From: Candidatus Uhrbacteria bacterium RIFCSPLOWO2_01_FULL_47_17
GTDB lineage: Bacteria; Patescibacteriota; Patescibacteriia; UBA9934; GWF2-40-263
Direction of reading: 5' to 3'
Assembly: GCA_001791305.1 (NCBI GenBank)
Contig: MGEI01000003.1
Location: 13,926 to 77,925 of the forward strand
Length of the DNA stretch: 64,000 nt
In this document: piece by piece, positions 1-64,000 of the stretch
Numbering within the stretch: position 1 is the first letter of the stretch
Layout: the number at the start of each line of letters is the position of its first letter
Notes under the pieces: model-generated
The model's input: only the letters and a program-made list of their open reading frames with translations
Databases searched by the model: none
Told to the model about the DNA's origin: nothing
Made by a program: the position numbers and the translations under genes

Positions 1-965
1 TTCGCATGATGGCGGCTGTGCAGCCGTTCATCTCCGGTGCTATCTCGAAAACAGTAAACATGCCACACGAGGCGAGTGTTGAAGATATCGCAGAAGTGTA
101 CATGACCGGTTGGAAGCTCGGACTCAAGGCGATCGCGATTTATCGTGATGGTTCGAAGAGACAACAAGCGTTGACCACGTCGAAGGAATCAGATGCAAAG
201 AAACAAAATACAAAAGTTGCGGAAGCAAACGTTGAAACCCCACTTGTCGTGCCTGCGGTTTCTGCTTCCGTGCCTACCGTTACCGTCTCGGATGATCGTA
301 AAATGCGCCGTCGCAGAATGCCAGATGAACGTCGTGCGATTACGCACAAGTTTCAGATCGGCAATCATCAAGGATTTATTACCGTTGGATTGTATGATGA
401 CGGCACGCCGGGCGAAGTGTTCATCACGATGTCAAAAGAAGGAAGTGTCATCAGTGGACTCATGGATTCATTTGCAACGTCTATTTCGATTGGTCTCCAA
501 TACGGAGTGCCCCTCGAAGTTCTCGTAAACAAATTCGTTCACATGCGATTTGAACCTTCCGGATTTACCTCAAACCCACAAATCCGCATTGCAAAATCCA
601 TCACCGATTACATGTTCCGTTGGCTCGCGCTCAAGTTTCTTCCTCGGGAGTCACAGATCGCGCTTGGCATTCAAGTTGGTGAAGAAAGCATGACGGAAGC
701 GACAAACGTTGGGGAGAAGGCGGATGTTATAGGCGGGGTGCCCTCACCCCGCGTTGAAACGGTTTTGGAAGCGCAGCCGGAATTATTTTCCGTCAAAGCA
801 AAAGACGCCACATACCCACTCGGACAATGGGCACACAAAACACTTACATCGACATTCGACAATCAATCAGACGCCCCCGCCTGTGATTCCTGTGGATCCA
901 TGATGGTGCGCAACGCTGCGTGTTATAAGTGTTTGAACTGCGGAGCAACATCGGGTTGTAGTTGA
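1..965 (+). CDS. nrdJ: Class II (adenosylcobalamin-dependent) ribonucleotide reductase, C-terminal portion; 5' end lies outside the window
   Basis: ORF open to the left edge; conserved block KTVNMP...[20 protein letters not shown] typical of B12-dependent RNR; C-terminal CDSC...CYKCLNCG zinc ribbon. Confidence 0.8.
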
Positions 966-1007
966 TGTCTGTCAGTGCAAGGAGTTCGACGACGAAGCAA
1001 TCTTTTC

Positions 1008-1040
1008 GAACGAGAAACAGAGACCGTCATGGTCTCTGTT
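1008..1040 (+). terminator. Rho-independent terminator after nrdJ (hairpin CAGAGACCgtcatGGTCTCTG plus T-run)
   Basis: Perfect 8-bp stem and T-run read directly; near-identical copy at 2118-2150. Confidence 0.5.
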
Positions 1041-1090
1041 TTTGTTTGACGCGACACATTGTGGGTGTTATATTTTTTATGGAATCAAAC

Positions 1091-1453
1091 ATGGAGGATT
1101 TCATGGAAAAGCAACATGTTACGGTTGATGATATGGTTGTAACGCCATTTGATGTACATGAAAGAGATTTTCTTCATGAATTGAATCTTCTCCAGCTTCA
1201 TCGAATGATTCATTTTACAGAACCGTTTCTTTGGTTGGTGACTTTTCTTTGCTCGTCCATGCTTGTTTTTCTGTTCTTTCTATTCTTTCAGAATGACGAT
1301 TTTTATCATCGTTGTATTTTTGCCGTGTTGCTTTTAGGTTTCATGCCGCTTCCAGTAGGCTGTATGCAACAACTGCGAATGCATTTCCGGATAAAACACC
1401 ATGTGAAAGAACAGATCGATGCGTGCGGTATCTCAATCGACCAACTTCTCTGA
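1091..1453 (+). CDS. Small hydrophobic protein (predicted membrane), function unknown
   Basis: ORF 962..1453 trimmed to first ATG after the nrdJ terminator; Phe/Leu-rich predicted TM segments; no recognisable domain. Confidence 0.35.
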   Translation: MEDFMEKQHVTVDDMVVTPFDVHERDFLHELNLLQLHRMIHFTEPFLWLVTFLCSSMLVFLFFLFFQNDDFYHRCIFAVLLLGFMPLPVGCMQQLRMHFRIKHHVKEQIDACGISIDQLL

Positions 1454-1475
1454 ACCCACTCTGGGTTTTTTTATC

Positions 1476-1504
1476 TTGACATCATGAACGCGTCGCGTTA
1501 CTAT
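1476..1504 (+). promoter_or_regulatory. Sigma70-like promoter TTGACA-N17-TACTAT upstream of higB
   Basis: Consensus -35 and near-consensus -10 with 17-nt spacer, 24 nt upstream of the higB ATG. Confidence 0.45.
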
Positions 1505-1527
1505 GGCGTTAGCCCTTTCATCACTCT

Positions 1528-1809
1528 ATGATTCAAAGTTTTTCTGACAAAGAAGCAAAAAAGATTTTCGAACGAGAATATTCTGCAAAACTTCCAACAG
1601 ATATTCAGAGAATCATTTTACGCAAACTCCTCATGTTACACGCAGCGAACTCAATCAATGACTTACGTGTTCCACCTGGAAATCGTTTAGAACGATTGAA
1701 AGGAAATCGCAAAGATGAGCACAGTATCCGAATTAATCAACAATGGAGAATCTGTTTTGTTTGGACGGAAGGTTGTGCTCATAGCGTTCTTATTCAGGAC
1801 TATCACTAA
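1528..1809 (+). CDS. higB: HigB toxin (RelE/ParE superfamily, plasmid-maintenance killer)
   Basis: 93 aa; IQSFSDKEAKKIF...LRVPPGNRLERLKGNRKDEHSIRINQQWRICFVW matches the HigB family signature; followed by an HTH antitoxin. Confidence 0.85.
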   Translation: MIQSFSDKEAKKIFEREYSAKLPTDIQRIILRKLLMLHAANSINDLRVPPGNRLERLKGNRKDEHSIRINQQWRICFVWTEGCAHSVLIQDYH

Positions 1810-1819
1810 CATTTATTCT

Positions 1820-2116
1820 ATGAAAAAAATTTCCATTATTCATCCAGGAGAAATTCTCTTAGAGGAATTTTTGAATCCTCTCAAGTTGTCCCAGTATCGT
1901 GTTGCAAAAGATTTGAGTGTTCCACCGCGACGCTTAAATGAAATCGTTCGAGGACAACGTGCAATCTCGGCAGACACCGCATTGCGATTGGGAAGATATT
2001 TTAAAATGTCTCCCGAATTTTGGATGAATCTCCAAAGTCAATACGATTTAGAAAAACAACATGCTCTTCTTGGAAAAAGACTTGAGCGTGAGGTTTTACA
2101 ATCCGCGTTTGCGTAA
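1820..2116 (+). CDS. higA: HigA antitoxin, XRE-family HTH
   Basis: MKKISIIHPGEILLEEFLNPLKLSQYRVAKDLSVPPRRLNEIVRGQRAISADTALRL is a typical HigA HTH; ATG at 1820, in frame with ORF 1715..2116. Confidence 0.8.
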   Translation: MKKISIIHPGEILLEEFLNPLKLSQYRVAKDLSVPPRRLNEIVRGQRAISADTALRLGRYFKMSPEFWMNLQSQYDLEKQHALLGKRLEREVLQSAFA

Positions 2117-2117
2117 T

Positions 2118-2150
2118 AAAAAACAGAGACCCTCGCGGTCTCTGTTTTTT
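2118..2150. terminator. Bidirectional rho-independent terminator (CAGAGACCctcgcGGTCTCTG flanked by A/T runs)
   Basis: Hairpin with A-run 5' and T-run 3'; sits between convergent higA and the minus-strand gene at 2166..2684. Confidence 0.5.
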
Positions 2151-2165
2151 GTTGCACAAAAAAAC

Positions 2166-2684
2166 TCACGACGCGTTGTCGTGAGAGAAGTGGGTGAGCT
2201 TGAATGCGCGCCAGCGAGTGACGGCACTTGCTTTGAGTTCGCTTGCGAGGCGCCAGGCGGTCGACGCTTTCGCGTAGGCGACAACTTTGTGTTTCCAGAT
2301 CGTGAAGCGGTCATAGACGAAGGCGAACCAGGCGAGTTGTAGGAGGGTCGGTTTCGTGAGCGTGAACAGGCGCGCGACGATGGCGGTGCCGATGATCTTT
2401 GCTATCACGATAATCGCGAGACCAAGCATCGCGTGATCGCTTGCGATCAGCTTGAGTGCGAAGAGTTTGATGGGGAACAGGGTTGCTCCCGGAATGGCAA
2501 ACACCACGAGGGCGGGATACGGCGGAAGTTTGACGATCAGTCGCTCGATGTGGCGAAAGATCGGGAGCTTTGCGAATCGAGACGCAAGTCGCTGTAGCGG
2601 TTCCCAGCCCCATTCTTCGAACAAGATGATGAGAGCGATGATCCAGGACGCGATCGTCTTTACGGCTTTGAGCAATGTTTTCAA
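2166..2684 (-). CDS. Hypothetical integral membrane protein
   Basis: 172 aa with several hydrophobic helices; TTG start preceded by an AGGAG SD; overlapping Arg-rich ORF 2311..2742 judged a shadow. Confidence 0.45.
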   Translation of the reverse strand: MKTLLKAVKTIASWIIALIILFEEWGWEPLQRLASRFAKLPIFRHIERLIVKLPPYPALVVFAIPGATLFPIKLFALKLIASDHAMLGLAIIVIAKIIGTAIVARLFTLTKPTLLQLAWFAFVYDRFTIWKHKVVAYAKASTAWRLASELKASAVTRWRAFKLTHFSHDNAS

Positions 2685-2824
2685 GGTTCACTCCTGTGCG
2701 TCGAGAAACATCGACCAAGAAGAATAGCGCATTTTTGGTCATGCGTCAATGGATTGACGGGATGGCTTTTTCGTGCTATCTTGTAGCGTTCACAGGCACA
2801 ATTTTGTGCAGTAGGGAGGTGAAC

Positions 2825-3946
2825 ATGTTTGGTCGTTTTGTGTTGATTCCTTGTGTTTTGCTCGCGATGGCGGGCTGTCATGCAAAGTTTTCACATACGC
2901 CCGCTGAATCGAGCAGCGATTCTCCGATGCTCGTGCAGATTGATATTCCTCCTGAGTCCACAAAGACGCAAGCGGATACTTGTGACCATCCGGTTCATGT
3001 GAGGAATATGGATTCGACCGATGAGGAAGAAGTTGCGATCGCCATAATGGAATATGCGGACGTTTCGTTGCATCACCCGTCGTGTTATTCCGAGACGGAT
3101 CGTTCGCATTTTGCTTTGCAACTTGCGCGTGCCTATGTGCGCGAGATGGTTGAAGAACAGCCGGGTGCATTGACTCATGAAATGCAATGGAAGAAGATCA
3201 GGTCGTTGTTCGCCTTGCAGCCTCAACTTCCTGTTGCGAAGACCGCGCTTGAGCTCATGGATCTGTATCAGTCGATCGACAGCGAATTGACGCGGACGTT
3301 TGTGGAGGCATACGCGCGATTGAGTGCGATTGAACCCACGAAAGAAATGGCTGAATCCATTCGACAGGTGAAAGAAGCGATCGTGCGTGAAGCGCTCGTG
3401 TTCACTTATCGCCATGAGGCTGATCAAAATCGTGAACTCGATGCCGTGATCGGCGCATATCCGTATGATCGCGTGCAAGATCGAATCGCGTTTGCAAAGT
3501 CGGTGATCGATGCGTTTGATTGGCAAGGTTTTCGTGCCATGCCGCGTACGTTTTTGGATGAGGTCGGCTTGAATTCCGCGGGTCGCACAGAAGTGCTTGT
3601 GTATCTCGTTGCACCAAATGTTGACGAGGACGAGGATTACGCAGATGCCCTCGATCGCCGCGCACAGACCTATGTGAACGCGGGGTATGACGTAACGGAA
3701 GTGAACGCGGCTGCCGTGACAGATTTGATCGAAAGCGATCAGTTCGCAGACGCACTTGCGTATGCGCACAAACATTACGACGAAGGACAGATCGGCAACC
3801 TTGAAACGCGGCTCATGAAAATCATGCGCTCGCGCGGCTGCTACTCCATCATGGAAAACCCAGACGGCCACAAATACCCGCTTTACGACTTCAAACGCGG
3901 CTGCGATGACCCCGTGGATGATGAAGAATCGGACGAAAACGAATAG
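2825..3946 (+). CDS. Lipoprotein, function unknown (acidic C-terminal tail)
   Basis: ATG at 2825 with GGGAGG SD; signal MFGRFVLIPCVLLAMAGC with lipobox; no known domain. Confidence 0.5.
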   Translation: MFGRFVLIPCVLLAMAGCHAKFSHTPAESSSDSPMLVQIDIPPESTKTQADTCDHPVHVRNMDSTDEEEVAIAIMEYADVSLHHPSCYSETDRSHFALQLARAYVREMVEEQPGALTHEMQWKKIRSLFALQPQLPVAKTALELMDLYQSIDSELTRTFVEAYARLSAIEPTKEMAESIRQVKEAIVREALVFTYRHEADQNRELDAVIGAYPYDRVQDRIAFAKSVIDAFDWQGFRAMPRTFLDEVGLNSAGRTEVLVYLVAPNVDEDEDYADALDRRAQTYVNAGYDVTEVNAAAVTDLIESDQFADALAYAHKHYDEGQIGNLETRLMKIMRSRGCYSIMENPDGHKYPLYDFKRGCDDPVDDEESDENE

Positions 3947-3970
3947 ACTCTCATATATTAGGAGGCAGAG

Positions 3971-5284
3971 ATGCGAGACATTCTTTCACATTGGCAGATT
4001 TTCGAAGCTGTAACAGATTTGCGTAACACAGGAAAGCAGATCTTTCTTGTGACAACGGGTTCAACAGGCGGTCTTCTCGAAGCCCTTTGGGGACCGTTTC
4101 ACGCATCGAATCAACTGTTCGGACATCGCTTCTGCTATGCGCAGGAGGATCTCGCCGAGTTTCTCGGATTCAAGCCGAAGAAGTTCTGCTCGGAAGAGAC
4201 TGCGGCGCAGATGGCCGCACACGCCTACTGGCACGGCATGGAACTCGCGGTTCGCCGCAGGATCGCTGTCCCGGATGTGATCGGCGTCGGAATGACCGCG
4301 GTCGTGTCGAGTGATCGGCATCATCGGGGCGAAGAGCGCGTGTGCATCGCCGTCCGAACGCGAGAGAGCTTTCACAAGTTCGAAGCAACGTTCGAAAAGT
4401 GTGCGGAGGATACCTCGCCCGAGGATCGATATGCCGCGCGCATCGAACAGTCGCAACTCGCGGATGTGATGACACTCAACGTCATCCTTGATGCGGGTGG
4501 AATCACACAAATTCCGTTTCCAAAGAAGTGTGCACGCAGTTTCGACTTCATCGATTTTTCTGACAAGACGATCGTCGAACAGCTCGTTCCTTCTTTCTGG
4601 GCAAGCACCGAGAGTGGTATGCACATGGAAGTCGGCGCGGCTGGATGGCTGAAGGGATGCGACGAGGCGACCGATCGGAGGATCGAAGCCGCGCTCGCGA
4701 ATCCGCCGATTTACGGACGTGTGTCCTGGGATGGTCGTGATGAATATCGCGAACCGAATCTCGAAACGGATCTCAAGAATGCCGTGCTACTTCCAGGTTC
4801 GTTCAATCCGCTTCACTACGGGCACATCGCCCTTGCACGAACGGTTGAGAAGATGACAGGGAAGCGTGTGATCTACGAGATCACGAACACGCATCCATTC
4901 AAGCCGACGCGAACGCACACAGAAATGATGCAGCGTGCGGATCAGTTCCAGTTCTTTGCACCCGTGATCCTTTCGGACGACGCGCCGCTTTTCATCGACA
5001 AGGCGCGCAGATACCCGGGTGTGCCCATGGTCATGGGCGCGGACGCGATGCAGGCATTGCTCGACGTTCGTTACTACGACAATAGTTTGCAAAAGCTCTT
5101 CGACGTCCTCGACGAATTCCGTCGCCTCGGCACGGTGTTCTACGTGAATGGTCGCGATGTGAAGGGCATGTTCCTCACCCGCGACGATGTCGCTGTTCCA
5201 AAACGATACGAAGATCTCTTCCTCACCGTCAGCGGACGCGAAGACATCTCGTCAACGCAATTGCGAAACAAGACTCAAGCGTAA
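3971..5284 (+). CDS. Two-domain NAD-salvage fusion: N-terminal CinA-C/PncC-like (NMN deamidase) domain plus C-terminal NadD-like nicotinate-nucleotide adenylyltransferase domain
   Basis: N-terminus LVTTGSTGGLLEAL...LGF...SEETAAQMA...IGVGMTAVVSS...RVCIAV resembles the PncC/CinA-C consensus; C-terminus GSFNPLHYGH (H/TxGH motif) and terminal ISSTQLR match NadD/NMNAT motifs. Confidence 0.55.
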   Translation: MRDILSHWQIFEAVTDLRNTGKQIFLVTTGSTGGLLEALWGPFHASNQLFGHRFCYAQEDLAEFLGFKPKKFCSEETAAQMAAHAYWHGMELAVRRRIAVPDVIGVGMTAVVSSDRHHRGEERVCIAVRTRESFHKFEATFEKCAEDTSPEDRYAARIEQSQLADVMTLNVILDAGGITQIPFPKKCARSFDFIDFSDKTIVEQLVPSFWASTESGMHMEVGAAGWLKGCDEATDRRIEAALANPPIYGRVSWDGRDEYREPNLETDLKNAVLLPGSFNPLHYGHIALARTVEKMTGKRVIYEITNTHPFKPTRTHTEMMQRADQFQFFAPVILSDDAPLFIDKARRYPGVPMVMGADAMQALLDVRYYDNSLQKLFDVLDEFRRLGTVFYVNGRDVKGMFLTRDDVAVPKRYEDLFLTVSGREDISSTQLRNKTQA

Positions 5285-5418
5285 CCACAACTCGGTTGCG
5301 CTTTTTTATTTGTGTATGCTAAGCTTTTTGTACAACTTTATTCCTTCTGCCACAGGTGATTCGTGGCAGCGTCCCCTGGAGAACAACCTCGCAGGGAGTT
5401 TGACGTATGGAGAAAAAG

Positions 5419-5565
5419 TGGATGAGTGATGGAGTGGAAGAGTGAAGGAAGAAAAACAGTTTTTGTTTTTTGTAACGACTTTCTCCCTGTCTCTCACATT
5501 CCAAAATAAAAAAGATGCTCCCTTCTATCACTCTTCCACTCTGTCTTATGTCTTTCTCTCTCCAC
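5419..5565. repeat. Imperfect long palindromic element, family D copy 1 (core GAGTGGAAGAGTGA in both arms), overlapping the uvrB start
   Basis: Left arm gatgagtgatggagtggaagagtgaagga, right arm cttctatcactcttccactctgtc, AT-rich loop; related copy at 18338-18520. Confidence 0.45.
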
Positions 5566-7575
5566 TCCAAATACAAACCTGCCGGCGACCAACCAAAAGC
5601 CATCGAGCAACTCGTGGCCGGTCTTCATGATGACAAAAAATTCCAGACGCTTCTTGGCGTAACCGGATCGGGAAAAACGTTTACGATGGCGAACGTGATC
5701 CAGCAAACACAGCGCCCAACGCTTGTCATCGCCCACAACAAAACGCTCGCCGCACAGCTCTGTAACGAGTTCCGCGAGTTTTTTCCGGACAACGTCGTTG
5801 AGTACTTTGTTTCGTATTACGATTACTACCAACCAGAAGCGTACATGCCACGAACGGATACGTATATCGAAAAAGAAGCGATGATCAACGAAGAAATCGA
5901 TCGTTTGCGTCACGCGGCAACACAAGCACTGCTTACACGTCGTGATGTGATTATCGTCGCGTCGGTTTCGTGTATCTACGGTTTGGGTTCTCCAAAGGAA
6001 TATGAAGAAACGGTTTTGCATTTGAAGGTCGGCCCGTCTGCTTCTCGAACCGACTTGATCCGACAACTGATCTCCATGCAGTTTGAACGCACAAACACAG
6101 ATCTCACACGCGGACACTTTCGCGCGAAGGGAGACATCCTCGAAGTCATGCCAACGAACGAAGAAATGATTTATCGTTTGGTGATGTCAGACGAATCGAT
6201 CGAGTCGATTCAACAACTTGATCCCGTGACGCGCAAGATTCTCGACACACGAACCGATCTTTGGATTTTTCCAGCAAAGCACTACGTCGTTTCGCAAGAA
6301 CGTAAATCGAGAGCGATCGGACAAATTCGACATGAACTCGCGGAGCAGCTGAAGAAATTTGAAGAGAACGGACAAGTACTCGAAGCCGAGCGGCTTTCTC
6401 GAAGAACGCGATACGACATCGAAATGATCGAACAGATCGGTTATTGCAACGGAATCGAGAACTACTCGAGATTTTTCGACGGCCGCGCACCGGGCGAGCC
6501 ACCATATACCCTCATGGATTATTTCCCAGAAGATTTTCTCACCCTCGTGGACGAGTCGCACGTCACCATTCCACAAATCGGCGGAATGTATGCGGGAGAC
6601 CAAGCGCGTAAGAACTCGCTCATCGATCACGGATTCCGTCTGCCAAGTGCGCGAGATAATCGTCCGCTGCAATTCGACGAGTTCGAAAAAAAGATCGGCC
6701 AAACGGTTTTCGTTAGCGCAACGCCGGGGCCGTATGAGAAAAAGCATTCGCAAAAAATTGTGGAACAGATTATTCGTCCGACGGGTCTCGTCGATCCGGT
6801 GATTACCGTTCGACCCGTAACAGAATCAGAAAAGAATAAAGGTCAGATCGAAGACTTGATCATGGAAATCGAAAAACGCGTCGCGCTTCATGAGCGAACG
6901 CTTGTGACGACGCTTACGAAGAAGATGGCGGAGGACCTCTCGGAGTTTCTCAAGCAAAAAAATATTGCGGTGCAGTATTTGCACTCGGGTGTTGATACGC
7001 TTGATCGCATTACGATCCTCTCGGATCTTCGAAGAGGGAAGTATGACGTCCTTGTCGGCGTGAACTTGCTTCGTGAGGGTCTCGATCTTCCGGAAGTTAC
7101 CCTTGTCGCGATTCTCGACGCAGATAAAGAAGGATTCTTGCGATCTGATACATCGATTATTCAAACGATCGGACGTGCGGCACGTCACGTGAAGGGAGAA
7201 GTTCTGCTCTACGCAGATCACATGACCGGTTCGCTCGCTCGCGCGATCGAGGAAACGGAACGACGCCGCACGTTGCAGATCGAATACAATACGAAACATA
7301 ACATTACGCCGGTGAGTATCGTGAAAGAGATTCATGACATTCGCGCGATGTTCGGCGAGCGTGATGAGAAATCGATCAAAGATATTTTGAAACTCGAACT
7401 CAAAGCCGATTCGCATGAGATTCAGGAAGTGATTAAAGAGAAAGAGGTGGAGATGCGCGAGGTGGCGAGAAAGTTGGACTTCGAGACGGCCGCGCTATTG
7501 CGAGATGAGGTGACTATGCTTCGCAAAGAACTCGAGAAAAAGTCGACGGTGCCGAAGAGGGTGAAGAAAAAATAA
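5548..7575 (+). CDS. uvrB: Excinuclease ABC subunit B
   Basis: Strong UvrB sequence: [15 protein letters not shown], Walker A GVTGSGKT, helicase motifs, C-terminal UVR coiled coil; ATG at 5548 ([16 protein letters not shown]). Confidence 0.93.
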
Positions 7576-7581
7576 ACTTTT

Positions 7582-10308
7582 ATGCAAGACAAAATTATCG
7601 TGCGGGGTGCGCGCGAGCACAATTTGAAAAATATCAATGTTGAGATGCCTCGCAACAAGCTTGTGTGTATCACAGGTGTTTCGGGTTCTGGGAAATCTTC
7701 GCTTGCGTTTGATACGATTTTTGCCGAGGGGCAACGCCGATATGTCGAATCGCTCTCGGCGTACGCGCGACAGTTTCTCGGACAAATGGAAAAACCCGAT
7801 GTCGATGATATTGAAGGTTTGTCGCCGGCAATTTCCATCGACCAAAAGGCTCACTCGAGTAACCCTCGTTCTACCGTGGCAACCATCACGGAGATTTATG
7901 ATTATTTGCGTGTGTTGTATGCGCGTGTTGGAAAGCCGCATTGTCCAAAATGTGGAGAGCAAATTCAGAAATTGACGAATGAGGAGATGGTGGATGTTGT
8001 TTTGGGAAAGGTTGGAGAGGAAATGAAAGGATCGCTGAAAATTCTCGCGCCTGTCGTCGTCGGAAGAAAAGGGGAGTACTACCAGTTGCTTTATGATTTG
8101 TATAACGCCGGATTCGCGCGTGTGCGCATCGACGGAAAAGAATATCGACTCGATGAGAAGATTGAACTTGCGCGCTATCAACAGCACACCATCGAGGTTG
8201 TGGTCGACACGATACCGGTGGTGGAGTTACTCGAGACCTCATCTTCGAGTGCGACCCCTCTCCCCCCGCCCTCTCCCTCGAAGGGAGAGGGGGCTCGGAA
8301 GGAAACGCGTCAGCGTTTGGCGGAGGCACTCGAAACGGCTGTCGAAAAAGGGAATGATGTTGCGACGATTGTGTATCCAGATAAATCCGAACAAATGCTT
8401 TCGGCAAAGTTTTCGTGTCCGAATGATGGGTTTTCGTTTCCAGAAATCGAACCGCGCCTCTTCTCGTTCAACTCACCTTATGGTGCCTGTCAGGCATGTA
8501 CCGGACTCGGAACGGTCGAATTGTTTTCGGAAGAATTGTGTGAGACATGTCACGGCGCGCGTCTGCGATCGGAAGCGCTTCATGTTTGGCTGCCGGGGGT
8601 GGGGAAGGGCGGAAAGGTTGTAGGGGTGCCCTTTGCCTGCCACCCGCAGCATTTGCGTAGGGTGGTGGGTACCCATGCAGGGAAAAAAAAGAAAACACCC
8701 GTTGCACCGATCGAATACACGGAATCAGACGAGCTGATTCCGATGGCCGAAAAGAAAGGGGTTTCGATCGTGGACATTACGAATATGTCCATCGACGAAG
8801 CGGTTTTGTATTTCAAGACGATCGATGTTTCAGAAAAAGATTTGGAGATTGCGGGTTCTGTTTTGCGCGAGATTGAAAATCGTTTGAAGTTCATGCTCGA
8901 CGTGGGCTTACATTATTTGTCTCTCGATCGTCGCGCAGGCACGCTCTCGGGTGGCGAAGCACAGCGCATTCGACTCGCCTCGCAGGTTGGCTCTCGACTT
9001 GTAGGCGCGATGTACGTTCTCGACGAGCCAACGATCGGACTTCATCAACGTGATAATGACAAGCTCATCAAGACGCTTGAGAATTTGCGCGATCTCGGGA
9101 ACACGGTGATTGTGGTTGAGCATGATGAAGACACAATCATGGCGTCCGACTACATGATCGAGATCGGTCCGGGCGCGGGAGTGCACGGCGGATATGTTGT
9201 GGCTGCGGGTGAAACGCCTGCGATTTTCGAAGACAAGAAGTCGCTCACAGCGGCGTATCTTCGAGGAGATCAAAAAATCGAAGTTCCGGCACAACGTCGC
9301 CAAAATGACGGCGGATCGATTCGTCTCAAGGGCGCAACACAAAATAATTTGAAAAACATTGATGTAGAATTTCCGTTGCGCAAGTTTGTGTGTGTGACGG
9401 GTGTTTCTGGTTCGGGAAAATCAACACTCGCGTACGACACGATGTACAAGACCATCTCGAAACGACTTTATGGAGGATCGCAAACGCCAGGGAAGCACAA
9501 AGCACTCCTCGGACTCGAGTACATCGACAAAGCGATCTTGATCGATCAGGACGCGATTGGTCGCACATCACGATCGAATCCGGCGACGTATACCGGAGCG
9601 TGGGCACCGATTCGTGAGCTGTACGCCGAAACCGCGGAAGCAAAATTCCGTGGATATAAAGTTGGGCGATTTAGTTTTAATCGCCCTGGCGGACGATGTG
9701 AACATTGTGAGGGACACGGACTCATTTCCATCGAAATGCATTTTCTTCCAACGGTGTACGTGACGTGTGATATTTGTAAGGGGAAGCGCTTTGATCGCGA
9801 GACACTCGAGATCACGTTCAAAGAAAAGAACATTCACGATGTTCTCGAAATGACGATCGAAGAAGCGACGGTGTTCTTCAAAGAGATTCCTTACATCTAC
9901 GACAAACTCGCGTCGCTGAACGACGTCGGTCTCTCGTATGTTAAACTCGGCCAACCTGCGCCTACGCTCTCCGGTGGAGAAGCACAGCGTGTGAAACTCG
10001 CGACGGAACTTTCGAAGCGCCAGACGGGACGAACATTGTATCTCTTCGATGAACCAACGACAGGTCTCCACTTCGCCGATGTAAAAAAATTGCTCGAAGT
10101 GATGCACTCACTTGTCGACAAAGGAAACTCGGTTATCGTCATCGAACACAACCTCGACGTAATCAAAACCGCAGACTGGATCATCGACATGGGCCCCGAA
10201 GGGGGAGACAAAGGCGGAACGGTTGTGTACGCCGGCACGCCGGAGGAAGTGGCGAGACACAAGGGAAGTCACACGGGGGAGTATTTGAAACGGGTGTTGC
10301 GTTCGTAG
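7582..10308 (+). CDS. uvrA: Excinuclease ABC subunit A (carries two in-frame repeat-element insertions)
   Basis: 908 aa; twin ABC ATPase domains ([14 protein letters not shown]..., [12 protein letters not shown]..., second [14 protein letters not shown]...), zinc-finger Cys pairs. Confidence 0.95.
8255..8295. repeat. Palindromic GC-rich element family A, in-frame inside uvrA (encodes ...[17 protein letters not shown]...)
   Basis: cccctctccccccgccctctccctcgaagggagagggggct; reverse-complement copy inside cysS at 30621-30660. Confidence 0.6.
8620..8678. repeat. Palindromic element family B, in-frame inside uvrA (encodes ...[22 protein letters not shown]...)
   Basis: gtaggggtgccctttgcctgccacccgcagcatttgcgtagggtggtgggtacccatgc; shorter copy gggtacgtaggggtgccctttatgggtacccatgcc at 41153-41188. 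Confidence 0.5.
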
Positions 10309-10385
10309 AGGAGGGTCGTGACCCTCATGCGTAGACGAACAAACCTGTTGCGAGAAAAATAGAAATAGAGGAAAATGAGAGACAT

Positions 10386-11630
10386 ATGAAACGTCTCTCA
10401 TTTTTTGGTGTTGCGGTTGCGATTATCATTCTCTCCGCTCTCGGAATTTGGTTCGCGACCCGTCCCACGCCCGCGCCGTCCACATCCACTCCCGCCGCCA
10501 TCTCTCCTGCCGTGCCGGCCGATGCGCCCGCAACCGCATCACTCCTCGTGACGCCCATCGTCGCGTCTGTTGCGATTGCACCTTCCACAAATCCTTCCAC
10601 ATTTCAACCCATTACGGTTCCAACACAAGTCATCTCCGGTGCGCGTGTGAAGACAGATGTGACCGGTCGTGCACTCGTTGAAGGAACAAATACAACCGTC
10701 CTCGATTCAAATAGCGAGATGACGATTGCCGTCCTCGATACGCAAAAAAATCAAACACGTTTACAGCTCGAAGCGGGACAAGTTTGGTCGCGCGTCAAAA
10801 AACTTTCAGATAAGGGTGAGTTTTATGAAATTGAAACACAACTTGCACGCGCTTCCGTTCGAGGGACTTCATTTGGGATGAAGAAGGCTGGTAATGTTAC
10901 AACTGTGTATGTTGTCGAAGGGGTGGTAAATTTTGGATCACTTCCACCGGAAGAAAATATAGGATTTGAATCGATCGATGTCGTTGCAGGAAAAAAGGCT
11001 GTACTCCATGACTGGGATCTAAAACCCGTTGTGAGTGACATCACAGACAAAGATCGTCAGGACGCATGGTATGTATTCAACAATCCAACCAAAGCAACAG
11101 CCGCGGAATTGAATGTGGAGACAAGTTCGCAAACGTTTTTGAATCCTCCCACGAATACATCATCTACCACGGAAACTTCCGTGCCTCCTCGAACTCCAAC
11201 ACAAGCTACGCAATCTCCCACAACTCCTCGATCACCAACGCAAACAGCACAACCGTCAGCAGCGGAACCAGCACAAGAACCAGCTTCGTCGAGTCAGGAA
11301 GTTCAGCCAACAACACCAAATCAAACAATCTCTCCCGCAACGCCGGATTCTCCCGAACTTCTTCTTTCATCCGTTTCACCAAGTTCGCTTGTTGCAAGAA
11401 CCGGAGGAACGCTTACTTTGAAAGGGGCGGGATTTCAGGATGCACAGGTATTTTCCGTTTTTATTGGAAATACGCGCATCACATCTTTTACCACGATCGA
11501 CAATTCGACGATTCGACTAACCGTAAAAGCGTTTCAATTTGAACCGGGTGAATATGATGTCACAGTTGCAGGGGCATCGAACGCAACGGCAACGATTTCT
11601 TCTGCGCTCCTGATCAAATCCCAACCATAA
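10386..11630 (+). CDS. Exported or membrane-anchored protein with FecR-like domain, Pro/Thr/Ser-rich linker and C-terminal IPT/TIG-like domain
   Basis: N-terminal TM/signal anchor; FecR-like block (…ASVRGTSFGMKK…VYVVEGVVNF); low-complexity PT linker; IPT-like C-terminus. Confidence 0.5.
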   Translation: MKRLSFFGVAVAIIILSALGIWFATRPTPAPSTSTPAAISPAVPADAPATASLLVTPIVASVAIAPSTNPSTFQPITVPTQVISGARVKTDVTGRALVEGTNTTVLDSNSEMTIAVLDTQKNQTRLQLEAGQVWSRVKKLSDKGEFYEIETQLARASVRGTSFGMKKAGNVTTVYVVEGVVNFGSLPPEENIGFESIDVVAGKKAVLHDWDLKPVVSDITDKDRQDAWYVFNNPTKATAAELNVETSSQTFLNPPTNTSSTTETSVPPRTPTQATQSPTTPRSPTQTAQPSAAEPAQEPASSSQEVQPTTPNQTISPATPDSPELLLSSVSPSSLVARTGGTLTLKGAGFQDAQVFSVFIGNTRITSFTTIDNSTIRLTVKAFQFEPGEYDVTVAGASNATATISSALLIKSQP

Positions 11631-11639
11631 TTTTTTTAC

Positions 11640-13553
11640 ATGCGACATTCAAAACAATGGGCACCATTTATCGCATTTGTTCTCTGCACTATTTTGATTG
11701 TAGAGATTCCATTTGCGTTTGGACTGTTTCACACCGTGCAAGAAAAAATGACCGACCGATTATTTTTGAATCGACCTCCATCGCAAGATGTCGTGATTGT
11801 GGCGATCGATGATGCGAGCCTTCTCGAAATTGGACAATGGCCGTGGCCACGTGTGGTGTTTGCAGAAGCGCTCGATCAACTCACAAAACATACGGATGAG
11901 AAACCGCGTGCCATTGGTGTGGATGTCAGTTTTTCGGAACCCTCGAGTATTGGTTCCGTTGATGATCAAGCGCTCGTACGGACATTGGAAGATGCACAGG
12001 CTCGCGGTGTTCCGATCATTCTGCCGATCGATGTTGGATCGAAGAACCAGTTGATCAGCCAACCCCTCGCACCATTTCTTCCATCCACAAAACAAGGATT
12101 TATCGACAGCCCGATTGATGGCGATGGAGTGGTGCGTCGTGCGGAAACGCGGCGCGGCGCATATCAAAGTTTTGCGCATGCGCTTATCGGAGGTGATGCG
12201 CCCGATGCGTATCGCATCGATTATCATGGAACAAATGGATTCGTAACCGTTCCATTCACGGATGTTTTACATGGCCGCATTCCGGCGCGGATTTTTGCAA
12301 ATAAGATTGTGCTGTTTGGAGCCACTGCACCAAACTTGCACGACTTCGTTGCGACTCCATTCAACCAAATGCCGGGCGTTACATTGAATGCAAATCAGGT
12401 TGAAACCTTACGCGAAGGGAAATTTTTTCATGATGTGGATCCTCGCATCATGTACGGGGTGCTGGCTCTCATCGTCCTTCTCACGTGTTTGATTGTGCGT
12501 TTTGCGAAACGCCTGCGCACGCTCGTGCTGAGTCTCGTCGTGATTTTTTTCGTCCTCATCATCGACGCATCCATTGCATTTGGGATGTACACCATCGTTC
12601 CGATCTTTTACGAACTCCTTGCGTTCGCGTTTTCGATCATCACCGCGCTTGCGTTCCATTACATCACTACCGCAAAAGAAAAAGCGTTCATCAAAAATAG
12701 TTTTCAGTATTATTTGACACCGCACGTGATTGATCAGATTTTGAAAGATCCGGAGAAACTGAAGCTTGGTGGAGAGAAACGCAACATGACGATTTTGTTT
12801 TCCGACATTCGTGGATTCACCACGATCTCGGAAGCCCTCACGCCAGAAGAACTCACACAGTTGTTGAACGACTATCTCACGGCGATGACCGATATCATCA
12901 TGGATGAAAACGGCGTAGTTGATAAATACATCGGCGACGCGGTTATGGCTTTCTGGGGCGCGCCGCTTGATAATGCGGCACACGCATCTGATGCATGTCG
13001 AAGTGCTGTCCTCATGATGAAGCGACTTCGAGAATTCAATGCGCAATCAAAAACTCCATTGAATATCGGTATTGGATTGAATACCGGTGACGTTGTTGTT
13101 GGAAACATGGGTTCGCGCAAGCGTTTTAACTACACGGTGATGGGGGATGAAGTGAATCTTGCATCGCGTCTCGAAAGTTTAACGAAGTACTATCGCGTGA
13201 GTATTCTCGTCACGGAGGCAACACGTGACGCGGCGGAGAAACAGAACGAGGGAACACAATTGCATTTTCGCGAACTGGATCTTGTGATTGTAAAAGGGAA
13301 AAAAGAACCAAAGAAAATTTTTGAGTTGATCGTCGATGAGCCAAGTGAGGTTCTTGATCAAGCGCTCGAGCATTTCCAATCGGGCCGCCTCGCATACGCA
13401 CAAGGAAACTGGGATGCAGCGATTTCCGCATTTCAAAAAGCCATCGCGCTTCATGACGATGGCCCTTCGCACTTGTTTATCGAGAGATGCGAGAAGTTGA
13501 AATTTCATCCACCCGAAGATTGGAATGGGGTGTATGCGTTTGAATCGAAATAA
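11640..13553 (+). CDS. CHASE2 sensor domain / class III adenylate-guanylate cyclase with C-terminal TPR-like region
   Basis: N-terminal TM plus CHASE2-like periplasmic region, TM cluster, cyclase catalytic block FSDIRGFTTISE...KYIGDAVMAFWGAP. Confidence 0.8.
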   Translation: MRHSKQWAPFIAFVLCTILIVEIPFAFGLFHTVQEKMTDRLFLNRPPSQDVVIVAIDDASLLEIGQWPWPRVVFAEALDQLTKHTDEKPRAIGVDVSFSEPSSIGSVDDQALVRTLEDAQARGVPIILPIDVGSKNQLISQPLAPFLPSTKQGFIDSPIDGDGVVRRAETRRGAYQSFAHALIGGDAPDAYRIDYHGTNGFVTVPFTDVLHGRIPARIFANKIVLFGATAPNLHDFVATPFNQMPGVTLNANQVETLREGKFFHDVDPRIMYGVLALIVLLTCLIVRFAKRLRTLVLSLVVIFFVLIIDASIAFGMYTIVPIFYELLAFAFSIITALAFHYITTAKEKAFIKNSFQYYLTPHVIDQILKDPEKLKLGGEKRNMTILFSDIRGFTTISEALTPEELTQLLNDYLTAMTDIIMDENGVVDKYIGDAVMAFWGAPLDNAAHASDACRSAVLMMKRLREFNAQSKTPLNIGIGLNTGDVVVGNMGSRKRFNYTVMGDEVNLASRLESLTKYYRVSILVTEATRDAAEKQNEGTQLHFRELDLVIVKGKKEPKKIFELIVDEPSEVLDQALEHFQSGRLAYAQGNWDAAISAFQKAIALHDDGPSHLFIERCEKLKFHPPEDWNGVYAFESK

Positions 13554-13555
13554 AT

Positions 13556-14074
13556 TTATTCAACAACCAGCGTCCCCACCATTCCCATCGCACGATGGTT
13601 ACCGATGTCGCAATAGAATGGATAAGAACCCGGGGTTGTTGGGACAACAAATTCAAATCCAGATCCGTCTTTCACGGGTACGTTCACTTTTGCTTCGTCA
13701 ATAACAAATGTGTGTGTTCCAACATTGCCACGGAAATCAACACGTAACTTTTCTCCAGGTTTTGCTTTAATGATTTTAGGTTCAAAAAAGAAATTTCCTG
13801 ATTTGAGATCAATTGTTCTGACGGAATTTCCCGCATTGAGTTTAACATCAATAATTGGAGTCCCTTCATCATCTCGTTCAATATTTTTTACCTCTTTTCC
13901 ATCTTTTCCAACGACAATACTCTGTTCCGATGTTGTTCCATCTGAGTTTATTGTTGTAAATGAAACTTCTGGTGCTGATGTTTGAACAGTGTCTTCATTT
14001 GTTTGAACCGGCGTTTTTGCACATCCGGCGCCAATGAATACGAAAATAGATAGGGCGAAAATGATTTTTTTCAT
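13556..14074 (-). CDS. Lipoprotein cupredoxin (type-1 blue copper protein, plastocyanin/azurin-like)
   Basis: Lipobox FIGAGC; C-terminal YPFYCDIGNHRAMGMVG with the Cys-His-Met copper ligands. Confidence 0.7.
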   Translation of the reverse strand: MKKIIFALSIFVFIGAGCAKTPVQTNEDTVQTSAPEVSFTTINSDGTTSEQSIVVGKDGKEVKNIERDDEGTPIIDVKLNAGNSVRTIDLKSGNFFFEPKIIKAKPGEKLRVDFRGNVGTHTFVIDEAKVNVPVKDGSGFEFVVPTTPGSYPFYCDIGNHRAMGMVGTLVVE

Positions 14075-14096
14075 AGAATATGGTTAAATTTGTTTC

Positions 14097-15398
14097 ATGA
14101 TAACAGATCCTATCAAAATAAAGAATGGAGCGCTACCCGACGGTCCTGGGGTGTATTTTTATTTTGATAAAGCAAATCAGCTGCTCTATGTCGGCAAAGC
14201 GACGTCGCTCAAGTCTCGAGTTGGCTCATATTTCTCGAATAAACGTCTCGATCCGCGCATTTCGGAAATGGTTTCGCATATCATCCGGATCGACTACATC
14301 GAAACACCATCGGTTCTCGAAGCCCTCGTCCTCGAGGCGAACCAAATCAAAGCAAAGAAACCGAAGTACAATATTCTCCAGCGCGATGACAAAAGTTATC
14401 TTTACTTGTGCATCACGAATGAGGATTTTCCGCGTCCCGTTTTTCTCCGCGGCCACGAACTCGAAAAGTTTGGTGTGAAGCCGTTCGACAAGGAACTCTC
14501 TCGAGAAGCAAAGAAAAAGTTTTTGCGTGTGTTCGGTCCCTACACAAGTGGCGTCTCGCTCAAGCGCGCCCTCGAGTTGATTCGCCCCATGATTACGTGG
14601 AGCATGTGCGAGCCCAATGCGAAACGCGCATGCTTCGACTATCAACTCAAAAAATGTCCTGGCGTTTGTGTTGGCGCCATCTCGAAAAAAGAATACCGAC
14701 ATACGATCAAACAACTCATCCAATTTTTTGAAGGAAAAAAGACAGCGATCGTGCGCGACATGACAAAGGAAATGAACGCGGCGTCTCGAGCATTGCGATT
14801 CGAGGCGGCGGCGTTACTCCGCAAAAAGATTTTCGCGCTCGAGCATATTCGCGATGTCGCGCTGCTTACAAAAGAAGATTACGCACTGCCTATCGAGAAG
14901 CTCTCGGGTGATACGATTGACTTCGATGGTCGCATTGAGGCATATGACAACTCGAACATATCCGGAACAAGTCCCGTTGCATCCATGACCGTGTTTCTCG
15001 ACGGCAAACCAGCAAAGCATCTCTATCGCAAATTCAAAATCAAAACGGTTGTTGGCGCGAATGATGTCGCGACCATGGAAGAAGTACTACGTCGACGCCT
15101 CGCTCGTCTCGGAACAAAAGGCTGGGAACGACCAGAAGTGATGATCATTGATGGGGGAGAGCCGCAAGTGAATCGCGTCCAAGAAGTTCTTGATGAGTTG
15201 CATCTCGAGATTCCGATCATCGGAATTGCAAAAGGATTCGACAGAAAACAAGATCGACTGGTGTTTGATCGCACAAACAAAGATTTGGCGCGTGCAGCCG
15301 TTCGCGGAAAAGAAATTTTCCAACGTGTACGAGATGAAGTACACCGATTCGCCATCACGTTTCATCGCGCTCGACGATCAAAAAACTTCCTCCCCTAA
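14097..15398 (+). CDS. uvrC: Excinuclease ABC subunit C, short form lacking the C-terminal (HhH)2 domain
   Basis: GIY-YIG (GVYFYFDKANQLLYVGKATSLKSRV), UVR domain (EAAALLRKKIFALEHI), RNase H-like endonuclease domain; 433 aa. Confidence 0.85.
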   Translation: MITDPIKIKNGALPDGPGVYFYFDKANQLLYVGKATSLKSRVGSYFSNKRLDPRISEMVSHIIRIDYIETPSVLEALVLEANQIKAKKPKYNILQRDDKSYLYLCITNEDFPRPVFLRGHELEKFGVKPFDKELSREAKKKFLRVFGPYTSGVSLKRALELIRPMITWSMCEPNAKRACFDYQLKKCPGVCVGAISKKEYRHTIKQLIQFFEGKKTAIVRDMTKEMNAASRALRFEAAALLRKKIFALEHIRDVALLTKEDYALPIEKLSGDTIDFDGRIEAYDNSNISGTSPVASMTVFLDGKPAKHLYRKFKIKTVVGANDVATMEEVLRRRLARLGTKGWERPEVMIIDGGEPQVNRVQEVLDELHLEIPIIGIAKGFDRKQDRLVFDRTNKDLARAAVRGKEIFQRVRDEVHRFAITFHRARRSKNFLP

Positions 15399-15430
15399 GA
15401 ATAAGATGATTTTTTTGGTACAATACAACC

Positions 15431-16486
15431 ATGCATTTCAAGGCTATCAAGCATTTTTTTGAAAAACACGAACGTCTGCTCATGCCAGCGACGTTGATTT
15501 TGGGTACGGCGGTTGATTTTGTGACGTTTCTCACGATTAACATTGAAGCAACGTTTTGGATTTTGGGCGTCTATTATTGTGTTGCCGCAGGGTGTATTTT
15601 TGTTTTGAATACACGTAAAGAAGAGCGTTTGCGGTTGCTCGCAAAATTTCTCATGCAATTCACGTTTGGTGCGCTGCTCAGTGCCTCGCTCGTCTTCTAC
15701 TGGTTCAGCGGCGCCATTTCCGTCAGCTGGCCGATCATGATTTTGCTCGCGCTGCTCATGGTTTCAAATGAAGTGTTCAAAGAATATTATTTGAAACCCA
15801 TCGTCCAAATCAGTGCGTTTTATTTTGTATCGTTTTCGCTTGCTGCACTCATGTTGCCGTACGCTCGTAATTCCTTAGACCCCATTTGGTTTGTTGTTGC
15901 TGGTGTCGCGAGTTTTCTTCTTGTGTGGGGACTCATGACGCTTCTTGGTCACGAGGCAAATAAAGTTCGAGACGCACACAAATACACATTCATGATCATG
16001 GTGAGTATTTTTCTGGGTGTACAGGTTTTGTATTTTACAAATGTCATTCCGCCCATTCCACTTTCACTTCGCGAGGCGGGAGTTTATCACAACATTGTGC
16101 GCGTTGGGGACACGTATAAATTACGTGCGGAGGAGCAGACGTTTTTTGAACGGCTTGATCCCATTCAAACCGTTCATCTCACAAAAAATGATCGCGTCTT
16201 TTTGTACTCATCCATTTTTGCTCCCCTACAGCTAAACACGCAAATTTTTCATCGCTGGCAATATTTTGATTCTGAGAAACGTCAGTGGATCGATTCATCT
16301 CGACACGGATTTTTTATTACCGGTGGACGACAAGGTGGGTTTCGCGGATATTCCTTAAAGATCAATCCAACGCCAGGAATTTGGCGTGTTCAAGTCGAAA
16401 CAACCCGCCGGCAAGTGCTCGGACGCATAAAGTTTCGCGTCGAAGTTGTGAGCGAAGAGCCAACGTTGGTTGAAATTGAGCGCTAA
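15431..16486 (+). CDS. Hypothetical polytopic membrane protein with a soluble C-terminal domain
   Basis: About 6 hydrophobic helices then a 130-aa C-terminal domain; no confident family assignment. Confidence 0.45.
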   Translation: MHFKAIKHFFEKHERLLMPATLILGTAVDFVTFLTINIEATFWILGVYYCVAAGCIFVLNTRKEERLRLLAKFLMQFTFGALLSASLVFYWFSGAISVSWPIMILLALLMVSNEVFKEYYLKPIVQISAFYFVSFSLAALMLPYARNSLDPIWFVVAGVASFLLVWGLMTLLGHEANKVRDAHKYTFMIMVSIFLGVQVLYFTNVIPPIPLSLREAGVYHNIVRVGDTYKLRAEEQTFFERLDPIQTVHLTKNDRVFLYSSIFAPLQLNTQIFHRWQYFDSEKRQWIDSSRHGFFITGGRQGGFRGYSLKINPTPGIWRVQVETTRRQVLGRIKFRVEVVSEEPTLVEIER

Positions 16487-16520
16487 GAATGATTGACAAA
16501 TCATTCTTTTTGCTTTACAT

Positions 16521-16617
16521 TGTGTCATTCCGACCGAGGAGTCTTCGAGGAGTGGAGGAATCCCGTAAACAAACGAGATTCCTCGGCTACGGTCGAACCT
16601 TCGCTCGGGATGACACA
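16521..16617. repeat. MITE-like palindromic element family C copy 1 (TIR GTGTCATYCCGASCGAGG)
   Basis: gtgtcattccgaccgaggag...cgctcgggatgacacag; reverse-orientation copy at 53914-54003. Confidence 0.5.
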
Positions 16618-16632
16618 GTCCACGGAGGAACC

Positions 16633-17070
16633 ATGAGTGTTCTGAAACGTCTCGCGGCAAATTTGGCTCTCGGTGATTTGCTTCAAGATTTACATCGTAC
16701 AATCGGTCCTTCGCGACCCGTGACAGTTTGGAAGCAAACATGTAGCCACAGCGATGTCGTGATTCGCGTGCATGATCGGAAGGATTTACCGGGTCACATT
16801 CTCGTGATCGCGATTGATTGCAATGGGGGCGTCAAAGAAGTTCTATGCTTCGACGAAGTTCCAGATCGCTGGGCGCTCTGGCATTGGCGGTGCCCCTCGA
16901 ACCCCGAGTTCAAAGGCGACATCCCGCCACTTCTCGACAGTGCCCGAACCCAACACTGGTTCGACCCAAACGAAATCTGTGACGACAACAGTTATTGCGA
17001 ACTCCGACCCGAATTCCGCCAGCGCCAACGCGGTGGCGGATTCGTACCGATCGGCGATCCGCTTGCGTAA
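16633..17070 (+). CDS. Hypothetical protein (Cys/Trp-containing, function unknown)
   Basis: ORF 16489..17070 trimmed to the ATG at 16633 with a GGAGGA SD; upstream part of the ORF is the family C repeat. Confidence 0.35.
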   Translation: MSVLKRLAANLALGDLLQDLHRTIGPSRPVTVWKQTCSHSDVVIRVHDRKDLPGHILVIAIDCNGGVKEVLCFDEVPDRWALWHWRCPSNPEFKGDIPPLLDSARTQHWFDPNEICDDNSYCELRPEFRQRQRGGGFVPIGDPLA

Positions 17071-17119
17071 GCTATTCTGAACCCATCACGGGTTCTTTTT
17101 TTGTCATGATTTTATTTTT

Positions 17120-17344
17120 ATGATACGTTTTATCTGTATGACACTTAAATTAATGAATGAAAAATTACAAAAATTGAATCGTCGTGTGCGCACACTTGAA
17201 CAAAAAGTGGAAGATCCACTTGCGTCCATGCCAAGTCGTGAGAAAACTCAAGCGGCATTCAAGGCAGCATATGGTATTTGGGCAAAGAATCCGCGAACGC
17301 CGGCTGATTTGAAACGATTACGTAAACGCCTCGGATACGATTAA
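17120..17344 (+). CDS. Putative antitoxin partner of the PIN toxin (small coiled-coil protein)
   Basis: 74-aa ORF ending 3 nt before the PIN gene; Lys/Arg-rich; start may be the internal ATG near 17138 or 17153. Confidence 0.4.
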   Translation: MIRFICMTLKLMNEKLQKLNRRVRTLEQKVEDPLASMPSREKTQAAFKAAYGIWAKNPRTPADLKRLRKRLGYD

Positions 17345-17347
17345 TCT

Positions 17348-17704
17348 ATGATGCGTGTTCTTTTGGATTCAAATATTTTGATTGGTGTCTTGAACGGCTT
17401 GATTGATTGGGATTCTTCCTCTGCTTCTGATCTGACTTTTGTTTCCACAATGTCTGTGATGGAGGTTTTTGCGTTCTCCGGATTATCTGAACAAGAAAAA
17501 AAGACGATCGACCTTATGCTGGGGAATGTTATTCTAACGCCAGTATCCTACTCCATCGCGAAACGTGCCGGAGAGCTCGCTCGAACCCGGCGAATCGGAA
17601 AGGCCGATCTTCTCATTGCTGCAACAGCGCTCGAACTCGGATTGCCGCTCATGACCCGCAATGTGAAAGATTTTAAAAAGATTCCAGGTTTGAAACTCAT
17701 TTAG
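17348..17704 (+). CDS. vapC: PIN-domain ribonuclease toxin (VapC-like)
   Basis: MRVLLDSNILIGVL...LLIAATALELGLPLMTRNVKDF has the PIN acidic residue pattern and size. Confidence 0.75.
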   Translation: MMRVLLDSNILIGVLNGLIDWDSSSASDLTFVSTMSVMEVFAFSGLSEQEKKTIDLMLGNVILTPVSYSIAKRAGELARTRRIGKADLLIAATALELGLPLMTRNVKDFKKIPGLKLI

Positions 17705-17777
17705 TTGGTTTTTTTAAAAGAGTTCTCGTCGAGGACTCTTTTTTGTCGGTTATCCACAGCTTGCGTGGAACTTTGTG

Positions 17778-17806
17778 TTGACCCGTGGTTCGGCGTGGTT
17801 TAAAAT
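17778..17806 (+). promoter_or_regulatory. mraZ promoter TTGACC-N17-TAAAAT embedded in three GTGG direct repeats (putative MraZ operator)
   Basis: cGTGGaactttgtgTTGACCcGTGGttcggcGTGGttTAAAAT; the last two GTGG are 10 bp apart, as known for MraZ binding repeats. Confidence 0.45.
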
Positions 17807-17897
17807 GGTTGCAAGTGGTACAGAGTGGGGATCGGATGAACATCCGGTGCTCGCTTTTTTTCTAAAAAATTAAGCCACCACTTAACCCGCATCTTCT

Positions 17898-18329
17898 GTG
17901 TTCATAGGCGAGTATAAACACAACTTAGATGACAAAGGCCGCCTTGCGATTCCTACAAAGTTTCGCGCGGACTTGTCGAAAGGTGCGGTCGTTACTCGAG
18001 GTCTCGACACGTCTCTTTTTCTGTTCCCCAAGGAGGAGTGGGATAAGCTTGCGGAAAAGCTCGCAAGTTTGCCCCTGGGGCAATCAAATTCACGCGCCTT
18101 CGCCCGACTCATGCTTGCGGGTGCCATGGACGTGGAGGTTGATAAACAGGGAAGAGTCATGTTACCGGAATATCTCCGAGTGTACGCAGGACTTCAAAAG
18201 TCAGTGATCATCGCCGGACTCTACACACGTCTCGAACTTTGGGACGAAGCCACTTGGAACGCGTATAAATCCAAGATGGAGGAGGATGCAGAGTCCGTCG
18301 CTGAACAACTGGGGGAGTTGGGCGTGTAA
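17898..18329 (+). CDS. mraZ: Transcriptional regulator MraZ
   Basis: GTG start; MFIGEYKHNLDDKGRLAIPTKFR...two DXXXR-type repeats; first gene of the dcw cluster. Confidence 0.85.
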   Translation: MFIGEYKHNLDDKGRLAIPTKFRADLSKGAVVTRGLDTSLFLFPKEEWDKLAEKLASLPLGQSNSRAFARLMLAGAMDVEVDKQGRVMLPEYLRVYAGLQKSVIIAGLYTRLELWDEATWNAYKSKMEEDAESVAEQLGELGV

Positions 18330-18337
18330 CTCGGAGG

Positions 18338-18520
18338 GCCGGGAGGGAAGAAAACAGAGTGATTGAGTGAATGAGTGGAAGAGTGAATGAAAGAAGGCAG
18401 CTATTTGTTTAATGAGACAAGAAACAAATATGTTTCACGTTTCAAAAATAGTTAATTGTTTTTCCACCATCACTCTTCCACTCCATCACTCTTTCACTTT
18501 GCCTTTCCTCCCCTCCCGGC
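18338..18520. repeat. Imperfect long palindromic element, family D copy 2 (GAGTGAA-type repeats), between mraZ and rsmH
   Basis: gccgggagggaag...gagtgattgagtgaatgagtggaagagtgaatgaaag ... ccaccatcactcttccactccatcactctttcac...cctcccggc, with nested AT-rich central hairpin. Confidence 0.45.
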
Positions 18521-18541
18521 TAATAAGTCTGACAAGAATAT

Positions 18542-19417
18542 ATGACCAAGATCCAACATATTCCTGTCTTACTTGAGGAGGTACTGACCTACCTTCGACC
18601 GGAGCCGAATCAGGTTTTTATTGACGGAACCGTGGGGCAGGGAGGACACGCAGATGCCATCGCATCTCGTATCCTTCCTGGGGGCCGTCTTCTCGCGATC
18701 GATCGTGATCCAGTGAATCTGGCGATCGCAAGCGAGCGTTTAGAGAATTACAGCGATCGAATCGTTTATGTAAACGATTCGTATGCCAATGTAACCGAGC
18801 TTGCACTCGAGCATGATTTCAATCAGGCAAACGGAATGCTTCTCGATTTGGGATATTCCAGTTTGCATATTGAAGATGCATCACGTGGATTTTCTTTTAT
18901 GAAAGAAGGTCCGCTTGATATGCGTTATGATCCAACGTCGGACGTAACCGCCGCAAATATCGTGCAGGAGTGGAGTGAAGAATCATTGGCGAAGATCTTT
19001 CGCATCTATGGCGAAGAAGTGCGTGCTGCGCAGATTGCGCGCGTGATCTGTGAATCTCGACGTCACACTGCAATCGACACAACTACCGATCTCGCGAATC
19101 TCGTGACGACGGTTGTCCATGCGCACGGACCGATTCATCCGGCAACGAAAGTGTTTCAAGCACTCAGAATTGCGGTGAATGATGAACTCGGCGAACTCGA
19201 ACGCGCGCTTCCGCAATGTGTGGATGTGCTTGCAAGTGGAGGACGCCTGGGAATCATTACGTTCCATTCGCTCGAAGATCGCATTGTCAAAAACTTTTTC
19301 AAGTCGTATCCCGGCTTGGAGATTGTGACGAAGCGTCCTGTTGCACCATCTCGAGAAGAGGTAAAAGCGAATCCTCGATCAAGAAGCGCAAAATTGCGCG
19401 TCGCAGTAAAAAAATAA
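18542..19417 (+). CDS. rsmH: 16S rRNA (cytosine1402-N4)-methyltransferase
   Basis: MTKIQHIPVLLEEVL...FIDGTVGQGGHA...FHSLEDRIVK are classic RsmH/MraW motifs. Confidence 0.9.
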   Translation: MTKIQHIPVLLEEVLTYLRPEPNQVFIDGTVGQGGHADAIASRILPGGRLLAIDRDPVNLAIASERLENYSDRIVYVNDSYANVTELALEHDFNQANGMLLDLGYSSLHIEDASRGFSFMKEGPLDMRYDPTSDVTAANIVQEWSEESLAKIFRIYGEEVRAAQIARVICESRRHTAIDTTTDLANLVTTVVHAHGPIHPATKVFQALRIAVNDELGELERALPQCVDVLASGGRLGIITFHSLEDRIVKNFFKSYPGLEIVTKRPVAPSREEVKANPRSRSAKLRVAVKK

Positions 19418-19439
19418 AAATAAAAATAGCCCCCACGCT

Positions 19440-19805
19440 ATGTCCCCATTTGCTCAAACATCTTTTGTTTCGCATACGTCTCGACCATTTCGCGTAAACG
19501 CGATTCCGCTTTGGATCACGACAAATGTCACACGTGTGAACATGGTTACATTTGCCGTGCTTATAATTGTTTGTCTTGCTTACATCGTTCAAGTCAACAA
19601 TACAGCATCTAAAGGCTATCAAATTCGCGATCTTGAAAATACAATCCATCATCTGACCGTTGCCAACCAACAATCCGAATTAGAAATTCGCGAAGCACAA
19701 TCGCTCAACACTATTCAGCGTTCGGTAAAAATGATCGGAATGGTTCCGGCAGAACAGGCGGTGTATGTGGATGCACGCGGAGGATCGGTGGCATTTGCGC
19801 AATAA
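19440..19805 (+). CDS. ftsL: Cell division protein FtsL/DivIC-like (single TM plus coiled coil)
   Basis: Position after rsmH; one TM helix (FAVLIIVCLAYIV) followed by a coiled-coil segment; weak sequence conservation expected. Confidence 0.45.
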   Translation: MSPFAQTSFVSHTSRPFRVNAIPLWITTNVTRVNMVTFAVLIIVCLAYIVQVNNTASKGYQIRDLENTIHHLTVANQQSELEIREAQSLNTIQRSVKMIGMVPAEQAVYVDARGGSVAFAQ

Positions 19806-19810
19806 ACGAA

Positions 19811-19850
19811 AAACGTAGGGGAGGCTCGCGAGCCTCCCCTACGTTTTTTT
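19811..19850. terminator. Bidirectional rho-independent terminator (GTAGGGGAGGCTCGcGAGCCTCCCCTAC plus T8)
   Basis: 13-bp perfect stem and T-run between convergent ftsL and the minus gene at 19850. Confidence 0.6.
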
Positions 19851-20692
19851 TAATTTCGCGTTTCTTCTTTGATTGGTGCGTTTGTCGCATCAACTCGCAG
19901 ACGTGCGGCCGTTTGTGGATCTGTTTCTGCAATGGATTGAACGAGTTGATTCAATTCTCGACGCATGGCATCTGCATTGAACATGGAATCATGGGGATCC
20001 CCAAGCGCAACGAGTATGAGCGGTTTCTCAGCGGTAATCTTTTTTCCGAATCCGTGTGCGCCAAGCGCAATTTGAATGGCGAGTTTTGTATTGTCGAGGG
20101 CTGGCTTGTACTGGTTTTCTGTTGGATCATCCTCATTCATGTCATGGAGCAATCGACGACTAATGACAAATCCGGGAGGCAGAATATCTTTTGATGCCGC
20201 TTGATTGAATTGGCCCGTGCCATCGTAATAAACAACACGCGCATAGTGGAATTCTTTTGGACGTGAAACTTTTTCAATGTGTCCGAGATAGGGAACTCCA
20301 AGCTGTGTGGCCATATCTTTTGCTTTTTGAATGGCAACTTCCTCAACACTTTTGTCTGTAATGCCATTTTCTTTGCAGTATTTTTCCGCCGCCCCGCAAC
20401 CCTCATGGCTTTTTACGCCTTTTATTCCCATGGCTTGTAAACGATCCACAAGGTTTGCTCGCTCTTCATCGGATAAAAGAATACCGCTTCCAGCAACGCG
20501 AAAAAGACCATTGTCTGTTCCTTCGTCAATGCAGCATAAACAAGATTCGCCTTTTTCGAACAATGTTTCCGCGCTCTCCACAGCAAGAAGCCCTTCGATG
20601 CCTTTTTCATACAATTCACGCATCTGTTTTTGTGACTCCATCCACTTGTTTTCCATGACGGCTTCTACGGATTCGTATTCGATATTCGGCAT
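19850..20692 (-). CDS. Hypothetical protein (Cys-containing, function unknown)
   Basis: 280 aa from MPNIEY...; CLCCIDEGT and SHEGCG Cys clusters; no family assigned. Confidence 0.4.
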   Translation of the reverse strand: MPNIEYESVEAVMENKWMESQKQMRELYEKGIEGLLAVESAETLFEKGESCLCCIDEGTDNGLFRVAGSGILLSDEERANLVDRLQAMGIKGVKSHEGCGAAEKYCKENGITDKSVEEVAIQKAKDMATQLGVPYLGHIEKVSRPKEFHYARVVYYDGTGQFNQAASKDILPPGFVISRRLLHDMNEDDPTENQYKPALDNTKLAIQIALGAHGFGKKITAEKPLILVALGDPHDSMFNADAMRRELNQLVQSIAETDPQTAARLRVDATNAPIKEETRN

Positions 20693-20830
20693 ATGGCAAG
20701 AGTATAGCAAATAGTTTGTGTGATCAAAAGGATAGACGTGTGATGGAATAAAATGTTGTTCGAATATTTATCCACAGTAGAGAAAAAACATACTTTGCAT
20801 TTCAAATTTATGTTATACTAGTGTCAATAA

Positions 20831-23800
20831 TTGAATAATTTTGTTCCATTTTTTATGTTTGATTCTTTTTTTGAAAGAAGTGTTCGACAAGCTTCAAAGA
20901 CCCTGAAGTTTTGTGCGACGCTTTTTTTCGTCGCTGCAACATTCTTGTGGAGTGTGTCACCACTCGGTTTGTTGTCGGCGCGTCCGGTGTTTGCGGCATC
21001 TGCCGTCACGGTGTCAAATGGCACCATTAACGCAAACTTTCCTGGTGCGCTTATTCAAGCAAGTTCGCCAGCAACGTCCATTGCAAAGGTCAGTGTTACC
21101 GCGTCAGCTGCGAGTAAAACACTCACTTCCGTCCAAGTAAACTTTTCTGGATCGGGATTTGCAACGTCTGACCTTTTGGATCTTGCAACAGACGACGCGT
21201 CCGGAGTCGCCTTATATAATGATGCGGGTGGAACACCCGGATCTTTTGATGGCACAGACGCGGTTGTCACCCTTGCAAGCGGTCCAGCATTTTCTGGAAC
21301 AAACCTTGTTTTGACGCCGGCAACTCCCGTTGCACTTACAAGCGGCACAGCCGTCATTTTTCACGTTGTTATCAAAACAGCTGCTGGAATTACCCATAAC
21401 GATGTTATTGATGCAACCGTTCCAATCAACGGAGTTGTGACTTCAGATGGCAACGGCCCAACATCTGCATTTGTGGTGAACAATTTGCGTGCAGATACCG
21501 CTGCGGCAACCATTCAAAGCGTTTCTGGTTTCGCAGGTTCTCCAACATTAACCGTCAAGTTTTCAAAGCCAGTTCAAAAAGTTGGTATCGGAAACTTGAG
21601 TTTTGTTGGTGCCGGTGATCCATTTACGTATGTTGATGGTGGTGGTGGTGCAACCGCTCAAACCATTGTTGCTGTTCAACATACAGCAGGACAAGATTTC
21701 GCCACAGTGAACATGTCTACAAATCTTGATGCGGAAGATGTAGATGGATCGCCAGCGACCCTTGCTGCAGGGACAAACAAAATTGCAGACATGGCAGGAA
21801 ACGCACTCGGGACTTCAACGGTAAACATTGGAAGTCCGCTTGGAATTTCAACCGCAAACGTTCAGCTTGCGACAGTTGCTGCTGTTTATGATGCAAACTC
21901 CACTCTTGTGACATTTGAAGCCGTTGGTGGAACCTCACCTTATAGCTTTACGGCAAACAGCGCTGGGGATACAACCATTCTTTCCAATTTAGGCCTTTCA
22001 CTTGCAACAAACGGAAAACTGACAGGAACTGTTGCAAACAGGACAGGAACACATCAAGTAAACATTAAAGTAACAGACAGTACAGGAACTCCACTTACCT
22101 CAACACGTCTTTACAACATTAACGTCGCAACGTCTGGTGGAGCTGTTCCGGCCATCTCAGGTTTGAATCCTGCAGGAGGAGCGCAAAGTGCTTCCGCATT
22201 ATCCATAACGTTAACAGGACTCAACACGTCGTTTACCGGAAGTTCACCCGCTTCTTCGGTTTCTATTGCGCTTCCTTCTGGAGCATCTGAACCAAACGGC
22301 ATTACAGTTGGTGCTATTACAGTAAATAGTGCGACTTCGATCACATTTCCGGTCACAATCGCAGCAAACGCAACAACAGGACCTCGTGATGTTCAAGTTA
22401 CAACCGGATCTCAAACCGTTACCATGCCAAATGGATTTAACGTGTTTGCAAGCGGCGCATCTGGACTCACCTTGTTGCTTCCATCGGACGCATCCACGGG
22501 AAATCCAATGCCACCAACATTTCAATTCAACCCATCAAGCCATGCAGATACAACCGGATATCTCATAACGGTTGCGACGACTTCCAGTTTTTCAACGGTC
22601 GCGTGGCAATACATCTTTCCAAAGCCAGCTGATGCTCAAAATTCAAATGGCAGCCATTGTTCTACAACAAACTGTAATTTGACCTATGGTGCGGGAAATT
22701 TTTCGATCATGCGCCAACCAACGGCTCTTTCTCCGGACACGGTCTATTACTGGAAGGTGAGTACCTATTCAGGAAACTTCATCTCGATCAATCCGGACAC
22801 ATCCGTTCCTCTTGAGACAACAACGGTCCGTTCATTCAGGACAACTGCTTCCGTGCTTGATGCCTCCGCACCAAACATCATGCATCGTCCTGCGTTTAGT
22901 GCAACCGCAAGTACAAACCTTGTGTTGTTTGCACGTATTACGGATGATAAGACAACCGTGAGTACAACTCCAGCGCTCAGTACAAAATTATTTCATTGCC
23001 AAGGAGCAGCTTGTACACCAACAACCCAAGTAATCGGCACCTCTGTCGGGTCTGGATATTTCAGTTTCACCATTCCTAGTAACGCGATTGGAATTGCTGG
23101 AACCATTACACGTTATTACTTGCAAGCAACAGACAGTACCAATACCGCCAACTTTAAAAAGGCAGACGCGTCGCCATTTCAGCTCACATCTGCGGCGGCA
23201 GGTGCTTTCTCGATCGCGGGAACCGTTAAAGATTCCACCAATACCTGTAGCGCTGAAATTCAAGGTGCAAAGGTTTTTGCAGAAGGAAGCGGATTTTACG
23301 CAACCACAGACGGAAGCTGTGCATTTACCATTTCCGGATTGCCAGCTGGAACCTATGATTTAGTTGCGGTCATGGATGATTTTGCTGACCGAATGATTTC
23401 AAGTATTCCTGCCGGATCAACAGCAATTCCATTTAAGCTTACGAATGGAGTAGCAGGTGGAGCAGGGGGAGATATCACAAAACCTCGCGTCAAATTTTCA
23501 GGTCCTATGGATGGCATGACAAATATGCCAGGAGGGGACACGAACTTTAAGGTTTCTGTTGTATTTGATAAGGCGATGAGTCAATCGTCCATCAACGCCA
23601 TGGACCTTACGGTCAACGAAGTAAATCTCACAACAGGAGCTCTTACAGACATCACAAGCACAAAAGGTTCTTGGACCTATTACAATTCAGCTCCTTCGCC
23701 AGCAGTGATGGGAATTCCAAATGAATCCAACATGGCTGTTTGGGCGTTTACGGGAGGAAACACATTTGGTGATAATAAAACCATTGCCGTTGTTGCAACT

Positions 23801-26800
23801 TCTGGTGTGACAGATACTGCTGGTAACGCCATTCAAGGAAACCAATCTGATGGAAGTTACGTCTTTACGTTCACCACGAGTTCAACCGCCACTTTTTCCG
23901 GAAATACGCTTACGGGTGGAACATTTGGTTCCGGTGCCTTTGTTGCTCCACGCGTAAATGGAATTTCACCTGCTCCTGGATCAATAGATGTTGCACGTAA
24001 CCGAAAAGTGGTTATTGATTTTTCCGTCCCTATGGCAGATGACGGAGGTGGGTACACATTGAAGAGTACGGTAAAACTGTTTTCCGTCTCAGGAACAACG
24101 GAAACAGATGTAAGCTCAACTGCCATTGATACAGTGACGCTCAACTCCGCAAAGACGAGCGCAACCGTTTCGCTTTTGAGCACGTTTAATACGGGTTTGT
24201 TTGCGGCAAGCACGAATTATCGTGTGAAGATCATGGGAACAGCAAAGGCTGCAAATGGAATGACACTCGCTCCGCCAGCAAGTGCGTCCACAACGGTCTC
24301 GTTCATGGGTGACTTCAAAACGAGTGCGACATCAGATACAGCTGCTCCAACCATTGTTGGAACATTTCCGGATACAGACGCAACGAGCGTTCCTGTGAAC
24401 GTTGGTGCGGTAAGTGTTGGATTTAGTAAAGACATGGATGTTTCCACACTGACATCAAGCAATATTTATCTTTCTGTCGGTTCAACAACTGTAAACGGAA
24501 CATTGGAATATCGTCCTCTTGAGCGCCAAGCGTACTTCTTACCAAAATCCGCATTGAGTGGCGCAACGACATACACATTAACGCTTTCAACGGGTGTGAA
24601 AGCAGCAAACGGAGTTGCTCTTGCATCAGCTGTAACGCGTTCCTTCACAACAGGGGTAGCGGATAGCACAGCGCCATCCATTTCCTTCATGAACGCAGAT
24701 GATTATTCCATCGCGATTACGTTCTCGGAGCCGATGAATGCCGCAAAAGCAACAGATACATTGAATTGGTCAACATCCGTCATTAATCCAGCCGTTTACA
24801 ATGTATTGAAATATGGAGCTGCAGGATTCAACGTAAGTTCAGCTGGAACAGCCGTTGCTTTGACGAGTGCTCAATTTAAGTATGACGCTGTTACAAACAC
24901 GGTCGTTATTTCTGGCTTGAGTTTGACTGCAGCAATCGGTCAAGAATTGTATGTGTCCATGGATATTTCTGGAACACCATCAAGTGGTGCACAAATCGCT
25001 CTTGATTTGTCCGGAAATGCGATTACATCTGCAGGAAACTCCTCACGTGCAACGTTGAAAAATAGCGCGACAACAAAAGGTGCGCTTGGACCAATGGCCT
25101 CTTCAACGGATGCGTCAACAACGGCTGGACAATTTATTCCAACCAACTTCTCAACCAACACCTTCGGTTTCGCTCCGCCAGTTGAAGTGAAGCCAATGAC
25201 AACAGGTGCGGGAAAAATAACAACATACGCTGCCCGTATCCCAATTTCCACTCAAATTGCAGCTGGCGGAACAGCTGTTCTGACATTTCCAGCTGGGTTT
25301 GATGTTTCTCTCGCAAGCCAAGATATCAATCACCCAATGCGTACAGACTTGAATGGTCCGGGCTCCGGAACGATTACATTTAGGTGTTTAACAAATGTTG
25401 CAGGTGGAAAATCTTGTGCATCAGGCGCAAACAGCGATGATACGGGCGCTGCTCAAGGTGGACTTGCCGATGACGGAGTTGTTGTAAACACAGCAGCCAG
25501 ATCTGTTACGGTTTATCTTTCCGCGGCAACAAACAGCACAGGACATGATTTTCTTGAGATTTTTCTTGCTGGAATCAAGAACTCAACTGTTCCAAAAGAT
25601 TCCTCAACATCTGGTTATACGGTTGACATTAAGACAAAGAGCTCAACAACGGTTCATGAGTCTTTGACCTCCGCACCATTCTACATTCAAGGTGTAACAG
25701 GAACCGCTTACACATTGACCGGAACCATCACAGCAACATCGAACGACCAAACGGGAACCATGAAGGTTTTCCTCATGTCTCCAATGACGGGTCCAATGGA
25801 AACAACCTCCGCAGATTTTGCTAGTGGTGCAACGGCAGCGTTTTCGTTCACAAACTTGTCAGCAGGGGACTACATGCTCATGACAGAGCAGTCGATTACG
25901 CTTGGAAACCGTGAGTATGCAGGAAAAACGTTTCCGGAACGCGTTGTCATCAGCGAAGCGGCAGATATTGCAAACAGTGGAGATAATGACGATACCATTC
26001 CTTACAACTTCACCCTTGCAAGTAACACAAGTGGAATTCCTGTCACCATCTCTATTGATGGACCTAGTGCAGAGCCGGTAGATGTTTTTGCGATGTCCCC
26101 TTCAGGATTCAAAGTCAAACAAGTTACGCTTGATTCAAATGCAGGTGCACAAAACGTCACTCTGTATGTTCCTGCTACAGGAACATATCAAATCGGTGTA
26201 GGTCCTCAGATGCCAAAAGGCATTATGAGTGGTCCGCCTCCTGCTCCGTCTTACTTACCACCACGTCCGATTGAAGTTAAAGCTACTGCAGGATCGCCTA
26301 ATACATTTGTGGAAAATAGCGGAACGGCAAATGATGGAACATTGGTCTTCACTCTCACAGCTTCAAACAAATCAATTAAAGGACTCGTTCAAGACGCTGC
26401 TGGAAAAGTGATGGCAAACGCTGAAGTTTTTGCCTACTCACCAAATGGCGGAATGGGAACACGCGCACAAGCAGATTTGGCAGGTGCGTTTACCTTGAAC
26501 GTTGTGGACGGAAGCTACATTGTTGGAGCATTCATTCCAGGTATGCCGCCTTCAAAGGAAGTTGCTGTGGCGGTTACTTCACATGCAACCACTTACCTGC
26601 TCATCAATGGCGCAACAACAGCCATCACACCAGCGGCAGCGGCAACATCGTTTATTCTCAAAGTTGCAAAGCCTGATTACACGATTTCAGGAACGGTGAC
26701 GGACGGAACAAACGTTATAACGGGCGCATCTATTTATGCTTACAGAACAGATGCTCCTGGACACGCCAACGCACAAACAGATTCTTCTGGAAATTACACA

Positions 26801-29518
26801 CTCTATGTGAGCACCGGAACATGGAAAGTTGGAGTATTCGTGCCACAATACGGACAACTCACAGAAAAAGACGTTGTGATTACAACAGCAAATGCGACAA
26901 GTCAAAATTTTGCTCCTTCTTCGACGGGAACATTCTATTCCGTATCAGGAACCGTGACATCAAACGGTGCTGCTGTTACGGGGGCATTCGTTCGTATCAT
27001 GGGAAATGCCACGTTTAATGAAGCTGTTACGGGAGTAGACGGAACCTACAGCGTGAAAGTCCCGTCTGGAAATGGATATGTCGTGCGCGCGTTTGTTCCT
27101 GGTGTAGGAGATACACCGGAACTCGCTGCCTTTAACGTGACGGCAGACGTAACAGGAAAAGATATCACCGTTGGAACATTGAATACAGTAACTTTCGTGC
27201 TTTCAACCGCCGCAACTGCCATGATTGAAGCGTTCACATCAGATGGACGAGGAAATCGTATTCAAATCAATAACACAACATCCGGAACGATGTCATTGCC
27301 AAACGGTGATTACACCATCCGCGCAAACATTCAGGGAGTAAACATTGGTCTCACAGATATCGCAGCGACCAGTGGATCAACAGTTTATAGCTCAACAACA
27401 GGAATCGTAACGGTGAACGGAGCAGAATCCCTTACCATTACCCTTCCAACACAAAGAACGATTACGGGAACCGTTCGTGATAGTGCAGGACTTTTGGCTG
27501 ATGCGTGGGTTGAAATCAGTAGTGCAACATCTGGAATCCGTTTTGGAACAAAGAGTGATGTAAATGGAGCCTTTACGCTTAAGGTGGCAGATTCAGCAAC
27601 CGCTTATCGTCTGAACGCCATGAAGCCAGGATATTTCCGTGAGCCAAGCTCCCTTACCGTCAATGGATCAGATCCAGCGGCACAGGTCCTCACGTTAACA
27701 TCCGCAACAACAACCATTACCGGTCAAGTTCTGGTTGGATCTAACCCTGTCGCAAACGCCTTCGTACGTGCGGAAAAACAAGGAGGTGGATTTGCAGGAA
27801 CACAGGCAGATGCAAGCGGAAATTATACGTTGTCTGTTACGTCCGGCGTTTGGAGTGTTTATGCTGTCGGTCAGGGATATGCAGAAAAAGCATTTGCTTC
27901 AAACCCAATTGACGTCACTGCTGGATCCGTCACAGGAAAAACTATTACGCTGTCAACGACCGTGACGCTTGATCCACCAAAATCGAAGTCCATTACGCCA
28001 TCCTCAGGAGGAACCTTAGAAGATACAACCGCAGGAATTTCCTTAAACATTCCAGCGAATGCCTTTGGTTCCGTTTCTGAGGCTGCATCACTTACTTCGA
28101 CAGAAACAAGCAACATCCGCCGAACAGATTCTGCAAGACCTGTTAAAGGAATTGAAATTAAAGCGACGGATTCAGACGGAAATGCGATTACAACATTGAA
28201 TAATGACGCGACCGTCGAAATGACGTTAACACAGGCTGAGCTTGCTGCAACGGCTTCTGACTCAGACGCATCCATCAACACGATGGCGGAAGTCGACAAG
28301 TTGCGTATGGCCTACTTTGACGAAACAACCGCGAACTGGGTGACTCTTGAAACGACAAGAACATGTGAAAACGCAAGTGGTGTCGTGATTACAGATGCAA
28401 CGGCATTAGACACTGCCGTAGAATTTACAGATAATTGTGCTGTACTCAAAATTGCTGCGCTCACAGATCACTTTTCTCTCTACGCCCCAGTTGTCTCAAC
28501 AAGTTCTGAAGCCCCATCAACTCCAAGTGGATTTGCAGGATCTTCAAATTCTACATCTTCCGTAAACTTGTCATGGACTGTCGTGTCGGATGCAACTTCA
28601 TATGATATTTATCGAAGTAGTTCATCAAGTGGAACATTCACACGTCTTGGAAGTGAACCAACAGTCAGTTCTGGATCAACGGTCACATATGCCGACACAG
28701 GTCTCACATCTAGCACAGCATATTATTACAAGATCACCTCATTAAATACTTCGGGCGAATCCGCTTCGTCGAGTGTGATTTCCGTCATAACAGTAGGCGC
28801 AAGTGGTGGAGGTGGTTCATCAGGTCCTGTCACCCTTCCATCAACAACTACAACGACTACGACAACAACAACCGTCGCACCAACGACAACAACACCTGTC
28901 GCAGCTGCACCAAAGGTTGCTGAGGTTGTAACGGTTAAAGCAAGTCCGGTTGCACAGTTGATTCAAAATCCCGCAAAGGCGAGTGAACTTATCGCTGCGC
29001 TTGGCCTTACAACCAAACCAGCAGACGAAAAGAAATATTCAGCTCTCATAAAGTCTGATGCTCTCGCATTCAAAGTGAAATTAACCGCTGAGCAACAGAC
29101 CACGATTACAAACTTCGTCACATACGGTGCCTCTGCCGAAACCGTAAAACTCGGTGCGGGTGAACGTCGTGCGGTCGTTCGTGATTATCTTGAGACCGTC
29201 GGACGCTCAGAAGTGATCTGGGAAGATGTCCAGCGCATGGCAACAGGTCAAAAATTAGTCAATCGCAATTTGGCAAAAGAACAAGCGCAAGTAAACCGTG
29301 TGCTCGCAAACTTTAAGCACATGGTTGGCCACGCGCCAAACTTTAAAGTGCCAGCAGAAGATATCGCTTGGAACACCATGATGTATCGCATCCGTTTTCC
29401 ACGTGATCTTACTGTAGAAAAACAAGGAATCGTAGAATTCAAAGGGCTCTACAAGCGCAATCCAAGCACACCAATGGAATGGTCCATTGTGCGCGCTCTC
29501 GGATACGCCTTGAAATAA
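20831..29518 (+). CDS. Giant secreted surface protein (2,895 aa) with Ig-like, CarboxypepD_reg/PEGA-like and FN3 repeats, poly-Thr linker and distinct C-terminal domain
   Basis: N-terminal signal peptide; Thr/Ser/Ala/Gly-rich beta-repeat modules; repeated GTVTDG...GNYTL motifs; FN3-like LSWTVVSDATSYDIYRSS...YYYKITSLN; TTTTTTTTTT linker. Confidence 0.7.
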   Translation: MNNFVPFFMFDSFFERSVRQASKTLKFCATLFFVAATFLWSVSPLGLLSARPVFAASAVTVSNGTINANFPGALIQASSPATSIAKVSVTASAASKTLTSVQVNFSGSGFATSDLLDLATDDASGVALYNDAGGTPGSFDGTDAVVTLASGPAFSGTNLVLTPATPVALTSGTAVIFHVVIKTAAGITHNDVIDATVPINGVVTSDGNGPTSAFVVNNLRADTAAATIQSVSGFAGSPTLTVKFSKPVQKVGIGNLSFVGAGDPFTYVDGGGGATAQTIVAVQHTAGQDFATVNMSTNLDAEDVDGSPATLAAGTNKIADMAGNALGTSTVNIGSPLGISTANVQLATVAAVYDANSTLVTFEAVGGTSPYSFTANSAGDTTILSNLGLSLATNGKLTGTVANRTGTHQVNIKVTDSTGTPLTSTRLYNINVATSGGAVPAISGLNPAGGAQSASALSITLTGLNTSFTGSSPASSVSIALPSGASEPNGITVGAITVNSATSITFPVTIAANATTGPRDVQVTTGSQTVTMPNGFNVFASGASGLTLLLPSDASTGNPMPPTFQFNPSSHADTTGYLITVATTSSFSTVAWQYIFPKPADAQNSNGSHCSTTNCNLTYGAGNFSIMRQPTALSPDTVYYWKVSTYSGNFISINPDTSVPLETTTVRSFRTTASVLDASAPNIMHRPAFSATASTNLVLFARITDDKTTVSTTPALSTKLFHCQGAACTPTTQVIGTSVGSGYFSFTIPSNAIGIAGTITRYYLQATDSTNTANFKKADASPFQLTSAAAGAFSIAGTVKDSTNTCSAEIQGAKVFAEGSGFYATTDGSCAFTISGLPAGTYDLVAVMDDFADRMISSIPAGSTAIPFKLTNGVAGGAGGDITKPRVKFSGPMDGMTNMPGGDTNFKVSVVFDKAMSQSSINAMDLTVNEVNLTTGALTDITSTKGSWTYYNSAPSPAVMGIPNESNMAVWAFTGGNTFGDNKTIAVVATSGVTDTAGNAIQGNQSDGSYVFTFTTSSTATFSGNTLTGGTFGSGAFVAPRVNGISPAPGSIDVARNRKVVIDFSVPMADDGGGYTLKSTVKLFSVSGTTETDVSSTAIDTVTLNSAKTSATVSLLSTFNTGLFAASTNYRVKIMGTAKAANGMTLAPPASASTTVSFMGDFKTSATSDTAAPTIVGTFPDTDATSVPVNVGAVSVGFSKDMDVSTLTSSNIYLSVGSTTVNGTLEYRPLERQAYFLPKSALSGATTYTLTLSTGVKAANGVALASAVTRSFTTGVADSTAPSISFMNADDYSIAITFSEPMNAAKATDTLNWSTSVINPAVYNVLKYGAAGFNVSSAGTAVALTSAQFKYDAVTNTVVISGLSLTAAIGQELYVSMDISGTPSSGAQIALDLSGNAITSAGNSSRATLKNSATTKGALGPMASSTDASTTAGQFIPTNFSTNTFGFAPPVEVKPMTTGAGKITTYAARIPISTQIAAGGTAVLTFPAGFDVSLASQDINHPMRTDLNGPGSGTITFRCLTNVAGGKSCASGANSDDTGAAQGGLADDGVVVNTAARSVTVYLSAATNSTGHDFLEIFLAGIKNSTVPKDSSTSGYTVDIKTKSSTTVHESLTSAPFYIQGVTGTAYTLTGTITATSNDQTGTMKVFLMSPMTGPMETTSADFASGATAAFSFTNLSAGDYMLMTEQSITLGNREYAGKTFPERVVISEAADIANSGDNDDTIPYNFTLASNTSGIPVTISIDGPSAEPVDVFAMSPSGFKVKQVTLDSNAGAQNVTLYVPATGTYQIGVGPQMPKGIMSGPPPAPSYLPPRPIEVKATAGSPNTFVENSGTANDGTLVFTLTASNKSIKGLVQDAAGKVMANAEVFAYSPNGGMGTRAQADLAGAFTLNVVDGSYIVGAFIPGMPPSKEVAVAVTSHATTYLLINGATTAITPAAAATSFILKVAKPDYTISGTVTDGTNVITGASIYAYRTDAPGHANAQTDSSGNYTLYVSTGTWKVGVFVPQYGQLTEKDVVITTANATSQNFAPSSTGTFYSVSGTVTSNGAAVTGAFVRIMGNATFNEAVTGVDGTYSVKVPSGNGYVVRAFVPGVGDTPELAAFNVTADVTGKDITVGTLNTVTFVLSTAATAMIEAFTSDGRGNRIQINNTTSGTMSLPNGDYTIRANIQGVNIGLTDIAATSGSTVYSSTTGIVTVNGAESLTITLPTQRTITGTVRDSAGLLADAWVEISSATSGIRFGTKSDVNGAFTLKVADSATAYRLNAMKPGYFREPSSLTVNGSDPAAQVLTLTSATTTITGQVLVGSNPVANAFVRAEKQGGGFAGTQADASGNYTLSVTSGVWSVYAVGQGYAEKAFASNPIDVTAGSVTGKTITLSTTVTLDPPKSKSITPSSGGTLEDTTAGISLNIPANAFGSVSEAASLTSTETSNIRRTDSARPVKGIEIKATDSDGNAITTLNNDATVEMTLTQAELAATASDSDASINTMAEVDKLRMAYFDETTANWVTLETTRTCENASGVVITDATALDTAVEFTDNCAVLKIAALTDHFSLYAPVVSTSSEAPSTPSGFAGSSNSTSSVNLSWTVVSDATSYDIYRSSSSSGTFTRLGSEPTVSSGSTVTYADTGLTSSTAYYYKITSLNTSGESASSSVISVITVGASGGGGSSGPVTLPSTTTTTTTTTTVAPTTTTPVAAAPKVAEVVTVKASPVAQLIQNPAKASELIAALGLTTKPADEKKYSALIKSDALAFKVKLTAEQQTTITNFVTYGASAETVKLGAGERRAVVRDYLETVGRSEVIWEDVQRMATGQKLVNRNLAKEQAQVNRVLANFKHMVGHAPNFKVPAEDIAWNTMMYRIRFPRDLTVEKQGIVEFKGLYKRNPSTPMEWSIVRALGYALK

Positions 29519-29586
29519 GGGAAAGAAAACATCTCGCCTCGGCGGGATGTTTTTTTCTCTGTGTCTCTCTGTTATACTTCTTTCGT

Positions 29587-30996
29587 ATGCAGCTCTATAA
29601 CACTCTCACCCGATCAAAACAGGAATTCAACCCAATTCAAAACAAACGCGTCGGTGTCTATTCCTGTGGCCCAACTGTGTATTGGTTTGCGCACATCGGA
29701 AACATGCGCGCGTTTCTGTTTGCGGATCTTTTGTGCCGGGCGCTTCGGATGAATGGGTACGCCGTCGAACAAATCATGAACATCACAGACGTTGGGCACC
29801 TCACAGATGATGCAGATGAAGGGGAAGACAAGATGATGGTTGCCATGAAACGGGAGGGAAAAACCGCGTATGACATAGCGGAATTTTACGCGCAAGCGTT
29901 TTTTAAGGACCTCGAGGCACTCAACATCACACCAGCTTCAAGATACCCTCGAGCAACGGAACACATTGCCGAGCAGATTGAAATGATCGAAGCACTCGAG
30001 AAAAACGGATTCACATATCAAACAAGTGATGGAATTTATTTCGATACCTCGAAGCTCGCAGATTACGGTCGACTCTCGGGACAGAAGTTGGATGAGAAAC
30101 AAGCAGGCTCTCGCGTCGACATGGGGGAGAAAAAAAATGCGACGGATTTTGCGTTGTGGAAATTTAGTCCCACAACAGGCTCGGGAAATACAAAAAGGCA
30201 AATGGAATGGGAATCTCCGTGGGGAATTGGTTTTCCTGGATGGCACATCGAGTGTTCAGCCATGTCGAAGAAATATCTTGGTGTGCCGTTTGATATTCAT
30301 ACAGGAGGGATCGATCACATCGCGGTTCATCATGAGAATGAAATTGCACAGACAGAGGGGGCGGAAGGGAAGCTTGAGGCGAATTATTGGATGCATAACG
30401 AGTTTATTACGGTTGATGGTGGCAAGATGTCGAAGTCGCTTGGAAATGTTTATACGATCGAGCAGCTTGTCGAAAAAGGCTTCGACCCGCTCGCGTTTCG
30501 ATATCTTTGTTTACAAGCGCACTACCGATCGAAGCTGAATTTTACTTGGGAGTCTCTCGAAGCTGCACAGAATGCACTGAATCGTCTTCGAAGTACTATC
30601 CGAGAATGGGACGCACCTCTAGCCCCCTCTCTCTTCGAGGGAGAGGGCGGGGGGAGAGGGATCGCGCTCGAAGCGCGCTTCTCCCAAGCGATCAATGACG
30701 ATTTGAATACACCCGAGGCTCTCTCAATCCTATGGCAACTCGTCGACTCCGACTATCCAACTTCCGCAAAAGCGGAATCACTCTTGAAATTTGATCAAAT
30801 TCTCGGTTTACACCTCGATCAGTTTATCGGGAAGTCCGTCGAGATTCCTCCCGAAGTACAGAAGCTTCTCGACGAGCGCGCGCATGCTCGCACAGAAAAG
30901 AACTGGAGTGAATCCGATCGTCTGCGCACAGAAATTGAGGAACGCGGATTTATCGTTGAGGATAAACCAGAAGGACAGAATGTGCGAGAAATGTGA
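29587..30996 (+). CDS. cysS: Cysteine--tRNA ligase (carries an in-frame family A element)
   Basis: CGPTVYWFAHIGNMRA (HIGH), KMSKSLGN (KMSKS), zinc Cys residues; ATG at 29587. Confidence 0.9.
   Translation: MQLYNTLTRSKQEFNPIQNKRVGVYSCGPTVYWFAHIGNMRAFLFADLLCRALRMNGYAVEQIMNITDVGHLTDDADEGEDKMMVAMKREGKTAYDIAEFYAQAFFKDLEALNITPASRYPRATEHIAEQIEMIEALEKNGFTYQTSDGIYFDTSKLADYGRLSGQKLDEKQAGSRVDMGEKKNATDFALWKFSPTTGSGNTKRQMEWESPWGIGFPGWHIECSAMSKKYLGVPFDIHTGGIDHIAVHHENEIAQTEGAEGKLEANYWMHNEFITVDGGKMSKSLGNVYTIEQLVEKGFDPLAFRYLCLQAHYRSKLNFTWESLEAAQNALNRLRSTIREWDAPLAPSLFEGEGGGRGIALEARFSQAINDDLNTPEALSILWQLVDSDYPTSAKAESLLKFDQILGLHLDQFIGKSVEIPPEVQKLLDERAHARTEKNWSESDRLRTEIEERGFIVEDKPEGQNVREM
30621..30660. repeat. 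Palindromic GC-rich element family A, inverted copy in-frame inside cysS (encodes ...[16 protein letters not shown]...)
   Basis: agccccctctctcttcgagggagagggcggggggagaggg is the reverse complement of the uvrA copy with 1-2 mismatches. Confidence 0.6.
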
Positions 30997-31011
30997 TACA
31001 ATATCTGTGTT

Positions 31012-31590
31012 ATGGATCCGATCCCTGCAGCAAAAAAAGAACAACCGAAAGAAGTTGTTCAGCCACAATCGGAAGGTGTTGTTGAACAACCATCCGCACC
31101 GGAAGTTTCTCCGGTTGTTGAGGTTGAGGGAAAAGGCGTAGAGGTGGCAGAGGTCACAGAGGCGACAGAGGCAGCAAAGACGGCAGAGGAAGTAAAAGAA
31201 CAAGAGCAGATGGTTGAGCAGCCGCAAGTTGTTGAACAAACACCTCCGTCACCACCGCCCACACCAGTCGTTGTCGCAAAACCTGTCAAAGATCGTTTCA
31301 CACAAGAGTTGGAAGAAGTCCTGGAAGAGGATTTGAAAGAACTGTACATGGCCATGCCGAAAGAAAAACAGGCGGAGTTTCGTCAGAAAGGCGAAGAAAC
31401 CCTTTCGGCCGTTCGTGAGCTTGTGCGCGCCGCACATGTCAATGTCAAAAAAATTTTTCAATTGATCCGCGACTGGCTTAAAATGATCCCAGGCGTGAAT
31501 CGTTATTTTCTTGAACAAGAGGCAAAAATAAAAACAGACAAAATTATTTTGGTCTCGGAAGAAGAAAAGAAACGTGGATCACAACTTTAA
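31012..31590 (+). CDS. Acidic Glu/Pro/Val-rich hypothetical protein
   Basis: Low-complexity acidic N-terminal half, helical C-terminal half; directly upstream of and overlapping the ATPase gene. Confidence 0.3.
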   Translation: MDPIPAAKKEQPKEVVQPQSEGVVEQPSAPEVSPVVEVEGKGVEVAEVTEATEAAKTAEEVKEQEQMVEQPQVVEQTPPSPPPTPVVVAKPVKDRFTQELEEVLEEDLKELYMAMPKEKQAEFRQKGEETLSAVRELVRAAHVNVKKIFQLIRDWLKMIPGVNRYFLEQEAKIKTDKIILVSEEEKKRGSQL

Positions 31591-34159
31591 TGTGATGCTT
31601 TTCGCCCTTGGCTTTGAAACCGAACAAGCAACCCCGCCTGTCGTGAGTGCCACGGCCGGATTTGATTTAACCTACGCATACATTATTTTTGCGTTCCTTG
31701 GTGTTGGGCTTGTGGTCGTGGCCGCCCTTTACGCGTACCGGTATTTTTTGCGCACCTTTACAAGAGTTCGCAGTAAAACATTTGAGAAAATCATTTTACA
31801 AGTGACGCTTCCAAAGTTTCGTCACGAAGAAGAAAGTCAACGCGGACCACAAAAAGAACAGGTGCATGAGGCGATTGCCGCTGCAGAAACGTTTTTTGCC
31901 GCGATTGGTGGACTCAAAGCCGAAAAAGGATTTCACGCATGGTTGCACGGCAGAAGCGACGAATTTTCGTTTGAGATTGTTGTGCAAAAAAAACTCATCA
32001 AGTTTTTTCTTGTGGCTCCGGCACGTCTGAAAGAATTTGCCGAGCAACAAATCAGTTCGGCATTTCCGTTTGCCCACGTTGAGGAGGTCGAAGATTATAA
32101 CATCTTTCATCCGCAAGGCACCATTCTTGGAAGTTATCTTGCGTTTAAACGCGAAAGCGCATTTCCGATCAAGACATACAAAAAGTTGGATAAAGACCCA
32201 TTGAACGCCCTCACAAACGTATTTTCAAAACTCCCAGAAGATGACGGAGCGGCGTTTCAGTTTATTGTGCGTTCTGCGCGAGCCACATGGCGCCAGCGCG
32301 GAATCCAAATCGCAAGCCGCATGCAACAAGGAATGAAAATGAGCGAAGCGATTGCGGGAAAGAAAGGGGGCTCGCAAGGATTGGTCGGTGAATTTGCAAC
32401 CTTGTCAGGAATCGCAAGTAAGCCAGAAGAATCCAAAGAGAAAAAAGAACACCGATTAGGTCCGCAAGAAGAAGAGGTGGTGAAAGGTCTCGAAGAGAAG
32501 GCAAGCAAAGCGGGAATGGATGTGTGTATTCGTTTGATTGCGTCATCCACAAACGCTCCCGCTGCACAAATGCTCATGCAAAACATGTTGAATGCGTTTT
32601 CGCAGTACAACATTTATGAGTACGGAAATTCGTTCGTGAAAGTTGTGCCGCCATCCGAAAAGAAGGTGGTGCAGAAATTTATTTATCGAACATTTGACCA
32701 TCGCAACAAACTCGTCATGAACTCGGAAGAGATGGCGAGCCTTTGGCATTTGCCGCTTGCGTGGACCGAAACTCCAAATATTCAGTGGCTCATTGCGCGT
32801 AGAGGTCCTGTTCCGTCCGGTGTTCCATCGGGTCCAGAAACGGGTGACATCCAACTTGGATACAATACGTATCGTGGAATCAAGACAGAAGTTTGGATGA
32901 AGTCACCAGATCGCTCCCGTCACATGTACATTATTGGAAAATCCGGTTCGGGTAAGTCTGAAACGATTGCACGTTTTGCGCTTGAAGATATTAACGCAGG
33001 ACACGGTGTTGCGGTTGTAGAGCCGCACGGCGACCTGATTGAACGCATCTTACAAAACATCCCACGCGAACGTATTGATGATGTGATTGTATTCAATCCA
33101 TCTGATTTAGAGCGCCCAATGTGTCTGAACATGCTTGAAGTCAAAGATGAAAGCATGAAAGACATGGCCGTTCAAGAAATGATCGCCATTTTCTATAAAT
33201 TATTTCCCCCAGAAATGATCGGTCCGATGTTTGAACATCATATGCGCAACGCCATGTTGACCTTGATGTCCGATCCAGAAAATCCCGGCTCGATCATTGA
33301 AATTCCCCGCATGTTTTCGGATGTGGATTTCCAGAATAAATGGCGTGCAAAAATTACAGATCCCGTCGTCATGTCTTACTGGGTGAATGAGGTTGATAAA
33401 ACGTCAGATTTTCACAAATCAGAAATGCTTGGATATTTGATTTCGAAAGTTGGACGATTTGTGGAAAATGAAATGATGCGCAACATCATTGGGCAACAAC
33501 GGAACAGTTTTGATTTTCGTGAGGTGATGGATAAAAAGAAAATCTTGCTTGTGAATTTATCCAAAGGAAAGACCGGAGACGTAAACTCAGAGTTGCTTGG
33601 ACTCATCATCGTATCGAAGTTGCAGATGGCCGCTCTTGGGCGTGCAGATATGGCAGAAGAAGATCGAAATGATTTTTATTTGTATATCGACGAGTTTCAA
33701 AATTTCATTACAGATTCGATCGCGACGATTTTGTCTGAGGCACGTAAATATCGATTGAACTTGATTATTGCTCACCAGTACGTCGGGCAGCTTGTCAAAA
33801 ACAATGATACAAAGATTAAAGACGCGGTGTTTGGAAACGTCGGAACCATGTTTGTTGCGCGTATCGGTCCAGAAGACGTGGAGGTGTTTGAAAAAATTTA
33901 TGCGCCAGATTTTTCGGGATACGATTTAATGAACTCGGACAAATTTACGTGGTACGTAAAAATGATTGTGAACAATGCGCAAGAAAAGCCGTTCACGATG
34001 AATATCTTTCAAGCGCCAAAGGGAGATAAAAAACTCGCAGAGGCGATTAAAGAATTATCCCGTCTGAAATACGGACGCAACAGACAAATCGTTCAAGAAG
34101 AAATTTTGGAAAGAACATCTTTGTTGCAGGGCGCGCCTCTTACAACAACAGATGCATAA
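31574..34159 (+). CDS. Membrane-anchored P-loop ATPase of the TraG/TraD/VirD4 (AAA_10) coupling-protein type
   Basis: N-terminal TM helix; Walker A IIGKSGSGKSE; Walker B YLYIDEFQNF; C-terminal AHQ motif; real start may be the ATG near 31595. Confidence 0.55.
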   Translation: MDHNFNVMLFALGFETEQATPPVVSATAGFDLTYAYIIFAFLGVGLVVVAALYAYRYFLRTFTRVRSKTFEKIILQVTLPKFRHEEESQRGPQKEQVHEAIAAAETFFAAIGGLKAEKGFHAWLHGRSDEFSFEIVVQKKLIKFFLVAPARLKEFAEQQISSAFPFAHVEEVEDYNIFHPQGTILGSYLAFKRESAFPIKTYKKLDKDPLNALTNVFSKLPEDDGAAFQFIVRSARATWRQRGIQIASRMQQGMKMSEAIAGKKGGSQGLVGEFATLSGIASKPEESKEKKEHRLGPQEEEVVKGLEEKASKAGMDVCIRLIASSTNAPAAQMLMQNMLNAFSQYNIYEYGNSFVKVVPPSEKKVVQKFIYRTFDHRNKLVMNSEEMASLWHLPLAWTETPNIQWLIARRGPVPSGVPSGPETGDIQLGYNTYRGIKTEVWMKSPDRSRHMYIIGKSGSGKSETIARFALEDINAGHGVAVVEPHGDLIERILQNIPRERIDDVIVFNPSDLERPMCLNMLEVKDESMKDMAVQEMIAIFYKLFPPEMIGPMFEHHMRNAMLTLMSDPENPGSIIEIPRMFSDVDFQNKWRAKITDPVVMSYWVNEVDKTSDFHKSEMLGYLISKVGRFVENEMMRNIIGQQRNSFDFREVMDKKKILLVNLSKGKTGDVNSELLGLIIVSKLQMAALGRADMAEEDRNDFYLYIDEFQNFITDSIATILSEARKYRLNLIIAHQYVGQLVKNNDTKIKDAVFGNVGTMFVARIGPEDVEVFEKIYAPDFSGYDLMNSDKFTWYVKMIVNNAQEKPFTMNIFQAPKGDKKLAEAIKELSRLKYGRNRQIVQEEILERTSLLQGAPLTTTDA

Positions 34160-34188
34160 AGGATGAATCAAAAACAAACACAAAACAT

Positions 34189-34806
34189 ATGAACGAAGAC
34201 GAATTCGAATTTGAACCAGACCCTTTCAAAATAGGCGGGGTTCCGAGACCCCGCGGAGAAGATCCAGATGTCCGATCAAAGCTTGCGCTTCAAATGTTGA
34301 AACAGGTTCAGCAATCCCTTGCGCATGTCATCCAGCTTTTGGAGGATGGAGACACCGCGCGCGCCACGCTCGGAATGGTGAATTTCGTTATGGGCAAAAA
34401 AGCGTTTGAGCAAACGCTGGAACGAGAAACGGGCGCGCGAACACATGAAGGTGTGTTTGACGGGATGTTTGTTGTCACGTCCGAGGGCGCGCGTCATCCT
34501 GTTCCAGAGAATTATGCGTCGAAATCAAAACTTGTCGAAGGGGACATGATGAAACTCATTGTGACGCCGGATGGACGACATGTGTATAAACAAATCGCCC
34601 CGGTTGAACGAAAGCGCATTGTGGGCGTTTTAGGTCAAGATATACTTACCAACACCCCCGTTGTCATGGTTCAAGATGTTGTGTATAAAGTTCTTCAAGC
34701 AAGCGTTTCGTATTTCAAAGCCGTTCCCGGTGATGAAGTCGTAATTCTCGTCCCGGGAAGCGGAAGATCCGTTTGGGCCGCTCTCGAACGTATTGTTTCC
34801 AAATAA
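34189..34806 (+). CDS. Hypothetical protein, possibly co-transcribed with the ATPase
   Basis: 205 aa, 30 nt downstream of the ATPase stop; no known domain. Confidence 0.35.
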   Translation: MNEDEFEFEPDPFKIGGVPRPRGEDPDVRSKLALQMLKQVQQSLAHVIQLLEDGDTARATLGMVNFVMGKKAFEQTLERETGARTHEGVFDGMFVVTSEGARHPVPENYASKSKLVEGDMMKLIVTPDGRHVYKQIAPVERKRIVGVLGQDILTNTPVVMVQDVVYKVLQASVSYFKAVPGDEVVILVPGSGRSVWAALERIVSK

Positions 34807-34818
34807 TGACATGAGTGT

Positions 34819-36462
34819 ATGTTGGCGTTGTATCGAACGTATCGTCCCGCTGTTTTTGCTGATGTCACGGGCCAAGAACACGTGACACAGACCATTCAGA
34901 ACCAGATTTTATCTGGTTCTGTTTCGCATGCGTATGTTTTTACGGGGCCGAGAGGGATCGGAAAAACAACCGTTGCGCGCCTTCTCGCAAAAGTGGTGAA
35001 TTGTGTTTCTCGAAACGGCACAGAACCGTGTAACACGTGTGAGGCATGTCTCTCCATCATAAGCGGAAAAGCTATGGATGTGTTTGAGATTGATGCTGCT
35101 TCGAACACCGATGTCGACAATGTGCGTGAGAATATCATTCGCAACGTGCGGTTCGCGCCGTCTGTGCTTACAAAAAAAGTGTACGTGATTGATGAGGTGC
35201 ACATGCTCTCAACGAGCGCATTCAATGCACTCCTAAAGACGCTCGAAGAACCGCCGGCACACGCTCTGTTCATTCTCGCCACAACAGAGATTCATAAAGT
35301 GCCGGCGACTATTTTGAGTCGCTGTCAGCGTTTTGATTTTAAAAAGATCTCGAGGGAAGCCATGGTGACACGTCTTGCCTCGATCGTGAAACAAGAAAAA
35401 CGAAAAGTGGATGAGGATGTTCTTGTTGGAATCGCAAAACATTCCGGTGGATCTGAGCGTGATGCGGAAAGCATGCTCGGTCAAATTTTGTCGCTCGACG
35501 AAGGAAAAATTACCATGGACATTGCCTCGCTCGTGCTTCCAATAACCACGGACGTGATTGTGAACGAATTCATCGACGCGCTCTCAGCGCGTGATGCCGC
35601 ATCCGCCATCAGACAACTCAATGCACACATTGAACAGGGGGTCGATCTTACGCATTTTCTTGATGATGTCATTTCAACCATGCGCGATCAACTACTCGCA
35701 TCCGTCGCAGATCGAAGCGCATCAGACCGCATGTCATTCTTGAATCACGCCATTGAACTTTTTCTCGCCGCACGCCGTCACATGAGAACAGATGAGATTC
35801 CACAGTTACCGGCGGAGCTCGCGATTGTAGAGTTGTGTATGGATGTGGATCGTAGGGGCGCGGTCTTGTGCCCGCCCTCGAATGTAAATTTTAAACAACA
35901 AGGGGTTGATTCGGGTCGAGTCATCGAGACCTCTGTTATGGGTGGGGTCACCAGACCTCACCACAATGCAATCGTTATCGAGAAGCCCATCGCCGAAAAA
36001 CCCATCGAAGAACCCCACGTCACCCTCGAACCCATCACCGAAACAGCCACCACCGTTCCTGTCATGGAAATGGTCGATCAGTTCGTCCTTGAGCCGGTTA
36101 CGATCGAACCATTCACAACAAGTGAACAAGTGTTTGACAGCGTCCCCGTCATCAGTGTTGATGAAGTCCGTCGCAAATGGCCGGAGGTGTTTGCGCAAGT
36201 CCAAGAGTGCAACGCATCGCTCCCACTCTTTTTGCAAGCGTGTGAAGTGAACAGTGTTGGAAATGATCTTGTTGAACTCGCGTTTGAATATGATTTGTAT
36301 GTGCAAACCGTGAACAAAGAAAAAAATCGCAAACTCGTCGAGAGCATTCTCGAACGTGTCCTCGGCAAAGCGGTAAAGATCCGCGCCGTGCTAGGTAAAG
36401 CAAAAGAGAAAGATGAAGTCGTCGCATCACTCGTGGATGCGTTTGGTGGGAGCACGGCATAA
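34819..36462 (+). CDS. dnaX: DNA polymerase III subunit gamma/tau
   Basis: LYRTYRPAVFADVTGQEHV, Walker A GPRGIGKTT, zinc Cys cluster CVSRNGTEPCNTCEAC, SRC motif. Confidence 0.9.
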   Translation: MLALYRTYRPAVFADVTGQEHVTQTIQNQILSGSVSHAYVFTGPRGIGKTTVARLLAKVVNCVSRNGTEPCNTCEACLSIISGKAMDVFEIDAASNTDVDNVRENIIRNVRFAPSVLTKKVYVIDEVHMLSTSAFNALLKTLEEPPAHALFILATTEIHKVPATILSRCQRFDFKKISREAMVTRLASIVKQEKRKVDEDVLVGIAKHSGGSERDAESMLGQILSLDEGKITMDIASLVLPITTDVIVNEFIDALSARDAASAIRQLNAHIEQGVDLTHFLDDVISTMRDQLLASVADRSASDRMSFLNHAIELFLAARRHMRTDEIPQLPAELAIVELCMDVDRRGAVLCPPSNVNFKQQGVDSGRVIETSVMGGVTRPHHNAIVIEKPIAEKPIEEPHVTLEPITETATTVPVMEMVDQFVLEPVTIEPFTTSEQVFDSVPVISVDEVRRKWPEVFAQVQECNASLPLFLQACEVNSVGNDLVELAFEYDLYVQTVNKEKNRKLVESILERVLGKAVKIRAVLGKAKEKDEVVASLVDAFGGSTA

Positions 36463-36497
36463 AGAAAAACACTCACCAAAAGGTGAGTGTTTTTCTT
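36461..36497. terminator. Bidirectional terminator hairpin (ACACTCACCaaaaGGTGAGTGT flanked by A/T runs) between dnaX and tRNA-Gln
   Basis: 9-bp perfect stem with flanking A and T runs. Confidence 0.5.
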
Positions 36498-36571
36498 TGG
36501 TTCCCGAGCAGGGATTCGAACCCCGATAAACAGATCCAGAATCTGTTGTCCTGCCGTTAGACGACTCGGGA
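36498..36571 (-). tRNA. tRNA-Gln (anticodon CUG), CCA encoded
   Basis: Manual fold of the reverse complement: acceptor TCCCGAG/CTCGGGA, D arm GTCT-AACGGCA-GGAC, anticodon stem ACAGA/TCTGT with loop TTCTGGA, T arm CGGGG-TTCGAAT-CCCTG, 74 nt. Confidence 0.75.
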
Positions 36572-36693
36572 AGGAATGAACGCGGAAAATATATCAATGA
36601 TTGTCGAAGGAGTCAATCGTGAATCGTTTCTTGACCTTTCGATTTTTTTCCCTTATGATCTCCTCTCGTTCCTTTCATGAGCGAGGAGGTTTC

Positions 36694-37389
36694 ATGAATC
36701 CATTGTTGATTCCGTATCCAGAGACGGTCGTTTTCATTCGTCATGCAGAATCCGAAGGGAACGTTCGTACACGAGAGGAACAACGTTGTTTTCCCGTTGG
36801 AACGAACGCGTACAAACTTTCGCCTCGTGGGCGAGAGCAGGCACGGATCACGGGAGAACGTGTTCGGGAGTTGTTTCCGAAACCGGATCGTGTGATCCGT
36901 TCGTATTATGCACGGACGAATGAGACGGCTCGCATCATCTATCCAGATCTTGAGATACGTGAGGATCCGCTTCTTGCAGAGCGTGATCGTGGTATTTGGA
37001 CGAATGCGACAGAGAAAGAGGTGTCGGTCTGTATGCCATGGGAAATTCGACGGCGTGATGAACAAGGCGTTTATCATTATCGCGCTTCCGGTGGCGAAAA
37101 CATTCCAGATGTTGAACGCCGGGTTCGTGAATTTCGTCGCAGTATTCGTTTTAACTATTCTGGCAAAACGATCGTCGTTGTCGGCCATTCGCAATGGATT
37201 CTGCTTTGGCAGAAGATTGTGCACGATTGGCCTATGGAAGAAACGATGCGCCGATTCATAGCCGGTGAATGGGTGGAAAATGCCTCAATCCTTATCTATC
37301 ACAACACCTGGAGCGAAGAATTCGGCAAGCACATTTTGACTCACGACCCCGAAACGGACTACGAAGTGCCATGGAAAGACAAACTCTGA
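36694..37389 (+). CDS. Histidine phosphatase superfamily protein (phosphoglycerate mutase-like; CobC-like role possible)
   Basis: FIRHAESEGN (RHG-type catalytic motif), later GHSQWI (His); ATG at 36694 with GAGGAGG SD. Confidence 0.65.
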   Translation: MNPLLIPYPETVVFIRHAESEGNVRTREEQRCFPVGTNAYKLSPRGREQARITGERVRELFPKPDRVIRSYYARTNETARIIYPDLEIREDPLLAERDRGIWTNATEKEVSVCMPWEIRRRDEQGVYHYRASGGENIPDVERRVREFRRSIRFNYSGKTIVVVGHSQWILLWQKIVHDWPMEETMRRFIAGEWVENASILIYHNTWSEEFGKHILTHDPETDYEVPWKDKL

Positions 37390-37471
37390 GCCATTCTCGG
37401 CTCTTTTTTATTTGGGTTGATCGATCCGCCCGTCTCCGATATACTTTTACCAAGCCTTTCTACTTCCCCCT

Positions 37472-37981
37472 ATGCCAAAACCAACCGGACTATTCATCGG
37501 CCGCTTTCAGCCACTTCACAATGGACACATGCTTGTGATTGAAGGGATGACCAAAGTTTGTGGCAAGATTTGGATTGGGATTGGGAGTTCGGAGAAGCAT
37601 CATGAGAAGGAAAATCCATTTACCGCTGCGGAGCGCCGAGAGATGTTGCAACGTGCGCTTCAGGATAAAAACTTGATCCCGATGTTTGATATCAACTTTG
37701 TGGAGCTTCCAGATGAAACGGATGATGTTGTGTGGCGCGACAAGGTTCTCGAGAAGACAGGAGTTGTTGATGTTGTGTGGACGGGAAATGATCAAACGGC
37801 TAAATGTTTCGAGGGTAAAGTTCCCGTAAAGCCCATTAAAGAAGTTCCTGGAATCTCGGCACATGAAATTCGTAAGATGATGGTAGAGGAAGATATGAAC
37901 TGGAAAAAGAAAGTTCCGAACGACGTTATGATGTTTATCGGAGAAATTGACGGTGTTGCACGAGTGAAAGCGTTGGAGTAA
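37472..37981 (+). CDS. nadM: Nicotinamide-nucleotide adenylyltransferase, archaeal/NadM type
   Basis: GLFIGRFQPLHNGH (H/TxGH), 169 aa, C-terminal SAHEIR-type motif. Confidence 0.8.
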   Translation: MPKPTGLFIGRFQPLHNGHMLVIEGMTKVCGKIWIGIGSSEKHHEKENPFTAAERREMLQRALQDKNLIPMFDINFVELPDETDDVVWRDKVLEKTGVVDVVWTGNDQTAKCFEGKVPVKPIKEVPGISAHEIRKMMVEEDMNWKKKVPNDVMMFIGEIDGVARVKALE

Positions 37982-38064
37982 TCCACGCTTTTTTGTTTGA
38001 CGTATTTTCCCCTTGTGATACCTTGCCACGTGGCGCGTTCGAGAGATTCGCGCATGAGGTTTAC

Positions 38065-39348
38065 ATGCCAGCAACGGTCGTTCTTGGTGCTCAGTGGGGC
38101 GATGAGGGGAAAGGGAAGATCATCGATGCACTTGCGGAAGACGCAGACGTCGTGGTTCGATTCCAAGGCGGAGCGAACGCGGGGCACACGATCGTGATTG
38201 GCGACAAGACCTACCCGATTCACTTGCTCCCGAGCGGAATTTTTCGCAAGGGCAAACTGAACTTGGTCGGGCCCGGCGTCGTGTTTGATCTTGCGGTTGG
38301 ATTGCAAGAACTCGAACTCGCAAACGAGTTCGGTTCGCGCGTCATGCTCGACGAGCAGACCCCTATTGTTCTTCCGATGCATCGACTGATTGATGCGGCA
38401 CGTGAAGTAGCGGCGGGGTCGTCGGCGATTGGGACAACCAAGCGCGGCATCGGTCCGGCGTACAGCGACTTCTGGCTGCGGCGATCTGTCACGTTCGACG
38501 ACCTGCGTTCACGCGAGAAGCTTGAAGCGGCGCTTAGTCAACAATACTGGAACGAGATGTTCGCCGTCGTTTCCATGCTCGGCGGCGCCAGCATTGATTT
38601 TCGTTCGCTCGGTATGCCATTCAATCCGCTTCATCGAGAAGACACGATTGACTGGTGTCTGAGCGCGGGCGAAGTCCTTGCGCTGCACATTAGTGACACG
38701 CGCGCGTGCGTTCACAATGCGCTCACACGAAACCAAAATGTGTTGTTCGAAGGCGCACAAGGCGTCATGCTCGATGCCTATCACGGCTCACGTCCGTACG
38801 TGACATCATCGCTTTGTACCGCCGCGGGCGTTTCGGCGTCGTTCGGTGTCTACACGTTCGACCGTGTGATCGGTGTCGCGAAAGCGTACACCACGCGCGT
38901 GGGCGCCGGGCCGTTTCCAACGGAACGTCTCGATACACAAGGGGAAGAACTGCGTCGTCGTGGTCATGAATTCGGAACGACAACAGGACGTCCACGTCGA
39001 TGCGGATGGCTGGATCTTCCGGCGCTTCGCTACGCGTGTCGTGTGGGCGGAATCACGGAACTTGTGATCACGAAGCTTGATATTCTGACTGATCACCCCC
39101 GTATTTTTGTCTGTGATGATTACGCAAACTTTGATGAGCACGCAACGCTCACACATTCCGTTTTGCAATCGGCTAAGACACGCTACCGACGCATGTGTGG
39201 TTGGAAAGAAGACTTGTCGATGCATGAGCATTTCAACGATTTGCCTCTCTCGGCACATATGTACATTGACTACATCGAAGTGGCCACCTACACAGCCGTT
39301 TCCGGCGTCGGTGTCGGCGCAGAACGCAATCAGATTCTCTGGCGTTAA
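38065..39348 (+). CDS. purA: Adenylosuccinate synthetase
   Basis: VVLGAQWGDEGKGKIID...RFQGGANAGHT, GIGPAYSD, TTGRPRRCGW are PurA signatures; ATG at 38065. Confidence 0.9.
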   Translation: MPATVVLGAQWGDEGKGKIIDALAEDADVVVRFQGGANAGHTIVIGDKTYPIHLLPSGIFRKGKLNLVGPGVVFDLAVGLQELELANEFGSRVMLDEQTPIVLPMHRLIDAAREVAAGSSAIGTTKRGIGPAYSDFWLRRSVTFDDLRSREKLEAALSQQYWNEMFAVVSMLGGASIDFRSLGMPFNPLHREDTIDWCLSAGEVLALHISDTRACVHNALTRNQNVLFEGAQGVMLDAYHGSRPYVTSSLCTAAGVSASFGVYTFDRVIGVAKAYTTRVGAGPFPTERLDTQGEELRRRGHEFGTTTGRPRRCGWLDLPALRYACRVGGITELVITKLDILTDHPRIFVCDDYANFDEHATLTHSVLQSAKTRYRRMCGWKEDLSMHEHFNDLPLSAHMYIDYIEVATYTAVSGVGVGAERNQILWR

Positions 39349-39410
39349 CCTAATCGATCAGAAATGGTCGATTTTTTTATTGTTCAAATCGTGTGCTATC
39401 ATAACCGCCT

Positions 39411-40391
39411 ATGGAAAAGAAATTCGTCTCCAATAAAGCGTTTCTCGTAAATCCGCAAGGGAAAATCTTGTTTGTTCGGCATACGGGCAAAAATCCGGAT
39501 GCGTGCTATGAACCACCGGGCGGGCGCATGGATGCAAATGAATCTTTGCTCGAGGGGCTTCAACGAGAATTGCGTGAGGAGCTTGGAATTGAAATCGAAC
39601 CATCAAAAGCGCGACCGTTCCACACGGACCATTGGCGATTTGAGGATGGTGATCAGGACGCAGTCGTTGGAATTTTTTACATTGTTCCGATCGGAGACGT
39701 TTCTGTTCAACTTTCGCATGAGCACACAGAACATGTCTGGATTGATCCGCGACAAGAAACAACGGTTCCTATGTTCGAGTCTCTCCGCCGCGCTCTCGAC
39801 GTGTATCGCGCGCATGAGGGAATTGTGATCGCAAACGATCGTGATCTCATCGGCCATCAAGGTTTCGGCCTCATTCAAGTGATCACCGGAAACGGAAAAG
39901 GGAAGACCACGTCCGCGACCGGACTTATGGTTCGCGCGGTTGGTGCCTCGAAAAAAGTTGGTGTTGTGTATTTCGACAAAGGCGGTGAGTCGCATTATTT
40001 TGAACGTGATGTTCTGCGCAACCTCGGTGTCGATCTTGTAGCAACCGGTCGAGACAGAATCGATCCCATCACAGGTCGATTTGATTTTTCGATTCAACAC
40101 GTCGATCGAGAGGAAGCCGCTCGCGGACTTCTCGAAGTTGAGCGCATGTTCGAAGCAGGCTACGACCTCATCATCATGGACGAGATCAACTCGACAACGG
40201 ATCTTGGAATGCTCGCCGCTGAGGATGTTCTCGCATTACTCGAGAAGAAGCCCGAGAAGACAGAGCTCGTGTTTACAGGACGAAACGCCCCGCAGGCATT
40301 CCGCGATCGCGCGCATCTCGTGAGCGAGGTTGGACTGAAGAAACATTATTTCTATTCTGGCGTGAAAGCGCGCGAGGGATTGGATTTTTAA
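39411..40391 (+). CDS. Fusion of an N-terminal Nudix hydrolase and a C-terminal ATP:cob(I)alamin adenosyltransferase (CobA/CobO/BtuR family)
   Basis: Nudix box GGRMDANESLLEGLQRELREELGIE; C-terminal GLIQVITGNGKGKTTSATGLMVRAVGASKKVGVVYFDKGG...DLIIMDE matches the CobA/BtuR P-loop family. Confidence 0.65.
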   Translation: MEKKFVSNKAFLVNPQGKILFVRHTGKNPDACYEPPGGRMDANESLLEGLQRELREELGIEIEPSKARPFHTDHWRFEDGDQDAVVGIFYIVPIGDVSVQLSHEHTEHVWIDPRQETTVPMFESLRRALDVYRAHEGIVIANDRDLIGHQGFGLIQVITGNGKGKTTSATGLMVRAVGASKKVGVVYFDKGGESHYFERDVLRNLGVDLVATGRDRIDPITGRFDFSIQHVDREEAARGLLEVERMFEAGYDLIIMDEINSTTDLGMLAAEDVLALLEKKPEKTELVFTGRNAPQAFRDRAHLVSEVGLKKHYFYSGVKAREGLDF

Positions 40392-40416
40392 AAACACCCA
40401 CACGGGTGTTTTTTTA

Positions 40417-41148
40417 TTATTGTTTATACCTCTTCACAAACCGTTTCAAAATTTCCATCGGTACGGTGATGTTCTCGCGTCTCACTTCATCCTTCACTTG
40501 TTCCGCTTGATCAAGAGGGAAGTAGCCAAGATGTTTGTAGATTTCAATACGCACGCACATTCCTTCGACATCGAGTTCTGGGTGAAATTGTGAGGCATAC
40601 ACATTTTGTCCCATACGGAACAGATGTGGTGGACAGTCTTTCGACGATGCGAGTAATGTTCCGCCTTCCGGAACTCGCGCCGCCGCCTCTTTGTGTCCAA
40701 CAAATCCGCGGAATTTTCGAGGAAGCCCTGCGAGCAGTGGATCGTATGTACCTTCTTCCGTCACGAACAGATCGACGGCGCCTGGTTTTTCATGAAAGTC
40801 ATGTGTGATTTCGACATCAAGTGCCTTTGTGAGAATCTCAAGTCCGTAGCAAATCGCAAAACACGGAAAATCTTTTTCAACCACTTCACGCATGAGCGGC
40901 ATGAACTTTTCTTCGGCCTGCTTTTGCACTTCCGTTTTTTTCTCATCCGGATCCCCTGGATTCCAAGGTCCTCCACCGATCATCACTGCCGAGTAGTCCT
41001 CGAAGTTCACCTCCGGCACACCGACTTGCTCAACACGCACGCGATGCACATCATCCGCCGAGAGTTCTCCGAATTTCAAAATCGCTTCATACTCACCATC
41101 TGATGCCGCGTCTTCTGGTCGAATCTGGAGAAGGAGAATGGGTTTCAT
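40417..41148 (-). CDS. Class I glutamine amidotransferase-like protein
   Basis: CFAICYGLE (nucleophile elbow Cys) and QFHPE (His-Glu) in GATase1 spacing. Confidence 0.55.
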   Translation of the reverse strand: MKPILLLQIRPEDAASDGEYEAILKFGELSADDVHRVRVEQVGVPEVNFEDYSAVMIGGGPWNPGDPDEKKTEVQKQAEEKFMPLMREVVEKDFPCFAICYGLEILTKALDVEITHDFHEKPGAVDLFVTEEGTYDPLLAGLPRKFRGFVGHKEAAARVPEGGTLLASSKDCPPHLFRMGQNVYASQFHPELDVEGMCVRIEIYKHLGYFPLDQAEQVKDEVRRENITVPMEILKRFVKRYKQ

Positions 41149-41152
41149 AGTC

Positions 41153-41188
41153 GGGTACGTAGGGGTGCCCTTTATGGGTACCCATGCC
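41153..41188. repeat. Palindromic element family B, short intergenic copy
   Basis: gggtacgtaggggtgccctttatgggtacccatgcc shares both termini with the uvrA copy at 8620-8678. Confidence 0.45.
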
Positions 41189-41195
41189 TATTCAT

Positions 41196-41942
41196 TTATT
41201 CAAACTGTAAATACATCGCGGCATGGTCGGAAACCTCGTCGGGGAGTACTTGAAACTTGTTCACGAGAATTTCAGGCGATACAAGCGTGTAGTCCGCAAA
41301 TTTTTCCGGCTTTGTGTAGAACGAGGTACGTGTTGAGGTGATGTTGTTCTCGCGGATCAGATTACGCAAGCCGAGCATCTCGAATTTTTTTAAACTTTCC
41401 GTTTCAGGAGTGAGATTAAAATCGCCGCATAACACAACGGGATTGTCGATTGACTTAATCAACTCAATAATGCGATCCGATTGTGCGAGTCGATCTGGAG
41501 TATCCGTTTTGCCCTGTCCGTTCCAAAGTCCATGAAAATTCATGATCGTCCGATTTCCCTGTGGAGTCTCAATCGTAACATATTGCACGTTGCGTGCATG
41601 CGTCCCAATATCTCCTTCCGGAAGATATCCTTTAAAGTGATGCACAAAGACTTCGCCTTCCTCGATAACAGACAAATCTTTTTTGATGAGCATCATGAGG
41701 CCATAATCATTCAAGACATGGGGACGGAAATACACAGCATGATTCGGAAGGAGAGCGGAAATTTCTTGCATGCCGCTTGTCATGACATGTGTTTGATCGA
41801 TCTTGTCCTTTAAGGATTCATACGGTGCTGACCAAATCTCTTGTAAACAAAACACATCCACATCTTTGTATGTTTCAAAAAACGCAAGCAGATTTTCTTT
41901 CCCGGCGCGTCCGCCCCAGGTGTTGAGAGAGATAAGTTTCAT
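41196..41942 (-). CDS. Endonuclease/exonuclease/phosphatase (EEP) family protein
   Basis: MKLISLNTWGG...DVFCLQE...GDFNLTPE...SDHAAMYL: EEP catalytic motifs. Confidence 0.6.
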   Translation of the reverse strand: MKLISLNTWGGRAGKENLLAFFETYKDVDVFCLQEIWSAPYESLKDKIDQTHVMTSGMQEISALLPNHAVYFRPHVLNDYGLMMLIKKDLSVIEEGEVFVHHFKGYLPEGDIGTHARNVQYVTIETPQGNRTIMNFHGLWNGQGKTDTPDRLAQSDRIIELIKSIDNPVVLCGDFNLTPETESLKKFEMLGLRNLIRENNITSTRTSFYTKPEKFADYTLVSPEILVNKFQVLPDEVSDHAAMYLQFE

Positions 41943-41943
41943 A

Positions 41944-43158
41944 TTACTTTCCAAGCGCATTTAATCTTGCCGCAAGATCGATGTTTTTTGGTGTTGTCAC
42001 AAGAAGGATTAAACTGATGACGCATGTGACAACACCAATGATGCCGATCGTTTGCAAATGTCCGAATGCGCCAGAGAGGGATCCCGCAAGGACCGGACCA
42101 ACAATAAAGCCAAGATTGGTAAATGAATCCTGAAGTAATTCAATATCCTGTTCTTTGTTTGGAACATCAGAGACGTAATCTGCATACGCGCCGCGAATGG
42201 CGGGCCAGGTAATGCCTGTACAGACCGCACAGAGAAAACTAAGAAAGATAAGCGCGAACGGATTGCGGACGACCAAAAAAAGCATCATGAGTGTGGAGCC
42301 AACGAGAAGGGTGACAAATGCAACGCGTTTTTTTGAACGCTTTCCAATAATTTCTCCAATGATCCAACCAACAATTAAAAGAGGAAGTTCATGGGCAAAA
42401 AGAAAGAGTCCATTAAATTCAAATGGCCACGATGTTGGAAGTTCAATAAGCGGAGCGATCATCCAATACGTGGATTCGATCATCATGAGCATGGTTGAGA
42501 CCAAAAAAACGGGAAACAAGATACTGACCATGTCTTTGTGAAGATGCATTTCGGAAAAAAACGTGACAAGATGTTTTTTTGTTTTGGGTGTGTGTTTTTC
42601 TGGAGAGATGCGTCTGAGAACAAGATAAAAAATAAACGCGATTCCAAGAAATCCCCAGGCAAAGTAAAAAAGACTTGCGTCTAAGGAATCCTTCATGAAG
42701 GTGCTTGCAAGGATTGGCGCGATCAAATATCCAAACGCAATAAATACATCCACAACTCCGGCGCTCGACGCATGTTCTTCTTTTGGTTGTGTGCGTCCAA
42801 TAAAATCGAGCGTTCCGCAATTATACAAATCGTAATAAATGCCCCAGACAATCATTCCAAGAAACAAAAGCGGCATCGATTGCCCTTTCCAAAGAATGAG
42901 TGGAAACGTGGCAGCCATGAGAAGCATGACCAAAAACATGCGCCGATAGGTTGCTTTCTTTAAAATGTGTGTAAGCAGAAAATCAAAGATAATTCCCGCA
43001 ATCGATGAGCTTCCAATAATAAGTCCCATCTGCGCTTCTGATAACCCGGCGCCCGTAATAATAAGCGGCACATGAAACATCATCATTCCATCAAAAATGA
43101 GGAAAAAGAATAACATGATGCATAAGACATAGAGCGAACGGTGTGTTTTTCCATACAT
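41944..43158 (-). CDS. MFS transporter
   Basis: 12 predicted TM segments, MFS-like loop motifs; start trimmed to MYGKTHRS. Confidence 0.65.
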   Translation of the reverse strand: MYGKTHRSLYVLCIMLFFFLIFDGMMMFHVPLIITGAGLSEAQMGLIIGSSSIAGIIFDFLLTHILKKATYRRMFLVMLLMAATFPLILWKGQSMPLLFLGMIVWGIYYDLYNCGTLDFIGRTQPKEEHASSAGVVDVFIAFGYLIAPILASTFMKDSLDASLFYFAWGFLGIAFIFYLVLRRISPEKHTPKTKKHLVTFFSEMHLHKDMVSILFPVFLVSTMLMMIESTYWMIAPLIELPTSWPFEFNGLFLFAHELPLLIVGWIIGEIIGKRSKKRVAFVTLLVGSTLMMLFLVVRNPFALIFLSFLCAVCTGITWPAIRGAYADYVSDVPNKEQDIELLQDSFTNLGFIVGPVLAGSLSGAFGHLQTIGIIGVVTCVISLILLVTTPKNIDLAARLNALGK

Positions 43159-43296
43159 TTTGACATGAGAAAAGACGTGATAGATATTTGGCACATGCGT
43201 GAATTTAAGAATTGCTCTCAGTATATCATGGTTTTTAAGGGGTTTTGGATTGTTTCGAAAAAGAAAAAACCCATCGCTGTTCGCGAGGGGTTGAGG

Positions 43297-44268
43297 TTAC
43301 CGACCCAGACTTCCGGGATCTTTCCAGCTGTCGTAATCCACATACGCGGCGAAGATGGGCGCCGTGACGCCGTTGCGGGTGATGGCGAGCAGGAACGGCT
43401 TGTCGATGATGAGCTTGTTGTCGTGTGGCGACATGCTGCGCGACACCATCATTTCGTCCGCCGCACGAGCGCGCGCGCCGGTTTCGTTCATCTTGAGCGT
43501 GGCCTGCTGCATCGCTTGCGCGATGACGGCATACATTCCATTGTCACCGGTTGTGTGGAGTCCCGGCAACCAGTCGAGCGACTGCTTGCATGCAAGGTCC
43601 ACTTTTGGAATCACGACCGTGCACGAGCGCGCGCTTTGCTGGGCGCCTTTGATCATGACGTCGACGAGATTGAGCAGATTGAGAACATCCACGGGCGGAC
43701 GTTCCGCTTCCATGATGTGCACGATGTCACCGGACTTGGTACTGAGCATGATGTGATGACCGACCATCTGAAGATGTTCGTTGATGGCGGTCGGTTCAAA
43801 CGGATCATTCTTCAGTTCGAATCCAGCAAAGTGCTGGCCGCCTGGAATGATGATCGGAGTATTTGTGCCCGCCTTCAGCCACTCGACAAGAACGTCGAGA
43901 ACGGCCGCGGTGGCGATCGCCCCGTCCGTGAGCGGATCGGTGATCTGAGCCTGCCAGCCATGCTTGCGCAGGAAGGCGATGTGATTCTCAATGCTGTCGG
44001 TCGCGTTCGCTTCGATTTCGGGCACACGCGAGAGATCACGCATACCCGGTCCGTACGTGTATTGGAGCCAAAGATTCTGAACCTCGTTTGTGGGCTTCCA
44101 CACGCGATTTTCGCCGAGCATGAGATCCACGGCCTTGAGAGCCGCGACGGTGGTCAGAGGGGAAGTGGCAAGACTGCTCACGATGTTTTCCTTTGAAAGA
44201 GGCCTTTCTGCGTCAAACCCACCTTGGGTAGGACGCGTGAGAATACCGCATTTTGGGGATTTTGTCAA
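43297..44268 (-). CDS. Serpin-family protein (compact; true start probably downstream of the annotated ATG)
   Basis: C-terminal hinge and strand s1C motifs KMNETGARARAADEMMVSRS...IIDKPFLLAITRNGVTAPIFAAYV; N-terminal NIVSSLATSP like serpin N.FSP.S; GC-elevated; a promoter-like 16-mer lies inside the first 45 nt of the ORF. Confidence 0.5.
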   Translation of the reverse strand: MTKSPKCGILTRPTQGGFDAERPLSKENIVSSLATSPLTTVAALKAVDLMLGENRVWKPTNEVQNLWLQYTYGPGMRDLSRVPEIEANATDSIENHIAFLRKHGWQAQITDPLTDGAIATAAVLDVLVEWLKAGTNTPIIIPGGQHFAGFELKNDPFEPTAINEHLQMVGHHIMLSTKSGDIVHIMEAERPPVDVLNLLNLVDVMIKGAQQSARSCTVVIPKVDLACKQSLDWLPGLHTTGDNGMYAVIAQAMQQATLKMNETGARARAADEMMVSRSMSPHDNKLIIDKPFLLAITRNGVTAPIFAAYVDYDSWKDPGSLGR

Positions 44269-44453
44269 TGGTTTGACGTTCTTTTTCTTTGTGTTACGAT
44301 GAATTCAGTATGAAATCCCTCGTAACGCAATCCGTTCGTCGCGGAGCCCCCATTTGATGGCTCATCTTTGCGTTTCATTCCTGAAAATCAAAAACGAGTC
44401 ATCAAGTTGATGGCTCGTTTTGTTTCTCGAAAGGGGAACGCGGAGAGTGTGTC

Positions 44454-44969
44454 ATGTCAAACAACAAGCGTCCGAGCATCAAAGACATTCCAGATCGCTG
44501 CTGGGATGAATTGTCTCAGAACCTTCTTCCCGAAAAGGCGATTCTGCATACGCGCACGACGCCGGATCAGCTGAAGCGTGTCTATGAGGATGGATACGCG
44601 GTCATTGAATTGCGCGATGAACAGATCGTCGGATTTTTCGCCGCATGGCCGGTCGCTGAAGGCTTTCATGAAGTCGGAACGGCTTGGGTTCGCCCAGATT
44701 TGCGCGGTCACGGCATCGGACACGATTTGTATCTTGCCATGAAAGCATTGCTTGAGGTGCAAGATCGTTTGATCTTTGGTGTGACCACAAACCCGATTTC
44801 GGTTCATCTTGGTCACTTGATGAACCTTACGTCGCACACGAATTGGCGCGATCCCATTCCCTGGGAACTCACCTGCGGCCGCTGCGATAAATATCCTGAC
44901 CATGAAAAACATGCATGTCCGATTCGTGACACGGAGTGTCGTCTGCGGGTGATGAAGCCCGTGTCCTGA
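44454..44969 (+). CDS. GNAT-family N-acetyltransferase with Cys/His-rich C-terminal tail
   Basis: VGFFAAWPV...VRPDLRGHGIGHDLYLAMKAL = GNAT motif A (R-G-x-G-x-G). Confidence 0.6.
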   Translation: MSNNKRPSIKDIPDRCWDELSQNLLPEKAILHTRTTPDQLKRVYEDGYAVIELRDEQIVGFFAAWPVAEGFHEVGTAWVRPDLRGHGIGHDLYLAMKALLEVQDRLIFGVTTNPISVHLGHLMNLTSHTNWRDPIPWELTCGRCDKYPDHEKHACPIRDTECRLRVMKPVS

Positions 44970-45033
44970 CTGTGATTTTTGATCACAGTCTTTTTTTGAC
45001 GTGTTTACTTCAAACGACTAAAATACGTGGCAT

Positions 45034-48000
45034 ATGCCAGATGGATCACATCCAGGATACTCCGGATATAATGAAAAAAAGGGTTACGGTATTCACACAG
45101 AGAAACCAAAACCTGTTGAAAACATTCGACCTCCGGAAAAAGATCCGAAGAATTTTTTTGATCGAAAACGAGACGAATGGATGAATGCAATGAATGATCG
45201 AAATCTCGCGTCAGATATTGCCCAATCGATTCGTTCTGTTCTCTTTGCGATTCCAGAGGGAAAAACTCCGCGTACGCAAGAAGAGACGCACACGTTATAT
45301 GAAGGAATTGAAACACTAGTCCGAAATAAAATGATCTCGATGCGTCTTTCAGGGCTCTATGGAGATGACTTACGTTTTGTCACGCTACCACCCTGGTATC
45401 GAAAAGATTTTTTTGAATTTATTGATCACAAAATCCCATCCCTGCTTTTGGATAATCCAAAACAAGATCTTGATTCGTTTGCCATACTTGAGTCTGTTGA
45501 TTATGTGAACGACAAGACGCGTTGGCAACAAGAACATCGAGACGTCATTCACTCAAGTGAGCGTCTGGCAAAATTTGCCGATGCTGTTTCTCAGATTTTT
45601 ATTAAGGGAGATTATACATTGAGATATTTTGTGAATGCGTTTGAAACGTCCTATGCGGCTCCGCGCAGGGCGTATGGCTTTCATCGAGATTGGGGTTGGA
45701 GAGACGGTGCACAACAAGAACGAGAAGATGCCTATGAAAAAGAGATGGTTCAATTTAATGAGCAGGTAAAAGATGATGCGCTTTTTGATGCAACCATAGA
45801 AACACTCAAACAAATCACGTTACAGAATGACTCTTATCAATCTGAGATGGATTACGAAGGTTTCATCAGGCTGACTCCTGAAGATCGTGTTGAATTTTTG
45901 AGTAAGGTGCCACAGTTTTCTGCTAAGGGGATCGGTGCATCTTTTCTTTTGAATCATCGCGCTTACTTTAAAAACGCAGACCCATCGAAAGAGGGATTTG
46001 CGATGTTTCAAACCCCAAAAGAAAAATATGAGTGGCTTGATCGATGTTTGAATGCGATGTTTAATGGATATAGTCAAAAAAATAATGAACTCGTTGGAAT
46101 GTTTGTAAAAGAGGCGCTCGCGAATCCTGTACGTGATAAGAAGAAACAAAGTGGCATTGGATCCGCACAGTTAAAAGGAATCGATCCACGCATGGCGAGC
46201 GAAATCGACGAAGACTTGGATGAGGATCAAGATGACTCTTCGCGTGAAGCGCGTGAAGCAAACAATTTGCAAAGGCGTGCAAAAGAATTCGTTCAAAAGG
46301 CAATGGTGTCCGCAATTGACAATGGGTACATGTCTTTTGATACGTTTTCTAAGATGGAGAAACTGCTCGGAGAAACAGGATTAAAAATGGCTCGTGAATT
46401 CGATCGAACAGCCATACAGGTGATAAAGGATGAAGATTTGGGAAGTGCGGTGGGTTATGTGAATGATAAAAAGTTTGGAAGATATCTTCCAAACACCCAT
46501 AAGCAATTTGTTGCACGTATCATTGAAAAAGTCGGGGTTGATGCTTGGATAAGTGAAAGTGTTGCAGCGAGCTTTTCTTCTTTTATTAACCGACCGGACG
46601 CAGAAGAACTGGCGCGTAAGTTGTCGGGAAAACTTTCAAACGCACAAGCACTTTATAAATATTTTCTTGATTCTTCCGAATCAAAGCCTTGGCAAAAGAA
46701 TCTCATGTCAGAGATGGAAGCCATGTATACATCTGCCGTGTTAAACCCACCACCGCCAAAATCGCGCGATTTTGGAACAAAAGAAACGTTTCTTGATGCG
46801 GATCCATATGAAAAGCACCCACATAAATATGGGGGCAGCAGCATGCGTTTGGGTGATGTGATGTCCGGAAAGAAAACACCGGAAGAAATCGGGCTTGATT
46901 TGAATCCTGAAAACGTGGAATTTTTGCGTGAAGCGAATCGTATTTTGGATGAAGAGCATCAAGCATTTTTGGGTGCGGTTGATAAAAGCGCCCTCATTCC
47001 GCCGGAAGACAAGATTGCCTACATGAATCCGAAGGAAAGTTTGGTGAAGATGAATGATGTGAAAGAGACCGTTCGCGCATTTCTTGCGCGTTACTTGGCT
47101 CAATCGGTCGTAAAGCGCACAGATCAATTGACATCAAAGACGTTTTCATCTGAAGCACTTCGCGTCTTGATTCATGATGGGTATGCAAATTTCTTGGATG
47201 TCTACGCAACCGACATTCCGCTTTACGATAAGCTGTACGAAGAATTTGATGCGCTTCGTGAAGCCGGACGTTCTCCGCTTGAGGTGTATCTTGGTCGTGA
47301 CGGCATTTATGCCTACATTGGACGCAAAGCGCAAGACGCAATGCGTAAAGCGGTTCTTGGAAAAGAAAAAGTAGAGGGATTGCGCGCGGAGGGTGAGGTC
47401 GTTACGATCGAACCAAAATATTTGGTCTATCCAAGTTATGTGCGCGATGAGGTTGCGACAGACACAAAAATAGAATATTTGAATTACAGTGGCGTCACAA
47501 AAGAATCCGATCCCCTTTTTTATGACACAGGGTTTTCAGGAAGTATCCCTCAACAAATCATGCAAATCATGGGATTTGATAAAGCTCAAATTGAAGAGCG
47601 CATTCGCCTCCTTTCGGCTCCAACGAATGCACGTCGTATGCGCGGAATTCCGGCCAATGCAACATCAGATGTGGTTGGAAAAATTGAAGGGAATGCAAAA
47701 TCGGAAGACACAGCAAGTGGACTTGTCAAAAACAAAGAGACGGGAAGGATCACGCATTCTGCGAGGCCCGCACGCCCCGAGGATCAATTTAAGTTTTCCT
47801 TGATTCGCCAAGCGATTGCGCGTCATTACCTCATTCAGGAAAAATTGCATTACAAAGTTCCAGAAAATACGATTCTTGATTCGGAAAAGTTTACCCTGCG
47901 TATTCGTTCAGAATATGCGGAGCAGTTACCAGATGCATTCAAAAACAACCCGATCCAATTTTTAGAAACACAAGGCACGCCGGAAGACGGAGCGGTCCTC

Positions 48001-48498
48001 ATGAAACTCAAAGATGGAACGGAAGTGATGGCGCGTCGTGTTGCGTGGACAAAAACCGAGCAGGCTCAAACGGAATACGCGATTTTGATTTCCGCCAAAA
48101 AAGCCGGCGTGCCCGCTGCCGAACCAGTTGGGTTTGTCACAGGAAAATCGAAAGAAGATGAGAGTGTGATTCTCTCAAAGAAAATTGAGGGAGTTCCGGG
48201 AAAGCGTTTTGAGAAAACATTACGTGAGTCTGGATACACAGAAGAAAAAATCGCGGAGCTCATGCGCGAGCTTCAGGGACAGATCGAAGCGGTGACGTCT
48301 TTGCTCAAACAAACATTAAACATTACGGGAAACTGGAAGGTGAATGACGTCGCCGTTCAGTTCAATGAAGAAACAGGTGTAATTGAGCGCGTGATTCCGC
48401 TCAAGTGGGAACAAGTAAAACGACGCGATGAGGAAAAAGAAAAACGCGTGAGGGAATTGATTAAAAAGCCTGAAAGAGCTGATTATTATGACAGATAA
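45034..48498 (+). CDS. Large orphan protein (1,154 aa), mostly helical, C-terminal region with weak protein-kinase-like fold features
   Basis: No signal peptide or TM helix; no confident domain; C-terminal ...KKAGVPAAEPVGFV...ILSKKIEGVPG...NITGNWKVNDVAVQF only loosely resembles the RIO/Kdo-kinase layout. Confidence 0.5.
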   Translation: MPDGSHPGYSGYNEKKGYGIHTEKPKPVENIRPPEKDPKNFFDRKRDEWMNAMNDRNLASDIAQSIRSVLFAIPEGKTPRTQEETHTLYEGIETLVRNKMISMRLSGLYGDDLRFVTLPPWYRKDFFEFIDHKIPSLLLDNPKQDLDSFAILESVDYVNDKTRWQQEHRDVIHSSERLAKFADAVSQIFIKGDYTLRYFVNAFETSYAAPRRAYGFHRDWGWRDGAQQEREDAYEKEMVQFNEQVKDDALFDATIETLKQITLQNDSYQSEMDYEGFIRLTPEDRVEFLSKVPQFSAKGIGASFLLNHRAYFKNADPSKEGFAMFQTPKEKYEWLDRCLNAMFNGYSQKNNELVGMFVKEALANPVRDKKKQSGIGSAQLKGIDPRMASEIDEDLDEDQDDSSREAREANNLQRRAKEFVQKAMVSAIDNGYMSFDTFSKMEKLLGETGLKMAREFDRTAIQVIKDEDLGSAVGYVNDKKFGRYLPNTHKQFVARIIEKVGVDAWISESVAASFSSFINRPDAEELARKLSGKLSNAQALYKYFLDSSESKPWQKNLMSEMEAMYTSAVLNPPPPKSRDFGTKETFLDADPYEKHPHKYGGSSMRLGDVMSGKKTPEEIGLDLNPENVEFLREANRILDEEHQAFLGAVDKSALIPPEDKIAYMNPKESLVKMNDVKETVRAFLARYLAQSVVKRTDQLTSKTFSSEALRVLIHDGYANFLDVYATDIPLYDKLYEEFDALREAGRSPLEVYLGRDGIYAYIGRKAQDAMRKAVLGKEKVEGLRAEGEVVTIEPKYLVYPSYVRDEVATDTKIEYLNYSGVTKESDPLFYDTGFSGSIPQQIMQIMGFDKAQIEERIRLLSAPTNARRMRGIPANATSDVVGKIEGNAKSEDTASGLVKNKETGRITHSARPARPEDQFKFSLIRQAIARHYLIQEKLHYKVPENTILDSEKFTLRIRSEYAEQLPDAFKNNPIQFLETQGTPEDGAVLMKLKDGTEVMARRVAWTKTEQAQTEYAILISAKKAGVPAAEPVGFVTGKSKEDESVILSKKIEGVPGKRFEKTLRESGYTEEKIAELMRELQGQIEAVTSLLKQTLNITGNWKVNDVAVQFNEETGVIERVIPLKWEQVKRRDEEKEKRVRELIKKPERADYYDR

Positions 48499-48537
48499 AA
48501 AAGATGAACCGGAAACGGTTCATCTTTTTATTTTCGA

Positions 48538-49077
48538 ATGTTATACTTCGTTCATATGTGGATCCTCTTTCTCTTCGGCTTCATCCTCCTCGCCTCCTTC
48601 GCCTACGCCGCAAACGCCGGCGCGCCTTGGGTTCCCACATGGAAAAAAGATTTTGAACGCATTGTAAAACTCGCGGATCTTAAACCTGGTGAAACATTCA
48701 TCGAACTTGGATGTGGAAACGGACGAGTGTGTCGTGCGGTTGCGGCGAGATCGAAGGGTGCGCATGTTATTGGCCTTGAGCTTTCACTGCTTCAAGTTTG
48801 GATCGCTTGGCTACAGTCGAGAATTAGCGGTCTCACGAACATCAAAATCAAACTCGGCAATGCATTTCACACAAACCTCTCGAGCGTCGATGTTGTTTAT
48901 ATGTTTCTTATGCCGGAGACGTACGAGAAGATTCGTCCCAAACTCGAAAAAGAACTAAAGCCTGGCGCACGGGTGATCACCTATGTGTGGCCAATTCCAG
49001 GATGGACGCCGGATGTTGTGGATGAAGCGGAAGGGAGTCAGAAGATTTATTTATTCATCAAAAAACCCAACGGATAA
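48538..49077 (+). CDS. Class I SAM-dependent methyltransferase (small, N-terminal TM or signal helix)
   Basis: FIELGCGNGR motif I; VVYMFLMPE motif. Confidence 0.6.
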   Translation: MLYFVHMWILFLFGFILLASFAYAANAGAPWVPTWKKDFERIVKLADLKPGETFIELGCGNGRVCRAVAARSKGAHVIGLELSLLQVWIAWLQSRISGLTNIKIKLGNAFHTNLSSVDVVYMFLMPETYEKIRPKLEKELKPGARVITYVWPIPGWTPDVVDEAEGSQKIYLFIKKPNG

Positions 49078-49096
49078 TCCGTTGGGTTTTCGTTTT
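49066..49096. terminator. Bidirectional terminator hairpin CCCAACGGAtaaTCCGTTGGG with flanking A/T runs
   Basis: 9-bp perfect stem; A6 upstream, T-run downstream; lies between the convergent methyltransferase and the minus gene. Confidence 0.5.
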
Positions 49097-50639
49097 ACTT
49101 TCCAAGCTCGATATTCTTTTTTCTCTTCAGCGCGCCAATAATTCCAAACGGAATCATGCGCTTCACAATCTCGAGCACTTCTTCGCCACTCATGCGCGTG
49201 GCCGGGGTGGTTCCTGGATTCACACCGCCGTTTTGAATGGTGTTTGCTGCGTCGTCGTAATACCACTCGTCGAGACCTTCGATGCGACCGGGGGACTGGA
49301 ACAATACGCGGTCAAATTTGATTCCTGTGTCTTTGCGTTTCGCCTCTTCTTTGCGCAGTGCCTCGACGACAGGTCGAAGATCAATGCTGCGAAGTTGTCG
49401 AGTAATAATATTTGTGTGTCCACTCGACGCGCGTCGTTGTACAACAAGATCCATTCGTTTGGCCGCGCGGAGGAATCCGGCAAGCGCAATGTTGTCTGTC
49501 TCGAGGTACGCGCATTTCAAATCCGCATTGCCTTGTTTTAGATCGAACTGGTTTGCTTTGCCTGTGTCGAGTAGTATCTGCCATTCGAGCGGGAGTTCTT
49601 CCGATCGTTTTGTTTCTTCGAGGACATGAAAATGGATGAGCGGGAGAATATAATCGAGCGTGCGTTTTGGATCATCTGGCAACGCGCGGTTTAAATTCAT
49701 CATGAGTCCGGAAAGTCCAAACGCGCGATCAAGCGGATCGTCGCTTATGGTTCCTTTACCCTCGAGGTCATCGCGTTTCGCCCAGGCGAGACATTTTTTG
49801 AGCGCGTTGTTTTGATCGATGCCGAGATACTTTGCGATGAGTGTCGATGCGCAATCTTCACGCTTACCTGATTCTGTGTTTGCAATATGGTGATCGAAGA
49901 GTCCGCCACCGAGGTCTATTGTGAGCACGCCTTCGGCCAGAAGTTGATCCGGATTTTTTCCTTCTGGAAGCGAAGACCAAAACAAAACAGGCGCGACATC
50001 AATTCCAGGAAACGCTTCTTTGCCGAAACGTGCGAGGATGTAGAGGGCGACACAAGTGTCCGCTTGGATTTTTGGAAAGATGACGACAGCCTCTACAGGA
50101 ATAGGTGCGTGTGTTTGTTTTGCGTTCGGATCGATAAAGGTTTGTTTCGCATCATCCCAAAACAGTTTCACAAATTTTTCACCCTCTTTTCCAACAAGCA
50201 CAAGACGCCCATTTACTGTGAGGGTAGGTACAAGGTCTGCTTCTTTTGGTTTACTACTCGTAAATGGATCGGCACCTCCGATCGACAAATGAAAATCTTT
50301 GTCGTTTTCTGGTAAAAGAAGCTGATCATCAAGAATAGTTTTTCGAACGGCATTCGATGGGTTCTCCTCAGTCAGGTTTGGAGTAAGATAGGTATATCCG
50401 TCGATCACGCCAAATCCATCAAACACAACAGAAGTTTGTGAAAGGGGAATGCCAAGTTTTTTTAACGCATCGGTGAGTTTATTTGAATCAACAGAATCAA
50501 AATACCCGAGCGTCATATGATGCTCCGGCATTTTCACACGTTTCTCTAACCCATTTTTTCGCCATTTCACAATCTGTGGATGCGCTTCAACGGTGTCGAA
50601 CGGAAAATTGTAACCAATCCATGCGGACTTTAATTGCAT
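49095..50639 (-). CDS. Two-domain protein: N-terminal 2H phosphoesterase (LigT-like, two H-x-T/S-x motifs) fused to an uncharacterised domain carrying a GGGLFDHH motif
   Basis: HHMTLGYF and FHLSIGGA about 90 aa apart = 2H superfamily signature; C-terminal 350 aa of unknown family with DLGGGLFDHH. Confidence 0.5.
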   Translation of the reverse strand: MQLKSAWIGYNFPFDTVEAHPQIVKWRKNGLEKRVKMPEHHMTLGYFDSVDSNKLTDALKKLGIPLSQTSVVFDGFGVIDGYTYLTPNLTEENPSNAVRKTILDDQLLLPENDKDFHLSIGGADPFTSSKPKEADLVPTLTVNGRLVLVGKEGEKFVKLFWDDAKQTFIDPNAKQTHAPIPVEAVVIFPKIQADTCVALYILARFGKEAFPGIDVAPVLFWSSLPEGKNPDQLLAEGVLTIDLGGGLFDHHIANTESGKREDCASTLIAKYLGIDQNNALKKCLAWAKRDDLEGKGTISDDPLDRAFGLSGLMMNLNRALPDDPKRTLDYILPLIHFHVLEETKRSEELPLEWQILLDTGKANQFDLKQGNADLKCAYLETDNIALAGFLRAAKRMDLVVQRRASSGHTNIITRQLRSIDLRPVVEALRKEEAKRKDTGIKFDRVLFQSPGRIEGLDEWYYDDAANTIQNGGVNPGTTPATRMSGEEVLEIVKRMIPFGIIGALKRKKNIELGK

Positions 50640-50780
50640 ATACGGCTAGTATACTCGATTAGAAATGGAGTGCCTAGATTATAAATGCAAAATTTTTCAA
50701 AAAGAAAACCCCGAGCTGTGAAGAAGGAAACGTCGAGCTACGCTCGGGATTCTTCTTCTTGCTCAGGGCAAGGGGGTCGC

Positions 50781-51347
50781 TTACGCCGCGGGCTGGGTGA
50801 GCTTCGCGCGGCGGGGCTTGCGGGCACCGCGGACGGGAGCGCGCAGGTAGGCGGCTTCGTCCATGATGATGATGTGCTGGTCGCGTTTCTTGTCGTTCGA
50901 CACGTGGGCGAAGTTGCCGTCCAGGTCGATCATGTGCGCGTACTCGCGGCCCTGGTAGTCGGACGCTTCCGTGTCGTGGATGATCACGTTGCACTCCGAA
51001 GGCTTCGTGCTCGGCCAGACGTTCATGTGGAAGCCGTAGTTGCAGGTTCCGTTGCCGTCGGCCTTGTGCCAGACACGCAATTTGATCTCGATGCGACCCG
51101 AGACCACACCGTCAGCGTTCGGCTGGAGGCCGTCGCGGAGATGGATGTCGACCTCGTTGATCTTCGTGTGGAGGAACTTGTTGCCGTCACGCTCGCCGGG
51201 GGCGAAATCGAGACCGACCACGTGCAGCGTGCCTTCGACCGTCTTGAGTGTGTAGACCCGCTTGCGCAGGACGCCTTCGACATTGTCGCGGTCGGCCGTC
51301 AGGGTGGCGATGAAACGTTCGAAAACACCGTTCGTCTGCAAGGACAT
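50781..51347 (-). CDS. Hypothetical protein encoded in a strongly GC-rich (about 63-65%) island; probable horizontally acquired gene
   Basis: ATG at 51347 with AGGAG SD; third-position GC bias very different from neighbours; long antisense shadow ORF on the plus strand. Confidence 0.4.
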   Translation of the reverse strand: MSLQTNGVFERFIATLTADRDNVEGVLRKRVYTLKTVEGTLHVVGLDFAPGERDGNKFLHTKINEVDIHLRDGLQPNADGVVSGRIEIKLRVWHKADGNGTCNYGFHMNVWPSTKPSECNVIIHDTEASDYQGREYAHMIDLDGNFAHVSNDKKRDQHIIIMDEAAYLRAPVRGARKPRRAKLTQPAA

Positions 51348-51652
51348 GGGGAACTCCTGAAAAGAGCACGCGGAGTGCTCGTTGGTGCATTGCATTTGCT
51401 TTGCACACGCTTGGGCTTCATCCAACCTAGGATTCGACCACTTCGCTCACGGCTTTACAAAGCCAGGAACGAAGAGGCCGCATCTCATGGTCGAGAACAC
51501 AATATACCATAAAAATGCACTTTTGTCAAGAGTTGAGCGAAGAAACTGCCCGTAAAATGGGCTTATTTCGTGAGTAGACAGAATTTCGTTATCGAGTATA
51601 ATCGCCAAAGAAGTAAAAAAATAAGGAGGAACTGCTCCAACGTAAAATACAT

Positions 51653-52093
51653 ATGAAAATCAGCGATCTTTTGGCCATGGAATTAGGTGAGAGTGTGAGT
51701 GTCGCAAATGAACCGTTTACAAAAATTGGACAAGCGGAAATTACGCTTGATGATGGGACCGCGATGTTTTGGTTGTATGACGATGAAGACAACATGTTGT
51801 CTGTCGCGCCAAAAGAAGACGAGATCGTTCTCTTTCATCAGATTACAGAAGAGATCGAACCGTCTGAAGTCATTCTTTTTCAAAACAAAGAATACGAATT
51901 TAGTTACGAAGACGCTGGAGTTGTGAAGCAGGTGGATGGCGATGCTCTGCTTGAGGAGGAAGATCGCAATGGATTCTCGGATTATCAATCCAAAGACGGA
52001 GAGACCCTTCGTGTGATCACAAATGAAAATTCGGGTGAGGCTGTTGCGTATTTCGGAAGAGTTGTCGCGGAAGATGACCTTTCAGAGATTTAA
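51653..52093 (+). CDS. Small acidic hypothetical protein
   Basis: 146 aa, pI very acidic; followed by a good terminator at about 52100-52140. Confidence 0.35.
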   Translation: MKISDLLAMELGESVSVANEPFTKIGQAEITLDDGTAMFWLYDDEDNMLSVAPKEDEIVLFHQITEEIEPSEVILFQNKEYEFSYEDAGVVKQVDGDALLEEEDRNGFSDYQSKDGETLRVITNENSGEAVAYFGRVVAEDDLSEI

Positions 52094-52154
52094 AAAGACA
52101 GGTAAAATACAGACGACGAACACGCGTCTGTATTTTTGTTTCGTGTCTTTTTTC

Positions 52155-53909
52155 ATGAAACCTCGCAAACAGTGGCAACAACAAACGGGGATAAAACGTG
52201 AGTGGCGCATGGATGCGTTGCGCTCGGTCTTTTTGTTGTTTGCCGTTCTCATCATCCTCAAATTATTTTTCATTCAAGTTGTGCAGCATGAAAATTATGC
52301 CGCGCTCGCAAACGGCCAGCATGAGATTTTTCAAAAGTTGTACCCAGAGCGCGGACAGGTGTTTGTGCATGATGGGGATTCCTTAACGCCCGTCATCACA
52401 AATCAACAGCTCGCATTTGTGTATGCAGATCCAAGATATGTGAAAGATCCAAACGCAACTGTGGAAGCTCTTTCGCCTCTTCTTTCATTTGATGATGAAC
52501 GTAAAGCACTTCTGAAAACAAAATTTGCAAACACGAAAGATCCTTATGAACCCATTCAGCGAGGAGTGACAAAAGAGACGCTCGATAAAATAAGCGCGTT
52601 AAAACTCCCGGGGATTTTCTTTCTCATGGAATCAACGCGTTTGTATCCGGAGGCAAACATGAGTGGTCAGATTTTGGGATTTTTGGGTTCGGATAAAGAA
52701 GGAAAACAAAAAGGACGTTACGGGATTGAAGGATATTTTGAAAAAGAACTTGCGGGGTCGCAAGGATTTTTGAAATCGGATCGCGACATTGCGGGAAATA
52801 TTATTGCGGTTGCGGATCGATCATTCACCCCCGCGCAACATGGATCAGACATTGTTCTGGCTCTCGACCGCACGATTCAATTTAAGGCATGTACGTTGCT
52901 TGCCGCGTCCGTAAAAAAACACGGAGCAGATGGAGGAAGTATCATTGTGGTGGAACCAAAAACGGGACGCATTCTTGCGATGTGCGGCGCACCAGACTTT
53001 GATCCAAACAAATTTGGAGAAACAAAAGATGCAAACGTTTTTAACAACCCAGCCATTTTCGGATCGTATGAACCGGGTTCCATTTTTAAACCCATCACGA
53101 TGGCGGCGGCAATAGACGTTGGTGCGGTTTCACCATCCACGTTATTTAATGATACGGGAGAGGCGATGGTAGAAGGTTGGCCAAAGCCCATCAGAAATGC
53201 GGAGAACAAAAAATACGGAATGGTTGATATGACGACCGTGCTTGAAGAATCCATTAACACCGGAATGATTTTTTCCATGCGACAAATGGGAGGAGATATT
53301 TTTGCGGACGCCGTCAAAAAATTTGGATTCGGAAAAAAGACCGGCGTGGAACTTGCAACGGAATCTGTGGGGGATATAAGTTCCATGGAAAAGAAATCCG
53401 AAATTTATCGCGCGACCGCGTCTTTTGGTCAAGGAATTTCCGTGACGCCGCTTCAAGTGGTGATGGCATATGCGGCGATTGCAAACGGAGGTGTGTTGAA
53501 AAAACCGTTGATCGTGGATGAAATTCGTGTCGCAGATGGAACGGTTGAAAAACGTTCTTCTCAAGATATTACGCAAGTGATGAGTCCAAAAACATCGCGT
53601 ATGTTAGGCGCCATGCTTGTTGCGGTGGTTGAAAACGGACACGGAAAGCGCGCGGGCGTGCCTGGATATTATATTGCGGGAAAAACGGGAACCGCACAGG
53701 TGGCAAGTGAAAGCGGAGGATATGAGTTAAACAACACCATCGGGTCATTTGCCGGATTCGGTCCTGTCGAAGATCCAAAATTCGCGATGATTGTACGTAT
53801 CGATAATCCACGAGATGTCATTTGGGCAGAATCCACCGCCGCCCCACTCTTTGGTGAAATGGCCAGATTTCTGTTACAGTATTTCAAAGTAGCACCGACG
53901 AGGAAATAA
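52155..53909 (+). CDS. ftsI: Penicillin-binding protein 2/3 (FtsI-type transpeptidase)
   Basis: N-terminal TM anchor, dimerisation domain, transpeptidase motifs SxxK-like (STFKPIT), SIN (SxN), KTGT. Confidence 0.85.
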   Translation: MKPRKQWQQQTGIKREWRMDALRSVFLLFAVLIILKLFFIQVVQHENYAALANGQHEIFQKLYPERGQVFVHDGDSLTPVITNQQLAFVYADPRYVKDPNATVEALSPLLSFDDERKALLKTKFANTKDPYEPIQRGVTKETLDKISALKLPGIFFLMESTRLYPEANMSGQILGFLGSDKEGKQKGRYGIEGYFEKELAGSQGFLKSDRDIAGNIIAVADRSFTPAQHGSDIVLALDRTIQFKACTLLAASVKKHGADGGSIIVVEPKTGRILAMCGAPDFDPNKFGETKDANVFNNPAIFGSYEPGSIFKPITMAAAIDVGAVSPSTLFNDTGEAMVEGWPKPIRNAENKKYGMVDMTTVLEESINTGMIFSMRQMGGDIFADAVKKFGFGKKTGVELATESVGDISSMEKKSEIYRATASFGQGISVTPLQVVMAYAAIANGGVLKKPLIVDEIRVADGTVEKRSSQDITQVMSPKTSRMLGAMLVAVVENGHGKRAGVPGYYIAGKTGTAQVASESGGYELNNTIGSFAGFGPVEDPKFAMIVRIDNPRDVIWAESTAAPLFGEMARFLLQYFKVAPTRK

Positions 53910-53913
53910 AATT

Positions 53914-54003
53914 GTGTCATCCCGAGCGGAGCCGAGGGATCTCACATTTATAAAACGCGAGATTTCTCCGTTCGTCGATGACTCCTCAGTCGGAATGACA
54001 CAG
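53914..54003. repeat. MITE-like palindromic element family C copy 2 (reverse orientation) between ftsI and murF
   Basis: gtgtcatcccgagcggagccgagggatc...ctcctcagtcggaatgacacag; aligns end-to-end with 16521-16617 in reverse complement. Confidence 0.5.
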
Positions 54004-54017
54004 ATGCCAAAAATATT

Positions 54018-55334
54018 ATGAAAAAAACTCTTGAAAAACTCCTCGCCAACAAAGCTCGCGCTTTCCTCGACAAGCACCACCCAATCATTATTGGCGTTAC
54101 TGGCTCCGTTGGGAAAACCTCGACGCGTCATGCGATCGCGACAATTCTTTCGGCGAAGTATTCGGTTGTGACCTCGATTGAGAATTACAATAATGAGCTT
54201 GGGTTACCTCTCTCGATTCTTGGCGAGAAGTCACCGGGAAAGAATGTGTTTGGATGGTTGAAGATTCTGTGTTCCTCGAAACGCAAAGCGGCGGAGGTGT
54301 ATGTGCTTGAATATGGCATTGATCATTCAGGTGACATGGATGCGCTTGTGGCGATTGCAAAACCATCGATTGCGGTGATGACCGCGCTCTCGCCAGTTCA
54401 TGTGGAATTTTTTTCATCGGTTGAACAACTCGGTGAAGAAAAGGCGAAACTGCTCGCAGCGGTTCCCTCGGACGGACTTGTTGTGTTGAATGCGGATGAC
54501 CCGAATGTTGTTGGACTCGGAAGCCATGCAGTTGCGCCAATTGTCACGTATGGGTTTCGAGAAACAGCGGATGTACACGCAACAGATTACGCGATCGAAA
54601 CGCGATCGGATTTTTCCTTCCAACCCGGCGAACAATTTTCGGAATTGCATGTGAATGTTCATGTATCGAATGCACGGGATGGTCATGACCATCCCCTACA
54701 ATCGATGGAATCGATTTTGATTACGCTTACGAATCAGCTTGGCAAAAGTGCAGTCAGTTCTGTGCTTGCGGCCATCGCTGTTGCGAAGCATCTCGAACTG
54801 TCCGATGATCAAATCCTCTCTAAACTTCCTGAACTCAAAAATGAACCCGGCCGCATGAATCCGATTCCGGGAATCAAAGGTTCACTCATTCTCGATTCAA
54901 CCTACAACGCCGCGCCTGCGTCCATGATGGCCGCTCTCTCGGTTTTGTCCGAGTTTCAGCCGGTCGAAAATGCAAAACGCATCGCGGTCCTCGGACACAT
55001 GGCAGAGCTTGGTGCGCAAACGGAACAAGAACACAGAATGGTCGGCATGCGTGCGGCGGAAGTGTGTGACCGATTGATTACGGTTGGAGAAGCGGCGCAT
55101 CATATTCGTCATGCCGCCATTGAAGCGGGAATGCCGGAAGAACATACGGCGGAATTTGCGCATCCCGTCGAGGCGGGACGATGGCTGGATCACGAAATCA
55201 AAAAAGGAGACATTGTGCTTGTAAAAGGTTCACAAAGCGCACGCATGGAAAAGGTTGTGAAAGATGTCATGGCCGAACCACTTCGAGCGCGGGAGTTGCT
55301 TGTGAGGCAGTCAAAGAAGTGGATCAAGTCATAA
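54018..55334 (+). CDS. murF: UDP-N-acetylmuramoyl-tripeptide--D-alanyl-D-alanine ligase
   Basis: IIGVTGSVGKTSTRH (P-loop), Mur ligase middle and C-terminal domain motifs. Confidence 0.85.
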   Translation: MKKTLEKLLANKARAFLDKHHPIIIGVTGSVGKTSTRHAIATILSAKYSVVTSIENYNNELGLPLSILGEKSPGKNVFGWLKILCSSKRKAAEVYVLEYGIDHSGDMDALVAIAKPSIAVMTALSPVHVEFFSSVEQLGEEKAKLLAAVPSDGLVVLNADDPNVVGLGSHAVAPIVTYGFRETADVHATDYAIETRSDFSFQPGEQFSELHVNVHVSNARDGHDHPLQSMESILITLTNQLGKSAVSSVLAAIAVAKHLELSDDQILSKLPELKNEPGRMNPIPGIKGSLILDSTYNAAPASMMAALSVLSEFQPVENAKRIAVLGHMAELGAQTEQEHRMVGMRAAEVCDRLITVGEAAHHIRHAAIEAGMPEEHTAEFAHPVEAGRWLDHEIKKGDIVLVKGSQSARMEKVVKDVMAEPLRARELLVRQSKKWIKS

Positions 55335-55417
55335 AGATGAATGGACGTCCCTCTCGACGTTCATTTTTTTTGCACAAAAAAATCACCCGTTCGCTATTGT
55401 GCTTTGGGTGAGTAAGG

Positions 55418-56122
55418 TTAGGCGGGAAATTCCGCGAGATCGGCTTTCGCAATCATGACGAGAATATGATAACGCACTGAGATTGTCTTGCGATCATATT
55501 CGTTTGTCGCTGGGTCGTAGTATGTCTCTGTCAGAGTTTTGAGTTCGTTTTGAATGTGTCTCACAACCGAGCGACGCTGTTTGTGTGTGAGACCTAAATC
55601 CTCATCCGAGAAACCTCCACGCGTTTTTGCTAGGCGAATTTCGTGAAGCTCCCAGACAAGAACGTCAATGGTTTTGGACAGATCTTTTATTTCGCGTAAA
55701 TGTTTGACGAACAAACGTCCATGTTCAAACCAGTACGCGCGTTCAAGAAGCTCGATAGTTCGTTCAGTGAGATTGAATTCAGCAAGGGTGAACTTGTAGC
55801 GTGTTGTCATGTTCTGAACAAATTTGAGGAGCGTTGGAGTCGACTCGATAAGAAACGTATTGCTTGTTGCACGCGCAACAGCGTCTTTGATTGCAAGGAT
55901 CGCTCCTTCTCGTTCAAGCTCCATAAGCTCATCTGTGGACGCGCCAAGTTGGCTTGGGGAAATGCGTCGCTTGAGCATTTGTTCTGTAAAAGACAATCCG
56001 ACACGACACACAATGTGTGGGTGCGGTTTTGCTGTACGAGCTATTTCGAGTTCCTCGCGAAGACATCGAATGATGGCTTCAATAGGAATCTGCTCATTAA
56101 GCAAAATAGGATCAAAGATCAT
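55418..56122 (-). CDS. Solitary hypothetical protein with a C-terminal R-x4-H (HEPN-like) motif
   Basis: 234 aa, helical; ...HKQRRSVVRHIQNE contains R-x4-H; flanked by terminators; no other domain recognised. Confidence 0.35.
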   Translation of the reverse strand: MIFDPILLNEQIPIEAIIRCLREELEIARTAKPHPHIVCRVGLSFTEQMLKRRISPSQLGASTDELMELEREGAILAIKDAVARATSNTFLIESTPTLLKFVQNMTTRYKFTLAEFNLTERTIELLERAYWFEHGRLFVKHLREIKDLSKTIDVLVWELHEIRLAKTRGGFSDEDLGLTHKQRRSVVRHIQNELKTLTETYYDPATNEYDRKTISVRYHILVMIAKADLAEFPA

Positions 56123-56272
56123 GTTGCCTCCGTTTTCAAAGAACGAGAGAGATGTTTAACACAAATAGAATGGGTACGTCAATGATCCCATATACGTTGA
56201 CGACAAGCATGTCTTTCGGTATTATTTCGCCAGTTCTTTCACTCTGATCACTAGCGCATCCTGGAGGATCTC

Positions 56273-56902
56273 ATGTCCATCACTGTTTCTCAGCACCCGA
56301 TCGTGCGCACTGCGCTTACGCATCTACGCGACAAAAAGACAACGCCGGAAGTGTTTCGCCGTGAATTGCATCGTCTGAGTCAGGTGCTCGCGGTGGATGC
56401 AACACAACATCTCGTGATCGATGGGTATTCCGTTCAAACCCCCCTTGCGAAAGCACCAGGGTTCGAGCTGAGTGGACAGCAAGCGTTGATCCCGATCATG
56501 CGTGCGGGTAGCGGCATGCTCGCTGCGTTTCTCGGTTTCCTGCCGAACGCATATGTCTGGCACATGACCATGTCGCGTAACGAGGAAACACTCGAGCCTG
56601 AGTTTCATGGAAGTAAAGTTCCCGCAAAGATCGCGCCGAACATCGACACGTGTTTCATTCTCGACCCCATGCTCGCAACGGGCGGCAGCGCGTGTCTCGC
56701 GATTGATTATGTGAAGAAGGCAGGTGCAGAACGCATCGTCTTTGTCGGTGTGCTCGGTGCACCAGAAGGCGCGGCGCGTTTGCAAAACGCACATCCGGAT
56801 GTCCCGATCATCATCGGTGCGATGGACGAACGTCTGAACGAACACGGGTACATCATGCCCGGTCTCGGTGACGCAGGCGATCGCTTGTTCCCGACAACAT
56901 AA
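56273..56902 (+). CDS. upp: Uracil phosphoribosyltransferase
   Basis: PRPP-binding FILDPMLATGGS and C-terminal YIMPGLGDAGDRLFPT. Confidence 0.9.
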   Translation: MSITVSQHPIVRTALTHLRDKKTTPEVFRRELHRLSQVLAVDATQHLVIDGYSVQTPLAKAPGFELSGQQALIPIMRAGSGMLAAFLGFLPNAYVWHMTMSRNEETLEPEFHGSKVPAKIAPNIDTCFILDPMLATGGSACLAIDYVKKAGAERIVFVGVLGAPEGAARLQNAHPDVPIIIGAMDERLNEHGYIMPGLGDAGDRLFPTT

Positions 56903-56964
56903 ACCTATCGCGTCTGAACGACTCGATTTTTTTTTGAAAGAAAAAACACACTCGAGTGAGTGTG

Positions 56965-57744
56965 TTAGAGATGCGAGTCGGCGAAAAGATCGATGGCGGA
57001 TGTGACGTAGCCCATGGCTTTTCCGTCGTGCATCGCATCTTCAGGCTGCGGAGTTCGAAGTCGACCTTCCGCATCGATGTTGATGTTCGGAAATTCTTTC
57101 ACGATTGGTGCGAGCAGATGGATGGTCTCTTGCGAGAGTCCACCCGCGACACCGGTTCCAAGATTTGGATGACGTGTGCGAACCGCGCGCAGGACCTCAA
57201 TCGCTCGCGCGGAATCCATCTCGAGACCATGTCCGCCCGAGAGGTCGAACAAAATGTCCGTGACGTGATCTTTGTACTCGTCCAGCCGTTCCGCAAGACG
57301 CTGCGGATTTTCGTCTACCTGTCTGAATGCCGTTGCTCCGATTTGGAGAACAACGCGCCGCATGCGCTTGGTCAGCATCGCTGTGGCGAGCTGATCTATG
57401 TTCGGCCACACCATGTTCAGTTGCACGCCGTCGCAAAACGGTCCCGCACGATCCATGAGTTGCATGAGCTGAACGTCGATCGTGTCGCGGTCATCGGTCG
57501 CGAAATGCGCGAGGTTGATCGCGAGCGGATCGTTCACAAAGCACGAAGCCAAGTCTTCAATGAGCGGCGTTCGCCCGGGCCACTTGTTTTGTTCACCACG
57601 GAGCGTTTTCGCACTCGCGAGCGCACCGACCATGAGATGATGATGAACTTGGAAGTGACCACGGATCGTCGCGAGCAGAAACTGTGCAAGATCATGATTT
57701 GCCTGGATAAATCCCGTCACACCAATGTAGGGTTGCGGACGCAC
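56965..57744 (-). CDS. TIM-barrel protein resembling phosphoribosylanthranilate isomerase (TrpF-like); function uncertain
   Basis: GTG start with AGGAG SD; CDGVQLNMVWP, ILFDLSGGHG, GVAGGLSQETIH resemble the TrpF phosphate-binding elements. Confidence 0.35.
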   Translation of the reverse strand: MRPQPYIGVTGFIQANHDLAQFLLATIRGHFQVHHHLMVGALASAKTLRGEQNKWPGRTPLIEDLASCFVNDPLAINLAHFATDDRDTIDVQLMQLMDRAGPFCDGVQLNMVWPNIDQLATAMLTKRMRRVVLQIGATAFRQVDENPQRLAERLDEYKDHVTDILFDLSGGHGLEMDSARAIEVLRAVRTRHPNLGTGVAGGLSQETIHLLAPIVKEFPNINIDAEGRLRTPQPEDAMHDGKAMGYVTSAIDLFADSHL

Positions 57745-57850
57745 GTGTTTCTCCTTTGTATGAGATCGACATTCCCGGTCGATCGGGGTCAAATGACAGC
57801 GATTTATAATATAAAAGAGCAGATTTGTCAATTTATGCTGTTTGATGAGA

Positions 57851-57886
57851 TTGACAATTGGCGGTTTTTTTGGTATTCTCACGCGT
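57851..57886 (+). promoter_or_regulatory. Promoter TTGACA-N17-TATTCT plus conserved downstream CACGCGTC, upstream of the TerC gene
   Basis: The 16-mer GGTATTCTCACGCGTC recurs (minus strand) at 44227-44242 with its own TTGACA 17 nt upstream. Confidence 0.4.
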
Positions 57887-57944
57887 CGATTTTGGAACGG
57901 TTCCAAGTTCGATAAAGTGTTCAATACAGGAGAAAAAAAGACAG

Positions 57945-58688
57945 ATGGTCGAAAACATCATTGCGTTTCTAACCCTCGTCCTACTTGAGGTGGTGCTCGG
58001 TTTCGACAACATCGTCATGGTCGCAATCAACGTGTCACGTTTGCCGGCCGCGCTTCAGAAGCGCGCTCGGACGATCGGCATGGCGGGTGCGCTCCTCATG
58101 CGCGTTGGGCTTCTGTGCACCATCAGTTGGGTGATGGGACTTGTACAACCAGTGTTCACGTTGTCGGATCACGCATTTTCCTGGCGTGACCTCATCTTGA
58201 TCATGGGTGGTTTGTTCCTCGTGTACAAAGCCTCGACAGAAGTCTTTCGTGAAGTCGAAGGAATGCACGAACATCATGTGCACGGCGAGGGTGCACCAGC
58301 GGTCAGCTTCAACCGTGTTCTCGTTGAGATCATGCTTCTCGATGCGATCTTTTCACTCGACTCGGTCATCACCGCGGTCGGCATGGCAAAGGAAATCAGC
58401 ATCATGATCGCGGCGGTTGTCGTGTCCATGATTGTCATGATCATATTCGCAAAGGTGATCGGTGATTTCATCCAGAAGCACACGAGTGTGAAAGTGCTCG
58501 CGCTTTCATTCCTCGTGCTCATCGGCGCCATGCTCATTGCAGAAGGTTGCGGCAAGCATGTGGAAAAGGGATACATCTATGGCCCCATGGCGTTTGCCTC
58601 ATTCGTCATCGGCCTCGAACTTCGCCGTCGCAGCAAAGCCGCAAAGCGCGGCGTCGTGACGCGAAATGAACGCACGCAACTTGCGTAA
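57945..58688 (+). CDS. TerC/Alx family integral membrane protein
   Basis: LEVVLGFDNIVMVAI and second DSVITAVGM repeat typical of TerC. Confidence 0.8.
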   Translation: MVENIIAFLTLVLLEVVLGFDNIVMVAINVSRLPAALQKRARTIGMAGALLMRVGLLCTISWVMGLVQPVFTLSDHAFSWRDLILIMGGLFLVYKASTEVFREVEGMHEHHVHGEGAPAVSFNRVLVEIMLLDAIFSLDSVITAVGMAKEISIMIAAVVVSMIVMIIFAKVIGDFIQKHTSVKVLALSFLVLIGAMLIAEGCGKHVEKGYIYGPMAFASFVIGLELRRRSKAAKRGVVTRNERTQLA

Positions 58689-58830
58689 CAACCGGCGCGA
58701 CGCGCCATGGAGAAAAAAAAGCTTTACCGGTCTGTAGAAACACAGCCGGTTTTTTTGTTTTGGACTTTCTGTTATGATTTCGTTGCAAAGCAGGGCGGGT
58801 CGTGACCCGCCCCTACACATACATATATTT

Positions 58831-59142
58831 ATGCAAAAACAAATCCAATGGGTCGACTTGATTGCTTGGGATCCTGTTCAAAAAAAGGGGACGATGTGTG
58901 CCCGTGTTTTGTTTCGTGATGAAAAGATTCAATTTCAAGGTGAACTCGCGCTTGTGAGTGAATTGAAAGATGGACTTACCACATATCCGGACGCGCAGTT
59001 GGTGTATCCGGAAGATGGAATGAAATTTTTGGAAGCGGTCGCCGCGTCGTTTCGCTCTCCCTCACTGCTTGCAACAGACATTCAGAGCGCAGATGAACCG
59101 TCGCCTTTTGGTGATCGTGCAATGACATTTAAACAGGAATAA
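58831..59142 (+). CDS. Small hypothetical protein, first gene of a two-gene operon with the atypical kinase
   Basis: 104 aa from the ATG at 58831; stop overlaps the kinase start (ATGA-type junction at 59142/59144). Confidence 0.3.
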   Translation: MQKQIQWVDLIAWDPVQKKGTMCARVLFRDEKIQFQGELALVSELKDGLTTYPDAQLVYPEDGMKFLEAVAASFRSPSLLATDIQSADEPSPFGDRAMTFKQE

Positions 59143-59143
59143 T

Positions 59144-60817
59144 ATGCAACGATCTGAATTCTCTGAAGGTCAACCACCGGAAATACCAAAACCAAAAGAG
59201 TCGAAAGAGCCTTCGATGGCTTCGTTTGTGCATGAGGCACTTGCGCATGAATGGAAGCAATTGAAATTTAATGCATTGATGTATGAAGATGTGGTTCAGA
59301 TGTTTGAAAACATTCGCGGTGTTTGTGAGGACAAATTCGTAAAGCTAGTTTTAGATAAAGAAGAACGCGCGGCAAAGCTGCGCGAGATTGCGGAGATTCT
59401 TTTAACAGACTTTACACGCATGTTGCCCGCTCGCGTGAATGCGGATTTATTTGATGTTGTCGCGGATATTTTTCCGGAAGTCAAAGAGGATGTGGCAGTT
59501 TTTGCGCTTTCAAATCTTCCAGAAACATCAGAATTTGCCAAGTGTCGATTTCGATTTATCCAAGGATTGTACCGTGGTGATCGAATAAAGTTTGTAAAGA
59601 TTTTTTCAGAACTTTCTTCATTGGAACGTCTCGAGGCAGTGCGTTTAGCATCCTCTATGGATCGCGAGCCTGTTTTTGTTTGGTATGAAAAAATGGGTAT
59701 GGAGCCGGATGATGCGACCGTTGCACAAATCATCGAAGATGATCCAAAAACCATTGTTGGATATGCAACCGTGCATAAACTCACGTCGAATCAAGTGAGA
59801 TCCATGCTTGAACAATTTGATTCCTTCACACAAGATTCCGCACGTCGTGCGCTGCAGATTCCATTGCGCTTTAGAGCGCATGAAAAAGAATTTGCCGAAG
59901 ACGAAGAGGACGAACCTCCACGACGCATGAAGGATGAGAACGAAGTGAGTCGTGAGTTTGCCATTGATGTTGAGCGCATGAAAGACCTCTCGAACAAGCT
60001 TGCAGACGCGATGATCCGTGCGTATCCAGAACGCGCGGAATATTTACGCGCAAAAAAAGAAAAAGAGGCAGTGTTGTTTGGCTCCATCGAACGCTATGGA
60101 GAACTTTCGAGTGGAATGAACAGTCCGTTGTTTGTGTATTTGAAAGACAAAGATCACACGCCTGCGGTTTATAAACCACAAAAGCGTGAAGCAAAAGGAT
60201 TGCGCGAAAACATTCCGGCGGGTTCATACGCGGCCCGCGAATGGCTCGCATATCAAATCGATCAAGCCTTACAAATTGGAACAACCCCTGTCACAATTTT
60301 GCGTGAAGGCGTGCTTGGAGTTGGTTCTGTGCAAGAATGGAAAGTAGGAAGAAATGCGTTTCGTGGGGATTATAAAAACAAACCAAACCCTGAACAGTTG
60401 GAGGATTTGGTGTTTGATGACGTGGTGAAACAAAACACGGATCGTCACGGACAAAATGTGATTATTGGGTTTGATGGTTCTGTGAACGGAATTGATCATG
60501 GATTAATTTACACAGAAGACGAACAATATTGGATCATCTGTTCACCTGGATATGAGTTTCGCGGCAAAGAGCCATCTGAGCGTGTGCAAAATCGCATTAA
60601 GCAATTTCGTGCGGCAGAGGAGGTGGGTACCATTTTACGCGAGTGTTTTGATGCCGCCCTCGGACGCGCGGCAAAACGCGCTTGGGGAAAATTTGAATAC
60701 GGAACCGAATTTTTATCGCCAACCTATCCAGAGCACAGCCCAAGGTTTCCGCTTACCATTCAACGCGCATCGTTATCCCAAAGGGAGCATGAGTTAAGAA
60801 GCGCGGGTAAAAAATGA
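59144..60817 (+). CDS. Atypical kinase with PI3K/PI4K/HipA-like catalytic core and helical N-terminal domain
   Basis: C-terminal ...AVYKPQ (Lys) ... NTDRHGQNVII (D-R-H-x-x-N catalytic loop) ... IDHG (DFG-equivalent); N-terminal 330 aa helical repeat. Confidence 0.5.
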   Translation: MQRSEFSEGQPPEIPKPKESKEPSMASFVHEALAHEWKQLKFNALMYEDVVQMFENIRGVCEDKFVKLVLDKEERAAKLREIAEILLTDFTRMLPARVNADLFDVVADIFPEVKEDVAVFALSNLPETSEFAKCRFRFIQGLYRGDRIKFVKIFSELSSLERLEAVRLASSMDREPVFVWYEKMGMEPDDATVAQIIEDDPKTIVGYATVHKLTSNQVRSMLEQFDSFTQDSARRALQIPLRFRAHEKEFAEDEEDEPPRRMKDENEVSREFAIDVERMKDLSNKLADAMIRAYPERAEYLRAKKEKEAVLFGSIERYGELSSGMNSPLFVYLKDKDHTPAVYKPQKREAKGLRENIPAGSYAAREWLAYQIDQALQIGTTPVTILREGVLGVGSVQEWKVGRNAFRGDYKNKPNPEQLEDLVFDDVVKQNTDRHGQNVIIGFDGSVNGIDHGLIYTEDEQYWIICSPGYEFRGKEPSERVQNRIKQFRAAEEVGTILRECFDAALGRAAKRAWGKFEYGTEFLSPTYPEHSPRFPLTIQRASLSQREHELRSAGKK

Positions 60818-60919
60818 TGGGGATACAAAAAGAGTTCAGTATTTACTGAACTCTTGATTCTTTTCTGATTTATTGTTACTCTTTTGCCGAAACACGTCAC
60901 ACCTACAAGTACATCGCGT

Positions 60920-61044
60920 GCATAAACTTCTAAAATTGGATGAGATTTTGTTCGGATGCGAGCACCGGAGTAAGCTGTGGAGATACTACTGCGTCGAGGA
61001 GCACAGCAGCCGAACAAAATATCGCCGATTTTAGAAGTTTATGC
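60920..61044. repeat. 125-bp element bounded by 20-bp inverted repeats (GCATAAACTTCTAAAATTGG / CCGATTTTAGAAGTTTATGC) abutting the 5' end of tRNA-Glu
   Basis: 19/20 IR match; nested second IR TTTTGTTCGG / CCGAACAAAA; right arm ends exactly where the tRNA begins. Confidence 0.4.
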
Positions 61045-61119
61045 GGCCTCATCGTCTAACGGTTAGGACAGCAGGTTCTCATCCTGTAAATCGGAGTTCG
61101 ATTCTCCGTGGGGTCACCA
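61045..61119 (+). tRNA. tRNA-Glu (anticodon CUC), CCA encoded
   Basis: Manual fold: acceptor GGCCTCA/TGGGGTC (2 G-U pairs), D arm GTCT-AACGGTTA-GGAC, anticodon stem GCAGG/CCTGT with loop TTCTCAT, T arm CGGAG-TTCGATT-CTCCG, 75 nt. Confidence 0.7.
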
Positions 61120-62623
61120 CAAGGGACTCGCCATCATGGCGGGTCTTTTGTTTTTGTAAAATGAGCGAAATTCTTGTAGTTCCAAAACCTTTTCCCTTAA
61201 AATACGGAATTCCTTCAGGAAAAATCAATTTTTGGAACTTAATTCTTCGTTCTCCTTGTAAGTCATTCCATTGTTGATCAAGATGCTCAACAAATTTGGT
61301 TGCATAAGTAATTGCGAATTCAACATCTAGTTGGTCAGTCTTGTAATCATTCATGGATACGCGGATTGTTGCCATTTCGTTTTCAATCTCAGATTTTCGT
61401 TCTTGATATACCTCTTTCGTATAAGATCCATCCTCAAACATCTCACAAATTCTTTTGCGCTTGGTTTCCAACACACCAAGTTGTTTTACGTATTTTGTTG
61501 CATCTGATTCAAAACTACCGCGTTCTTCTGCCCATCTATCAATTACGCTTTCTCGTAAAAGATCTAAGTGCTGTTTAGTCGGTTCTAATTCTTGCAGAAC
61601 TTTCATAAAGTCTCTTTCCACCGTTTCTTTTGAGAGTGATTTGTTTTGCATGGCACAATCTGGAGTGTAGCAATGATAATATCCGTACTGACCGCCAACT
61701 CCTCTCGATCGACTACCAGTGACAGTGTTGTTACATGCTCCGCATCGAAGAATCTTCTTTAATGGAAAAAGAGGATTAAAGCTTGATCGCGGTTGTTTCT
61801 TAATGCGTTTGCCTTTTCGGATTGCGATGATCTGATACATTTCATCTTCTGTGATCATCGCTGTGTGAAGACCTTTTATCTCTTCATCTTTCACCCATGG
61901 ATTCTGAATAATCCCGGCATAGTATTTCAAATACTGACCAAGCATCTTGTCGACCATTTGCTTTGTCGTTTTTCTATTACGTATTTTCTCTAAGCCTTCC
62001 TGTTTCAAGTAAGCACAAATTTCAGATAACTCGATCTCACCACGAGAGAATCTTTTTAATGCTCTCTGGAGAATAGGAAAAACAACCGGATCAATCCCAT
62101 CAGCTGTATTTTTCTTCTCTCCGTGCATCTTGGAACGATTACTCAAATAACCGAGCGGAGGCTTCCACGGCGTAATTCCTTGCCTTACACGCGCGATCAT
62201 TCCGTCAACGCTTCTTTGAGAGCGAACTGCGTTATCAAACTCTGCTGTTCCGGCCAGAATTGTTTCAAGAAACTTTTGCGAAGGATTGTTTCCAATAAGT
62301 TCCGTGACTGAATGAAGGGTCGTACCGTAATCTTGTAAGAGCTTGCGAATGCTGAAATGATCTTCCGTATTTCTTGCAAAGCGATCAACTTTTACAACAA
62401 CAAATGCATCTATCTTTCCTTTATTCTGATGACAGAATGCAAGTGCACGAAGAAACTCAGTTCGCTCAGACGATTTTGCAGACTCTCCCTCTTCTCGGAA
62501 GACCTTAAGAACTTCTAAACCTTTTTCCAGACAATACTGTCGACATTTTCTTTCTTGATCTTCAAGAGATGTACCATTAACCTGTTCATTTGAACTAACG
62601 CGTGTGTAAATAATTGCTTTCAT
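61079..62623 (-). CDS. Large serine recombinase (integrase) of an integrative element
   Basis: MKAIIYTRVSSNEQ resolvase-type catalytic Ser; recombinase domain; C-terminal Cys zinc ribbon/coiled coil; 3' end overlaps tRNA-Glu by about 40 nt. Confidence 0.85.
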   Translation of the reverse strand: MKAIIYTRVSSNEQVNGTSLEDQERKCRQYCLEKGLEVLKVFREEGESAKSSERTEFLRALAFCHQNKGKIDAFVVVKVDRFARNTEDHFSIRKLLQDYGTTLHSVTELIGNNPSQKFLETILAGTAEFDNAVRSQRSVDGMIARVRQGITPWKPPLGYLSNRSKMHGEKKNTADGIDPVVFPILQRALKRFSRGEIELSEICAYLKQEGLEKIRNRKTTKQMVDKMLGQYLKYYAGIIQNPWVKDEEIKGLHTAMITEDEMYQIIAIRKGKRIKKQPRSSFNPLFPLKKILRCGACNNTVTGSRSRGVGGQYGYYHCYTPDCAMQNKSLSKETVERDFMKVLQELEPTKQHLDLLRESVIDRWAEERGSFESDATKYVKQLGVLETKRKRICEMFEDGSYTKEVYQERKSEIENEMATIRVSMNDYKTDQLDVEFAITYATKFVEHLDQQWNDLQGERRIKFQKLIFPEGIPYFKGKGFGTTRISLILQKQKTRHDGESLVVTPRRIELRFTG

Positions 62624-62633
62624 ACGTTGATTC

Positions 62634-63773
62634 TTACATTTTGGTTTCGAAGAGGTTGATGTATTTTGAGAATACGAACATTCGATTTCTTTTGAATCCG
62701 GTTGTTTCCTTCAAAATCCCTAATTTTTCAAATTCAGTGAGTAAAGTAATTGCAGACGGTGTTGAAATATTCAACCACTGAACAACTTGCTTACTGTTTA
62801 CGATTGGTTGTGAATAAAGTTTATTTAAGAACTCACGCGCAACAGGTGCACGTTTTCCCATTTTCAGAATGCGTTTTTCAAGATCCTCACGCAGGTCGAT
62901 GATTTTTTGGAATGTTTCGACTCCACTTTTAGCCGTTTCTGCAACACCAACAAGAAAGAATCTGATCCAGTGTTCAATGTCATTTGATGTTCTTACATGT
63001 GTCAGTGCATCGTAGTATTTGCCTTTATTACGCTCAAAAAAATCCGATAAATACAACGTGGGCTTTTGAAGCAGGTTGTTATTCACTAAATAGAGCGTAA
63101 TCAAAAGACGACCGATACGTCCGTTTCCATCTAAGAAAGGGTGAATGGTTTCAAATTGATAATGACTGATCGCGACACGGATCAAATGTGGAACCTCAAT
63201 CTTTTTGTTGTGCCAAAACTTTTCCAGATCACTCATGAGTGCAGAAACTTCGGTTGGATGTGGTGGAATAAAGATAGCGTCTTTAAGTGTTGCACCCCCG
63301 ATCCAGTTTTGACTCGTTCGAATATCACCCGGCATTTTGTGCTTTCCCCTTACGCCTGAAAGAAGAATCTTGTGAGTGTCTTTTAAGAGCCTTGTTGAAA
63401 GAGGTGTCTTCGAGAGCTCCTTAATCGCTCCGTTCATCGCCTTGGTGTAATTTTGAACCTCTGACCAGTCATCACGACGTTCAGGATCAATCTCTTCTTC
63501 TGGCAACAACGCCTCATCCATGCCCGTTTTTGTTCCTTCAATGCGACTCGATGTTGTTGCTTCTTTAAGGACGTGCATTCTGATATAGAAATCAACGTCC
63601 GGAACGAAACGAGAAAATGCATTCAGTTCGGCAAGATGGCGTGTTGCTTCTTCGAGAAGAACGTCGATTCTTGGGTCGGTCCAGGAAAACGGATGATTAA
63701 CCGGAGTAGGACTAAAACTTTTGTACTTATCCTGTTGCTTATAGATTCCTGCTTTGAAGACATTGCTTTGCAT
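62634..63773 (-). CDS. Fic-family AMPylator (class II, N-terminal inhibitory motif) with C-terminal winged-helix region
   Basis: Canonical [12 protein letters not shown] Fic motif; upstream TSSRIEGT = (S/T)xxxE(G/N) inhibitory motif. Confidence 0.85.
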
Positions 63774-63864
63774 AAGAATTGAACTTTTAGTATGGATTCT
63801 CTTACTTAAAGTTTATCTACTAACTTTTATTATGTCAAATCATACTAAAAGTTACTTATCCGCT

Positions 63865-64000
63865 TATTTTCCTTCAATCATGCCTTTGTATCGCTGCTTT
63901 CGATAGTTCAAATCCAAACACACACGACAACCAATAATTTCGGAAATATAGTGCTTGAACAACACTCCAACTCGTCGTTTACATTGAGGACATTTGAACC
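63865..64000 (-). CDS. Partial gene, C-terminus of a zinc-ribbon (CPxC...CxxC) protein; continues beyond the window
   Basis: Frame translation ...FKCPQCKRRVGVLFKHYISEIIGCRVCLDLNYRKQRYKGMIEGK*; identity uncertain. Confidence 0.25.

What the first reader, a model, noticed from the sequence alone, without database searches (positions are those of the whole stretch)
36694..40391. Cofactor-salvage cluster: His-phosphatase, NadM NMNAT, purA and a Nudix-CobA adenosyltransferase fusion, in a window that also encodes B12-dependent nrdJ
Gene 39411-40391 fuses a canonical Nudix box to a CobA/BtuR-type ATP:corrinoid adenosyltransferase (GNGKGKTTSATG P-loop). CobA makes adenosylcobalamin, the cofactor of the class II RNR at the left end of the window, and its co-product is triphosphate. 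A fused Nudix pyrophosphohydrolase is an unusual partner and might remove a nucleotide by-product or act on NAD/ADP-ribose. The nearby histidine phosphatase could be CobC-like (alpha-ribazole phosphate phosphatase). NadM sits beside purA. Together this suggests reliance on scavenged corrinoids and pyridine nucleotides.
Basis: partly seen in the sequence, partly recalled or inferred. Interest (0 to 1): 0.6.

Follow-up and report, generated by a model that had tools for sequence, protein, structure and literature searches.

The report
Nudix–CobA fusion serving B12-dependent RNR
A groundwater Uhrbacteria (CPR) genome encodes a real fusion of a MutT-like Nudix hydrolase to the enzyme that makes coenzyme B12, and relatives of this gene usually sit right after the B12-dependent ribonucleotide reductase gene, so it most likely activates scavenged B12 for DNA-precursor synthesis.

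Summary
39411-40391(+) is one uninterrupted ORF of 326 aa. It has a canonical, conserved Nudix box (aa 38-60) and a complete CobA/BtuR-type ATP:corrinoid adenosyltransferase domain (aa 153-326; Pfam E 6e-46; fold TM 0.78-0.88 to Salmonella CobA).

The organism is a Candidatus Uhrbacteria bacterium (Patescibacteria/CPR). The fusion recurs in more than 100 protein clusters of that lineage.

The main new result is comparative. This CobA belongs to a CPR-specific clade whose genes lie just downstream of nrdJ: 21 of 26 metagenomic loci with at least 3 kb of upstream flank, against 0 of 72 non-CPR CobA loci. It therefore looks like an NrdJ-linked adenosyltransferase.

The Nudix half groups with (d)NTP pyrophosphohydrolases (MutT, NudG, RppH), not ADP-ribose/NAD hydrolases. 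Its role is unresolved.

The four-gene "cofactor cluster" is only partly conserved and is probably not one operon. HisPhos-NadM-CobA does recur in some Uhrbacteria; purA does so rarely. A CobC identity for the phosphatase is not supported. No corrinoid transporter, riboswitch or other cob gene is in the window.

Verdict: a new variant of a known kind, of moderate interest.

The parts
39411..40391 (+). Nudix-CobA fusion gene (326 aa plus stop)
   Evidence: Single ORF; two Pfam domains; identical protein indexed in 33 blocks of the assembly collection, 24 contigs read; AF2 model with mean pLDDT 88.8 and pTM 0.70
39438..39758 (+). Nudix domain (aa 10-116), MutT-like minimal fold
   Evidence: PF00293, 54.7 bits; Foldseek TM 0.87-0.89 (normalised to target) to MutT 3HHJ and 3R03; profile search best hits 3GRN, NudG, BdRppH
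39522..39590 (+). Nudix box G38x5E44x7R52E53LxE56E57xG59I60
   Evidence: Read from the translation. In 22 fusions G38, R52, E53, E56 and E57 are invariant; in 83 fusions G38, R52 and E57 stay invariant and E44, E53, E56 and G59 are at least 90% conserved. G38, E44, R52, E53, E56 and E57 are invariant in the 16-sequence Nudix-domain alignment that includes the standalone paralogues
39759..39866 (+). Conserved linker: C-terminal Nudix helix (aa 123-136, with the 'YR' motif) plus the 'GIV..D..I.G..GFGLIQ' lead-in to the CobA sheet
   Evidence: G137, G148, G151 and L154 at least 90% conserved and G153 invariant in 83 fusions; Y132, R133 and I138 at least 90% conserved in the 22-fusion set; helix 123-136 in the model. 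Standalone Nudix paralogues end after this helix, and standalone CPR CobAs begin at 'GxxGxGL'
39867..40388 (+). CobA/BtuR-type ATP:co(I)rrinoid adenosyltransferase domain (aa 153-326)
   Evidence: PF02572, 157 bits; aligns to Salmonella CobA residues 26-196, E 1.5e-19; Foldseek TM 0.78-0.88 (normalised to target) to 1G64, 1G5R and 4HUT; positions invariant across the family are conserved
39888..39911 (+). P-loop GNGKGKTT (aa 160-167)
   Evidence: Identical to Salmonella CobA residues 36-43. G160, G162, K163, G164, K165 and T167 are invariant in the fusions; N161 and T166 are at least 90% conserved
40038..40091 (+). Clade-specific loop 'GRDRIDPITGRFDFS' (aa 213-227) holding F224 and F226, candidate equivalents of Salmonella F91/W93
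   Evidence: HMMER aligns F224/F226 to F91/W93. MAFFT places them differently because of a 9-aa insertion. F224-D225-F226 are invariant in the fusions
40390..40413 (+). Terminator-like hairpin between the fusion and the convergent GATase gene
   Evidence: 10-bp stem followed by a T-run; consensus match only
3..965 (+). 3' part of nrdJ (class II, B12-dependent RNR), the presumed client of the AdoCbl made by the fusion
   Evidence: NF005122, 375 bits over model positions 652-960; Ribonuc_red_lgC C-terminus plus TSCPD. Orthologous nrdJ lies directly upstream of CobA in relatives
36694..37389 (+). Histidine phosphatase (His_Phos_1), specificity unknown
   Evidence: PF00300, 91.5 bits; far below the CobC cut-offs; nearest PDB relatives PspA and PhoE; syntenic with NadM-CobA in L134
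37472..37981 (+). NadM-type nicotinamide-nucleotide adenylyltransferase
   Evidence: NF002243, 129 bits against cut-off 127; an orthologue lies next to or near CobA in L087, L134, L153 and L179
38065..39348 (+). purA adenylosuccinate synthase
   Evidence: PF00709, 459 bits; NF002223, 446.6 bits against cut-off 402; followed by a terminator-like hairpin at 39352-39373
40417..41148 (-). Class I glutamine amidotransferase (PRK07567 type), convergent with the fusion; a conserved neighbour
   Evidence: NF005743, 287 bits against cut-off 264. The same convergent arrangement occurs in L098, L104, L113, L116 and L127
36501..36571 (-). tRNA gene separating dnaX from the HisPhos-NadM-purA block
   Evidence: Rfam RF00005, 59 bits. 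In L092 the fusion follows dnaX directly, without the tRNA or these three genes

Best explanation
The gene encodes a bifunctional protein that arose by fusing two neighbouring genes of an nrdJ-linked module. The C-terminal domain is an active CobA-type ATP:co(I)rrinoid adenosyltransferase. It takes scavenged cobalamin, reduced to Co(I) by an unidentified flavoprotein, and transfers the 5'-deoxyadenosyl group of ATP to it, giving adenosylcobalamin and inorganic triphosphate. The adenosylcobalamin is the radical cofactor of the class II ribonucleotide reductase NrdJ, encoded 38 kb upstream in this window and immediately upstream in most relatives. The N-terminal domain is a catalytically competent MutT/NudG-like Nudix pyrophosphohydrolase. 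It most likely acts on (deoxy)nucleoside triphosphates in the same dNTP-supply context, either sanitising the pool or converting dNTP to dNMP. The fusion would then secure co-expression with the cofactor-activating enzyme rather than channel a substrate. Shown: domain identities, intact motifs, fold, conservation of the fusion, and the nrdJ linkage. Inferred: corrinoid substrate, NrdJ as client, and the Nudix substrate class.
For: CobA half: PF02572, E 5.9e-46. It aligns to Salmonella CobA 26-196 with an identical P-loop. Fold TM is 0.78-0.88 to 1G64, 1G5R and 4HUT. Positions invariant or nearly so in the 72 non-CPR CobAs compared (G36, G38, G40, K41, T42, R51, K66, E73, D127, E128, T159, G160, R161, H182) are invariant in the 19 CPR-clade sequences.

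NrdJ link: the CobA gene lies just downstream of nrdJ in L007, L009, L011, L012, L013, L094 and L096-L099, and within 3 kb in L008 and L014. In an independent metagenome sample taken with a clade motif, 21 of 26 loci with at least 3 kb of upstream flank have nrdJ upstream on the same strand within 3 kb. Two more have it upstream at 4-7 kb and one has an nrdJ hit adjoining CobA on the downstream side. None of 72 non-CPR CobA loci had an nrdJ hit within 10 kb.

Nudix half: the box is intact and conserved. A profile of the domain hits the MutT-related protein 3GRN (2e-16), NudG CTPase (2e-13), BdRppH (5e-13), then MutT and NudI. The fold matches MutT at TM 0.89.

Autonomy of the Nudix unit: standalone paralogues exist at 44-48% identity. 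One sits 4 nt upstream of a fusion, directly after nrdJ (L098, L099). Another lies elsewhere, beside RmuC (L095). Most CPR CobAs that follow nrdJ lack any Nudix domain.

Nucleotide-metabolism neighbours: a Nuc_deoxyrib_tr gene lies between nrdJ and CobA in L165 and L168. A Ham1-like ITPase lies beside the fusion in L091. purA, a GATase and an MFS protein with weak nucleoside-symporter similarity are in the window.
Against: No biochemistry exists for any member of this clade. The CobA half scores below both NCBIfam CobA equivalog cut-offs (118.7 < 167.75; 138.5 < 185), and the clade has its own signature plus a 9-aa insertion next to the loop that holds the corrinoid-facing aromatic residues in Salmonella CobA. 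In this genome nrdJ is 38 kb away, and several fusions are not near nrdJ (L087, L089, L091-L093). The Nudix half is below every characterised Nudix equivalog cut-off, so its substrate is a class-level guess. A covalent fusion kept in more than 100 clusters could also mean direct catalytic coupling, which this explanation does not require. No corrinoid transporter, reductase or cobalamin riboswitch was seen in the window or in the 14 related loci scanned.
Confidence: 0.55

Rival explanations
1. The Nudix domain is catalytically coupled to CobA. It hydrolyses the inorganic triphosphate co-product, or another reaction by-product, relieving product inhibition and pulling adenosylcobalamin synthesis forward when corrinoid is scarce.
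For: Triphosphate is the CobA co-product and inhibits the enzyme; a cell-free B12 system had to add pyrophosphatase to remove it (PMC10449867, citing Fonseca 2002). The fusion and its linker are conserved in more than 100 clusters. The two-domain model has pTM 0.70, which hints at a defined arrangement.
Against: The nearest Nudix relatives act on nucleoside triphosphates or RNA 5' ends, not on inorganic polyphosphate. Most CPR CobAs that follow nrdJ work without a Nudix domain. Standalone and tandem Nudix paralogues exist, which fits an autonomous enzyme better. Model coordinates could not be inspected to see whether the two active sites face each other.
Confidence: 0.2
2. One reading: a cofactor-salvage cluster in which the His-phosphatase is CobC-like, and the Nudix domain works on NAD or ADP-ribose together with NadM, as in bifunctional NadM-Nudix enzymes.
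For: HisPhos-NadM-CobA are contiguous in L134, NadM-CobA in L153, and NadM is within 1.3 kb in L087 and L179. TIGR03162 (alpha-ribazole phosphatase) is the best-scoring NCBIfam model for the phosphatase. NadM-Nudix fusions are an established architecture (PDB 2QJO and 2QJT appear among the hits).
Against: The phosphatase is far below the CobC cut-offs (64.5 against 162.9; 20 against 250), and its nearest solved relatives are PspA and PhoE. No CobS, CobT or CobU partner for a CobC is in the window. The Nudix profile matches NadM-Nudix and ADPRases 5 to 11 orders of magnitude more weakly than MutT-type enzymes, and mostly over the box only. The NadM context lacks Nudix in L134 and L153, and the Nudix context (after nrdJ) lacks NadM. 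Terminator-like hairpins separate the genes.
Confidence: 0.1
3. The CobA-like domain of this CPR clade is not a corrinoid adenosyltransferase. It is a diverged P-loop NTPase with another role for NrdJ, for example a chaperone or regulator.
For: It scores below the NCBIfam CobA equivalog cut-offs. The clade has its own motifs (FDKGG, HY.ER, HYFY) and a loop insertion. NCBIfam holds a CobA-like 'P-loop NTPase family protein' model, NF005648, that also matches weakly.
Against: All positions invariant across the CobA family are retained and the fold matches closely. The tight linkage to an AdoCbl-dependent enzyme is what a dedicated adenosyltransferase would show, as is known for PduO- and EutT-type enzymes (my own knowledge). 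The match to NF005648 (49 bits) is far weaker than to the CobA models (119-139 bits).
Confidence: 0.07

Closest known systems
Salmonella enterica CobA (BtuR), the housekeeping ATP:co(I)rrinoid adenosyltransferase (PDB 1G5R, 1G64, 4HUT)
   Same: Same Pfam family, same fold (TM 0.78-0.88), an identical GNGKGKTT P-loop, and conserved D127-E128, T159-G160-R161 and H182 equivalents. The expected chemistry is the same: ATP + cob(I)alamin gives AdoCbl + triphosphate.
   Different: About 30-34% identity. It lacks the Salmonella N-terminal ~25-residue helix and has a Nudix domain plus linker in its place. It has a 9-aa insertion before the aromatic loop and clade-specific motifs. It scores below the NCBIfam equivalog cut-offs. 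Its genes sit beside nrdJ rather than in a cob/btu context.
Client-dedicated adenosyltransferases PduO and EutT, and human ATR/MMAB
   Same: Functional analogy: an adenosyltransferase encoded next to the AdoCbl-dependent enzyme it serves. ATR also hands the cofactor to its client enzyme (PMC8633584).
   Different: These belong to unrelated protein families. No dedicated adenosyltransferase has been described for class II RNR, as far as my literature searches show. Direct cofactor hand-over to NrdJ is not tested here.
MutT/NudG-type Nudix (d)NTP pyrophosphohydrolases (E. coli MutT, NudG/Orf135, NudI; M. mazei MutT-related 3GRN; BdRppH)
   Same: Canonical Nudix box, a minimal single-domain fold of about 130 aa, and the best profile and fold matches.
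   Different: Only about 20-25% identity over the structural alignments. Below all equivalog cut-offs. Substrate unknown. Fused to CobA, which none of these are.
Bifunctional NadM-Nudix (NMNAT / ADP-ribose pyrophosphatase; PDB 2QJO, 2QJT)
   Same: A Nudix domain fused to an ATP-using cofactor-synthesis enzyme. A NadM gene lies two genes upstream in this window.
   Different: The fusion partner here is CobA, not NadM. The Nudix domain matches the NadM-Nudix one only weakly and mainly over the box (E 5e-8 against 2e-16 for the best hit).

Membership tests
CobA/BtuR/CobO ATP:co(I)rrinoid adenosyltransferase (PF02572) | Match to the Pfam family model above its gathering score, over the full domain | tested here: met
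   157.2 bits against 25.7; profile positions 3-172 of 172
CobA/BtuR/CobO ATP:co(I)rrinoid adenosyltransferase (PF02572) | NCBIfam equivalog/subfamily cut-offs (TIGR00708 cobA; NF004637) | tested here: not met
   118.7 < 167.75 and 138.5 < 185. The domain is a diverged clade member, so orthology to the characterised CobA is not established by these models
CobA/BtuR/CobO ATP:co(I)rrinoid adenosyltransferase (PF02572) | P-loop GNGKGKT(T/S), plus the positions that are invariant or nearly so across the family (Salmonella R51, K66, E73, D127, E128, T159, G160, R161, H182) | tested here: met
   All retained in the window protein, and the listed non-P-loop positions are invariant in 19 CPR-clade sequences
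CobA/BtuR/CobO ATP:co(I)rrinoid adenosyltransferase (PF02572) | Aromatic pair equivalent to Salmonella Phe91/Trp93, which generates four-coordinate cob(II)alamin (Moore et al. 2012, title cited in PMC5282855) | tested here: inconclusive
   HMMER aligns F224/F226 to F91/W93. MAFFT aligns I217/F224 because of a 9-aa insertion. Position 93 is itself poorly conserved among the 72 other CobAs
CobA/BtuR/CobO ATP:co(I)rrinoid adenosyltransferase (PF02572) | CobA fold | tested here: met
   Foldseek TM (normalised to target) 0.78-0.88 and rmsd 2.2-2.7 Å to 1G5R and 1G64_A; model pLDDT 88.8
CobA/BtuR/CobO ATP:co(I)rrinoid adenosyltransferase (PF02572) | Adenosylation of cob(I)alamin with ATP, releasing triphosphate | not testable with these tools
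   Needs an enzyme assay or complementation of a cobA mutant
Nudix hydrolase superfamily (PF00293) | Nudix box GX5EX7REUXEEXGU, with the catalytic glutamates | tested here: met
   G38...E44...R52 E53 L R E56 E57 L G59 I60; invariant or at least 90% conserved in 83 fusions and in the paralogues; PF00293, 54.7 bits against 21.1
Nudix hydrolase superfamily (PF00293) | Alpha/beta/alpha Nudix fold | tested here: met
   TM (normalised to target) 0.87-0.89 to MutT 3HHJ and 3R03
MutT / NudG orthologous groups | NCBIfam equivalog cut-offs (NF008044/TIGR00586 MutT; NF007834 NudG) | tested here: not met
   24.8 < 148, 24.2 < 97.9 and 33.9 < 156. It resembles these enzymes but is not a member of either group
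ADP-ribose pyrophosphatase / NadM-Nudix | Match to the bifunctional NMNAT/Nudix models or to ADPRase structures beyond the Nudix box | tested here: not met
   NF003791 27.7 < 409, covering the box region only. 2QJO at E 5e-8 over profile positions 4-67; ADPRase 1V8I at 2e-5
CobC alpha-ribazole phosphatase (for the His-phosphatase at 36694-37389) | NCBIfam equivalog cut-offs (TIGR03162; NF011580), and presence of CobS/CobT partners | tested here: not met
   64.5 < 162.9 and 20.3 < 250. PDB neighbours are PspA and PhoE. No cobS, cobT or cobU in the window; the rest of the genome was not available
NadM-type NMN adenylyltransferase (for 37472-37981) | NCBIfam cut-offs | tested here: inconclusive
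   Subfamily model NF002243: 129 against 127, met. Equivalog TIGR01527: 110 < 181, not met
Class II (AdoCbl-dependent) ribonucleotide reductase NrdJ (for 3-965) | Match to the B12-dependent RNR equivalog models; C-terminal TSCPD domain | tested here: inconclusive
   Only the last 320 aa lie in the window. They score 375 bits over model positions 652-960 of NF005122 (full-length cut-off 859), with TSCPD present. A full-length orthologue in L094 has ATP-cone, Ribonuc_red_2_N, the lgC barrel and TSCPD

The most novel reading that the evidence does not exclude
The CPR clade represents a fourth kind of client-dedicated adenosyltransferase: a CobA-type enzyme committed to class II RNR. In Uhrbacteria its fused Nudix domain would be mechanistically coupled to it, for instance as the first Nudix inorganic triphosphatase that destroys CobA's inhibitory co-product, or as a proofreader of the nucleotide donor. 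The protein would then be a self-contained AdoCbl maturation or repair device for NrdJ in organisms that must scavenge every corrinoid molecule.
Probability: 0.15. Interest if true: 0.65.

Novelty: new variant of a known kind. Interest (0 to 1): 0.42.

Why it matters
CPR/Patescibacteria have minimal genomes and depend on other cells for most building blocks. This result implies that their DNA-precursor synthesis through NrdJ depends on an imported corrinoid, activated by a CobA-type enzyme that is genetically tied to the reductase. That is a concrete, testable B12 dependency for a very large and uncultivated part of bacterial diversity. As far as I could find, it would also be the first adenosyltransferase dedicated to a ribonucleotide reductase. 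The conserved Nudix fusion offers an experimental route to one of two questions: a new kind of coupling in AdoCbl synthesis (triphosphate removal), or how dNTP-pool hygiene is organised around RNR in reduced genomes. It also corrects a truncated gene call in the GenBank records of this genome.

Tried and rejected
1. Four-gene cluster purely incidental. I first concluded this from L007-L014, L089 and L092-L094. I revised it after the metagenome sample showed HisPhos-NadM-CobA in L134 and NadM-CobA in L153.
2. MazG-like NTP pyrophosphatase after CobA in L013. Only sub-threshold hits (PDB 7ODY, E 0.2; PRA-PH/MazG-like, E 0.03-0.05). Dropped as evidence.
3. Degraded Nudix domain in the ~500-nt nrdJ-CobA gaps of CobA-only loci. 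No tblastn hit even at E < 5 in L009-L014, and no Nudix-box pattern in gap ORFs.
4. Conserved small ORF after nrdJ (window 962-1453; L094 hyp121; L097 ORF). No mutual similarity.
5. Cobalamin riboswitch or other RNA near the cluster. None in the window, in the 14 related loci scanned, or at relaxed threshold in 36400-41300.
6. More distant Nudix-CobA fusions among the 330-390 aa two-stretch hits. These are CobA-CobA or Nudix-Nudix tandems.
7. CobA-only close relatives as evidence that the fusion is split in this genome. P0047 is the same DNA called from codon 147.
8. Genome-collection scan for taxonomic spread.
9. AFDB Foldseek was unavailable, Moore et al. 2012 is not held, and model coordinates cannot be inspected for the inter-domain geometry.

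Full report
**1. What is at the coordinates**

The window has four same-strand ORFs at 36694-37389, 37472-37981, 38065-39348 and 39411-40391.
- Pfam and NCBIfam identify them as a branch-1 histidine phosphatase, an archaeal/NadM-type NMN adenylyltransferase (NF002243, 129 bits, cut-off 127), adenylosuccinate synthase, and a two-domain protein.
- The two-domain protein has NUDIX at aa 10-116 (54.7 bits) and CobA_CobO_BtuR at aa 153-326 (157 bits, E 5.9e-46).
- The Nudix box G38-x5-E44-x7-R52-E53-L-x-E56-E57-x-G59-I60 and the P-loop GNGKGKTTSATG can be read directly from the translation.
- The left edge of the window (3-965) is the last 320 aa of a B12-dependent ribonucleotide reductase. It scores 375 bits over positions 652-960 of NF005122 and has a TSCPD domain.

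**2. The fusion is real, and the organism is a CPR bacterium**

- The identical 326-aa protein is indexed in 33 blocks of the public assembly collection. The 24 contigs read come from groundwater and aquifer metagenomes and share the same neighbours.
- More than 100 clusters at 50-90% identity carry both domains in one polypeptide. Where named, they come from Candidatus Uhrbacteria or Patescibacteria and are annotated only as "cob(I)yrinic acid a,c-diamide adenosyltransferase".
- In alignments of 22 and 83 fusions, the Nudix box residues, the P-loop, a D257-E258 pair, T289-G290-R291, H312 and parts of the linker are invariant or nearly so. Both halves therefore look to be under purifying selection.
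- GenBank proteins OGL63399.1 and others, from the apparent source genome (Uhrbacteria RIFCSPHIGHO2_02_FULL_47_44), are 180 aa. They match codons 147-326 exactly except that Ile147 is read as Met. The gene was called short there.
- At 50% clustering the fusion collapses into about two full-length representatives. Other long two-stretch hits are CobA-CobA or Nudix-Nudix tandems. The architecture is confined to a narrow clade.

**3. The CobA half**

- It aligns with Salmonella CobA residues 26-196 (E 1.5e-19) and has an identical P-loop.
- The AlphaFold model is confident (pLDDT 88.8, pTM 0.70). Its C-terminal half superposes on 1G5R, 1G64 and 4HUT with TM 0.78-0.88, normalised to the target.
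- I aligned 92 CobA domains. The positions invariant or nearly so in the 72 non-CPR CobAs are invariant in the 19 CPR-clade sequences: G36, G38, G40, K41, T42, R51, K66, E73, D127, E128, T159, G160, R161 and H182. The remaining P-loop positions vary in one to five CPR sequences.
- The clade has its own signature: FDKGG, HY.ER, HYFY, and a 9-residue insertion before an invariant GRFDF loop.
- That insertion makes the equivalence to Salmonella Phe91/Trp93 depend on the alignment. HMMER pairs F224/F226 with F91/W93; MAFFT does not. These are the residues credited with forming four-coordinate cob(II)alamin (Moore 2012, title cited in PMC5282855).
- The domain scores below the NCBIfam CobA equivalog cut-offs. 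I file it as a diverged member of the Pfam family, not as an established orthologue of the characterised enzyme.
- Most family members are about 175 aa and, like the CPR ones, lack the Salmonella N-terminal helix. The absence of that helix is therefore not unusual.

**4. The key comparative result: linkage to nrdJ**

- In species-representative genomes, the eight CPR loci recovered (L007-L014) include seven in which the CobA gene lies next to or near nrdJ. None of the 72 non-CPR CobA loci has an nrdJ hit within 10 kb.
- Further contexts agree:
  - L094: nrdJ - 121-aa ORF - fusion.
  - L096: nrdJ - 63 nt - CobA-only.
  - L097-L099: nrdJ - Nudix - Nudix-CobA - GATase(-) in L098 and L099 (L097 has two Nudix genes and no CobA hit). 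Their nrdJ is 70-73% identical to the window's.
- I then took an independent sample, scanning metagenome contigs for the clade motif FDKGGxxHYxER. This gave 80 loci.
- Of the 26 loci with at least 3 kb of upstream flank, 21 have nrdJ upstream on the same strand within 3 kb. Two more have it upstream at 4-7 kb, and one has an nrdJ hit adjoining CobA on the downstream side. Of the 63 loci with at least 600 nt of upstream flank, 45 have it.
- The linkage spans CobA identities from 43% to 70% and several CPR lineages (Uhrbacteria, Peregrinibacteria/Peribacteria, and unnamed Patescibacteria). It is therefore more than inherited gene order within one family.
- This is the pattern expected of an adenosyltransferase dedicated to one AdoCbl-dependent client, as is known for PduO and EutT (my own knowledge). 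I found no paper describing it for class II RNR or for CPR bacteria.
- In the present genome nrdJ is 38 kb upstream. The convergent GATase downstream of the fusion is retained as in L098, L104, L113, L116 and L127. This suggests the module was broken up by rearrangement.

**5. The Nudix half**

- A profile built from the Nudix domains of fusions and standalone paralogues (A3) was searched against solved structures. The best matches are:
  - M. mazei MutT-related protein 3GRN (2e-16)
  - E. coli NudG CTP pyrophosphohydrolase (2e-13)
  - BdRppH (5e-13)
  - then MutT, NUDT18, NudI and Ap4A hydrolases
- NadM-Nudix (5e-8) and ADP-ribose pyrophosphatases (about 1e-5) match much more weakly, and mainly over the box.
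- Foldseek gives the same ranking, with TM 0.89 to MutT 3HHJ.
- The domain is thus a minimal MutT-type unit, most like enzymes that cleave (d)NTPs. It reaches no characterised equivalog cut-off.
- Several facts argue that it works on its own:
  - Standalone paralogues at 44-48% identity exist.
  - One lies 4 nt upstream of a fusion, right after nrdJ (L098, L099).
  - Another sits elsewhere, beside RmuC (L095).
  - Most CPR CobAs that follow nrdJ have no Nudix domain at all.
- Other genes found between or beside nrdJ and CobA also belong to nucleotide metabolism: a nucleoside 2-deoxyribosyltransferase family gene in L165 and L168, and a Ham1-like ITPase in L091.
- I therefore favour an autonomous (d)NTP pyrophosphohydrolase, co-expressed with the RNR support function. 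This is an inference from class resemblance and context.
- The attractive alternative is hydrolysis of triphosphate, which is CobA's co-product and an inhibitor of the enzyme (PMC10449867 citing Fonseca 2002; see also PMC8633584). Sequence cannot exclude it, and I give it about 0.2.

**6. The "cofactor-salvage cluster"**

- Terminator-like hairpins follow HisPhos (37388-37403), purA (39352-39373) and the fusion (40390-40413). Promoter-like sites precede HisPhos and NadM. These are consensus matches only: 9 terminator-like sites were found against 6.1 ± 2.5 in shuffles. They do not suggest a single operon.
- Synteny is mixed:
  - L092 has cysS - VirD4-like - dnaX - fusion, with no tRNA, HisPhos, NadM or purA.
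  - L089 and L094 also lack these genes.
  - L134 has HisPhos (60% identity) - NadM (64%) - CobA-only (72%) with spacers of about 40-75 nt.
  - L153 has NadM, then CobA 41 nt later.
  - L087 and L179 have NadM within 1.3 kb.
  - L116 has purA - fusion - GATase.
- A HisPhos/NadM/CobA neighbourhood therefore does recur within Uhrbacteria, while purA is a lineage-specific insertion. I cannot tell whether this reflects function (two ATP-dependent cofactor-activation steps) or shared ancestry of gene order.
- The CobC reading of the phosphatase is not supported. TIGR03162 scores 64.5 against 162.9 and NF011580 scores 20 against 250. The nearest structures are phosphoserine phosphatase PspA and PhoE. 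No CobS, CobT or CobU partner is in the window.

**7. What is missing**

- Every ORF of 90 aa or more in the window was checked against Pfam or NCBIfam, directly or through precomputed hits. There is no corrinoid transporter, no other cob/cbi gene, no flavodoxin, and no second B12-dependent enzyme.
- Rfam finds only two tRNAs in the window. No cobalamin riboswitch was found there or in the 14 related loci scanned.

**8. Verdict**

- The Nudix partner is a conserved, probably active MutT-like enzyme of unknown substrate.
- The wider cluster interpretation is only partly right.
- This is a new variant of a known kind: a CPR-specific, nrdJ-linked CobA clade that in Uhrbacteria carries an N-terminal Nudix domain. 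Interest is moderate at 0.42. It would be higher if the Nudix domain proves to be catalytically coupled to adenosylation.

Noticed in passing
P0127 (metagenomic protein, no window coordinates): A 558-aa protein fuses a pyruvate kinase barrel (PF00224, 212 bits) to a CPR-type CobA domain that is 55% identical to the window's. This is a second, different N-terminal partner for the same CobA clade, and it is an ATP-generating enzyme.
   Followed up: partly
window 3971-5284 (+): A 437-aa protein with a C-terminal NadD-like cytidylyltransferase domain (aa 273-433). Its 270-aa N-terminal region has no Pfam, NCBIfam or PDB match. It lies 3 kb from nrdJ and is a second nucleotidyltransferase in the window.
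   Followed up: partly
window 61045-63773: A tRNA (61045-61116, +) lies at the 3' end of a large serine recombinase gene (61079-62623, -), which is followed by a Fic/DOC gene (62634-63773, -). GC drops to 0.40-0.43 here. This is probably an element integrated at a tRNA.
   Followed up: no
window 39849-40391 versus GenBank OGL63399.1, OGL70782.1, OGL76515.1 and OGL82418.1: The public protein records for this genome start at codon 147 of the fusion (ATT read as Met). The Nudix half is therefore missing from the annotated product.
   Followed up: yes
L165 and L168 (also L109), between nrdJ and CobA: A ~127-aa nucleoside 2-deoxyribosyltransferase family gene (PF05014, 31-32 bits against cut-off 28.8) occupies the position that Nudix occupies in Uhrbacteria.
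   Followed up: partly
L119, L122, L158, L166, L169 and L176, between nrdJ and CobA, opposite strand: A conserved ~235-265-aa ORF with no Pfam match recurs between nrdJ and CobA-only genes of the 62-70% identity subclade.
   Followed up: partly
L097:1048-1194, L098:872-1018 and L099:973-1119 (- strand): The ~500-nt spacer between nrdJ and the Nudix gene gives a weak tRNA/tmRNA-like hit (15 bits against gathering score 47). A short piece of it is repeated downstream of the fusion. It may be a tRNA-like remnant or a repeat element.
   Followed up: no
window 31574-34159 (+): A VirD4/TraG-like coupling protein (DUF8128 plus T4SS-DNA_transf) lies between cysS and dnaX. The same position is conserved in L092, so it appears to be part of the core backbone rather than a plasmid remnant.
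   Followed up: no
window 20831-29518 (+): A 2,895-aa protein with CarboxypepD_reg and Big_5 repeats, probably a giant surface protein.
   Followed up: no
window 13556-14074 (-) and 11640-13553 (+): A cupredoxin/plastocyanin-like protein and a CHASE2-adenylate cyclase lie inside the uvrB-uvrA-uvrC region. A copper redox protein is unexpected in a reduced CPR genome.
   Followed up: no
L013:7737-8063 (+), directly after CobA: A 108-aa ORF starting MRYHKLVRDKIPEII gives only sub-threshold PRA-PH/MazG-like matches (E 0.03-0.05; PDB MazZ, E 0.2). It may be an all-alpha NTP pyrophosphatase analogous to the Nudix partner, but this is not significant.
   Followed up: partly
L009:4114-5145 and L095:4110-5153: RmuC follows CobA-only in L009 and follows a standalone Nudix paralogue in L095. 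This hints at an older nrdJ-Nudix-CobA-RmuC order from which one half was lost in each lineage.
   Followed up: no

What the first reader, a model, noticed from the sequence alone, without database searches (positions are those of the whole stretch)
49095..50639. 2H-phosphoesterase (LigT-like) fused to a 350-aa unknown domain with a GGGLFDHH motif
Two H-x-T/S-x motifs (HHMTLGYF and FHLSIGGA) with correct spacing identify the 2H fold (2',5'-RNA ligase / cyclic phosphodiesterase). The long C-terminal extension bears a Gly-rich loop followed by DHH, reminiscent of metal-dependent phosphoesterase motifs. Such fusions typically act on RNA ends or cyclic nucleotides (RNA repair, tRNA processing, or cyclic-oligonucleotide signal degradation). 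The gene is adjacent to the GC-rich foreign gene.
Basis: partly seen in the sequence, partly recalled or inferred. Interest (0 to 1): 0.55.

Follow-up and report, generated by a model that had tools for sequence, protein, structure and literature searches.

The report
2H esterase fused to MYG1-like DHH phosphoesterase
This gene of a tiny groundwater bacterium (Candidatus Uhrbacteria) joins a cyclic-phosphate-opening "2H" enzyme to a previously unrecognised, very divergent DHH/MYG1-type metal phosphoesterase, a pairing that has arisen repeatedly in these bacteria and probably clears RNA breakdown products that end in a cyclic phosphate.

Summary
ORF 49095-50639 (-) encodes a 514-aa protein, identical to hypothetical protein A3B20_00620 of Candidatus Uhrbacteria. 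It has exactly two H-x-T/S motifs (H41-M-T43, H117-L-S119) and a GGGLFDHH stretch.

The N-terminal 170 aa is a 2H phosphoesterase. Evidence is a sub-threshold Pfam PF13563 hit and a Foldseek match to E. coli LigT/ThpR (E 4.6e-5, prob 1.0).

The "unknown" C-terminal 330 aa is a two-lobed DHH/DHHA1-fold phosphoesterase. All top PDB and viral fold hits are DHH enzymes. A broad family profile aligns to MYG1/UPF0160 at 91% probability, yet no Pfam or PDB sequence model detects it.

The module defines a large unannotated family: 1476 clusters at 50% identity, and every named source examined is Patescibacteria. About a third of 264 collected members are fused to a 2H domain. These 2H domains fall into four divergent subtypes, three of which occur at either terminus.

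I infer a two-step enzyme. The 2H domain opens 2',3'-cyclic phosphate ends, and the DHH module dephosphorylates or degrades the product. The substrate is untested.

The neighbouring "GC-rich foreign gene" is not foreign. It is a conserved upstream partner in 28 loci, with unexplained high GC3 in every locus checked.

This is a new variant of known kinds, of moderate interest.

The parts
49095..50639 (-). Whole gene: 514-aa 2H + DHH/MYG1-like fusion protein (stop codon 49095-49097)
   Evidence: ORF list. 100% match to hypothetical protein A3B20_00620 of Ca. Uhrbacteria. AF2 model pLDDT 94.4, pTM 0.72.
50130..50639 (-). N-terminal 2H phosphoesterase domain (residues 1-170)
   Evidence: Pfam PF13563 E 9.2e-5, residues 19-124. 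Foldseek LigT/ThpR 5ldm_A E 4.6e-5, prob 1.0, TM(target) 0.54. Conserved in fused homologues.
50511..50519 (-). 2H motif 1: H41-M42-T43 (in HHMTLGYF), on strand 40-51
   Evidence: Translation check. H41 and T43 invariant in A6. Aligns with the HxT of 5h7e and 2fyh. Strand assignment.
50283..50291 (-). 2H motif 2: H117-L118-S119 (in FHLSIGGA), on strand 118-121
   Evidence: Translation check. H117 invariant and S119 at least 90% conserved. Strand assignment.
50094..50129 (-). Interdomain linker (residues 171-182); variable in length in homologues
   Evidence: Alignment A1 shows insertions of up to about 80 aa here. pLDDT dips to 78.
49674..50093 (-). DHH-type catalytic lobe (residues 183-322)
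   Evidence: Foldseek of the C-terminal model: PDB 6mtz, Rv2837c 5cet, NrN 9lq9 and NrnA 8iu7 at E 4e-4 to 1e-2. Viral DHH phosphohydrolases and NrnB at E 4e-7 to 1e-4, prob 1.0. hhalign to MYG1 at 91%.
50058..50060 (-). Motif I aspartate D194 (in IQADT), right after the first strand
   Evidence: D in 246 of 247 family members. Aligns with the D of MYG1 FHCDE.
49887..49919 (-). Motifs II + III: I-D242-LGGGLF-D249-H250-H251
   Evidence: D242 193/247, D249 239/247, H250 191/247, H251 241/247. Aligns with MYG1 VDVGGEYDP..YDHHQ.
49725..49775 (-). Conserved loop RDDLEGKGTISDDPLDR (residues 289-305); candidate motif IV and substrate lid
   Evidence: R289, D291, G294, G296, S299, D301 and D304 invariant in A1. 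D291 in 237/247. Aligns with MYG1 EEiDAiDNGI. Lower pLDDT.
49563..49670 (-). Long connecting helix (residues 324-359) between the two lobes; contains H338
   Evidence: Helix 324-359 in the model. H338 invariant in A1.
49098..49562 (-). DHHA1-like substrate-binding lobe (residues 360-514), with G407-H408 and WYYDDAANTIQNGG
   Evidence: Foldseek also hits the AlaRS C-terminal DHHA1 domain 2zvf, prob 0.96. G407 224/247, H408 184/247, W459 241/247, N470 237/247.
49416..49421 (-). G407-H408: likely counterpart of the DHHA1 'GGGH' / MYG1 'GGH' histidine
   Evidence: Conservation. Position by analogy only. MYG1 H344 is described as the RNA-selectivity histidine in PMC6582341.
50648..50676 (-). Weak sigma-70-like promoter match just upstream of the ATG
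   Evidence: TAGGCA-17-TATACT, 9 of 12. A consensus match only.
49062..49090 (.). 13-bp palindromic hairpin flanked by A and T runs, between the convergent stops: probable bidirectional terminator
   Evidence: Terminator scan. Sequence AAAACCCAACGGATAATCCGTTGGGTTTT.
50781..51347 (-). Conserved upstream partner gene (188 aa, unknown fold, GC3 0.84)
   Evidence: jackhmmer finds it directly upstream on the same strand (gap 32-665 bp, one 51-bp overlap) in 28 distinct loci. GC3 is 0.69-0.93 in all 17 loci checked. No Pfam, PDB or PADLOC hit.
51501..51529 (-). Strong promoter-like site upstream of the partner gene
   Evidence: TTGACA-17-TATATT with TG, 11 of 12.

Best explanation
The gene encodes a cytoplasmic, bifunctional two-module phosphoesterase.

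Module 1 (residues 1-170) is a metal-independent 2H enzyme. Its two H-x-T/S motifs would hydrolyse a 2',3'-cyclic phosphodiester, on an RNA 3' end, a short oligonucleotide or a 2',3'-cNMP, to a 2'- or 3'-phosphomonoester.

Module 2 (residues 183-514) is a divergent, MYG1-like member of the DHH/DHHA1 superfamily. Candidate metal ligands are D194, D242, D249, H250, H251 and D291. The lobe with G407-H408 and the WYYD...QNGG segment would hold the nucleotide. This module would then remove the exposed phosphate and/or degrade the short RNA exonucleolytically to mononucleotides, as NrnA/CnpB-type and MYG1 enzymes do.

A flexible linker of variable length joins the modules. This suggests sequential action on one substrate rather than a composite active site.

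Biological role (inferred): housekeeping clearance and salvage of the cyclic-phosphate-terminated products of metal-independent RNases. Patescibacteria depend heavily on nucleotide salvage (general knowledge of the group, not tested here).

What is shown: the two folds, motif conservation, the recurrent fusions and the synteny. What is inferred: substrate, order of reactions, products and physiological role.
For: Folds.
- 2H.
- DHH/DHHA1. The top 36 PDB hits and the top viral hits are all DHH-family enzymes, including nanoRNases NrnA/NrnB, Rv2837c/CnpB and NrN.
- MYG1: hhalign probability 91.4%, E 9e-7 over 237 columns, aligning motifs I, II, III and the D-x-x-G loop.

Catalytic residues conserved.
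- 2H: H41, T43 and H117 invariant.
- DHH module: D194 246/247, D249 239/247, H251 241/247, D291 237/247.

Functional coupling.
- Of 264 family proteins, 177 are stand-alone.
- 77 carry an N-terminal extension, and 72 of these have two or more HxT/S.
- About a dozen carry a C-terminal extension, and 10 of these have two HxT/S.
- The extensions fall into four 2H subtypes that are mutually very divergent (hhalign <10% except A-D at 77%).
- Subtypes A, B and C each occur both N- and C-terminally, which implies several independent fusions.
- Subtype A passes the Pfam LigT_PEase/PF13563 cut-offs. Subtype C reaches the tRNA-ligase CPD cut-off.
- No other known domain is recurrently fused.

Housekeeping character.
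- Genomic neighbours are variable core genes such as topA, secA, ribosomal proteins, dnaK and recA.
- There are no PADLOC defence hits.
- The family is broadly distributed across Patescibacteria lineages.

Precedent (my own knowledge, not tested here).
- ThpR/LigT converts RNA>p to RNA-2'p.
- NrnA and Rv2837c combine nanoRNase and pAp 3'-phosphatase activities.
- E. coli CpdB is a bifunctional 2',3'-cyclic phosphodiesterase/3'-nucleotidase.
- MYG1 is a 3'-5' RNA exonuclease dependent on its DHH motif (PMC6582341).
Against: No biochemical data exist for any member.

The canonical DHH motif I (DxD) is reduced to one invariant Asp, with T/E/N at the second position. The metal site may therefore differ from NrnA-type enzymes.

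A 2H enzyme of the ThpR type leaves a 2'-phosphate. No DHH enzyme is known to me to remove 2'-phosphates.

Stand-alone members rarely have a separate 2H gene within 6 kb: 3 found by the survey plus one noted earlier in L004. The DHH-like module therefore clearly also works without 2H.

The Foldseek TM-scores for the C-terminal part are low (about 0.25). This is attributable to lobe orientation but leaves the assignment at superfamily level only.

The gene context gives no direct link to an RNase or to salvage enzymes. The conserved partner has unknown function.
Confidence: 0.5

Rival explanations
1. RNA repair (end-healing) enzyme. The 2H domain opens the 2',3'-cyclic phosphate left by a ribotoxin or tRNA/rRNA-cleaving nuclease. 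The DHH module removes the monoester to give a 2',3'-diol end. An ATP-dependent RNA ligase can then seal it, analogous to T4 Pnkp or the CPD domain of fungal/plant tRNA ligase.
For: One fused 2H subtype (C) matches the fungal tRNA-ligase cyclic phosphodiesterase domain PF08302 at its cut-off. 2H enzymes are described as the specialists that clear cyclic ends before ligation (PMC7824862). The chemistry is the same as in the best explanation.
Against: The Pfam-annotated gene lists of the eight loci show no RNA ligase, polynucleotide kinase or RtcB. None of the recurrent neighbour clusters of the 81-locus survey that I identified was such a gene, though most of those clusters were not annotated. 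No kinase or ligase domain is ever fused. There are no defence-system hits. The closest characterised relatives of the DHH module are degradative exonucleases and nanoRNases.
Confidence: 0.15
2. Signal-nucleotide turnover enzyme. The DHH module hydrolyses c-di-AMP/pApA or cyclic oligoadenylates, like GdpP, Pde2, CnpB, NrN or the archaeal DHH-DHHA1 ring nuclease. The 2H domain handles 2'-5' linkages or the A2>p products of ring nucleases.
For: Fold hits include c-di-AMP/pApA phosphodiesterases (Rv2837c 5cet, S. aureus Pde2 8iu7) and the SAM-AMP-degrading NrN 9lq9. 2H hits include the viral and AKAP7 2',5'-phosphodiesterases. A RelA/SpoT gene lies directly downstream on the same strand in 9 loci.
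Against: No CRISPR, CBASS, cyclase or effector genes appear in the Pfam-annotated neighbour lists, and there is no PADLOC hit. The RelA link is confined to one related clade. c-di-AMP has only 3'-5' bonds, so it would not explain why 2H is the only recurrent fusion partner. No riboswitch for a signalling nucleotide lies upstream.
Confidence: 0.2
3. One or both modules are non-catalytic. The protein would then be a binding or scaffold protein, like the non-enzymatic DHH-fold proteins Cdc45 and the AlaRS C-terminal domain.
For: Cdc45/RecJ-like and AlaRS DHHA1 domains are among the fold hits. The family does spawn dead paralogues in which DHH is replaced by KY. A few fused members, such as P0052, have lost both HxT/S motifs.
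Against: In the window protein and in almost all orthologues, both HxT/S motifs and D194, D242, D249, H250 and H251 are retained under strong conservation. The contrast with the dead paralogues shows what loss of function looks like in this family.
Confidence: 0.04

Closest known systems
MYG1 / UPF0160 family (Pfam PF03690), a DHH-superfamily 3'-5' RNA exonuclease of eukaryotes and some bacteria
   Same: Profile-profile homology of the C-terminal module: hhalign 91.4%, E 9e-7, 237 columns. The motif layout matches:
- (H/Q)-x-D-(E/T) after strand 1.
- hydrophobic-D-x-G-G, followed closely by D-H-H.
- an acidic D..G loop.
- a C-terminal lobe with a G-H.
46-56 family members even carry the MYG1-like H-x-D-E. 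The DHH motif is catalytic in MYG1 (PMC6582341).
   Different: No PF03690 hit for any member. With the narrow alignment the probability is only 32%. The spacing between motifs II and III is 7 residues, against about 13 in MYG1. The C-terminal lobe did not align. MYG1 is not known to me to be fused to 2H domains. The taxonomic range differs: every named source examined is Patescibacteria.
NrnA / NrnB / Rv2837c (CnpB) / Pde2 stand-alone DHH-DHHA1 nanoRNases and pAp phosphatases
   Same: Same two-lobe DHH + DHHA1 architecture joined by a long helix, and similar size (about 320 aa). These are the best solved-structure and viral fold matches. They have conserved DHH and a G-H in the second lobe.
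   Different: No sequence-level match to PF01368 or PF02272, except one member at E 0.0016. No PDB profile hit. Motif I lacks the second Asp. TM-scores are only about 0.25.
E. coli ThpR (LigT) RNA 2',3'-cyclic phosphodiesterase and relatives (drCPDase, YjcG)
   Same: The N-terminal domain has the same fold (5ldm/4qak E 5e-5 to 6e-4, prob 1.0). It has two H-x-T/S motifs 76 residues apart on beta strands. It gives a weak Pfam PF13563 hit.
   Different: About 14% identity. Below the Pfam cut-off for this protein. It is fused to a second phosphoesterase, whereas ThpR is a single-domain protein.
Bifunctional cyclic-phosphate processing enzymes: CpdB (2',3'-cyclic phosphodiesterase/3'-nucleotidase), T4 and C. 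thermocellum Pnkp, and the fungal/plant tRNA ligase CPD domain. The comparison is from my own knowledge.
   Same: Same proposed logic: one polypeptide that first opens a 2',3'-cyclic phosphate and then deals with the resulting monoester or RNA end.
   Different: The fold combinations are entirely different: calcineurin-type or HAD phosphatases, and kinase or ligase modules. No homology beyond the CPD domain of tRNA ligase, which is also 2H.

Membership tests
2H phosphoesterase superfamily (LigT/ThpR-like) | Two H-x-T/S-x motifs with hydrophobic neighbours, roughly 50-100 residues apart | tested here: met
   H41-M-T43 and H117-L-S119 are the only H-x-[TS] in the protein. They are invariant or nearly so in orthologues.
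2H phosphoesterase superfamily (LigT/ThpR-like) | Profile match to a curated 2H family above its cut-off | tested here: inconclusive
   PF13563 scores 23 bits against a 27-bit cut-off, E 9.2e-5, for the window protein. 14 of the 50 aligned sequences match at E <= 1, best 2.7e-7, and 3 match LigT_PEase. PF13563 is precomputed for P0005 and P0014.
2H phosphoesterase superfamily (LigT/ThpR-like) | 2H fold, with both motifs on strands lining the central cleft | tested here: met
   Foldseek hits LigT, drCPDase, VP3/ns2, AKAP18 and Usb1 with prob 0.9-1.0 and TM(target) 0.5-0.6. The motifs lie on strands 40-51 and 118-121. Cleft geometry was not inspected because no coordinates were available.
2H phosphoesterase superfamily (LigT/ThpR-like) | Motifs align with the catalytic HxT/S of solved 2H enzymes | tested here: inconclusive
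   Motif 1 aligns with the HxT of 5h7e and 2fyh, but the hits are not significant (E 0.19-0.87). Motif 2 was not covered by those alignments.
DHH/DHHA1 phosphoesterase superfamily | Motif III D-H-H | tested here: met
   D249-H250-H251. D in 239, H250 in 191 (E in 45) and H251 in 241 of 247 members.
DHH/DHHA1 phosphoesterase superfamily | Motif I D-x-D after strand 1, and motif II Asp after a later strand | tested here: inconclusive
   D194 (246/247) follows strand 184-187, and D242 ends strand 238-241. The second Asp of DxD is T (172), E (46) or another residue.
DHH/DHHA1 phosphoesterase superfamily | Two-lobe DHH + DHHA1 fold | tested here: met
   C-terminal model pLDDT 92.7. The top 36 PDB hits are all DHH-family, best E 4.2e-4, prob 0.93-0.96. 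BFVD hits to DHH phosphohydrolases and NrnB reach E 3.8e-7, prob 1.0. TM is only about 0.25.
DHH/DHHA1 phosphoesterase superfamily | Sequence match to Pfam DHH (PF01368) or DHHA1 (PF02272) | tested here: not met
   None for the window protein or the 50 A1 members. One of 48 distant members matches at E 0.0016. PDB sequence profiles give nothing.
MYG1 / UPF0160 (PF03690) | Match to PF03690 | tested here: not met
   No hit.
MYG1 / UPF0160 (PF03690) | Profile-profile homology covering the catalytic motifs | tested here: met
   hhalign with 128 family sequences against 14 MYG1 sequences gives prob 91.4%, E 9.1e-7, 237 columns. With the narrow alignment A2 it gives only 32%, 45 columns.
MYG1 / UPF0160 (PF03690) | 3'-5' RNA exonuclease activity dependent on DHH | not testable with these tools
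   Activity is known for human MYG1 (PMC6582341). Nothing is known for this family.
NrnA-type nanoRNase / pAp phosphatase | DHHA1 GGGH motif and arginine cluster that bind the substrate phosphate | tested here: inconclusive
   Only G407-H408 (224 and 184 of 247) and R402 (154/247) are present. Equivalence is by position, not by structural superposition.

The most novel reading that the evidence does not exclude
The MYG1-like DHH module defines the so far unrecognised main nanoRNase / RNA-end-clearing enzyme of Patescibacteria. It would work only together with a companion: a fused 2H domain, a catalytically dead tandem paralogue (heterodimer), or the small GC3-rich partner protein. It would be specialised for RNA fragments ending in 2',3'-cyclic phosphate. 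By extension, this would suggest that cyclic-phosphate-terminated RNA is also the natural substrate class of eukaryotic MYG1.
Probability: 0.2. Interest if true: 0.7.

Novelty: new variant of a known kind. Interest (0 to 1): 0.55.

Why it matters
It assigns folds to a protein annotated only as "hypothetical". It also assigns a testable chemistry to a large unannotated family: 1476 clusters at 50% identity, 1059 of them at E <= 1e-10. That family is spread across the Patescibacteria, organisms with minimal genomes whose RNA turnover and nucleotide salvage enzymes are poorly known.

A 2H domain has repeatedly and independently been fused to this module. This is a strong Rosetta-stone signal that the two chemistries act on one substrate. 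It could guide biochemical work on how bacteria dispose of 2',3'-cyclic-phosphate RNA fragments and 2',3'-cNMPs. It may also guide work on the still unclear substrates of MYG1.

The analysis also uncovered two companion genes worth study: a dead paralogue and a conserved partner with anomalous GC3.

Tried and rejected
- **Direct sequence searches of the whole protein.** NCBIfam gave nothing. PDB phmmer and profile searches with A1 and A2 gave no meaningful hit.
- **Pfam DHH, DHHA1 or UPF0160 for the C-terminal part.** No hits in 50 members at E <= 1.
- **MYG1 relationship with the narrow alignment.** Only 32% probability. It became convincing only with a 128-sequence profile.
- **Defence-system hypothesis.** No PADLOC hit for the fusion or its partner.
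- **Riboswitch or known RNA upstream.** Nothing in Rfam; the whole window contains only two tRNAs.
- **"Foreign gene" explanation for the GC-rich neighbour.** Rejected because of conserved synteny and conserved GC3 excess.
- **Partner as a diverged 2H, DHH-like, paralogue or MYG1 fragment.** hhalign below 1% for all four.
- **Partner identity.** No hit in Pfam, the PDB profile search or the word-index homologue search.
- **Second 514-aa ORF at 61079-62623 as a paralogue.** It is unrelated and is a serine recombinase.
- **Literature search for a described 2H-DHH fusion or a Patescibacteria nanoRNase.** Nothing relevant beyond general statements. One search failed on a term that was too short, and on term syntax.
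- **Separate 2H genes next to stand-alone members.** Only 3 in 81 loci plus one in L004, so there is no systematic operon.
Full report
**1. What is there**

The minus-strand ORF 49095..50639 encodes 514 aa. It is identical to "hypothetical protein A3B20_00620" of Candidatus Uhrbacteria bacterium RIFCSPLOWO2_01_FULL_47_17. The window therefore comes from a Patescibacteria (CPR) genome.

The N-terminus matches those of full-length homologues, so the start codon is right.
- H41-M-T43.
- H117-L-S119.
- I-D242-LGGGLF-D249-H250-H251.

Two H-x-[TS] in 514 residues is not remarkable in itself, since 0.97 are expected by composition. The signal comes from conservation, profile matches and structure.

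**2. The N-terminal domain is a 2H phosphoesterase**

- Pfam gives a single hit, PF13563 (2'-5' RNA ligase superfamily), at residues 19-124 with E 9.2e-5 and 23 bits. The cut-off is 27 bits.
- Among the 50 aligned sequences (about 30 with the N-terminal domain), 14 hit PF13563 (best 2.7e-7) and 3 hit LigT_PEase.
- An AlphaFold2 model built on a 50-sequence alignment is confident (pLDDT 94.4).
- Foldseek against the PDB matches E. coli LigT/ThpR (5ldm_A E 4.6e-5, prob 1.0, TM(target) 0.54; 4qak). It also matches D. radiodurans CPDase, the rotavirus VP3 and MHV ns2 2',5'-phosphodiesterases, AKAP18, Usb1, plant CPDase and B. subtilis YjcG.
- Both motifs sit on beta strands.
- H41, T43 and H117 are invariant and S119 is at least 90% conserved in 12 diverse N-domains.
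- A profile of those domains finds, at non-significant E-values, the 2H proteins 2fyh and 5h7e. The family's e-y-H-v-T-v aligns on their catalytic H-I/V-T-L.

The 2H call stands.

**3. The C-terminal 330 aa is a divergent DHH/DHHA1-fold enzyme related to MYG1**

No sequence method recognises this part:
- Pfam and NCBIfam give nothing.
- PDB profile searches give nothing.

Structure does recognise it. A model of residues 178-514 (pLDDT 92.7, pTM 0.84) shows three elements:
- a small alpha/beta lobe;
- a 36-residue helix;
- a second alpha/beta lobe.

The top 36 PDB Foldseek hits are all DHH-family proteins:
- H. pylori 6mtz (E 4.2e-4).
- M. tuberculosis Rv2837c/CnpB (7.7e-4).
- NrN 9lq9.
- Family II pyrophosphatases.
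- SH1221.
- S. aureus NrnA/Pde2.
- RecJ.
- The DHHA1 domain of archaeal AlaRS.

Against predicted viral structures the matches are stronger, E 3.8e-7 to 1e-4 with prob 0.99-1.0. They hit "DHH family phosphohydrolase", "exopolyphosphatase" and "oligoribonuclease NrnB". TM-scores are low (about 0.25). I attribute this to different lobe orientation, so the assignment is at superfamily level.

Conserved residues fit the DHH motif positions:
- D194 follows strand 1 (246/247 members).
- D242 ends a strand.
- D249, H250 and H251 are kept in 239, 191 and 241 of 247.
- An invariant acidic loop R289-D-D291...D301..D304 follows.
- G407-H408 lies in the second lobe.

The canonical second Asp of motif I is absent. 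It is T in 172 members and E in 46.

I suspected a MYG1 relationship because of the motif "hydrophobic-D-x-G-G ... D-H-H".
- hhalign with the narrow alignment gave 32% probability over motifs I-II only.
- With a 128-sequence family profile it gave 91.4%, E 9.1e-7, over 237 columns.
- That alignment pairs P-h-l-D with F-H-C-D-E, IDvGGG..FDHH with VDVGGEYDP..YDHHQ, and RDDxxGKG with EEiDAiDNGI.

MYG1 is a DHH-dependent 3'-5' RNA exonuclease (PMC6582341). The module is best described as a new, MYG1-like branch of the DHH superfamily.

**4. Family, distribution and architectures**

A profile search of 1.84 billion representatives found 1476 clusters (50% identity) at E <= 1e-3 and 1059 at E <= 1e-10. 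Every named source I saw is Patescibacteria. They include Uhr-, Kerfeld-, Doudna-, Andersen-, Komeili-, Collier-, Taylor-, Yanofsky-, Giovannoni- and Niyogibacteria, plus Minisyncoccota and Paceibacterota. Several TPA records are titled "uncultured Gammaproteobacteria" but are 78-86% identical to the Uhrbacteria protein, so those titles look unreliable.

Of the 264 proteins collected:
- 177 are stand-alone, about 320-360 aa.
- 77 carry an N-terminal extension of at least 100 aa. 72 of these have two or more H-x-T/S.
- About a dozen carry a C-terminal extension. 10 of these have two H-x-T/S.

The extensions form four groups that are barely alignable to each other:

| Subtype | Character | Pfam support |
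|---|---|---|
| A | LigT-like | Passes the Pfam cut-offs, e.g. P0144 PF13563 2.8e-11 |
| B | Two HxT motifs | Only one weak 2H-SAK hit, so probable 2H |
| C | Short, 50-residue motif spacing | Matches the fungal tRNA-ligase CPD domain at its cut-off |
| D | The window type | Sub-threshold PF13563 for the window protein |

Subtypes A, B and C each occur both before and after the DHH-like module. No other known domain recurs. This pattern implies several independent fusions. It is the strongest evidence that the two modules cooperate.

**5. Genomic context**

In the window the gene ends 17 bp from the stop of a convergent small methyltransferase. A 13-bp palindromic hairpin flanked by A and T runs lies between them and is a likely bidirectional terminator.

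- Its coding frame is the minus strand (GC by codon position 0.61/0.39/0.84).
- Its likely extent is 50781-51347, 188 aa, starting MSLQTNG as in orthologues.
- jackhmmer on 81 distinct loci finds a homologue directly upstream on the same strand, with gaps of 32-665 bp (one case overlaps by 51 bp), in 28 loci.
- In all 17 loci checked its GC3 is 0.69-0.93, against 0.32-0.81 for the adjacent DHH-like gene (at most 0.65 in 16 of the 17 loci).
- The partner proteins are only 15-42% identical.

It is thus a conserved partner with an unexplained synonymous-site bias, not a recent import. Its fold is unknown:
- no Pfam, PDB or PADLOC hit;
- no relation to 2H, to the DHH-like module or to MYG1;
- only itself found by the homologue search.

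In 32 other loci, 31 of them with a stand-alone gene, the neighbour is instead a full-length paralogue (hhalign 99.4%, E 4e-21). In it DHH is replaced by K-Y and the other catalytic motifs are lost, so it is a dead partner.

The companions are almost mutually exclusive:

| Arrangement | Loci |
|---|---|
| Stand-alone + paralogue | 31 |
| 2H fusion + GC3-rich partner | 19 |
| 2H fusion only | 12 |
| Stand-alone + GC3-rich partner | 9 |
| Stand-alone, no companion | 9 |
| 2H fusion + paralogue | 1 |

Other recurrent neighbours look like clade-level synteny: RelA/SpoT downstream in 9 loci, and the convergent methyltransferase in 16. Wider neighbourhoods are ordinary core genes. There is no defence-system signature and no known riboswitch.

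**6. Mechanism**

*Shown:* two independent phosphoesterase folds with intact catalytic motifs. They are joined by a linker that varies from about 12 to about 90 residues among orthologues.

*Inferred:* sequential action on RNA-derived cyclic-phosphate species.
- The 2H domain opens the 2',3'-cyclic phosphate. ThpR-type enzymes give a 2'-phosphate (my own knowledge).
- The DHH module then removes the phosphate and/or degrades the short RNA. This would parallel NrnA/CnpB, which combine nanoRNase and pAp phosphatase activities, and MYG1.
- E. coli CpdB is a functional precedent for a bifunctional cyclic phosphodiesterase/nucleotidase (my own knowledge).

I favour a degradative, salvage-type role with confidence of about 0.5. 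The reasons are the housekeeping context and the absence of a ligase, kinase or defence linkage. Rival readings are RNA end-healing for ligation (0.15), signalling-nucleotide turnover (0.2) and non-catalytic roles (0.04).

Weak points:
- Motif I is atypical.
- No DHH enzyme is known to me to remove a 2'-phosphate.
- There is no biochemistry for any member.

**7. Novelty and verdict**

Four things are new:
- The "unknown" domain is recognised as a MYG1-like DHH/DHHA1 enzyme that no curated model detects.
- It founds a large Patescibacteria family.
- It has repeatedly been fused, on either side, to at least three or four 2H lineages.
- It has alternative companions: a dead paralogue and a GC3-rich partner.

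I found no paper describing this. I rate it a new variant of a known kind, with interest 0.55.

Noticed in passing
window 50781-51347 (-), promoter-like site 51501-51529: The 'GC-rich foreign gene' is a conserved upstream partner of the DHH-like gene in 28 loci. Its GC3 is 0.69-0.93 in every locus checked, although the proteins are only 15-42% identical. It has no detectable homology to anything known, and the cause of the synonymous-site bias is unexplained.
   Followed up: partly
L009:4851-5900, L072:4601-5689, L044:4197-5291, L006:4337-5404 and 28 other loci: Stand-alone members of the family usually sit next to a full-length paralogue (hhalign 99.4%). In it DHH is replaced by KY and the other catalytic motifs are lost. 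This suggests an enzyme/pseudo-enzyme pair. The arrangement is almost mutually exclusive with 2H fusion and with the GC3-rich partner.
   Followed up: partly
window 45034-48498 (+) and 48538-49077 (+): A 1154-aa protein with no Pfam hit is followed 40 bp later by a 179-aa SAM methyltransferase. The methyltransferase matches PADLOC mad2 (MADS system) at E 3.3e-21. It lies convergent to the DHH-like gene in 16 loci.
   Followed up: partly
window 61045-63773: A tRNA gene (61045-61116, +) overlaps the 3' end of a large serine recombinase gene (61079-62623, -; Resolvase + Zn_ribbon_recom). A Fic/DOC protein gene follows (62634-63773, -). GC drops to 0.39-0.41 here, so this is a probable integrated mobile element.
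   Followed up: partly
L001:7664-9202, L003:7918-9450 and 7 further loci: A RelA/SpoT-type (p)ppGpp synthetase/hydrolase gene lies directly downstream on the same strand in 9 loci of one clade. It is not present next to the window gene.
   Followed up: partly
window 20831-29518 (+): A giant 2895-aa protein with CarboxypepD_reg, Big_5 and fn3 repeats, probably a cell-surface protein.
   Followed up: no
window 39411-40391 (+): An unusual single ORF combining a NUDIX hydrolase domain (residues 10-116) with an ATP:corrinoid adenosyltransferase CobA/BtuR domain (153-326).
   Followed up: no
window 37993-39348, 41944-43194, 56273-56902: Nucleotide-salvage-type genes lie in the same window: adenylosuccinate synthetase, an MFS transporter with weak nucleoside:H+ symporter similarity, and uracil phosphoribosyltransferase. 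None is adjacent to the finding.
   Followed up: no
window 43297-44268 (-): A 323-aa ORF whose C-terminal 60 residues match the serpin family (PF00079, E 1.2e-7). Serpins are uncommon in bacteria.
   Followed up: no
L013, L014, L016 and other TPA_asm loci: Records titled 'uncultured Gammaproteobacteria bacterium' carry proteins 78-86% identical to the Uhrbacteria protein, with the same gene neighbourhood. The organism names in those records appear to be wrong.
   Followed up: no

What the first reader, a model, noticed from the sequence alone, without database searches (positions are those of the whole stretch)
58831..60817. Two-gene operon encoding a PI3K/PI4K/HipA-like atypical kinase with a large helical N-terminal domain
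The 557-aa protein ends in a catalytic core with Lys (AVYKPQ), a D-R-H-x-x-N catalytic loop (NTDRHGQNVII) and a DHG metal-binding motif. This is the hallmark of the PI3K/PI4K superfamily, which also includes the HipA toxin kinases. It is translationally coupled to a 104-aa upstream gene with no HTH, unlike HipB. The pair could be an unconventional toxin-antitoxin or phage-defence pair, or a eukaryote-like effector. The GGGTCGTGACCC dyad sits in its promoter.
Basis: partly seen in the sequence, partly recalled or inferred. Interest (0 to 1): 0.65.

Follow-up and report, generated by a model that had tools for sequence, protein, structure and literature searches.

The report
Kinase toxin with small immunity partner
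A groundwater Candidatus Uhrbacteria genome carries a self-contained two-gene unit, a PI3K/PI4K-type kinase plus a small unknown protein, and the same pair recurs on phage head proteins laid out like injected toxins with an immunity gene, so it is most likely a new kinase toxin-immunity (toxin-antitoxin-like) module.

Summary
A 103-aa gene (58831-59142) and a 557-aa gene (59144-60817) form one transcription unit bounded by terminator hairpins.

**Kinase.** The C-terminal 290 aa are an intact PI3K/PI4K-superfamily kinase with K344, D433-x-H435-x-x-N438 and D451-H-G. The AF2 model has pLDDT 82.5, and every top Foldseek hit is a PI3K. A family profile hits type II PI 4-kinases at E=7e-17. It is not HipA and not a true SCO1664-family member. 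The N-terminal helical domain is specific to this clade.

**Partner.** The main new result concerns the small protein. It models as a confident α/β fold with no match among solved structures. It sits beside related kinases at about 18 independent loci, always on the same strand. Gene order varies: 4 loci have it upstream and 14 downstream.

**Phage context.** In at least three phage lineages the kinase is fused to the C-terminus of a MuF/minor-head protein, and a portal-kinase fusion protein (P0149, no genomic context) also exists. In two of the MuF lineages the partner gene follows immediately. This is the polymorphic-toxin layout of a C-terminal toxin plus a downstream immunity gene.

**Best reading (about 0.5).** The kinase is a toxin or effector and the partner is its inhibitor. 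The substrate is unknown.

**Main counter-evidence.** In the window's own clade the pair sits in conserved core-gene synteny.

The parts
58726..58757 (+). Intrinsic terminator of the upstream TerC-family gene (hairpin 58726-58750 followed by a U-run). Marks the 5' boundary of the two-gene unit.
   Evidence: RNA fold -12.1 kcal/mol followed by UUUUUUUGUUUUGG. TerC assignment from Pfam.
58793..58812 (+). GC-rich 20-nt palindrome GGGCGGGTCGTGACCCGCCC (core dyad 58797-58808), ending 18 nt before the partner's ATG. Either an operator-like site or a 5'-UTR hairpin; role unknown.
   Evidence: Sequence. Two copies in the window against 0.03-0.21 expected. 8-bp hairpin within a 50-nt segment folding at -18 kcal/mol (z = -3.1), with no U-tract. 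Not conserved upstream of the L003 orthologue.
58831..59142 (+). Small partner gene: 103 aa, acidic, predicted α/β fold, new family. Inferred immunity/antitoxin protein that inhibits the kinase.
   Evidence: ORF. Orthologues at 34-40% identity sit directly upstream of orthologous kinases. Homologues lie directly downstream of related kinases with HMM E 1e-21 to 5e-11 and at further loci. AF2 pLDDT 84.6. No PDB fold match, best E 0.47. No Pfam hit.
59144..59878 (+). Kinase gene, N-terminal all-helical domain (aa 1-245; helices aa 25-236). Clade-specific; role unknown (regulatory or sensor domain is inferred).
   Evidence: AF2 secondary structure and pLDDT. phmmer finds it only in the window clade, E 1e-6 to 2e-9. 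No Pfam or PDB sequence match.
59879..59938 (+). Acidic disordered linker (aa 246-265, includes EDEEDE). Length-variable in the population.
   Evidence: pLDDT below 50 for aa 246-265. P0001 is a near-identical 539-aa variant lacking 18 aa here.
59939..60817 (+). PI3K/PI4K-superfamily kinase domain (aa 266-557). Key residues: K344 (nt 60173-60175), αC-like E366, catalytic loop NTDRHGQN (nt 60434-60457; D433, H435, N438), metal-binding IDHG (nt 60491-60502; D451). Inferred toxin/effector.
   Evidence: PF00454 E=0.004-0.008, below the gathering score. TIGR03843 E=7e-20, below cutoff. Foldseek: all top 50 hits are PI3Ks, probability 1.0. Clade profile hits PI4KB at 8e-4 and PI4K2A at 0.01. Family profile hits PI4K2B/2A at 7e-17, co-linear over all motifs. 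Motifs conserved in all partner-linked kinases.
60830..60855 (+). 11-bp hairpin 13 nt after the kinase stop codon. Probable terminator and 3' boundary of the unit.
   Evidence: Terminator scan. RNA fold -14.7 kcal/mol, z = -3.6.

Best explanation
The two genes form a self-contained toxin-immunity (toxin-antitoxin-like) cassette. The 557-aa protein is a catalytically intact cytoplasmic kinase of the PI3K/PI4K superfamily, and its kinase core is the effector. The 103-aa α/β protein encoded just upstream is made from the same transcript. It binds and neutralises the kinase.

The same kinase-plus-partner module is used by phages. There the kinase is the C-terminal cargo of capsid-internal MuF/minor-head proteins and the partner gene follows it. 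This is the standard polymorphic-toxin layout, in which the small downstream gene protects the producer.

In the Uhrbacteria clade the module is chromosomal. The partner gene has moved in front of the kinase gene, which is the type II TA order. The kinase has also gained a clade-specific N-terminal helical domain, possibly regulatory.

**Shown:** the kinase fold and intact active site; conserved same-strand adjacency of the two families through at least two order flips; fusion of the kinase to phage head proteins.

**Inferred:** toxicity, inhibition by the partner, and physical binding. The substrate (protein, nucleotide-sugar or lipid) is unknown.
For: **The kinase is real and looks active.**
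- K344, E366, D433, H435, N438 and D451 are invariant in close relatives and conserved in every partner-linked kinase.
- AF2 gives pLDDT 82.5, with K344 on a β-strand and E366 on the following helix.
- Foldseek returns only PI3Ks at the top. Profile searches hit PI4KB, PI4K2A/B and FAM20.

**The partner is linked to the kinase.**
- An HMM built only from upstream-type partners finds the ORF directly downstream of the kinase in L004, L005, L006 and L011 (E 5e-11 to 1e-21) and nothing else among 1426 ORFs.
- Metagenome and IMG/VR loci raise the count to about 18 distinct loci. All are same-strand and adjacent: 4 upstream and 14 downstream.
- The window clade is sister to a clade in which every assessable kinase has a downstream partner.

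**Conflict-system context.**
- L026 group: Phage_Mu_F, then a HINT/intein, then the kinase. The partner gene overlaps the kinase stop, and a head protease and major head protein follow.
- L057-L060: portal, then MuF (phrog_241, 2e-83) fused to the kinase, then the partner 20 nt downstream, then the major head protein.
- L061 is a minor head protein fused to the kinase. P0149 is a portal fused to the kinase.
- The published rule for MuF and other polymorphic toxins is a C-terminal toxin with a small immunity ORF immediately downstream (PMC5576092, PMC3482391).

**Other support.**
- N-terminal regions of the kinases are highly variable and modular.
- Flanking genes differ between lineages outside the window clade.
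- The window unit is insulated by terminators on both sides.
Against: - No toxicity, binding or inhibition has been tested, and no complex model could be run.
- In the window's clade the pair sits in conserved core-gene synteny. The neighbours are PBP, Mur ligase, UPRTase and TerC in L001, and PBP and Mur ligase in L003, at only about 35% kinase identity. This looks like vertical inheritance of a housekeeping function rather than a mobile TA.
- There is no PADLOC hit.
- The partner has no DNA-binding domain, unlike typical type II antitoxins.
- The window kinase is not fused to any delivery domain.
- A small gene downstream of a MuF fusion could also be an assembly chaperone or an activating subunit.
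- The phage evidence comes from metagenomic contigs. Isolated phage genomes gave only one weak hit.
Confidence: 0.5

Rival explanations
1. Housekeeping signalling enzyme. The kinase is a non-toxic regulatory or metabolic kinase of Uhrbacteria and relatives. The small protein is its obligate subunit: an activator, an adaptor or the phospho-acceptor substrate. Phages borrowed the pair for host takeover.
For: - Core-genome synteny of the pair in three diverged genomes next to cell-envelope genes (PBP, Mur ligase, TerC).
- Single copy in the window.
- GC content like the neighbouring core genes and unlike the adjacent island.
- The related actinobacterial/Chloroflexi SCO1664 family sits in a conserved His-phosphatase / DUF3090 / kinase triad, which looks like a phospho-switch rather than a toxin.
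- Partner position 82 is Ser/Thr in 15 of 18 sequences and Glu in 2 of them, a pattern sometimes seen at phospho-sites.
Against: - A substrate or activator of the cell's own kinase has no obvious reason to be encoded directly after a capsid-packaged MuF-kinase fusion in two independent phage lineages.
- No residue that could accept phosphate is invariant in the partner.
- Outside the window clade the flanking genes are unrelated from locus to locus, as for a mobile cassette.
- The partner is unrelated to DUF3090 (hhalign probability 0.3%).
Confidence: 0.3
2. Phosphoinositide or other lipid kinase. On this reading it is a bacterial counterpart of type II PI 4-kinase that modifies membrane lipids of the cell or of a host. 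This is the 'eukaryote-like effector' reading.
For: - The closest solved relatives by family profile are PI4K2B and PI4K2A (E=7e-17), with all motifs co-linear.
- The top structural matches are Vps34 and other PI3Ks.
- UniRef already names the protein 'PI3K/PI4K catalytic domain-containing protein'.
Against: - The fold does not fix the substrate. The next-best relatives are FAM20 protein and sugar kinases (E 1e-12 to 5e-8).
- The Cys-rich palmitoylation insert of PI4KII is absent (sequence), and no other membrane-binding feature is evident in the sequence.
- No signal peptide or secretion-system context was found.
- CPR bacteria are not known to make phosphatidylinositol (established knowledge, not tested here).
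- This reading does not explain the conserved small partner.
Confidence: 0.08
3. A divergent HipBA/HipBST-type kinase toxin-antitoxin system, i.e. a true member of the HipA family.
For: - A kinase paired with a small upstream gene.
- 6 of 46 relatives give weak hits to PF20613 HipA_2 (best E 1e-5), and the L026 kinase hits it at 2e-4.
- HipS is a precedent for a roughly 100-aa antitoxin without an HTH (PMC9325769, title and abstract seen).
Against: - The window protein has no HipA-family hit in Pfam or NCBIfam, and no HipA structure appears among the sequence or fold hits.
- The catalytic loop is the PI3K/PI4K-type DRHxxN.
- There is no HipB-like HTH gene.
- The partner model matches no HipS or HipA N-subdomain structure.
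Confidence: 0.03

Closest known systems
Type II phosphatidylinositol 4-kinases (PI4K2A/PI4K2B; Pfam PF00454 PI3_PI4_kinase)
   Same: The kinase core is homologous. The motifs align co-linearly: aVYKPxxxE with AVFKPKNEE (β3 Lys), REaAY-vD with SEAGASLVD, GSvQ-f with GSFQLF, NtDRHxxN with NTDRGNDN, and aIDhG with AIDNG. The family profile scores E=7e-17. Fold matches to PI3K/PI4K structures have probability 1.0.
   Different: - The window protein itself scores below the Pfam gathering score (16.5 against 27.1 bits).
- It lacks the Cys-rich palmitoylation insert.
- It is bacterial and cytoplasmic.
- It is coupled to a small partner gene and, in relatives, fused to phage head proteins.
- Lipid substrate is unproven.
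SCO1664 family (NCBIfam TIGR03843) of Actinobacteria and Chloroflexi
   Same: It is the nearest named bacterial family (E=7e-20). Its members are minimal PI3K/PI4K-like kinase domains of 230-270 aa, and their function is likewise uncharacterised.
   Different: - The score is far below the family cutoff (71 against 172 bits).
- SCO1664 proteins have a DRK...H catalytic loop instead of DRHxxN.
- They sit in a His_Phos_1 / DUF3090 / kinase context with no partner homologue.
MuF-family polymorphic toxins of temperate phages, with a downstream immunity gene (Jamet et al. 2017, PMC5576092; Zhang et al. 2012, PMC3482391)
   Same: Relatives of the window kinase are the C-terminal domain of MuF/minor-head proteins placed just after the portal gene. 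The partner homologue is the small ORF immediately downstream.
   Different: - The window protein has no MuF or other delivery domain.
- The partner is upstream in the window.
- The MuF survey (PMC5576092) does not contain the word 'kinase' at all, and the 2012 catalogue lists only a lantibiotic-synthetase-like 'Tox-Peptide Kinase'.
- Toxicity of this domain is untested.
HipBA / HipBST kinase toxin-antitoxin systems
   Same: They work in the way proposed here: a protein-kinase-like toxin neutralised by a small protein encoded upstream in the same operon. In HipBST the neutraliser, HipS, is about 100 aa and has no HTH.
   Different: - The kinase family is different: no HipA_C or HipA_N hit, and the catalytic loop is the PI3K/PI4K type.
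- There is no HTH partner.
- The partner fold is unrelated.
FAM20 secretory-pathway kinases (Fam20A/B/C; PF06702)
   Same: They are the second-best solved relatives of the family profile (E 1e-12 to 5e-8). 9 of 46 relatives touch PF06702.
   Different: They are eukaryotic, secreted, and act on proteins or xylose. The window protein itself gives no hit to them.

Membership tests
PI3K/PI4K catalytic-domain superfamily (PF00454) | Profile match at or above Pfam's gathering score | tested here: inconclusive
   The window protein scores 16.5-17.6 bits against a gathering score of 27.1. 39 of 46 relatives match at E<0.01. Sister kinases pass the threshold: L015 29.7, L006 28.2 and L017 28.0 bits.
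PI3K/PI4K catalytic-domain superfamily (PF00454) | ATP-binding Lys on β3, DRHxxN catalytic loop, and D-x-G metal-binding motif, in that order | tested here: met
   K344, D433-R-H435-G-Q-N438 and D451-H-G453 are invariant in A1 and conserved across 21 related kinases.
PI3K/PI4K catalytic-domain superfamily (PF00454) | Bilobal kinase fold matching solved PI3K/PI4K structures | tested here: met
   AF2 pLDDT 82.5, pTM 0.77. All 50 top Foldseek PDB hits are PI3Ks with probability 0.99-1.0, best E=8e-7. Global TM is only 0.25, so just the kinase core superposes.
Type II PI 4-kinase (PI4K2A/B) | Specific sequence relationship over the whole catalytic domain | tested here: met
   The family profile A3 hits PI4K2B/2A at E=7e-17 as the best solved relatives, with three co-linear segments. 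With the clade-only profile A1 the hit is weak: PI4KB 8e-4 and PI4K2A 0.01.
Type II PI 4-kinase (PI4K2A/B) | Cys-rich palmitoylation insert; phosphorylation of PI at the 4-position | tested here: not met
   No Cys-rich insert lies between the β3 Lys and the αC-like helix; the window sequence there is KPQKREAKGLRENIPAGSYAAREW. Lipid kinase activity cannot be tested with these tools.
SCO1664 family (TIGR03843) | Score above the NCBIfam cutoff, plus the conserved His_Phos_1 / DUF3090 neighbourhood | tested here: not met
   71.4 bits against a cutoff of 172.4. The neighbours are TerC and the partner, not His_Phos_1 or DUF3090. The catalytic loop is DRHxxN, against DRK..H in SCO1664 proteins.
HipA toxin kinases (HipBA/HipBST) | HipA_C/HipA_N profile match, with a HipB HTH or HipS-like partner | tested here: not met
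   The window protein has no HipA hit. The partner has no HTH or Pfam hit and no fold match to any solved structure.
Polymorphic toxin-immunity systems (MuF type) | Toxin domain at the C-terminus of a delivery or head protein | tested here: not met
   Not met for the window protein, which is stand-alone with a clade-specific helical N-terminus. Met for its relatives L026, L057-60, L061 and P0149.
Polymorphic toxin-immunity systems (MuF type) | Small cognate immunity gene immediately adjacent and co-directional | tested here: met
   The partner is adjacent and on the same strand at about 18 distinct loci. In the window it is upstream with a 1-nt spacer.
Polymorphic toxin-immunity systems / type II TA | The kinase is growth-inhibitory, and the partner neutralises it by binding | not testable with these tools
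   This needs expression assays or at least a complex prediction.
Type II toxin-antitoxin modules | Antitoxin with a DNA-binding domain that autoregulates the operon; patchy, mobile distribution | tested here: inconclusive
   No DNA-binding domain was detected in the partner. A palindrome lies upstream, but it is not conserved in orthologues and recurs at an unrelated locus. The window clade is syntenic, whereas other lineages show unrelated contexts.

The most novel reading that the evidence does not exclude
The pair defines a previously unrecognised toxin-immunity family. The toxin is a PI3K/PI4K-superfamily kinase closest to eukaryotic type II PI 4-kinases and FAM20 kinases. The immunity protein is a new roughly 90-aa α/β fold. 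Phages deploy the module as capsid-packaged MuF or portal cargo that is injected with the DNA, and CPR bacteria keep it as a chromosomal TA-like pair. If true, it would add a new biochemical class of kinase toxin. It would also point to bacterial and phage conflict systems as the prokaryotic reservoir from which type II PI4K/FAM20-like kinases arose.
Probability: 0.4. Interest if true: 0.75.

Novelty: new variant of a known kind. Interest (0 to 1): 0.6.

Why it matters
Few kinase toxins are known (HipA, Doc, zeta). Published catalogues of polymorphic and MuF toxins do not list a PI3K/PI4K-type kinase. This work gives a testable module: an intact kinase, a cognate small protein with a new fold, and natural fusions to phage head proteins that imply delivery into cells.

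Confirming it would:
- add a new toxin chemistry and a new immunity family;
- give a first functional handle on a kinase domain present in at least 712 cluster representatives (50% identity) at E≤0.001, including the uncharacterised SCO1664 family;
- place the nearest prokaryotic relatives of eukaryotic type II PI 4-kinases in conflict systems.

It is also one of the few candidate TA-like systems described from the poorly understood Candidate Phyla Radiation.

Tried and rejected
1. **Homology of the N-terminal helical domain to the PI3K 'PIK' helical domain.** Foldseek aligned the whole protein to Vps34 helical-plus-kinase structures, which prompted the idea. Global TM is only 0.25. The domain has no sequence match outside the window clade. 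Sister kinases carry unrelated N-termini. Rejected as unsupported.
2. **Partner equals DUF3090, the neighbour of SCO1664 kinases.** hhalign probability 0.3%. Rejected.
3. **Partner as a fused domain.** No natural kinase-partner fusion occurs among the 188 proteins collected up to that point.
4. **Defence-system membership.** No PADLOC hit for either protein. The neighbouring SoFic gene belongs to a separate, lower-GC element behind tRNA-Glu.
5. **Isolated phage genomes.** tblastn with the window and L026 kinase domains gave one weak hit and none.
6. **Bacillus phage G gp16.** It is a weak structural match to the partner (E 0.016, TM 0.49), and it lies two genes after the portal. Neither gp15 nor gp16 shows sequence similarity to the kinase or the partner. 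Left as a curiosity.
7. **Promoter placement.** The only σ70-like hit would start transcription downstream of the ATG. Unresolved.
   - The GTDB genome scan found only 2 loci.
9. **Literature.** Nothing was found on SCO1664/TIGR03843 function, DUF3090, or PI3K/PI4K-like toxins.
Full report
**1. What is in the sequence**

The two ORFs exist as described. The small gene runs 58831-59142 and encodes 103 aa. The kinase gene runs 59144-60817 and encodes 557 aa. Both are on the + strand and are separated by TAA-T-ATG.

Homologues of the small protein start at the position equivalent to 58831. This favours that start over the upstream ATG at 58774.

The unit is insulated on both sides. A hairpin plus U-run at 58726-58757 ends the upstream TerC gene. 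An 11-bp hairpin at 60830-60855 follows the kinase stop.

It occurs exactly twice in the window, against 0.03-0.21 expected. The other copy, at 10313, lies between uvrA and a FecR/TIG plus CHASE2-cyclase operon. The palindrome is not found upstream of the orthologous pair in L003, and L001 has an assembly gap there. No credible promoter could be placed. Its role therefore stays open.

**2. Source organism**

The exact kinase sequence is on record in 34 collection blocks (24 contigs read). The contigs shown come from ENA metagenome assemblies (two labelled ANAN16) and JGI metagenomes. In NCBI it is a hypothetical protein of Candidatus Uhrbacteria MAGs; the co-resident UvrA names RIFCSPHIGHO2_02_FULL_47_44. 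UniRef already labels it 'PI3K/PI4K catalytic domain-containing protein'.

**3. The kinase**

*Sequence evidence*
- Against Pfam the window protein is sub-threshold for PF00454: E=0.008, 16.5 bits, against a gathering score of 27.1.
- Against NCBIfam it hits the SCO1664 family, TIGR03843, at E=7e-20 but far below that family's cutoff.
- There is no HipA hit.

*Structure model*
- AF2 with 11 sequences gives pLDDT 82.5 and pTM 0.77.
- The model has an all-helical N-terminal domain (aa 25-236), a disordered acidic linker (aa 246-265) and a bilobal α/β kinase domain (aa 267 to about 530).
- K344 lies on a β-strand, E366 on the following helix, and the DRHxxN and DHG motifs lie in the C-lobe.
- Foldseek against the PDB returns only PI3Ks among the top 50 hits. 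The best are Vps34 helical-plus-kinase structures at E=8e-7 and probability 1.0. TM is only 0.25, so just the kinase core superposes.

*Profile evidence*
- A profile of the window clade hits PI4KB (8e-4) and PI4K2A/B (0.01).
- A broader profile of 46 domain-only relatives hits type II PI 4-kinases at 7e-17, FAM20A/B/C at 1e-12 to 5e-8, and Vps34 at 2.6e-4.
- The alignment to PI4K2A/B is co-linear over the β3 Lys, the αC-like helix, the GSxQ segment, the catalytic loop and the IDxG motif.
- All of these motifs are conserved in every related kinase examined. SCO1664 proteins differ by carrying a DRK...H loop.

*Conclusion on the kinase.* It is an intact PI3K/PI4K-superfamily kinase. At family level it is nearest to type II PI4K. 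It is not a HipA and not a bona fide SCO1664 member.

**4. The N-terminal domain**

phmmer finds the N-terminal domain only in the window clade, and weakly (E 1e-6 to 2e-9 over about 230 aa). Relatives carry quite different N-termini. I therefore do not read the Vps34 'helical plus kinase' match as homology to the PIK helical domain.

**5. The partner: the main new result**

*Close orthologues.* Full-length orthologues at 33-37% identity are few. In L001, L002 and L003 each is preceded by a 91-105-aa gene that is 34-40% identical to the window's small protein. The partner family is tiny in the word-indexed search, with 9 clusters, and has no Pfam hit.

*More distant kinases.* Shorter or more distant kinases have a homologous small ORF directly downstream. 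This holds for L004 (a Patescibacteria MAG), L005, L006 (another Uhrbacteria MAG) and L011. An HMM built only from the upstream-type proteins finds exactly these ORFs, at E 1e-21 to 5e-11 among 1426 ORFs.

*Metagenome and viral contigs.* A metagenome scan and an IMG/VR scan add more loci. In total about 18 distinct loci have the partner adjacent to the kinase and on the same strand. Fourteen have it downstream. Four have it upstream: the window, L001/L002, L003 and, independently, L024.

*Phylogeny and remaining loci.*
- In a rough NJ tree the window clade is sister to a clade in which every assessable kinase has a downstream partner.
- Several 'partner-less' kinases still have an unrecognised 76-109-aa ORF 3-18 nt downstream. 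One of these, in L041, is weakly similar at E=5e-5.

*Partner structure.* The partner models confidently (pLDDT 84.6) as a small α/β domain. It has no significant match among solved structures (best E 0.47). Its best matches among viral models are weak hits to uncharacterised small phage proteins.

Linkage that survives at least two flips of gene order is strong evidence that the two proteins work together.

**6. Context that suggests what the pair does**

*Phage fusions*
- **L026 group of metagenome contigs.** The kinase is the C-terminal domain of an 833-1006-aa protein with an N-terminal Phage_Mu_F domain and a HINT/intein-type segment carrying a nested endonuclease. The partner gene overlaps the kinase stop. 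A head-maturation protease and a major head protein follow.
- **IMG/VR contigs L057-L060.** The order is portal (phrog_145, 7e-120), then MuF/head-morphogenesis (phrog_241, 2e-83) fused to the kinase, then the partner 20 nt downstream, then the major head protein.
- **L061.** A minor head protein is fused to the kinase.
- **P0149.** A portal-like domain is fused to the kinase.
- **L056.** A viral contig with a stand-alone kinase plus the partner.

*Published rule.* This is the layout of MuF-type polymorphic toxins: a head protein carries a variable C-terminal toxin, and a small immunity ORF lies immediately downstream (PMC5576092; PMC3482391). Neither paper lists a PI3K/PI4K-type kinase toxin. 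I found nothing else on such a toxin or on SCO1664 function.

*Chromosomal contexts.* Outside the window clade the flanking genes are unrelated from locus to locus. Examples are LemA/TPM, ECF sigma factors, an FkbM methyltransferase and DUF3841. This is what a self-contained cassette would show.

**7. Most likely mechanism (confidence about 0.5)**

The kinase is a toxin or effector, and the partner is its protein inhibitor, that is, an immunity protein or antitoxin. In the Uhrbacteria clade the partner gene lies first and is closely coupled to the kinase gene, which is the type II TA order. The kinase has also gained a clade-specific helical domain that may regulate it.

- **Shown:** the fold, the intact catalytic residues, the conserved linkage and the phage head-protein fusions.
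- **Inferred:** toxicity, binding and inhibition.
- **Unknown:** the substrate. The nearest relatives phosphorylate lipids (PI4KII), proteins (FAM20C) or sugars (FAM20B), so the fold does not decide it.

**8. Main counter-evidence and rivals**

- **Core-gene synteny.** In the window clade the pair sits in conserved core-gene synteny. L001 has PBP, Mur ligase, UPRTase, TerC and then the pair. L003 has PBP, Mur ligase, an M50 peptidase and then the pair. This holds at only about 35% kinase identity, and GC content matches the core genes. This fits a vertically inherited regulatory kinase with an obligate subunit or substrate. I give that rival 0.3.
- **Lipid-kinase or eukaryote-like effector reading (0.08).** It does not explain the partner, and no secretion or membrane feature supports it.
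- **HipA membership (0.03).** It fails every test applied.
- **Defence-island location.** The pair is not in a defence island. The SoFic-type Fic gene and the serine recombinase downstream lie beyond tRNA-Glu (61045-61119) in a lower-GC segment, probably an integrated element. In L001 different genes occupy that side.

**9. Verdict**

The kinase call is right. The HipA, effector and promoter parts of the interpretation are not supported. The toxin-antitoxin idea gains real, though indirect, support from an unexpected direction: phage MuF fusions.

For novelty I rate it a new variant of a known kind, namely a kinase toxin plus immunity pair with a new toxin family and a new immunity fold. Interest is 0.6.

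Noticed in passing
window 61045-63773: tRNA-Glu(CTC) at 61045-61119 is immediately followed on the minus strand by a large serine recombinase (61079-62623; its 3' end overlaps the tRNA) and a Fic protein (62634-63773) that matches PADLOC SoFic at E=7e-122. GC drops to 0.39-0.42 here. This is probably an integrated element or defence islet at the tRNA, separate from the kinase pair. The recombinase gene is not called in two JGI assemblies of the same region (L008, L009).
   Followed up: partly
window 10296-10345 (dyad core 10313-10324): The second copy of the GGGTCGTGACCC dyad lies 5 nt after the uvrA stop codon and upstream of a FecR/TIG-domain gene (10386-11630) and a CHASE2-adenylate/guanylate cyclase gene (11640-13553). 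Both dyad copies precede signalling operons, so a shared regulator site is possible. Only two sites exist.
   Followed up: partly
window 20831-29518: A single 2895-aa ORF on the + strand, a giant protein of the kind common in CPR genomes. Not examined.
   Followed up: no
window 59879-59938 (kinase aa 246-265): A near-identical population variant (P0001, 539 aa) lacks 18 residues of the acidic linker (AEDEEDEPPRRMKDEN region). This fits the AF2 prediction that the segment is disordered and dispensable.
   Followed up: partly
L032 752-4633: A 1294-aa protein joins an N-terminal 2H phosphoesterase (2'-5' RNA ligase-like; weak Acb1 anti-CBASS hit) to a C-terminal kinase of this family. No partner was detected. 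It may be another conflict-related architecture.
   Followed up: no
L012 4330-5720; L013 3771-5741: SCO1664-family kinases sit in a His_Phos_1 (- DUF3090) - kinase operon and carry a DRK...H catalytic loop instead of DRHxxN. The family is apparently uncharacterised in the searchable literature.
   Followed up: partly
L044 3755-6458: Two tandem paralogous kinase domains of this family lie in one locus, followed 3 nt later by a 109-aa ORF with no detectable similarity to the partner.
   Followed up: no
L062 (Bacillus phage G) 12336-16071: gp16 (124 aa) is a weak structural match to the partner (Foldseek E=0.016, TM 0.49). It lies directly after gp15, the gene that follows the portal gp14 and so occupies the usual MuF position. 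Neither gp15 nor gp16 has sequence similarity to the kinase or the partner.
   Followed up: yes
literature (PMC3482391, table of toxin domains): The 'Tox-Peptide Kinase' domain of Zhang et al. 2012 is listed with the motifs YKP[KR] and DxHxEN. These resemble this family's VYKP[QR] and DRHxxN. It may be a related domain described under another name. Sequences were not compared.
   Followed up: no
window 55418-56122 (-) and 56965-57924 (-): Two conserved neighbouring genes (234 aa and about 260-319 aa) have no Pfam hit. Counterpart genes of similar size and position exist in the syntenic locus L001.
   Followed up: no
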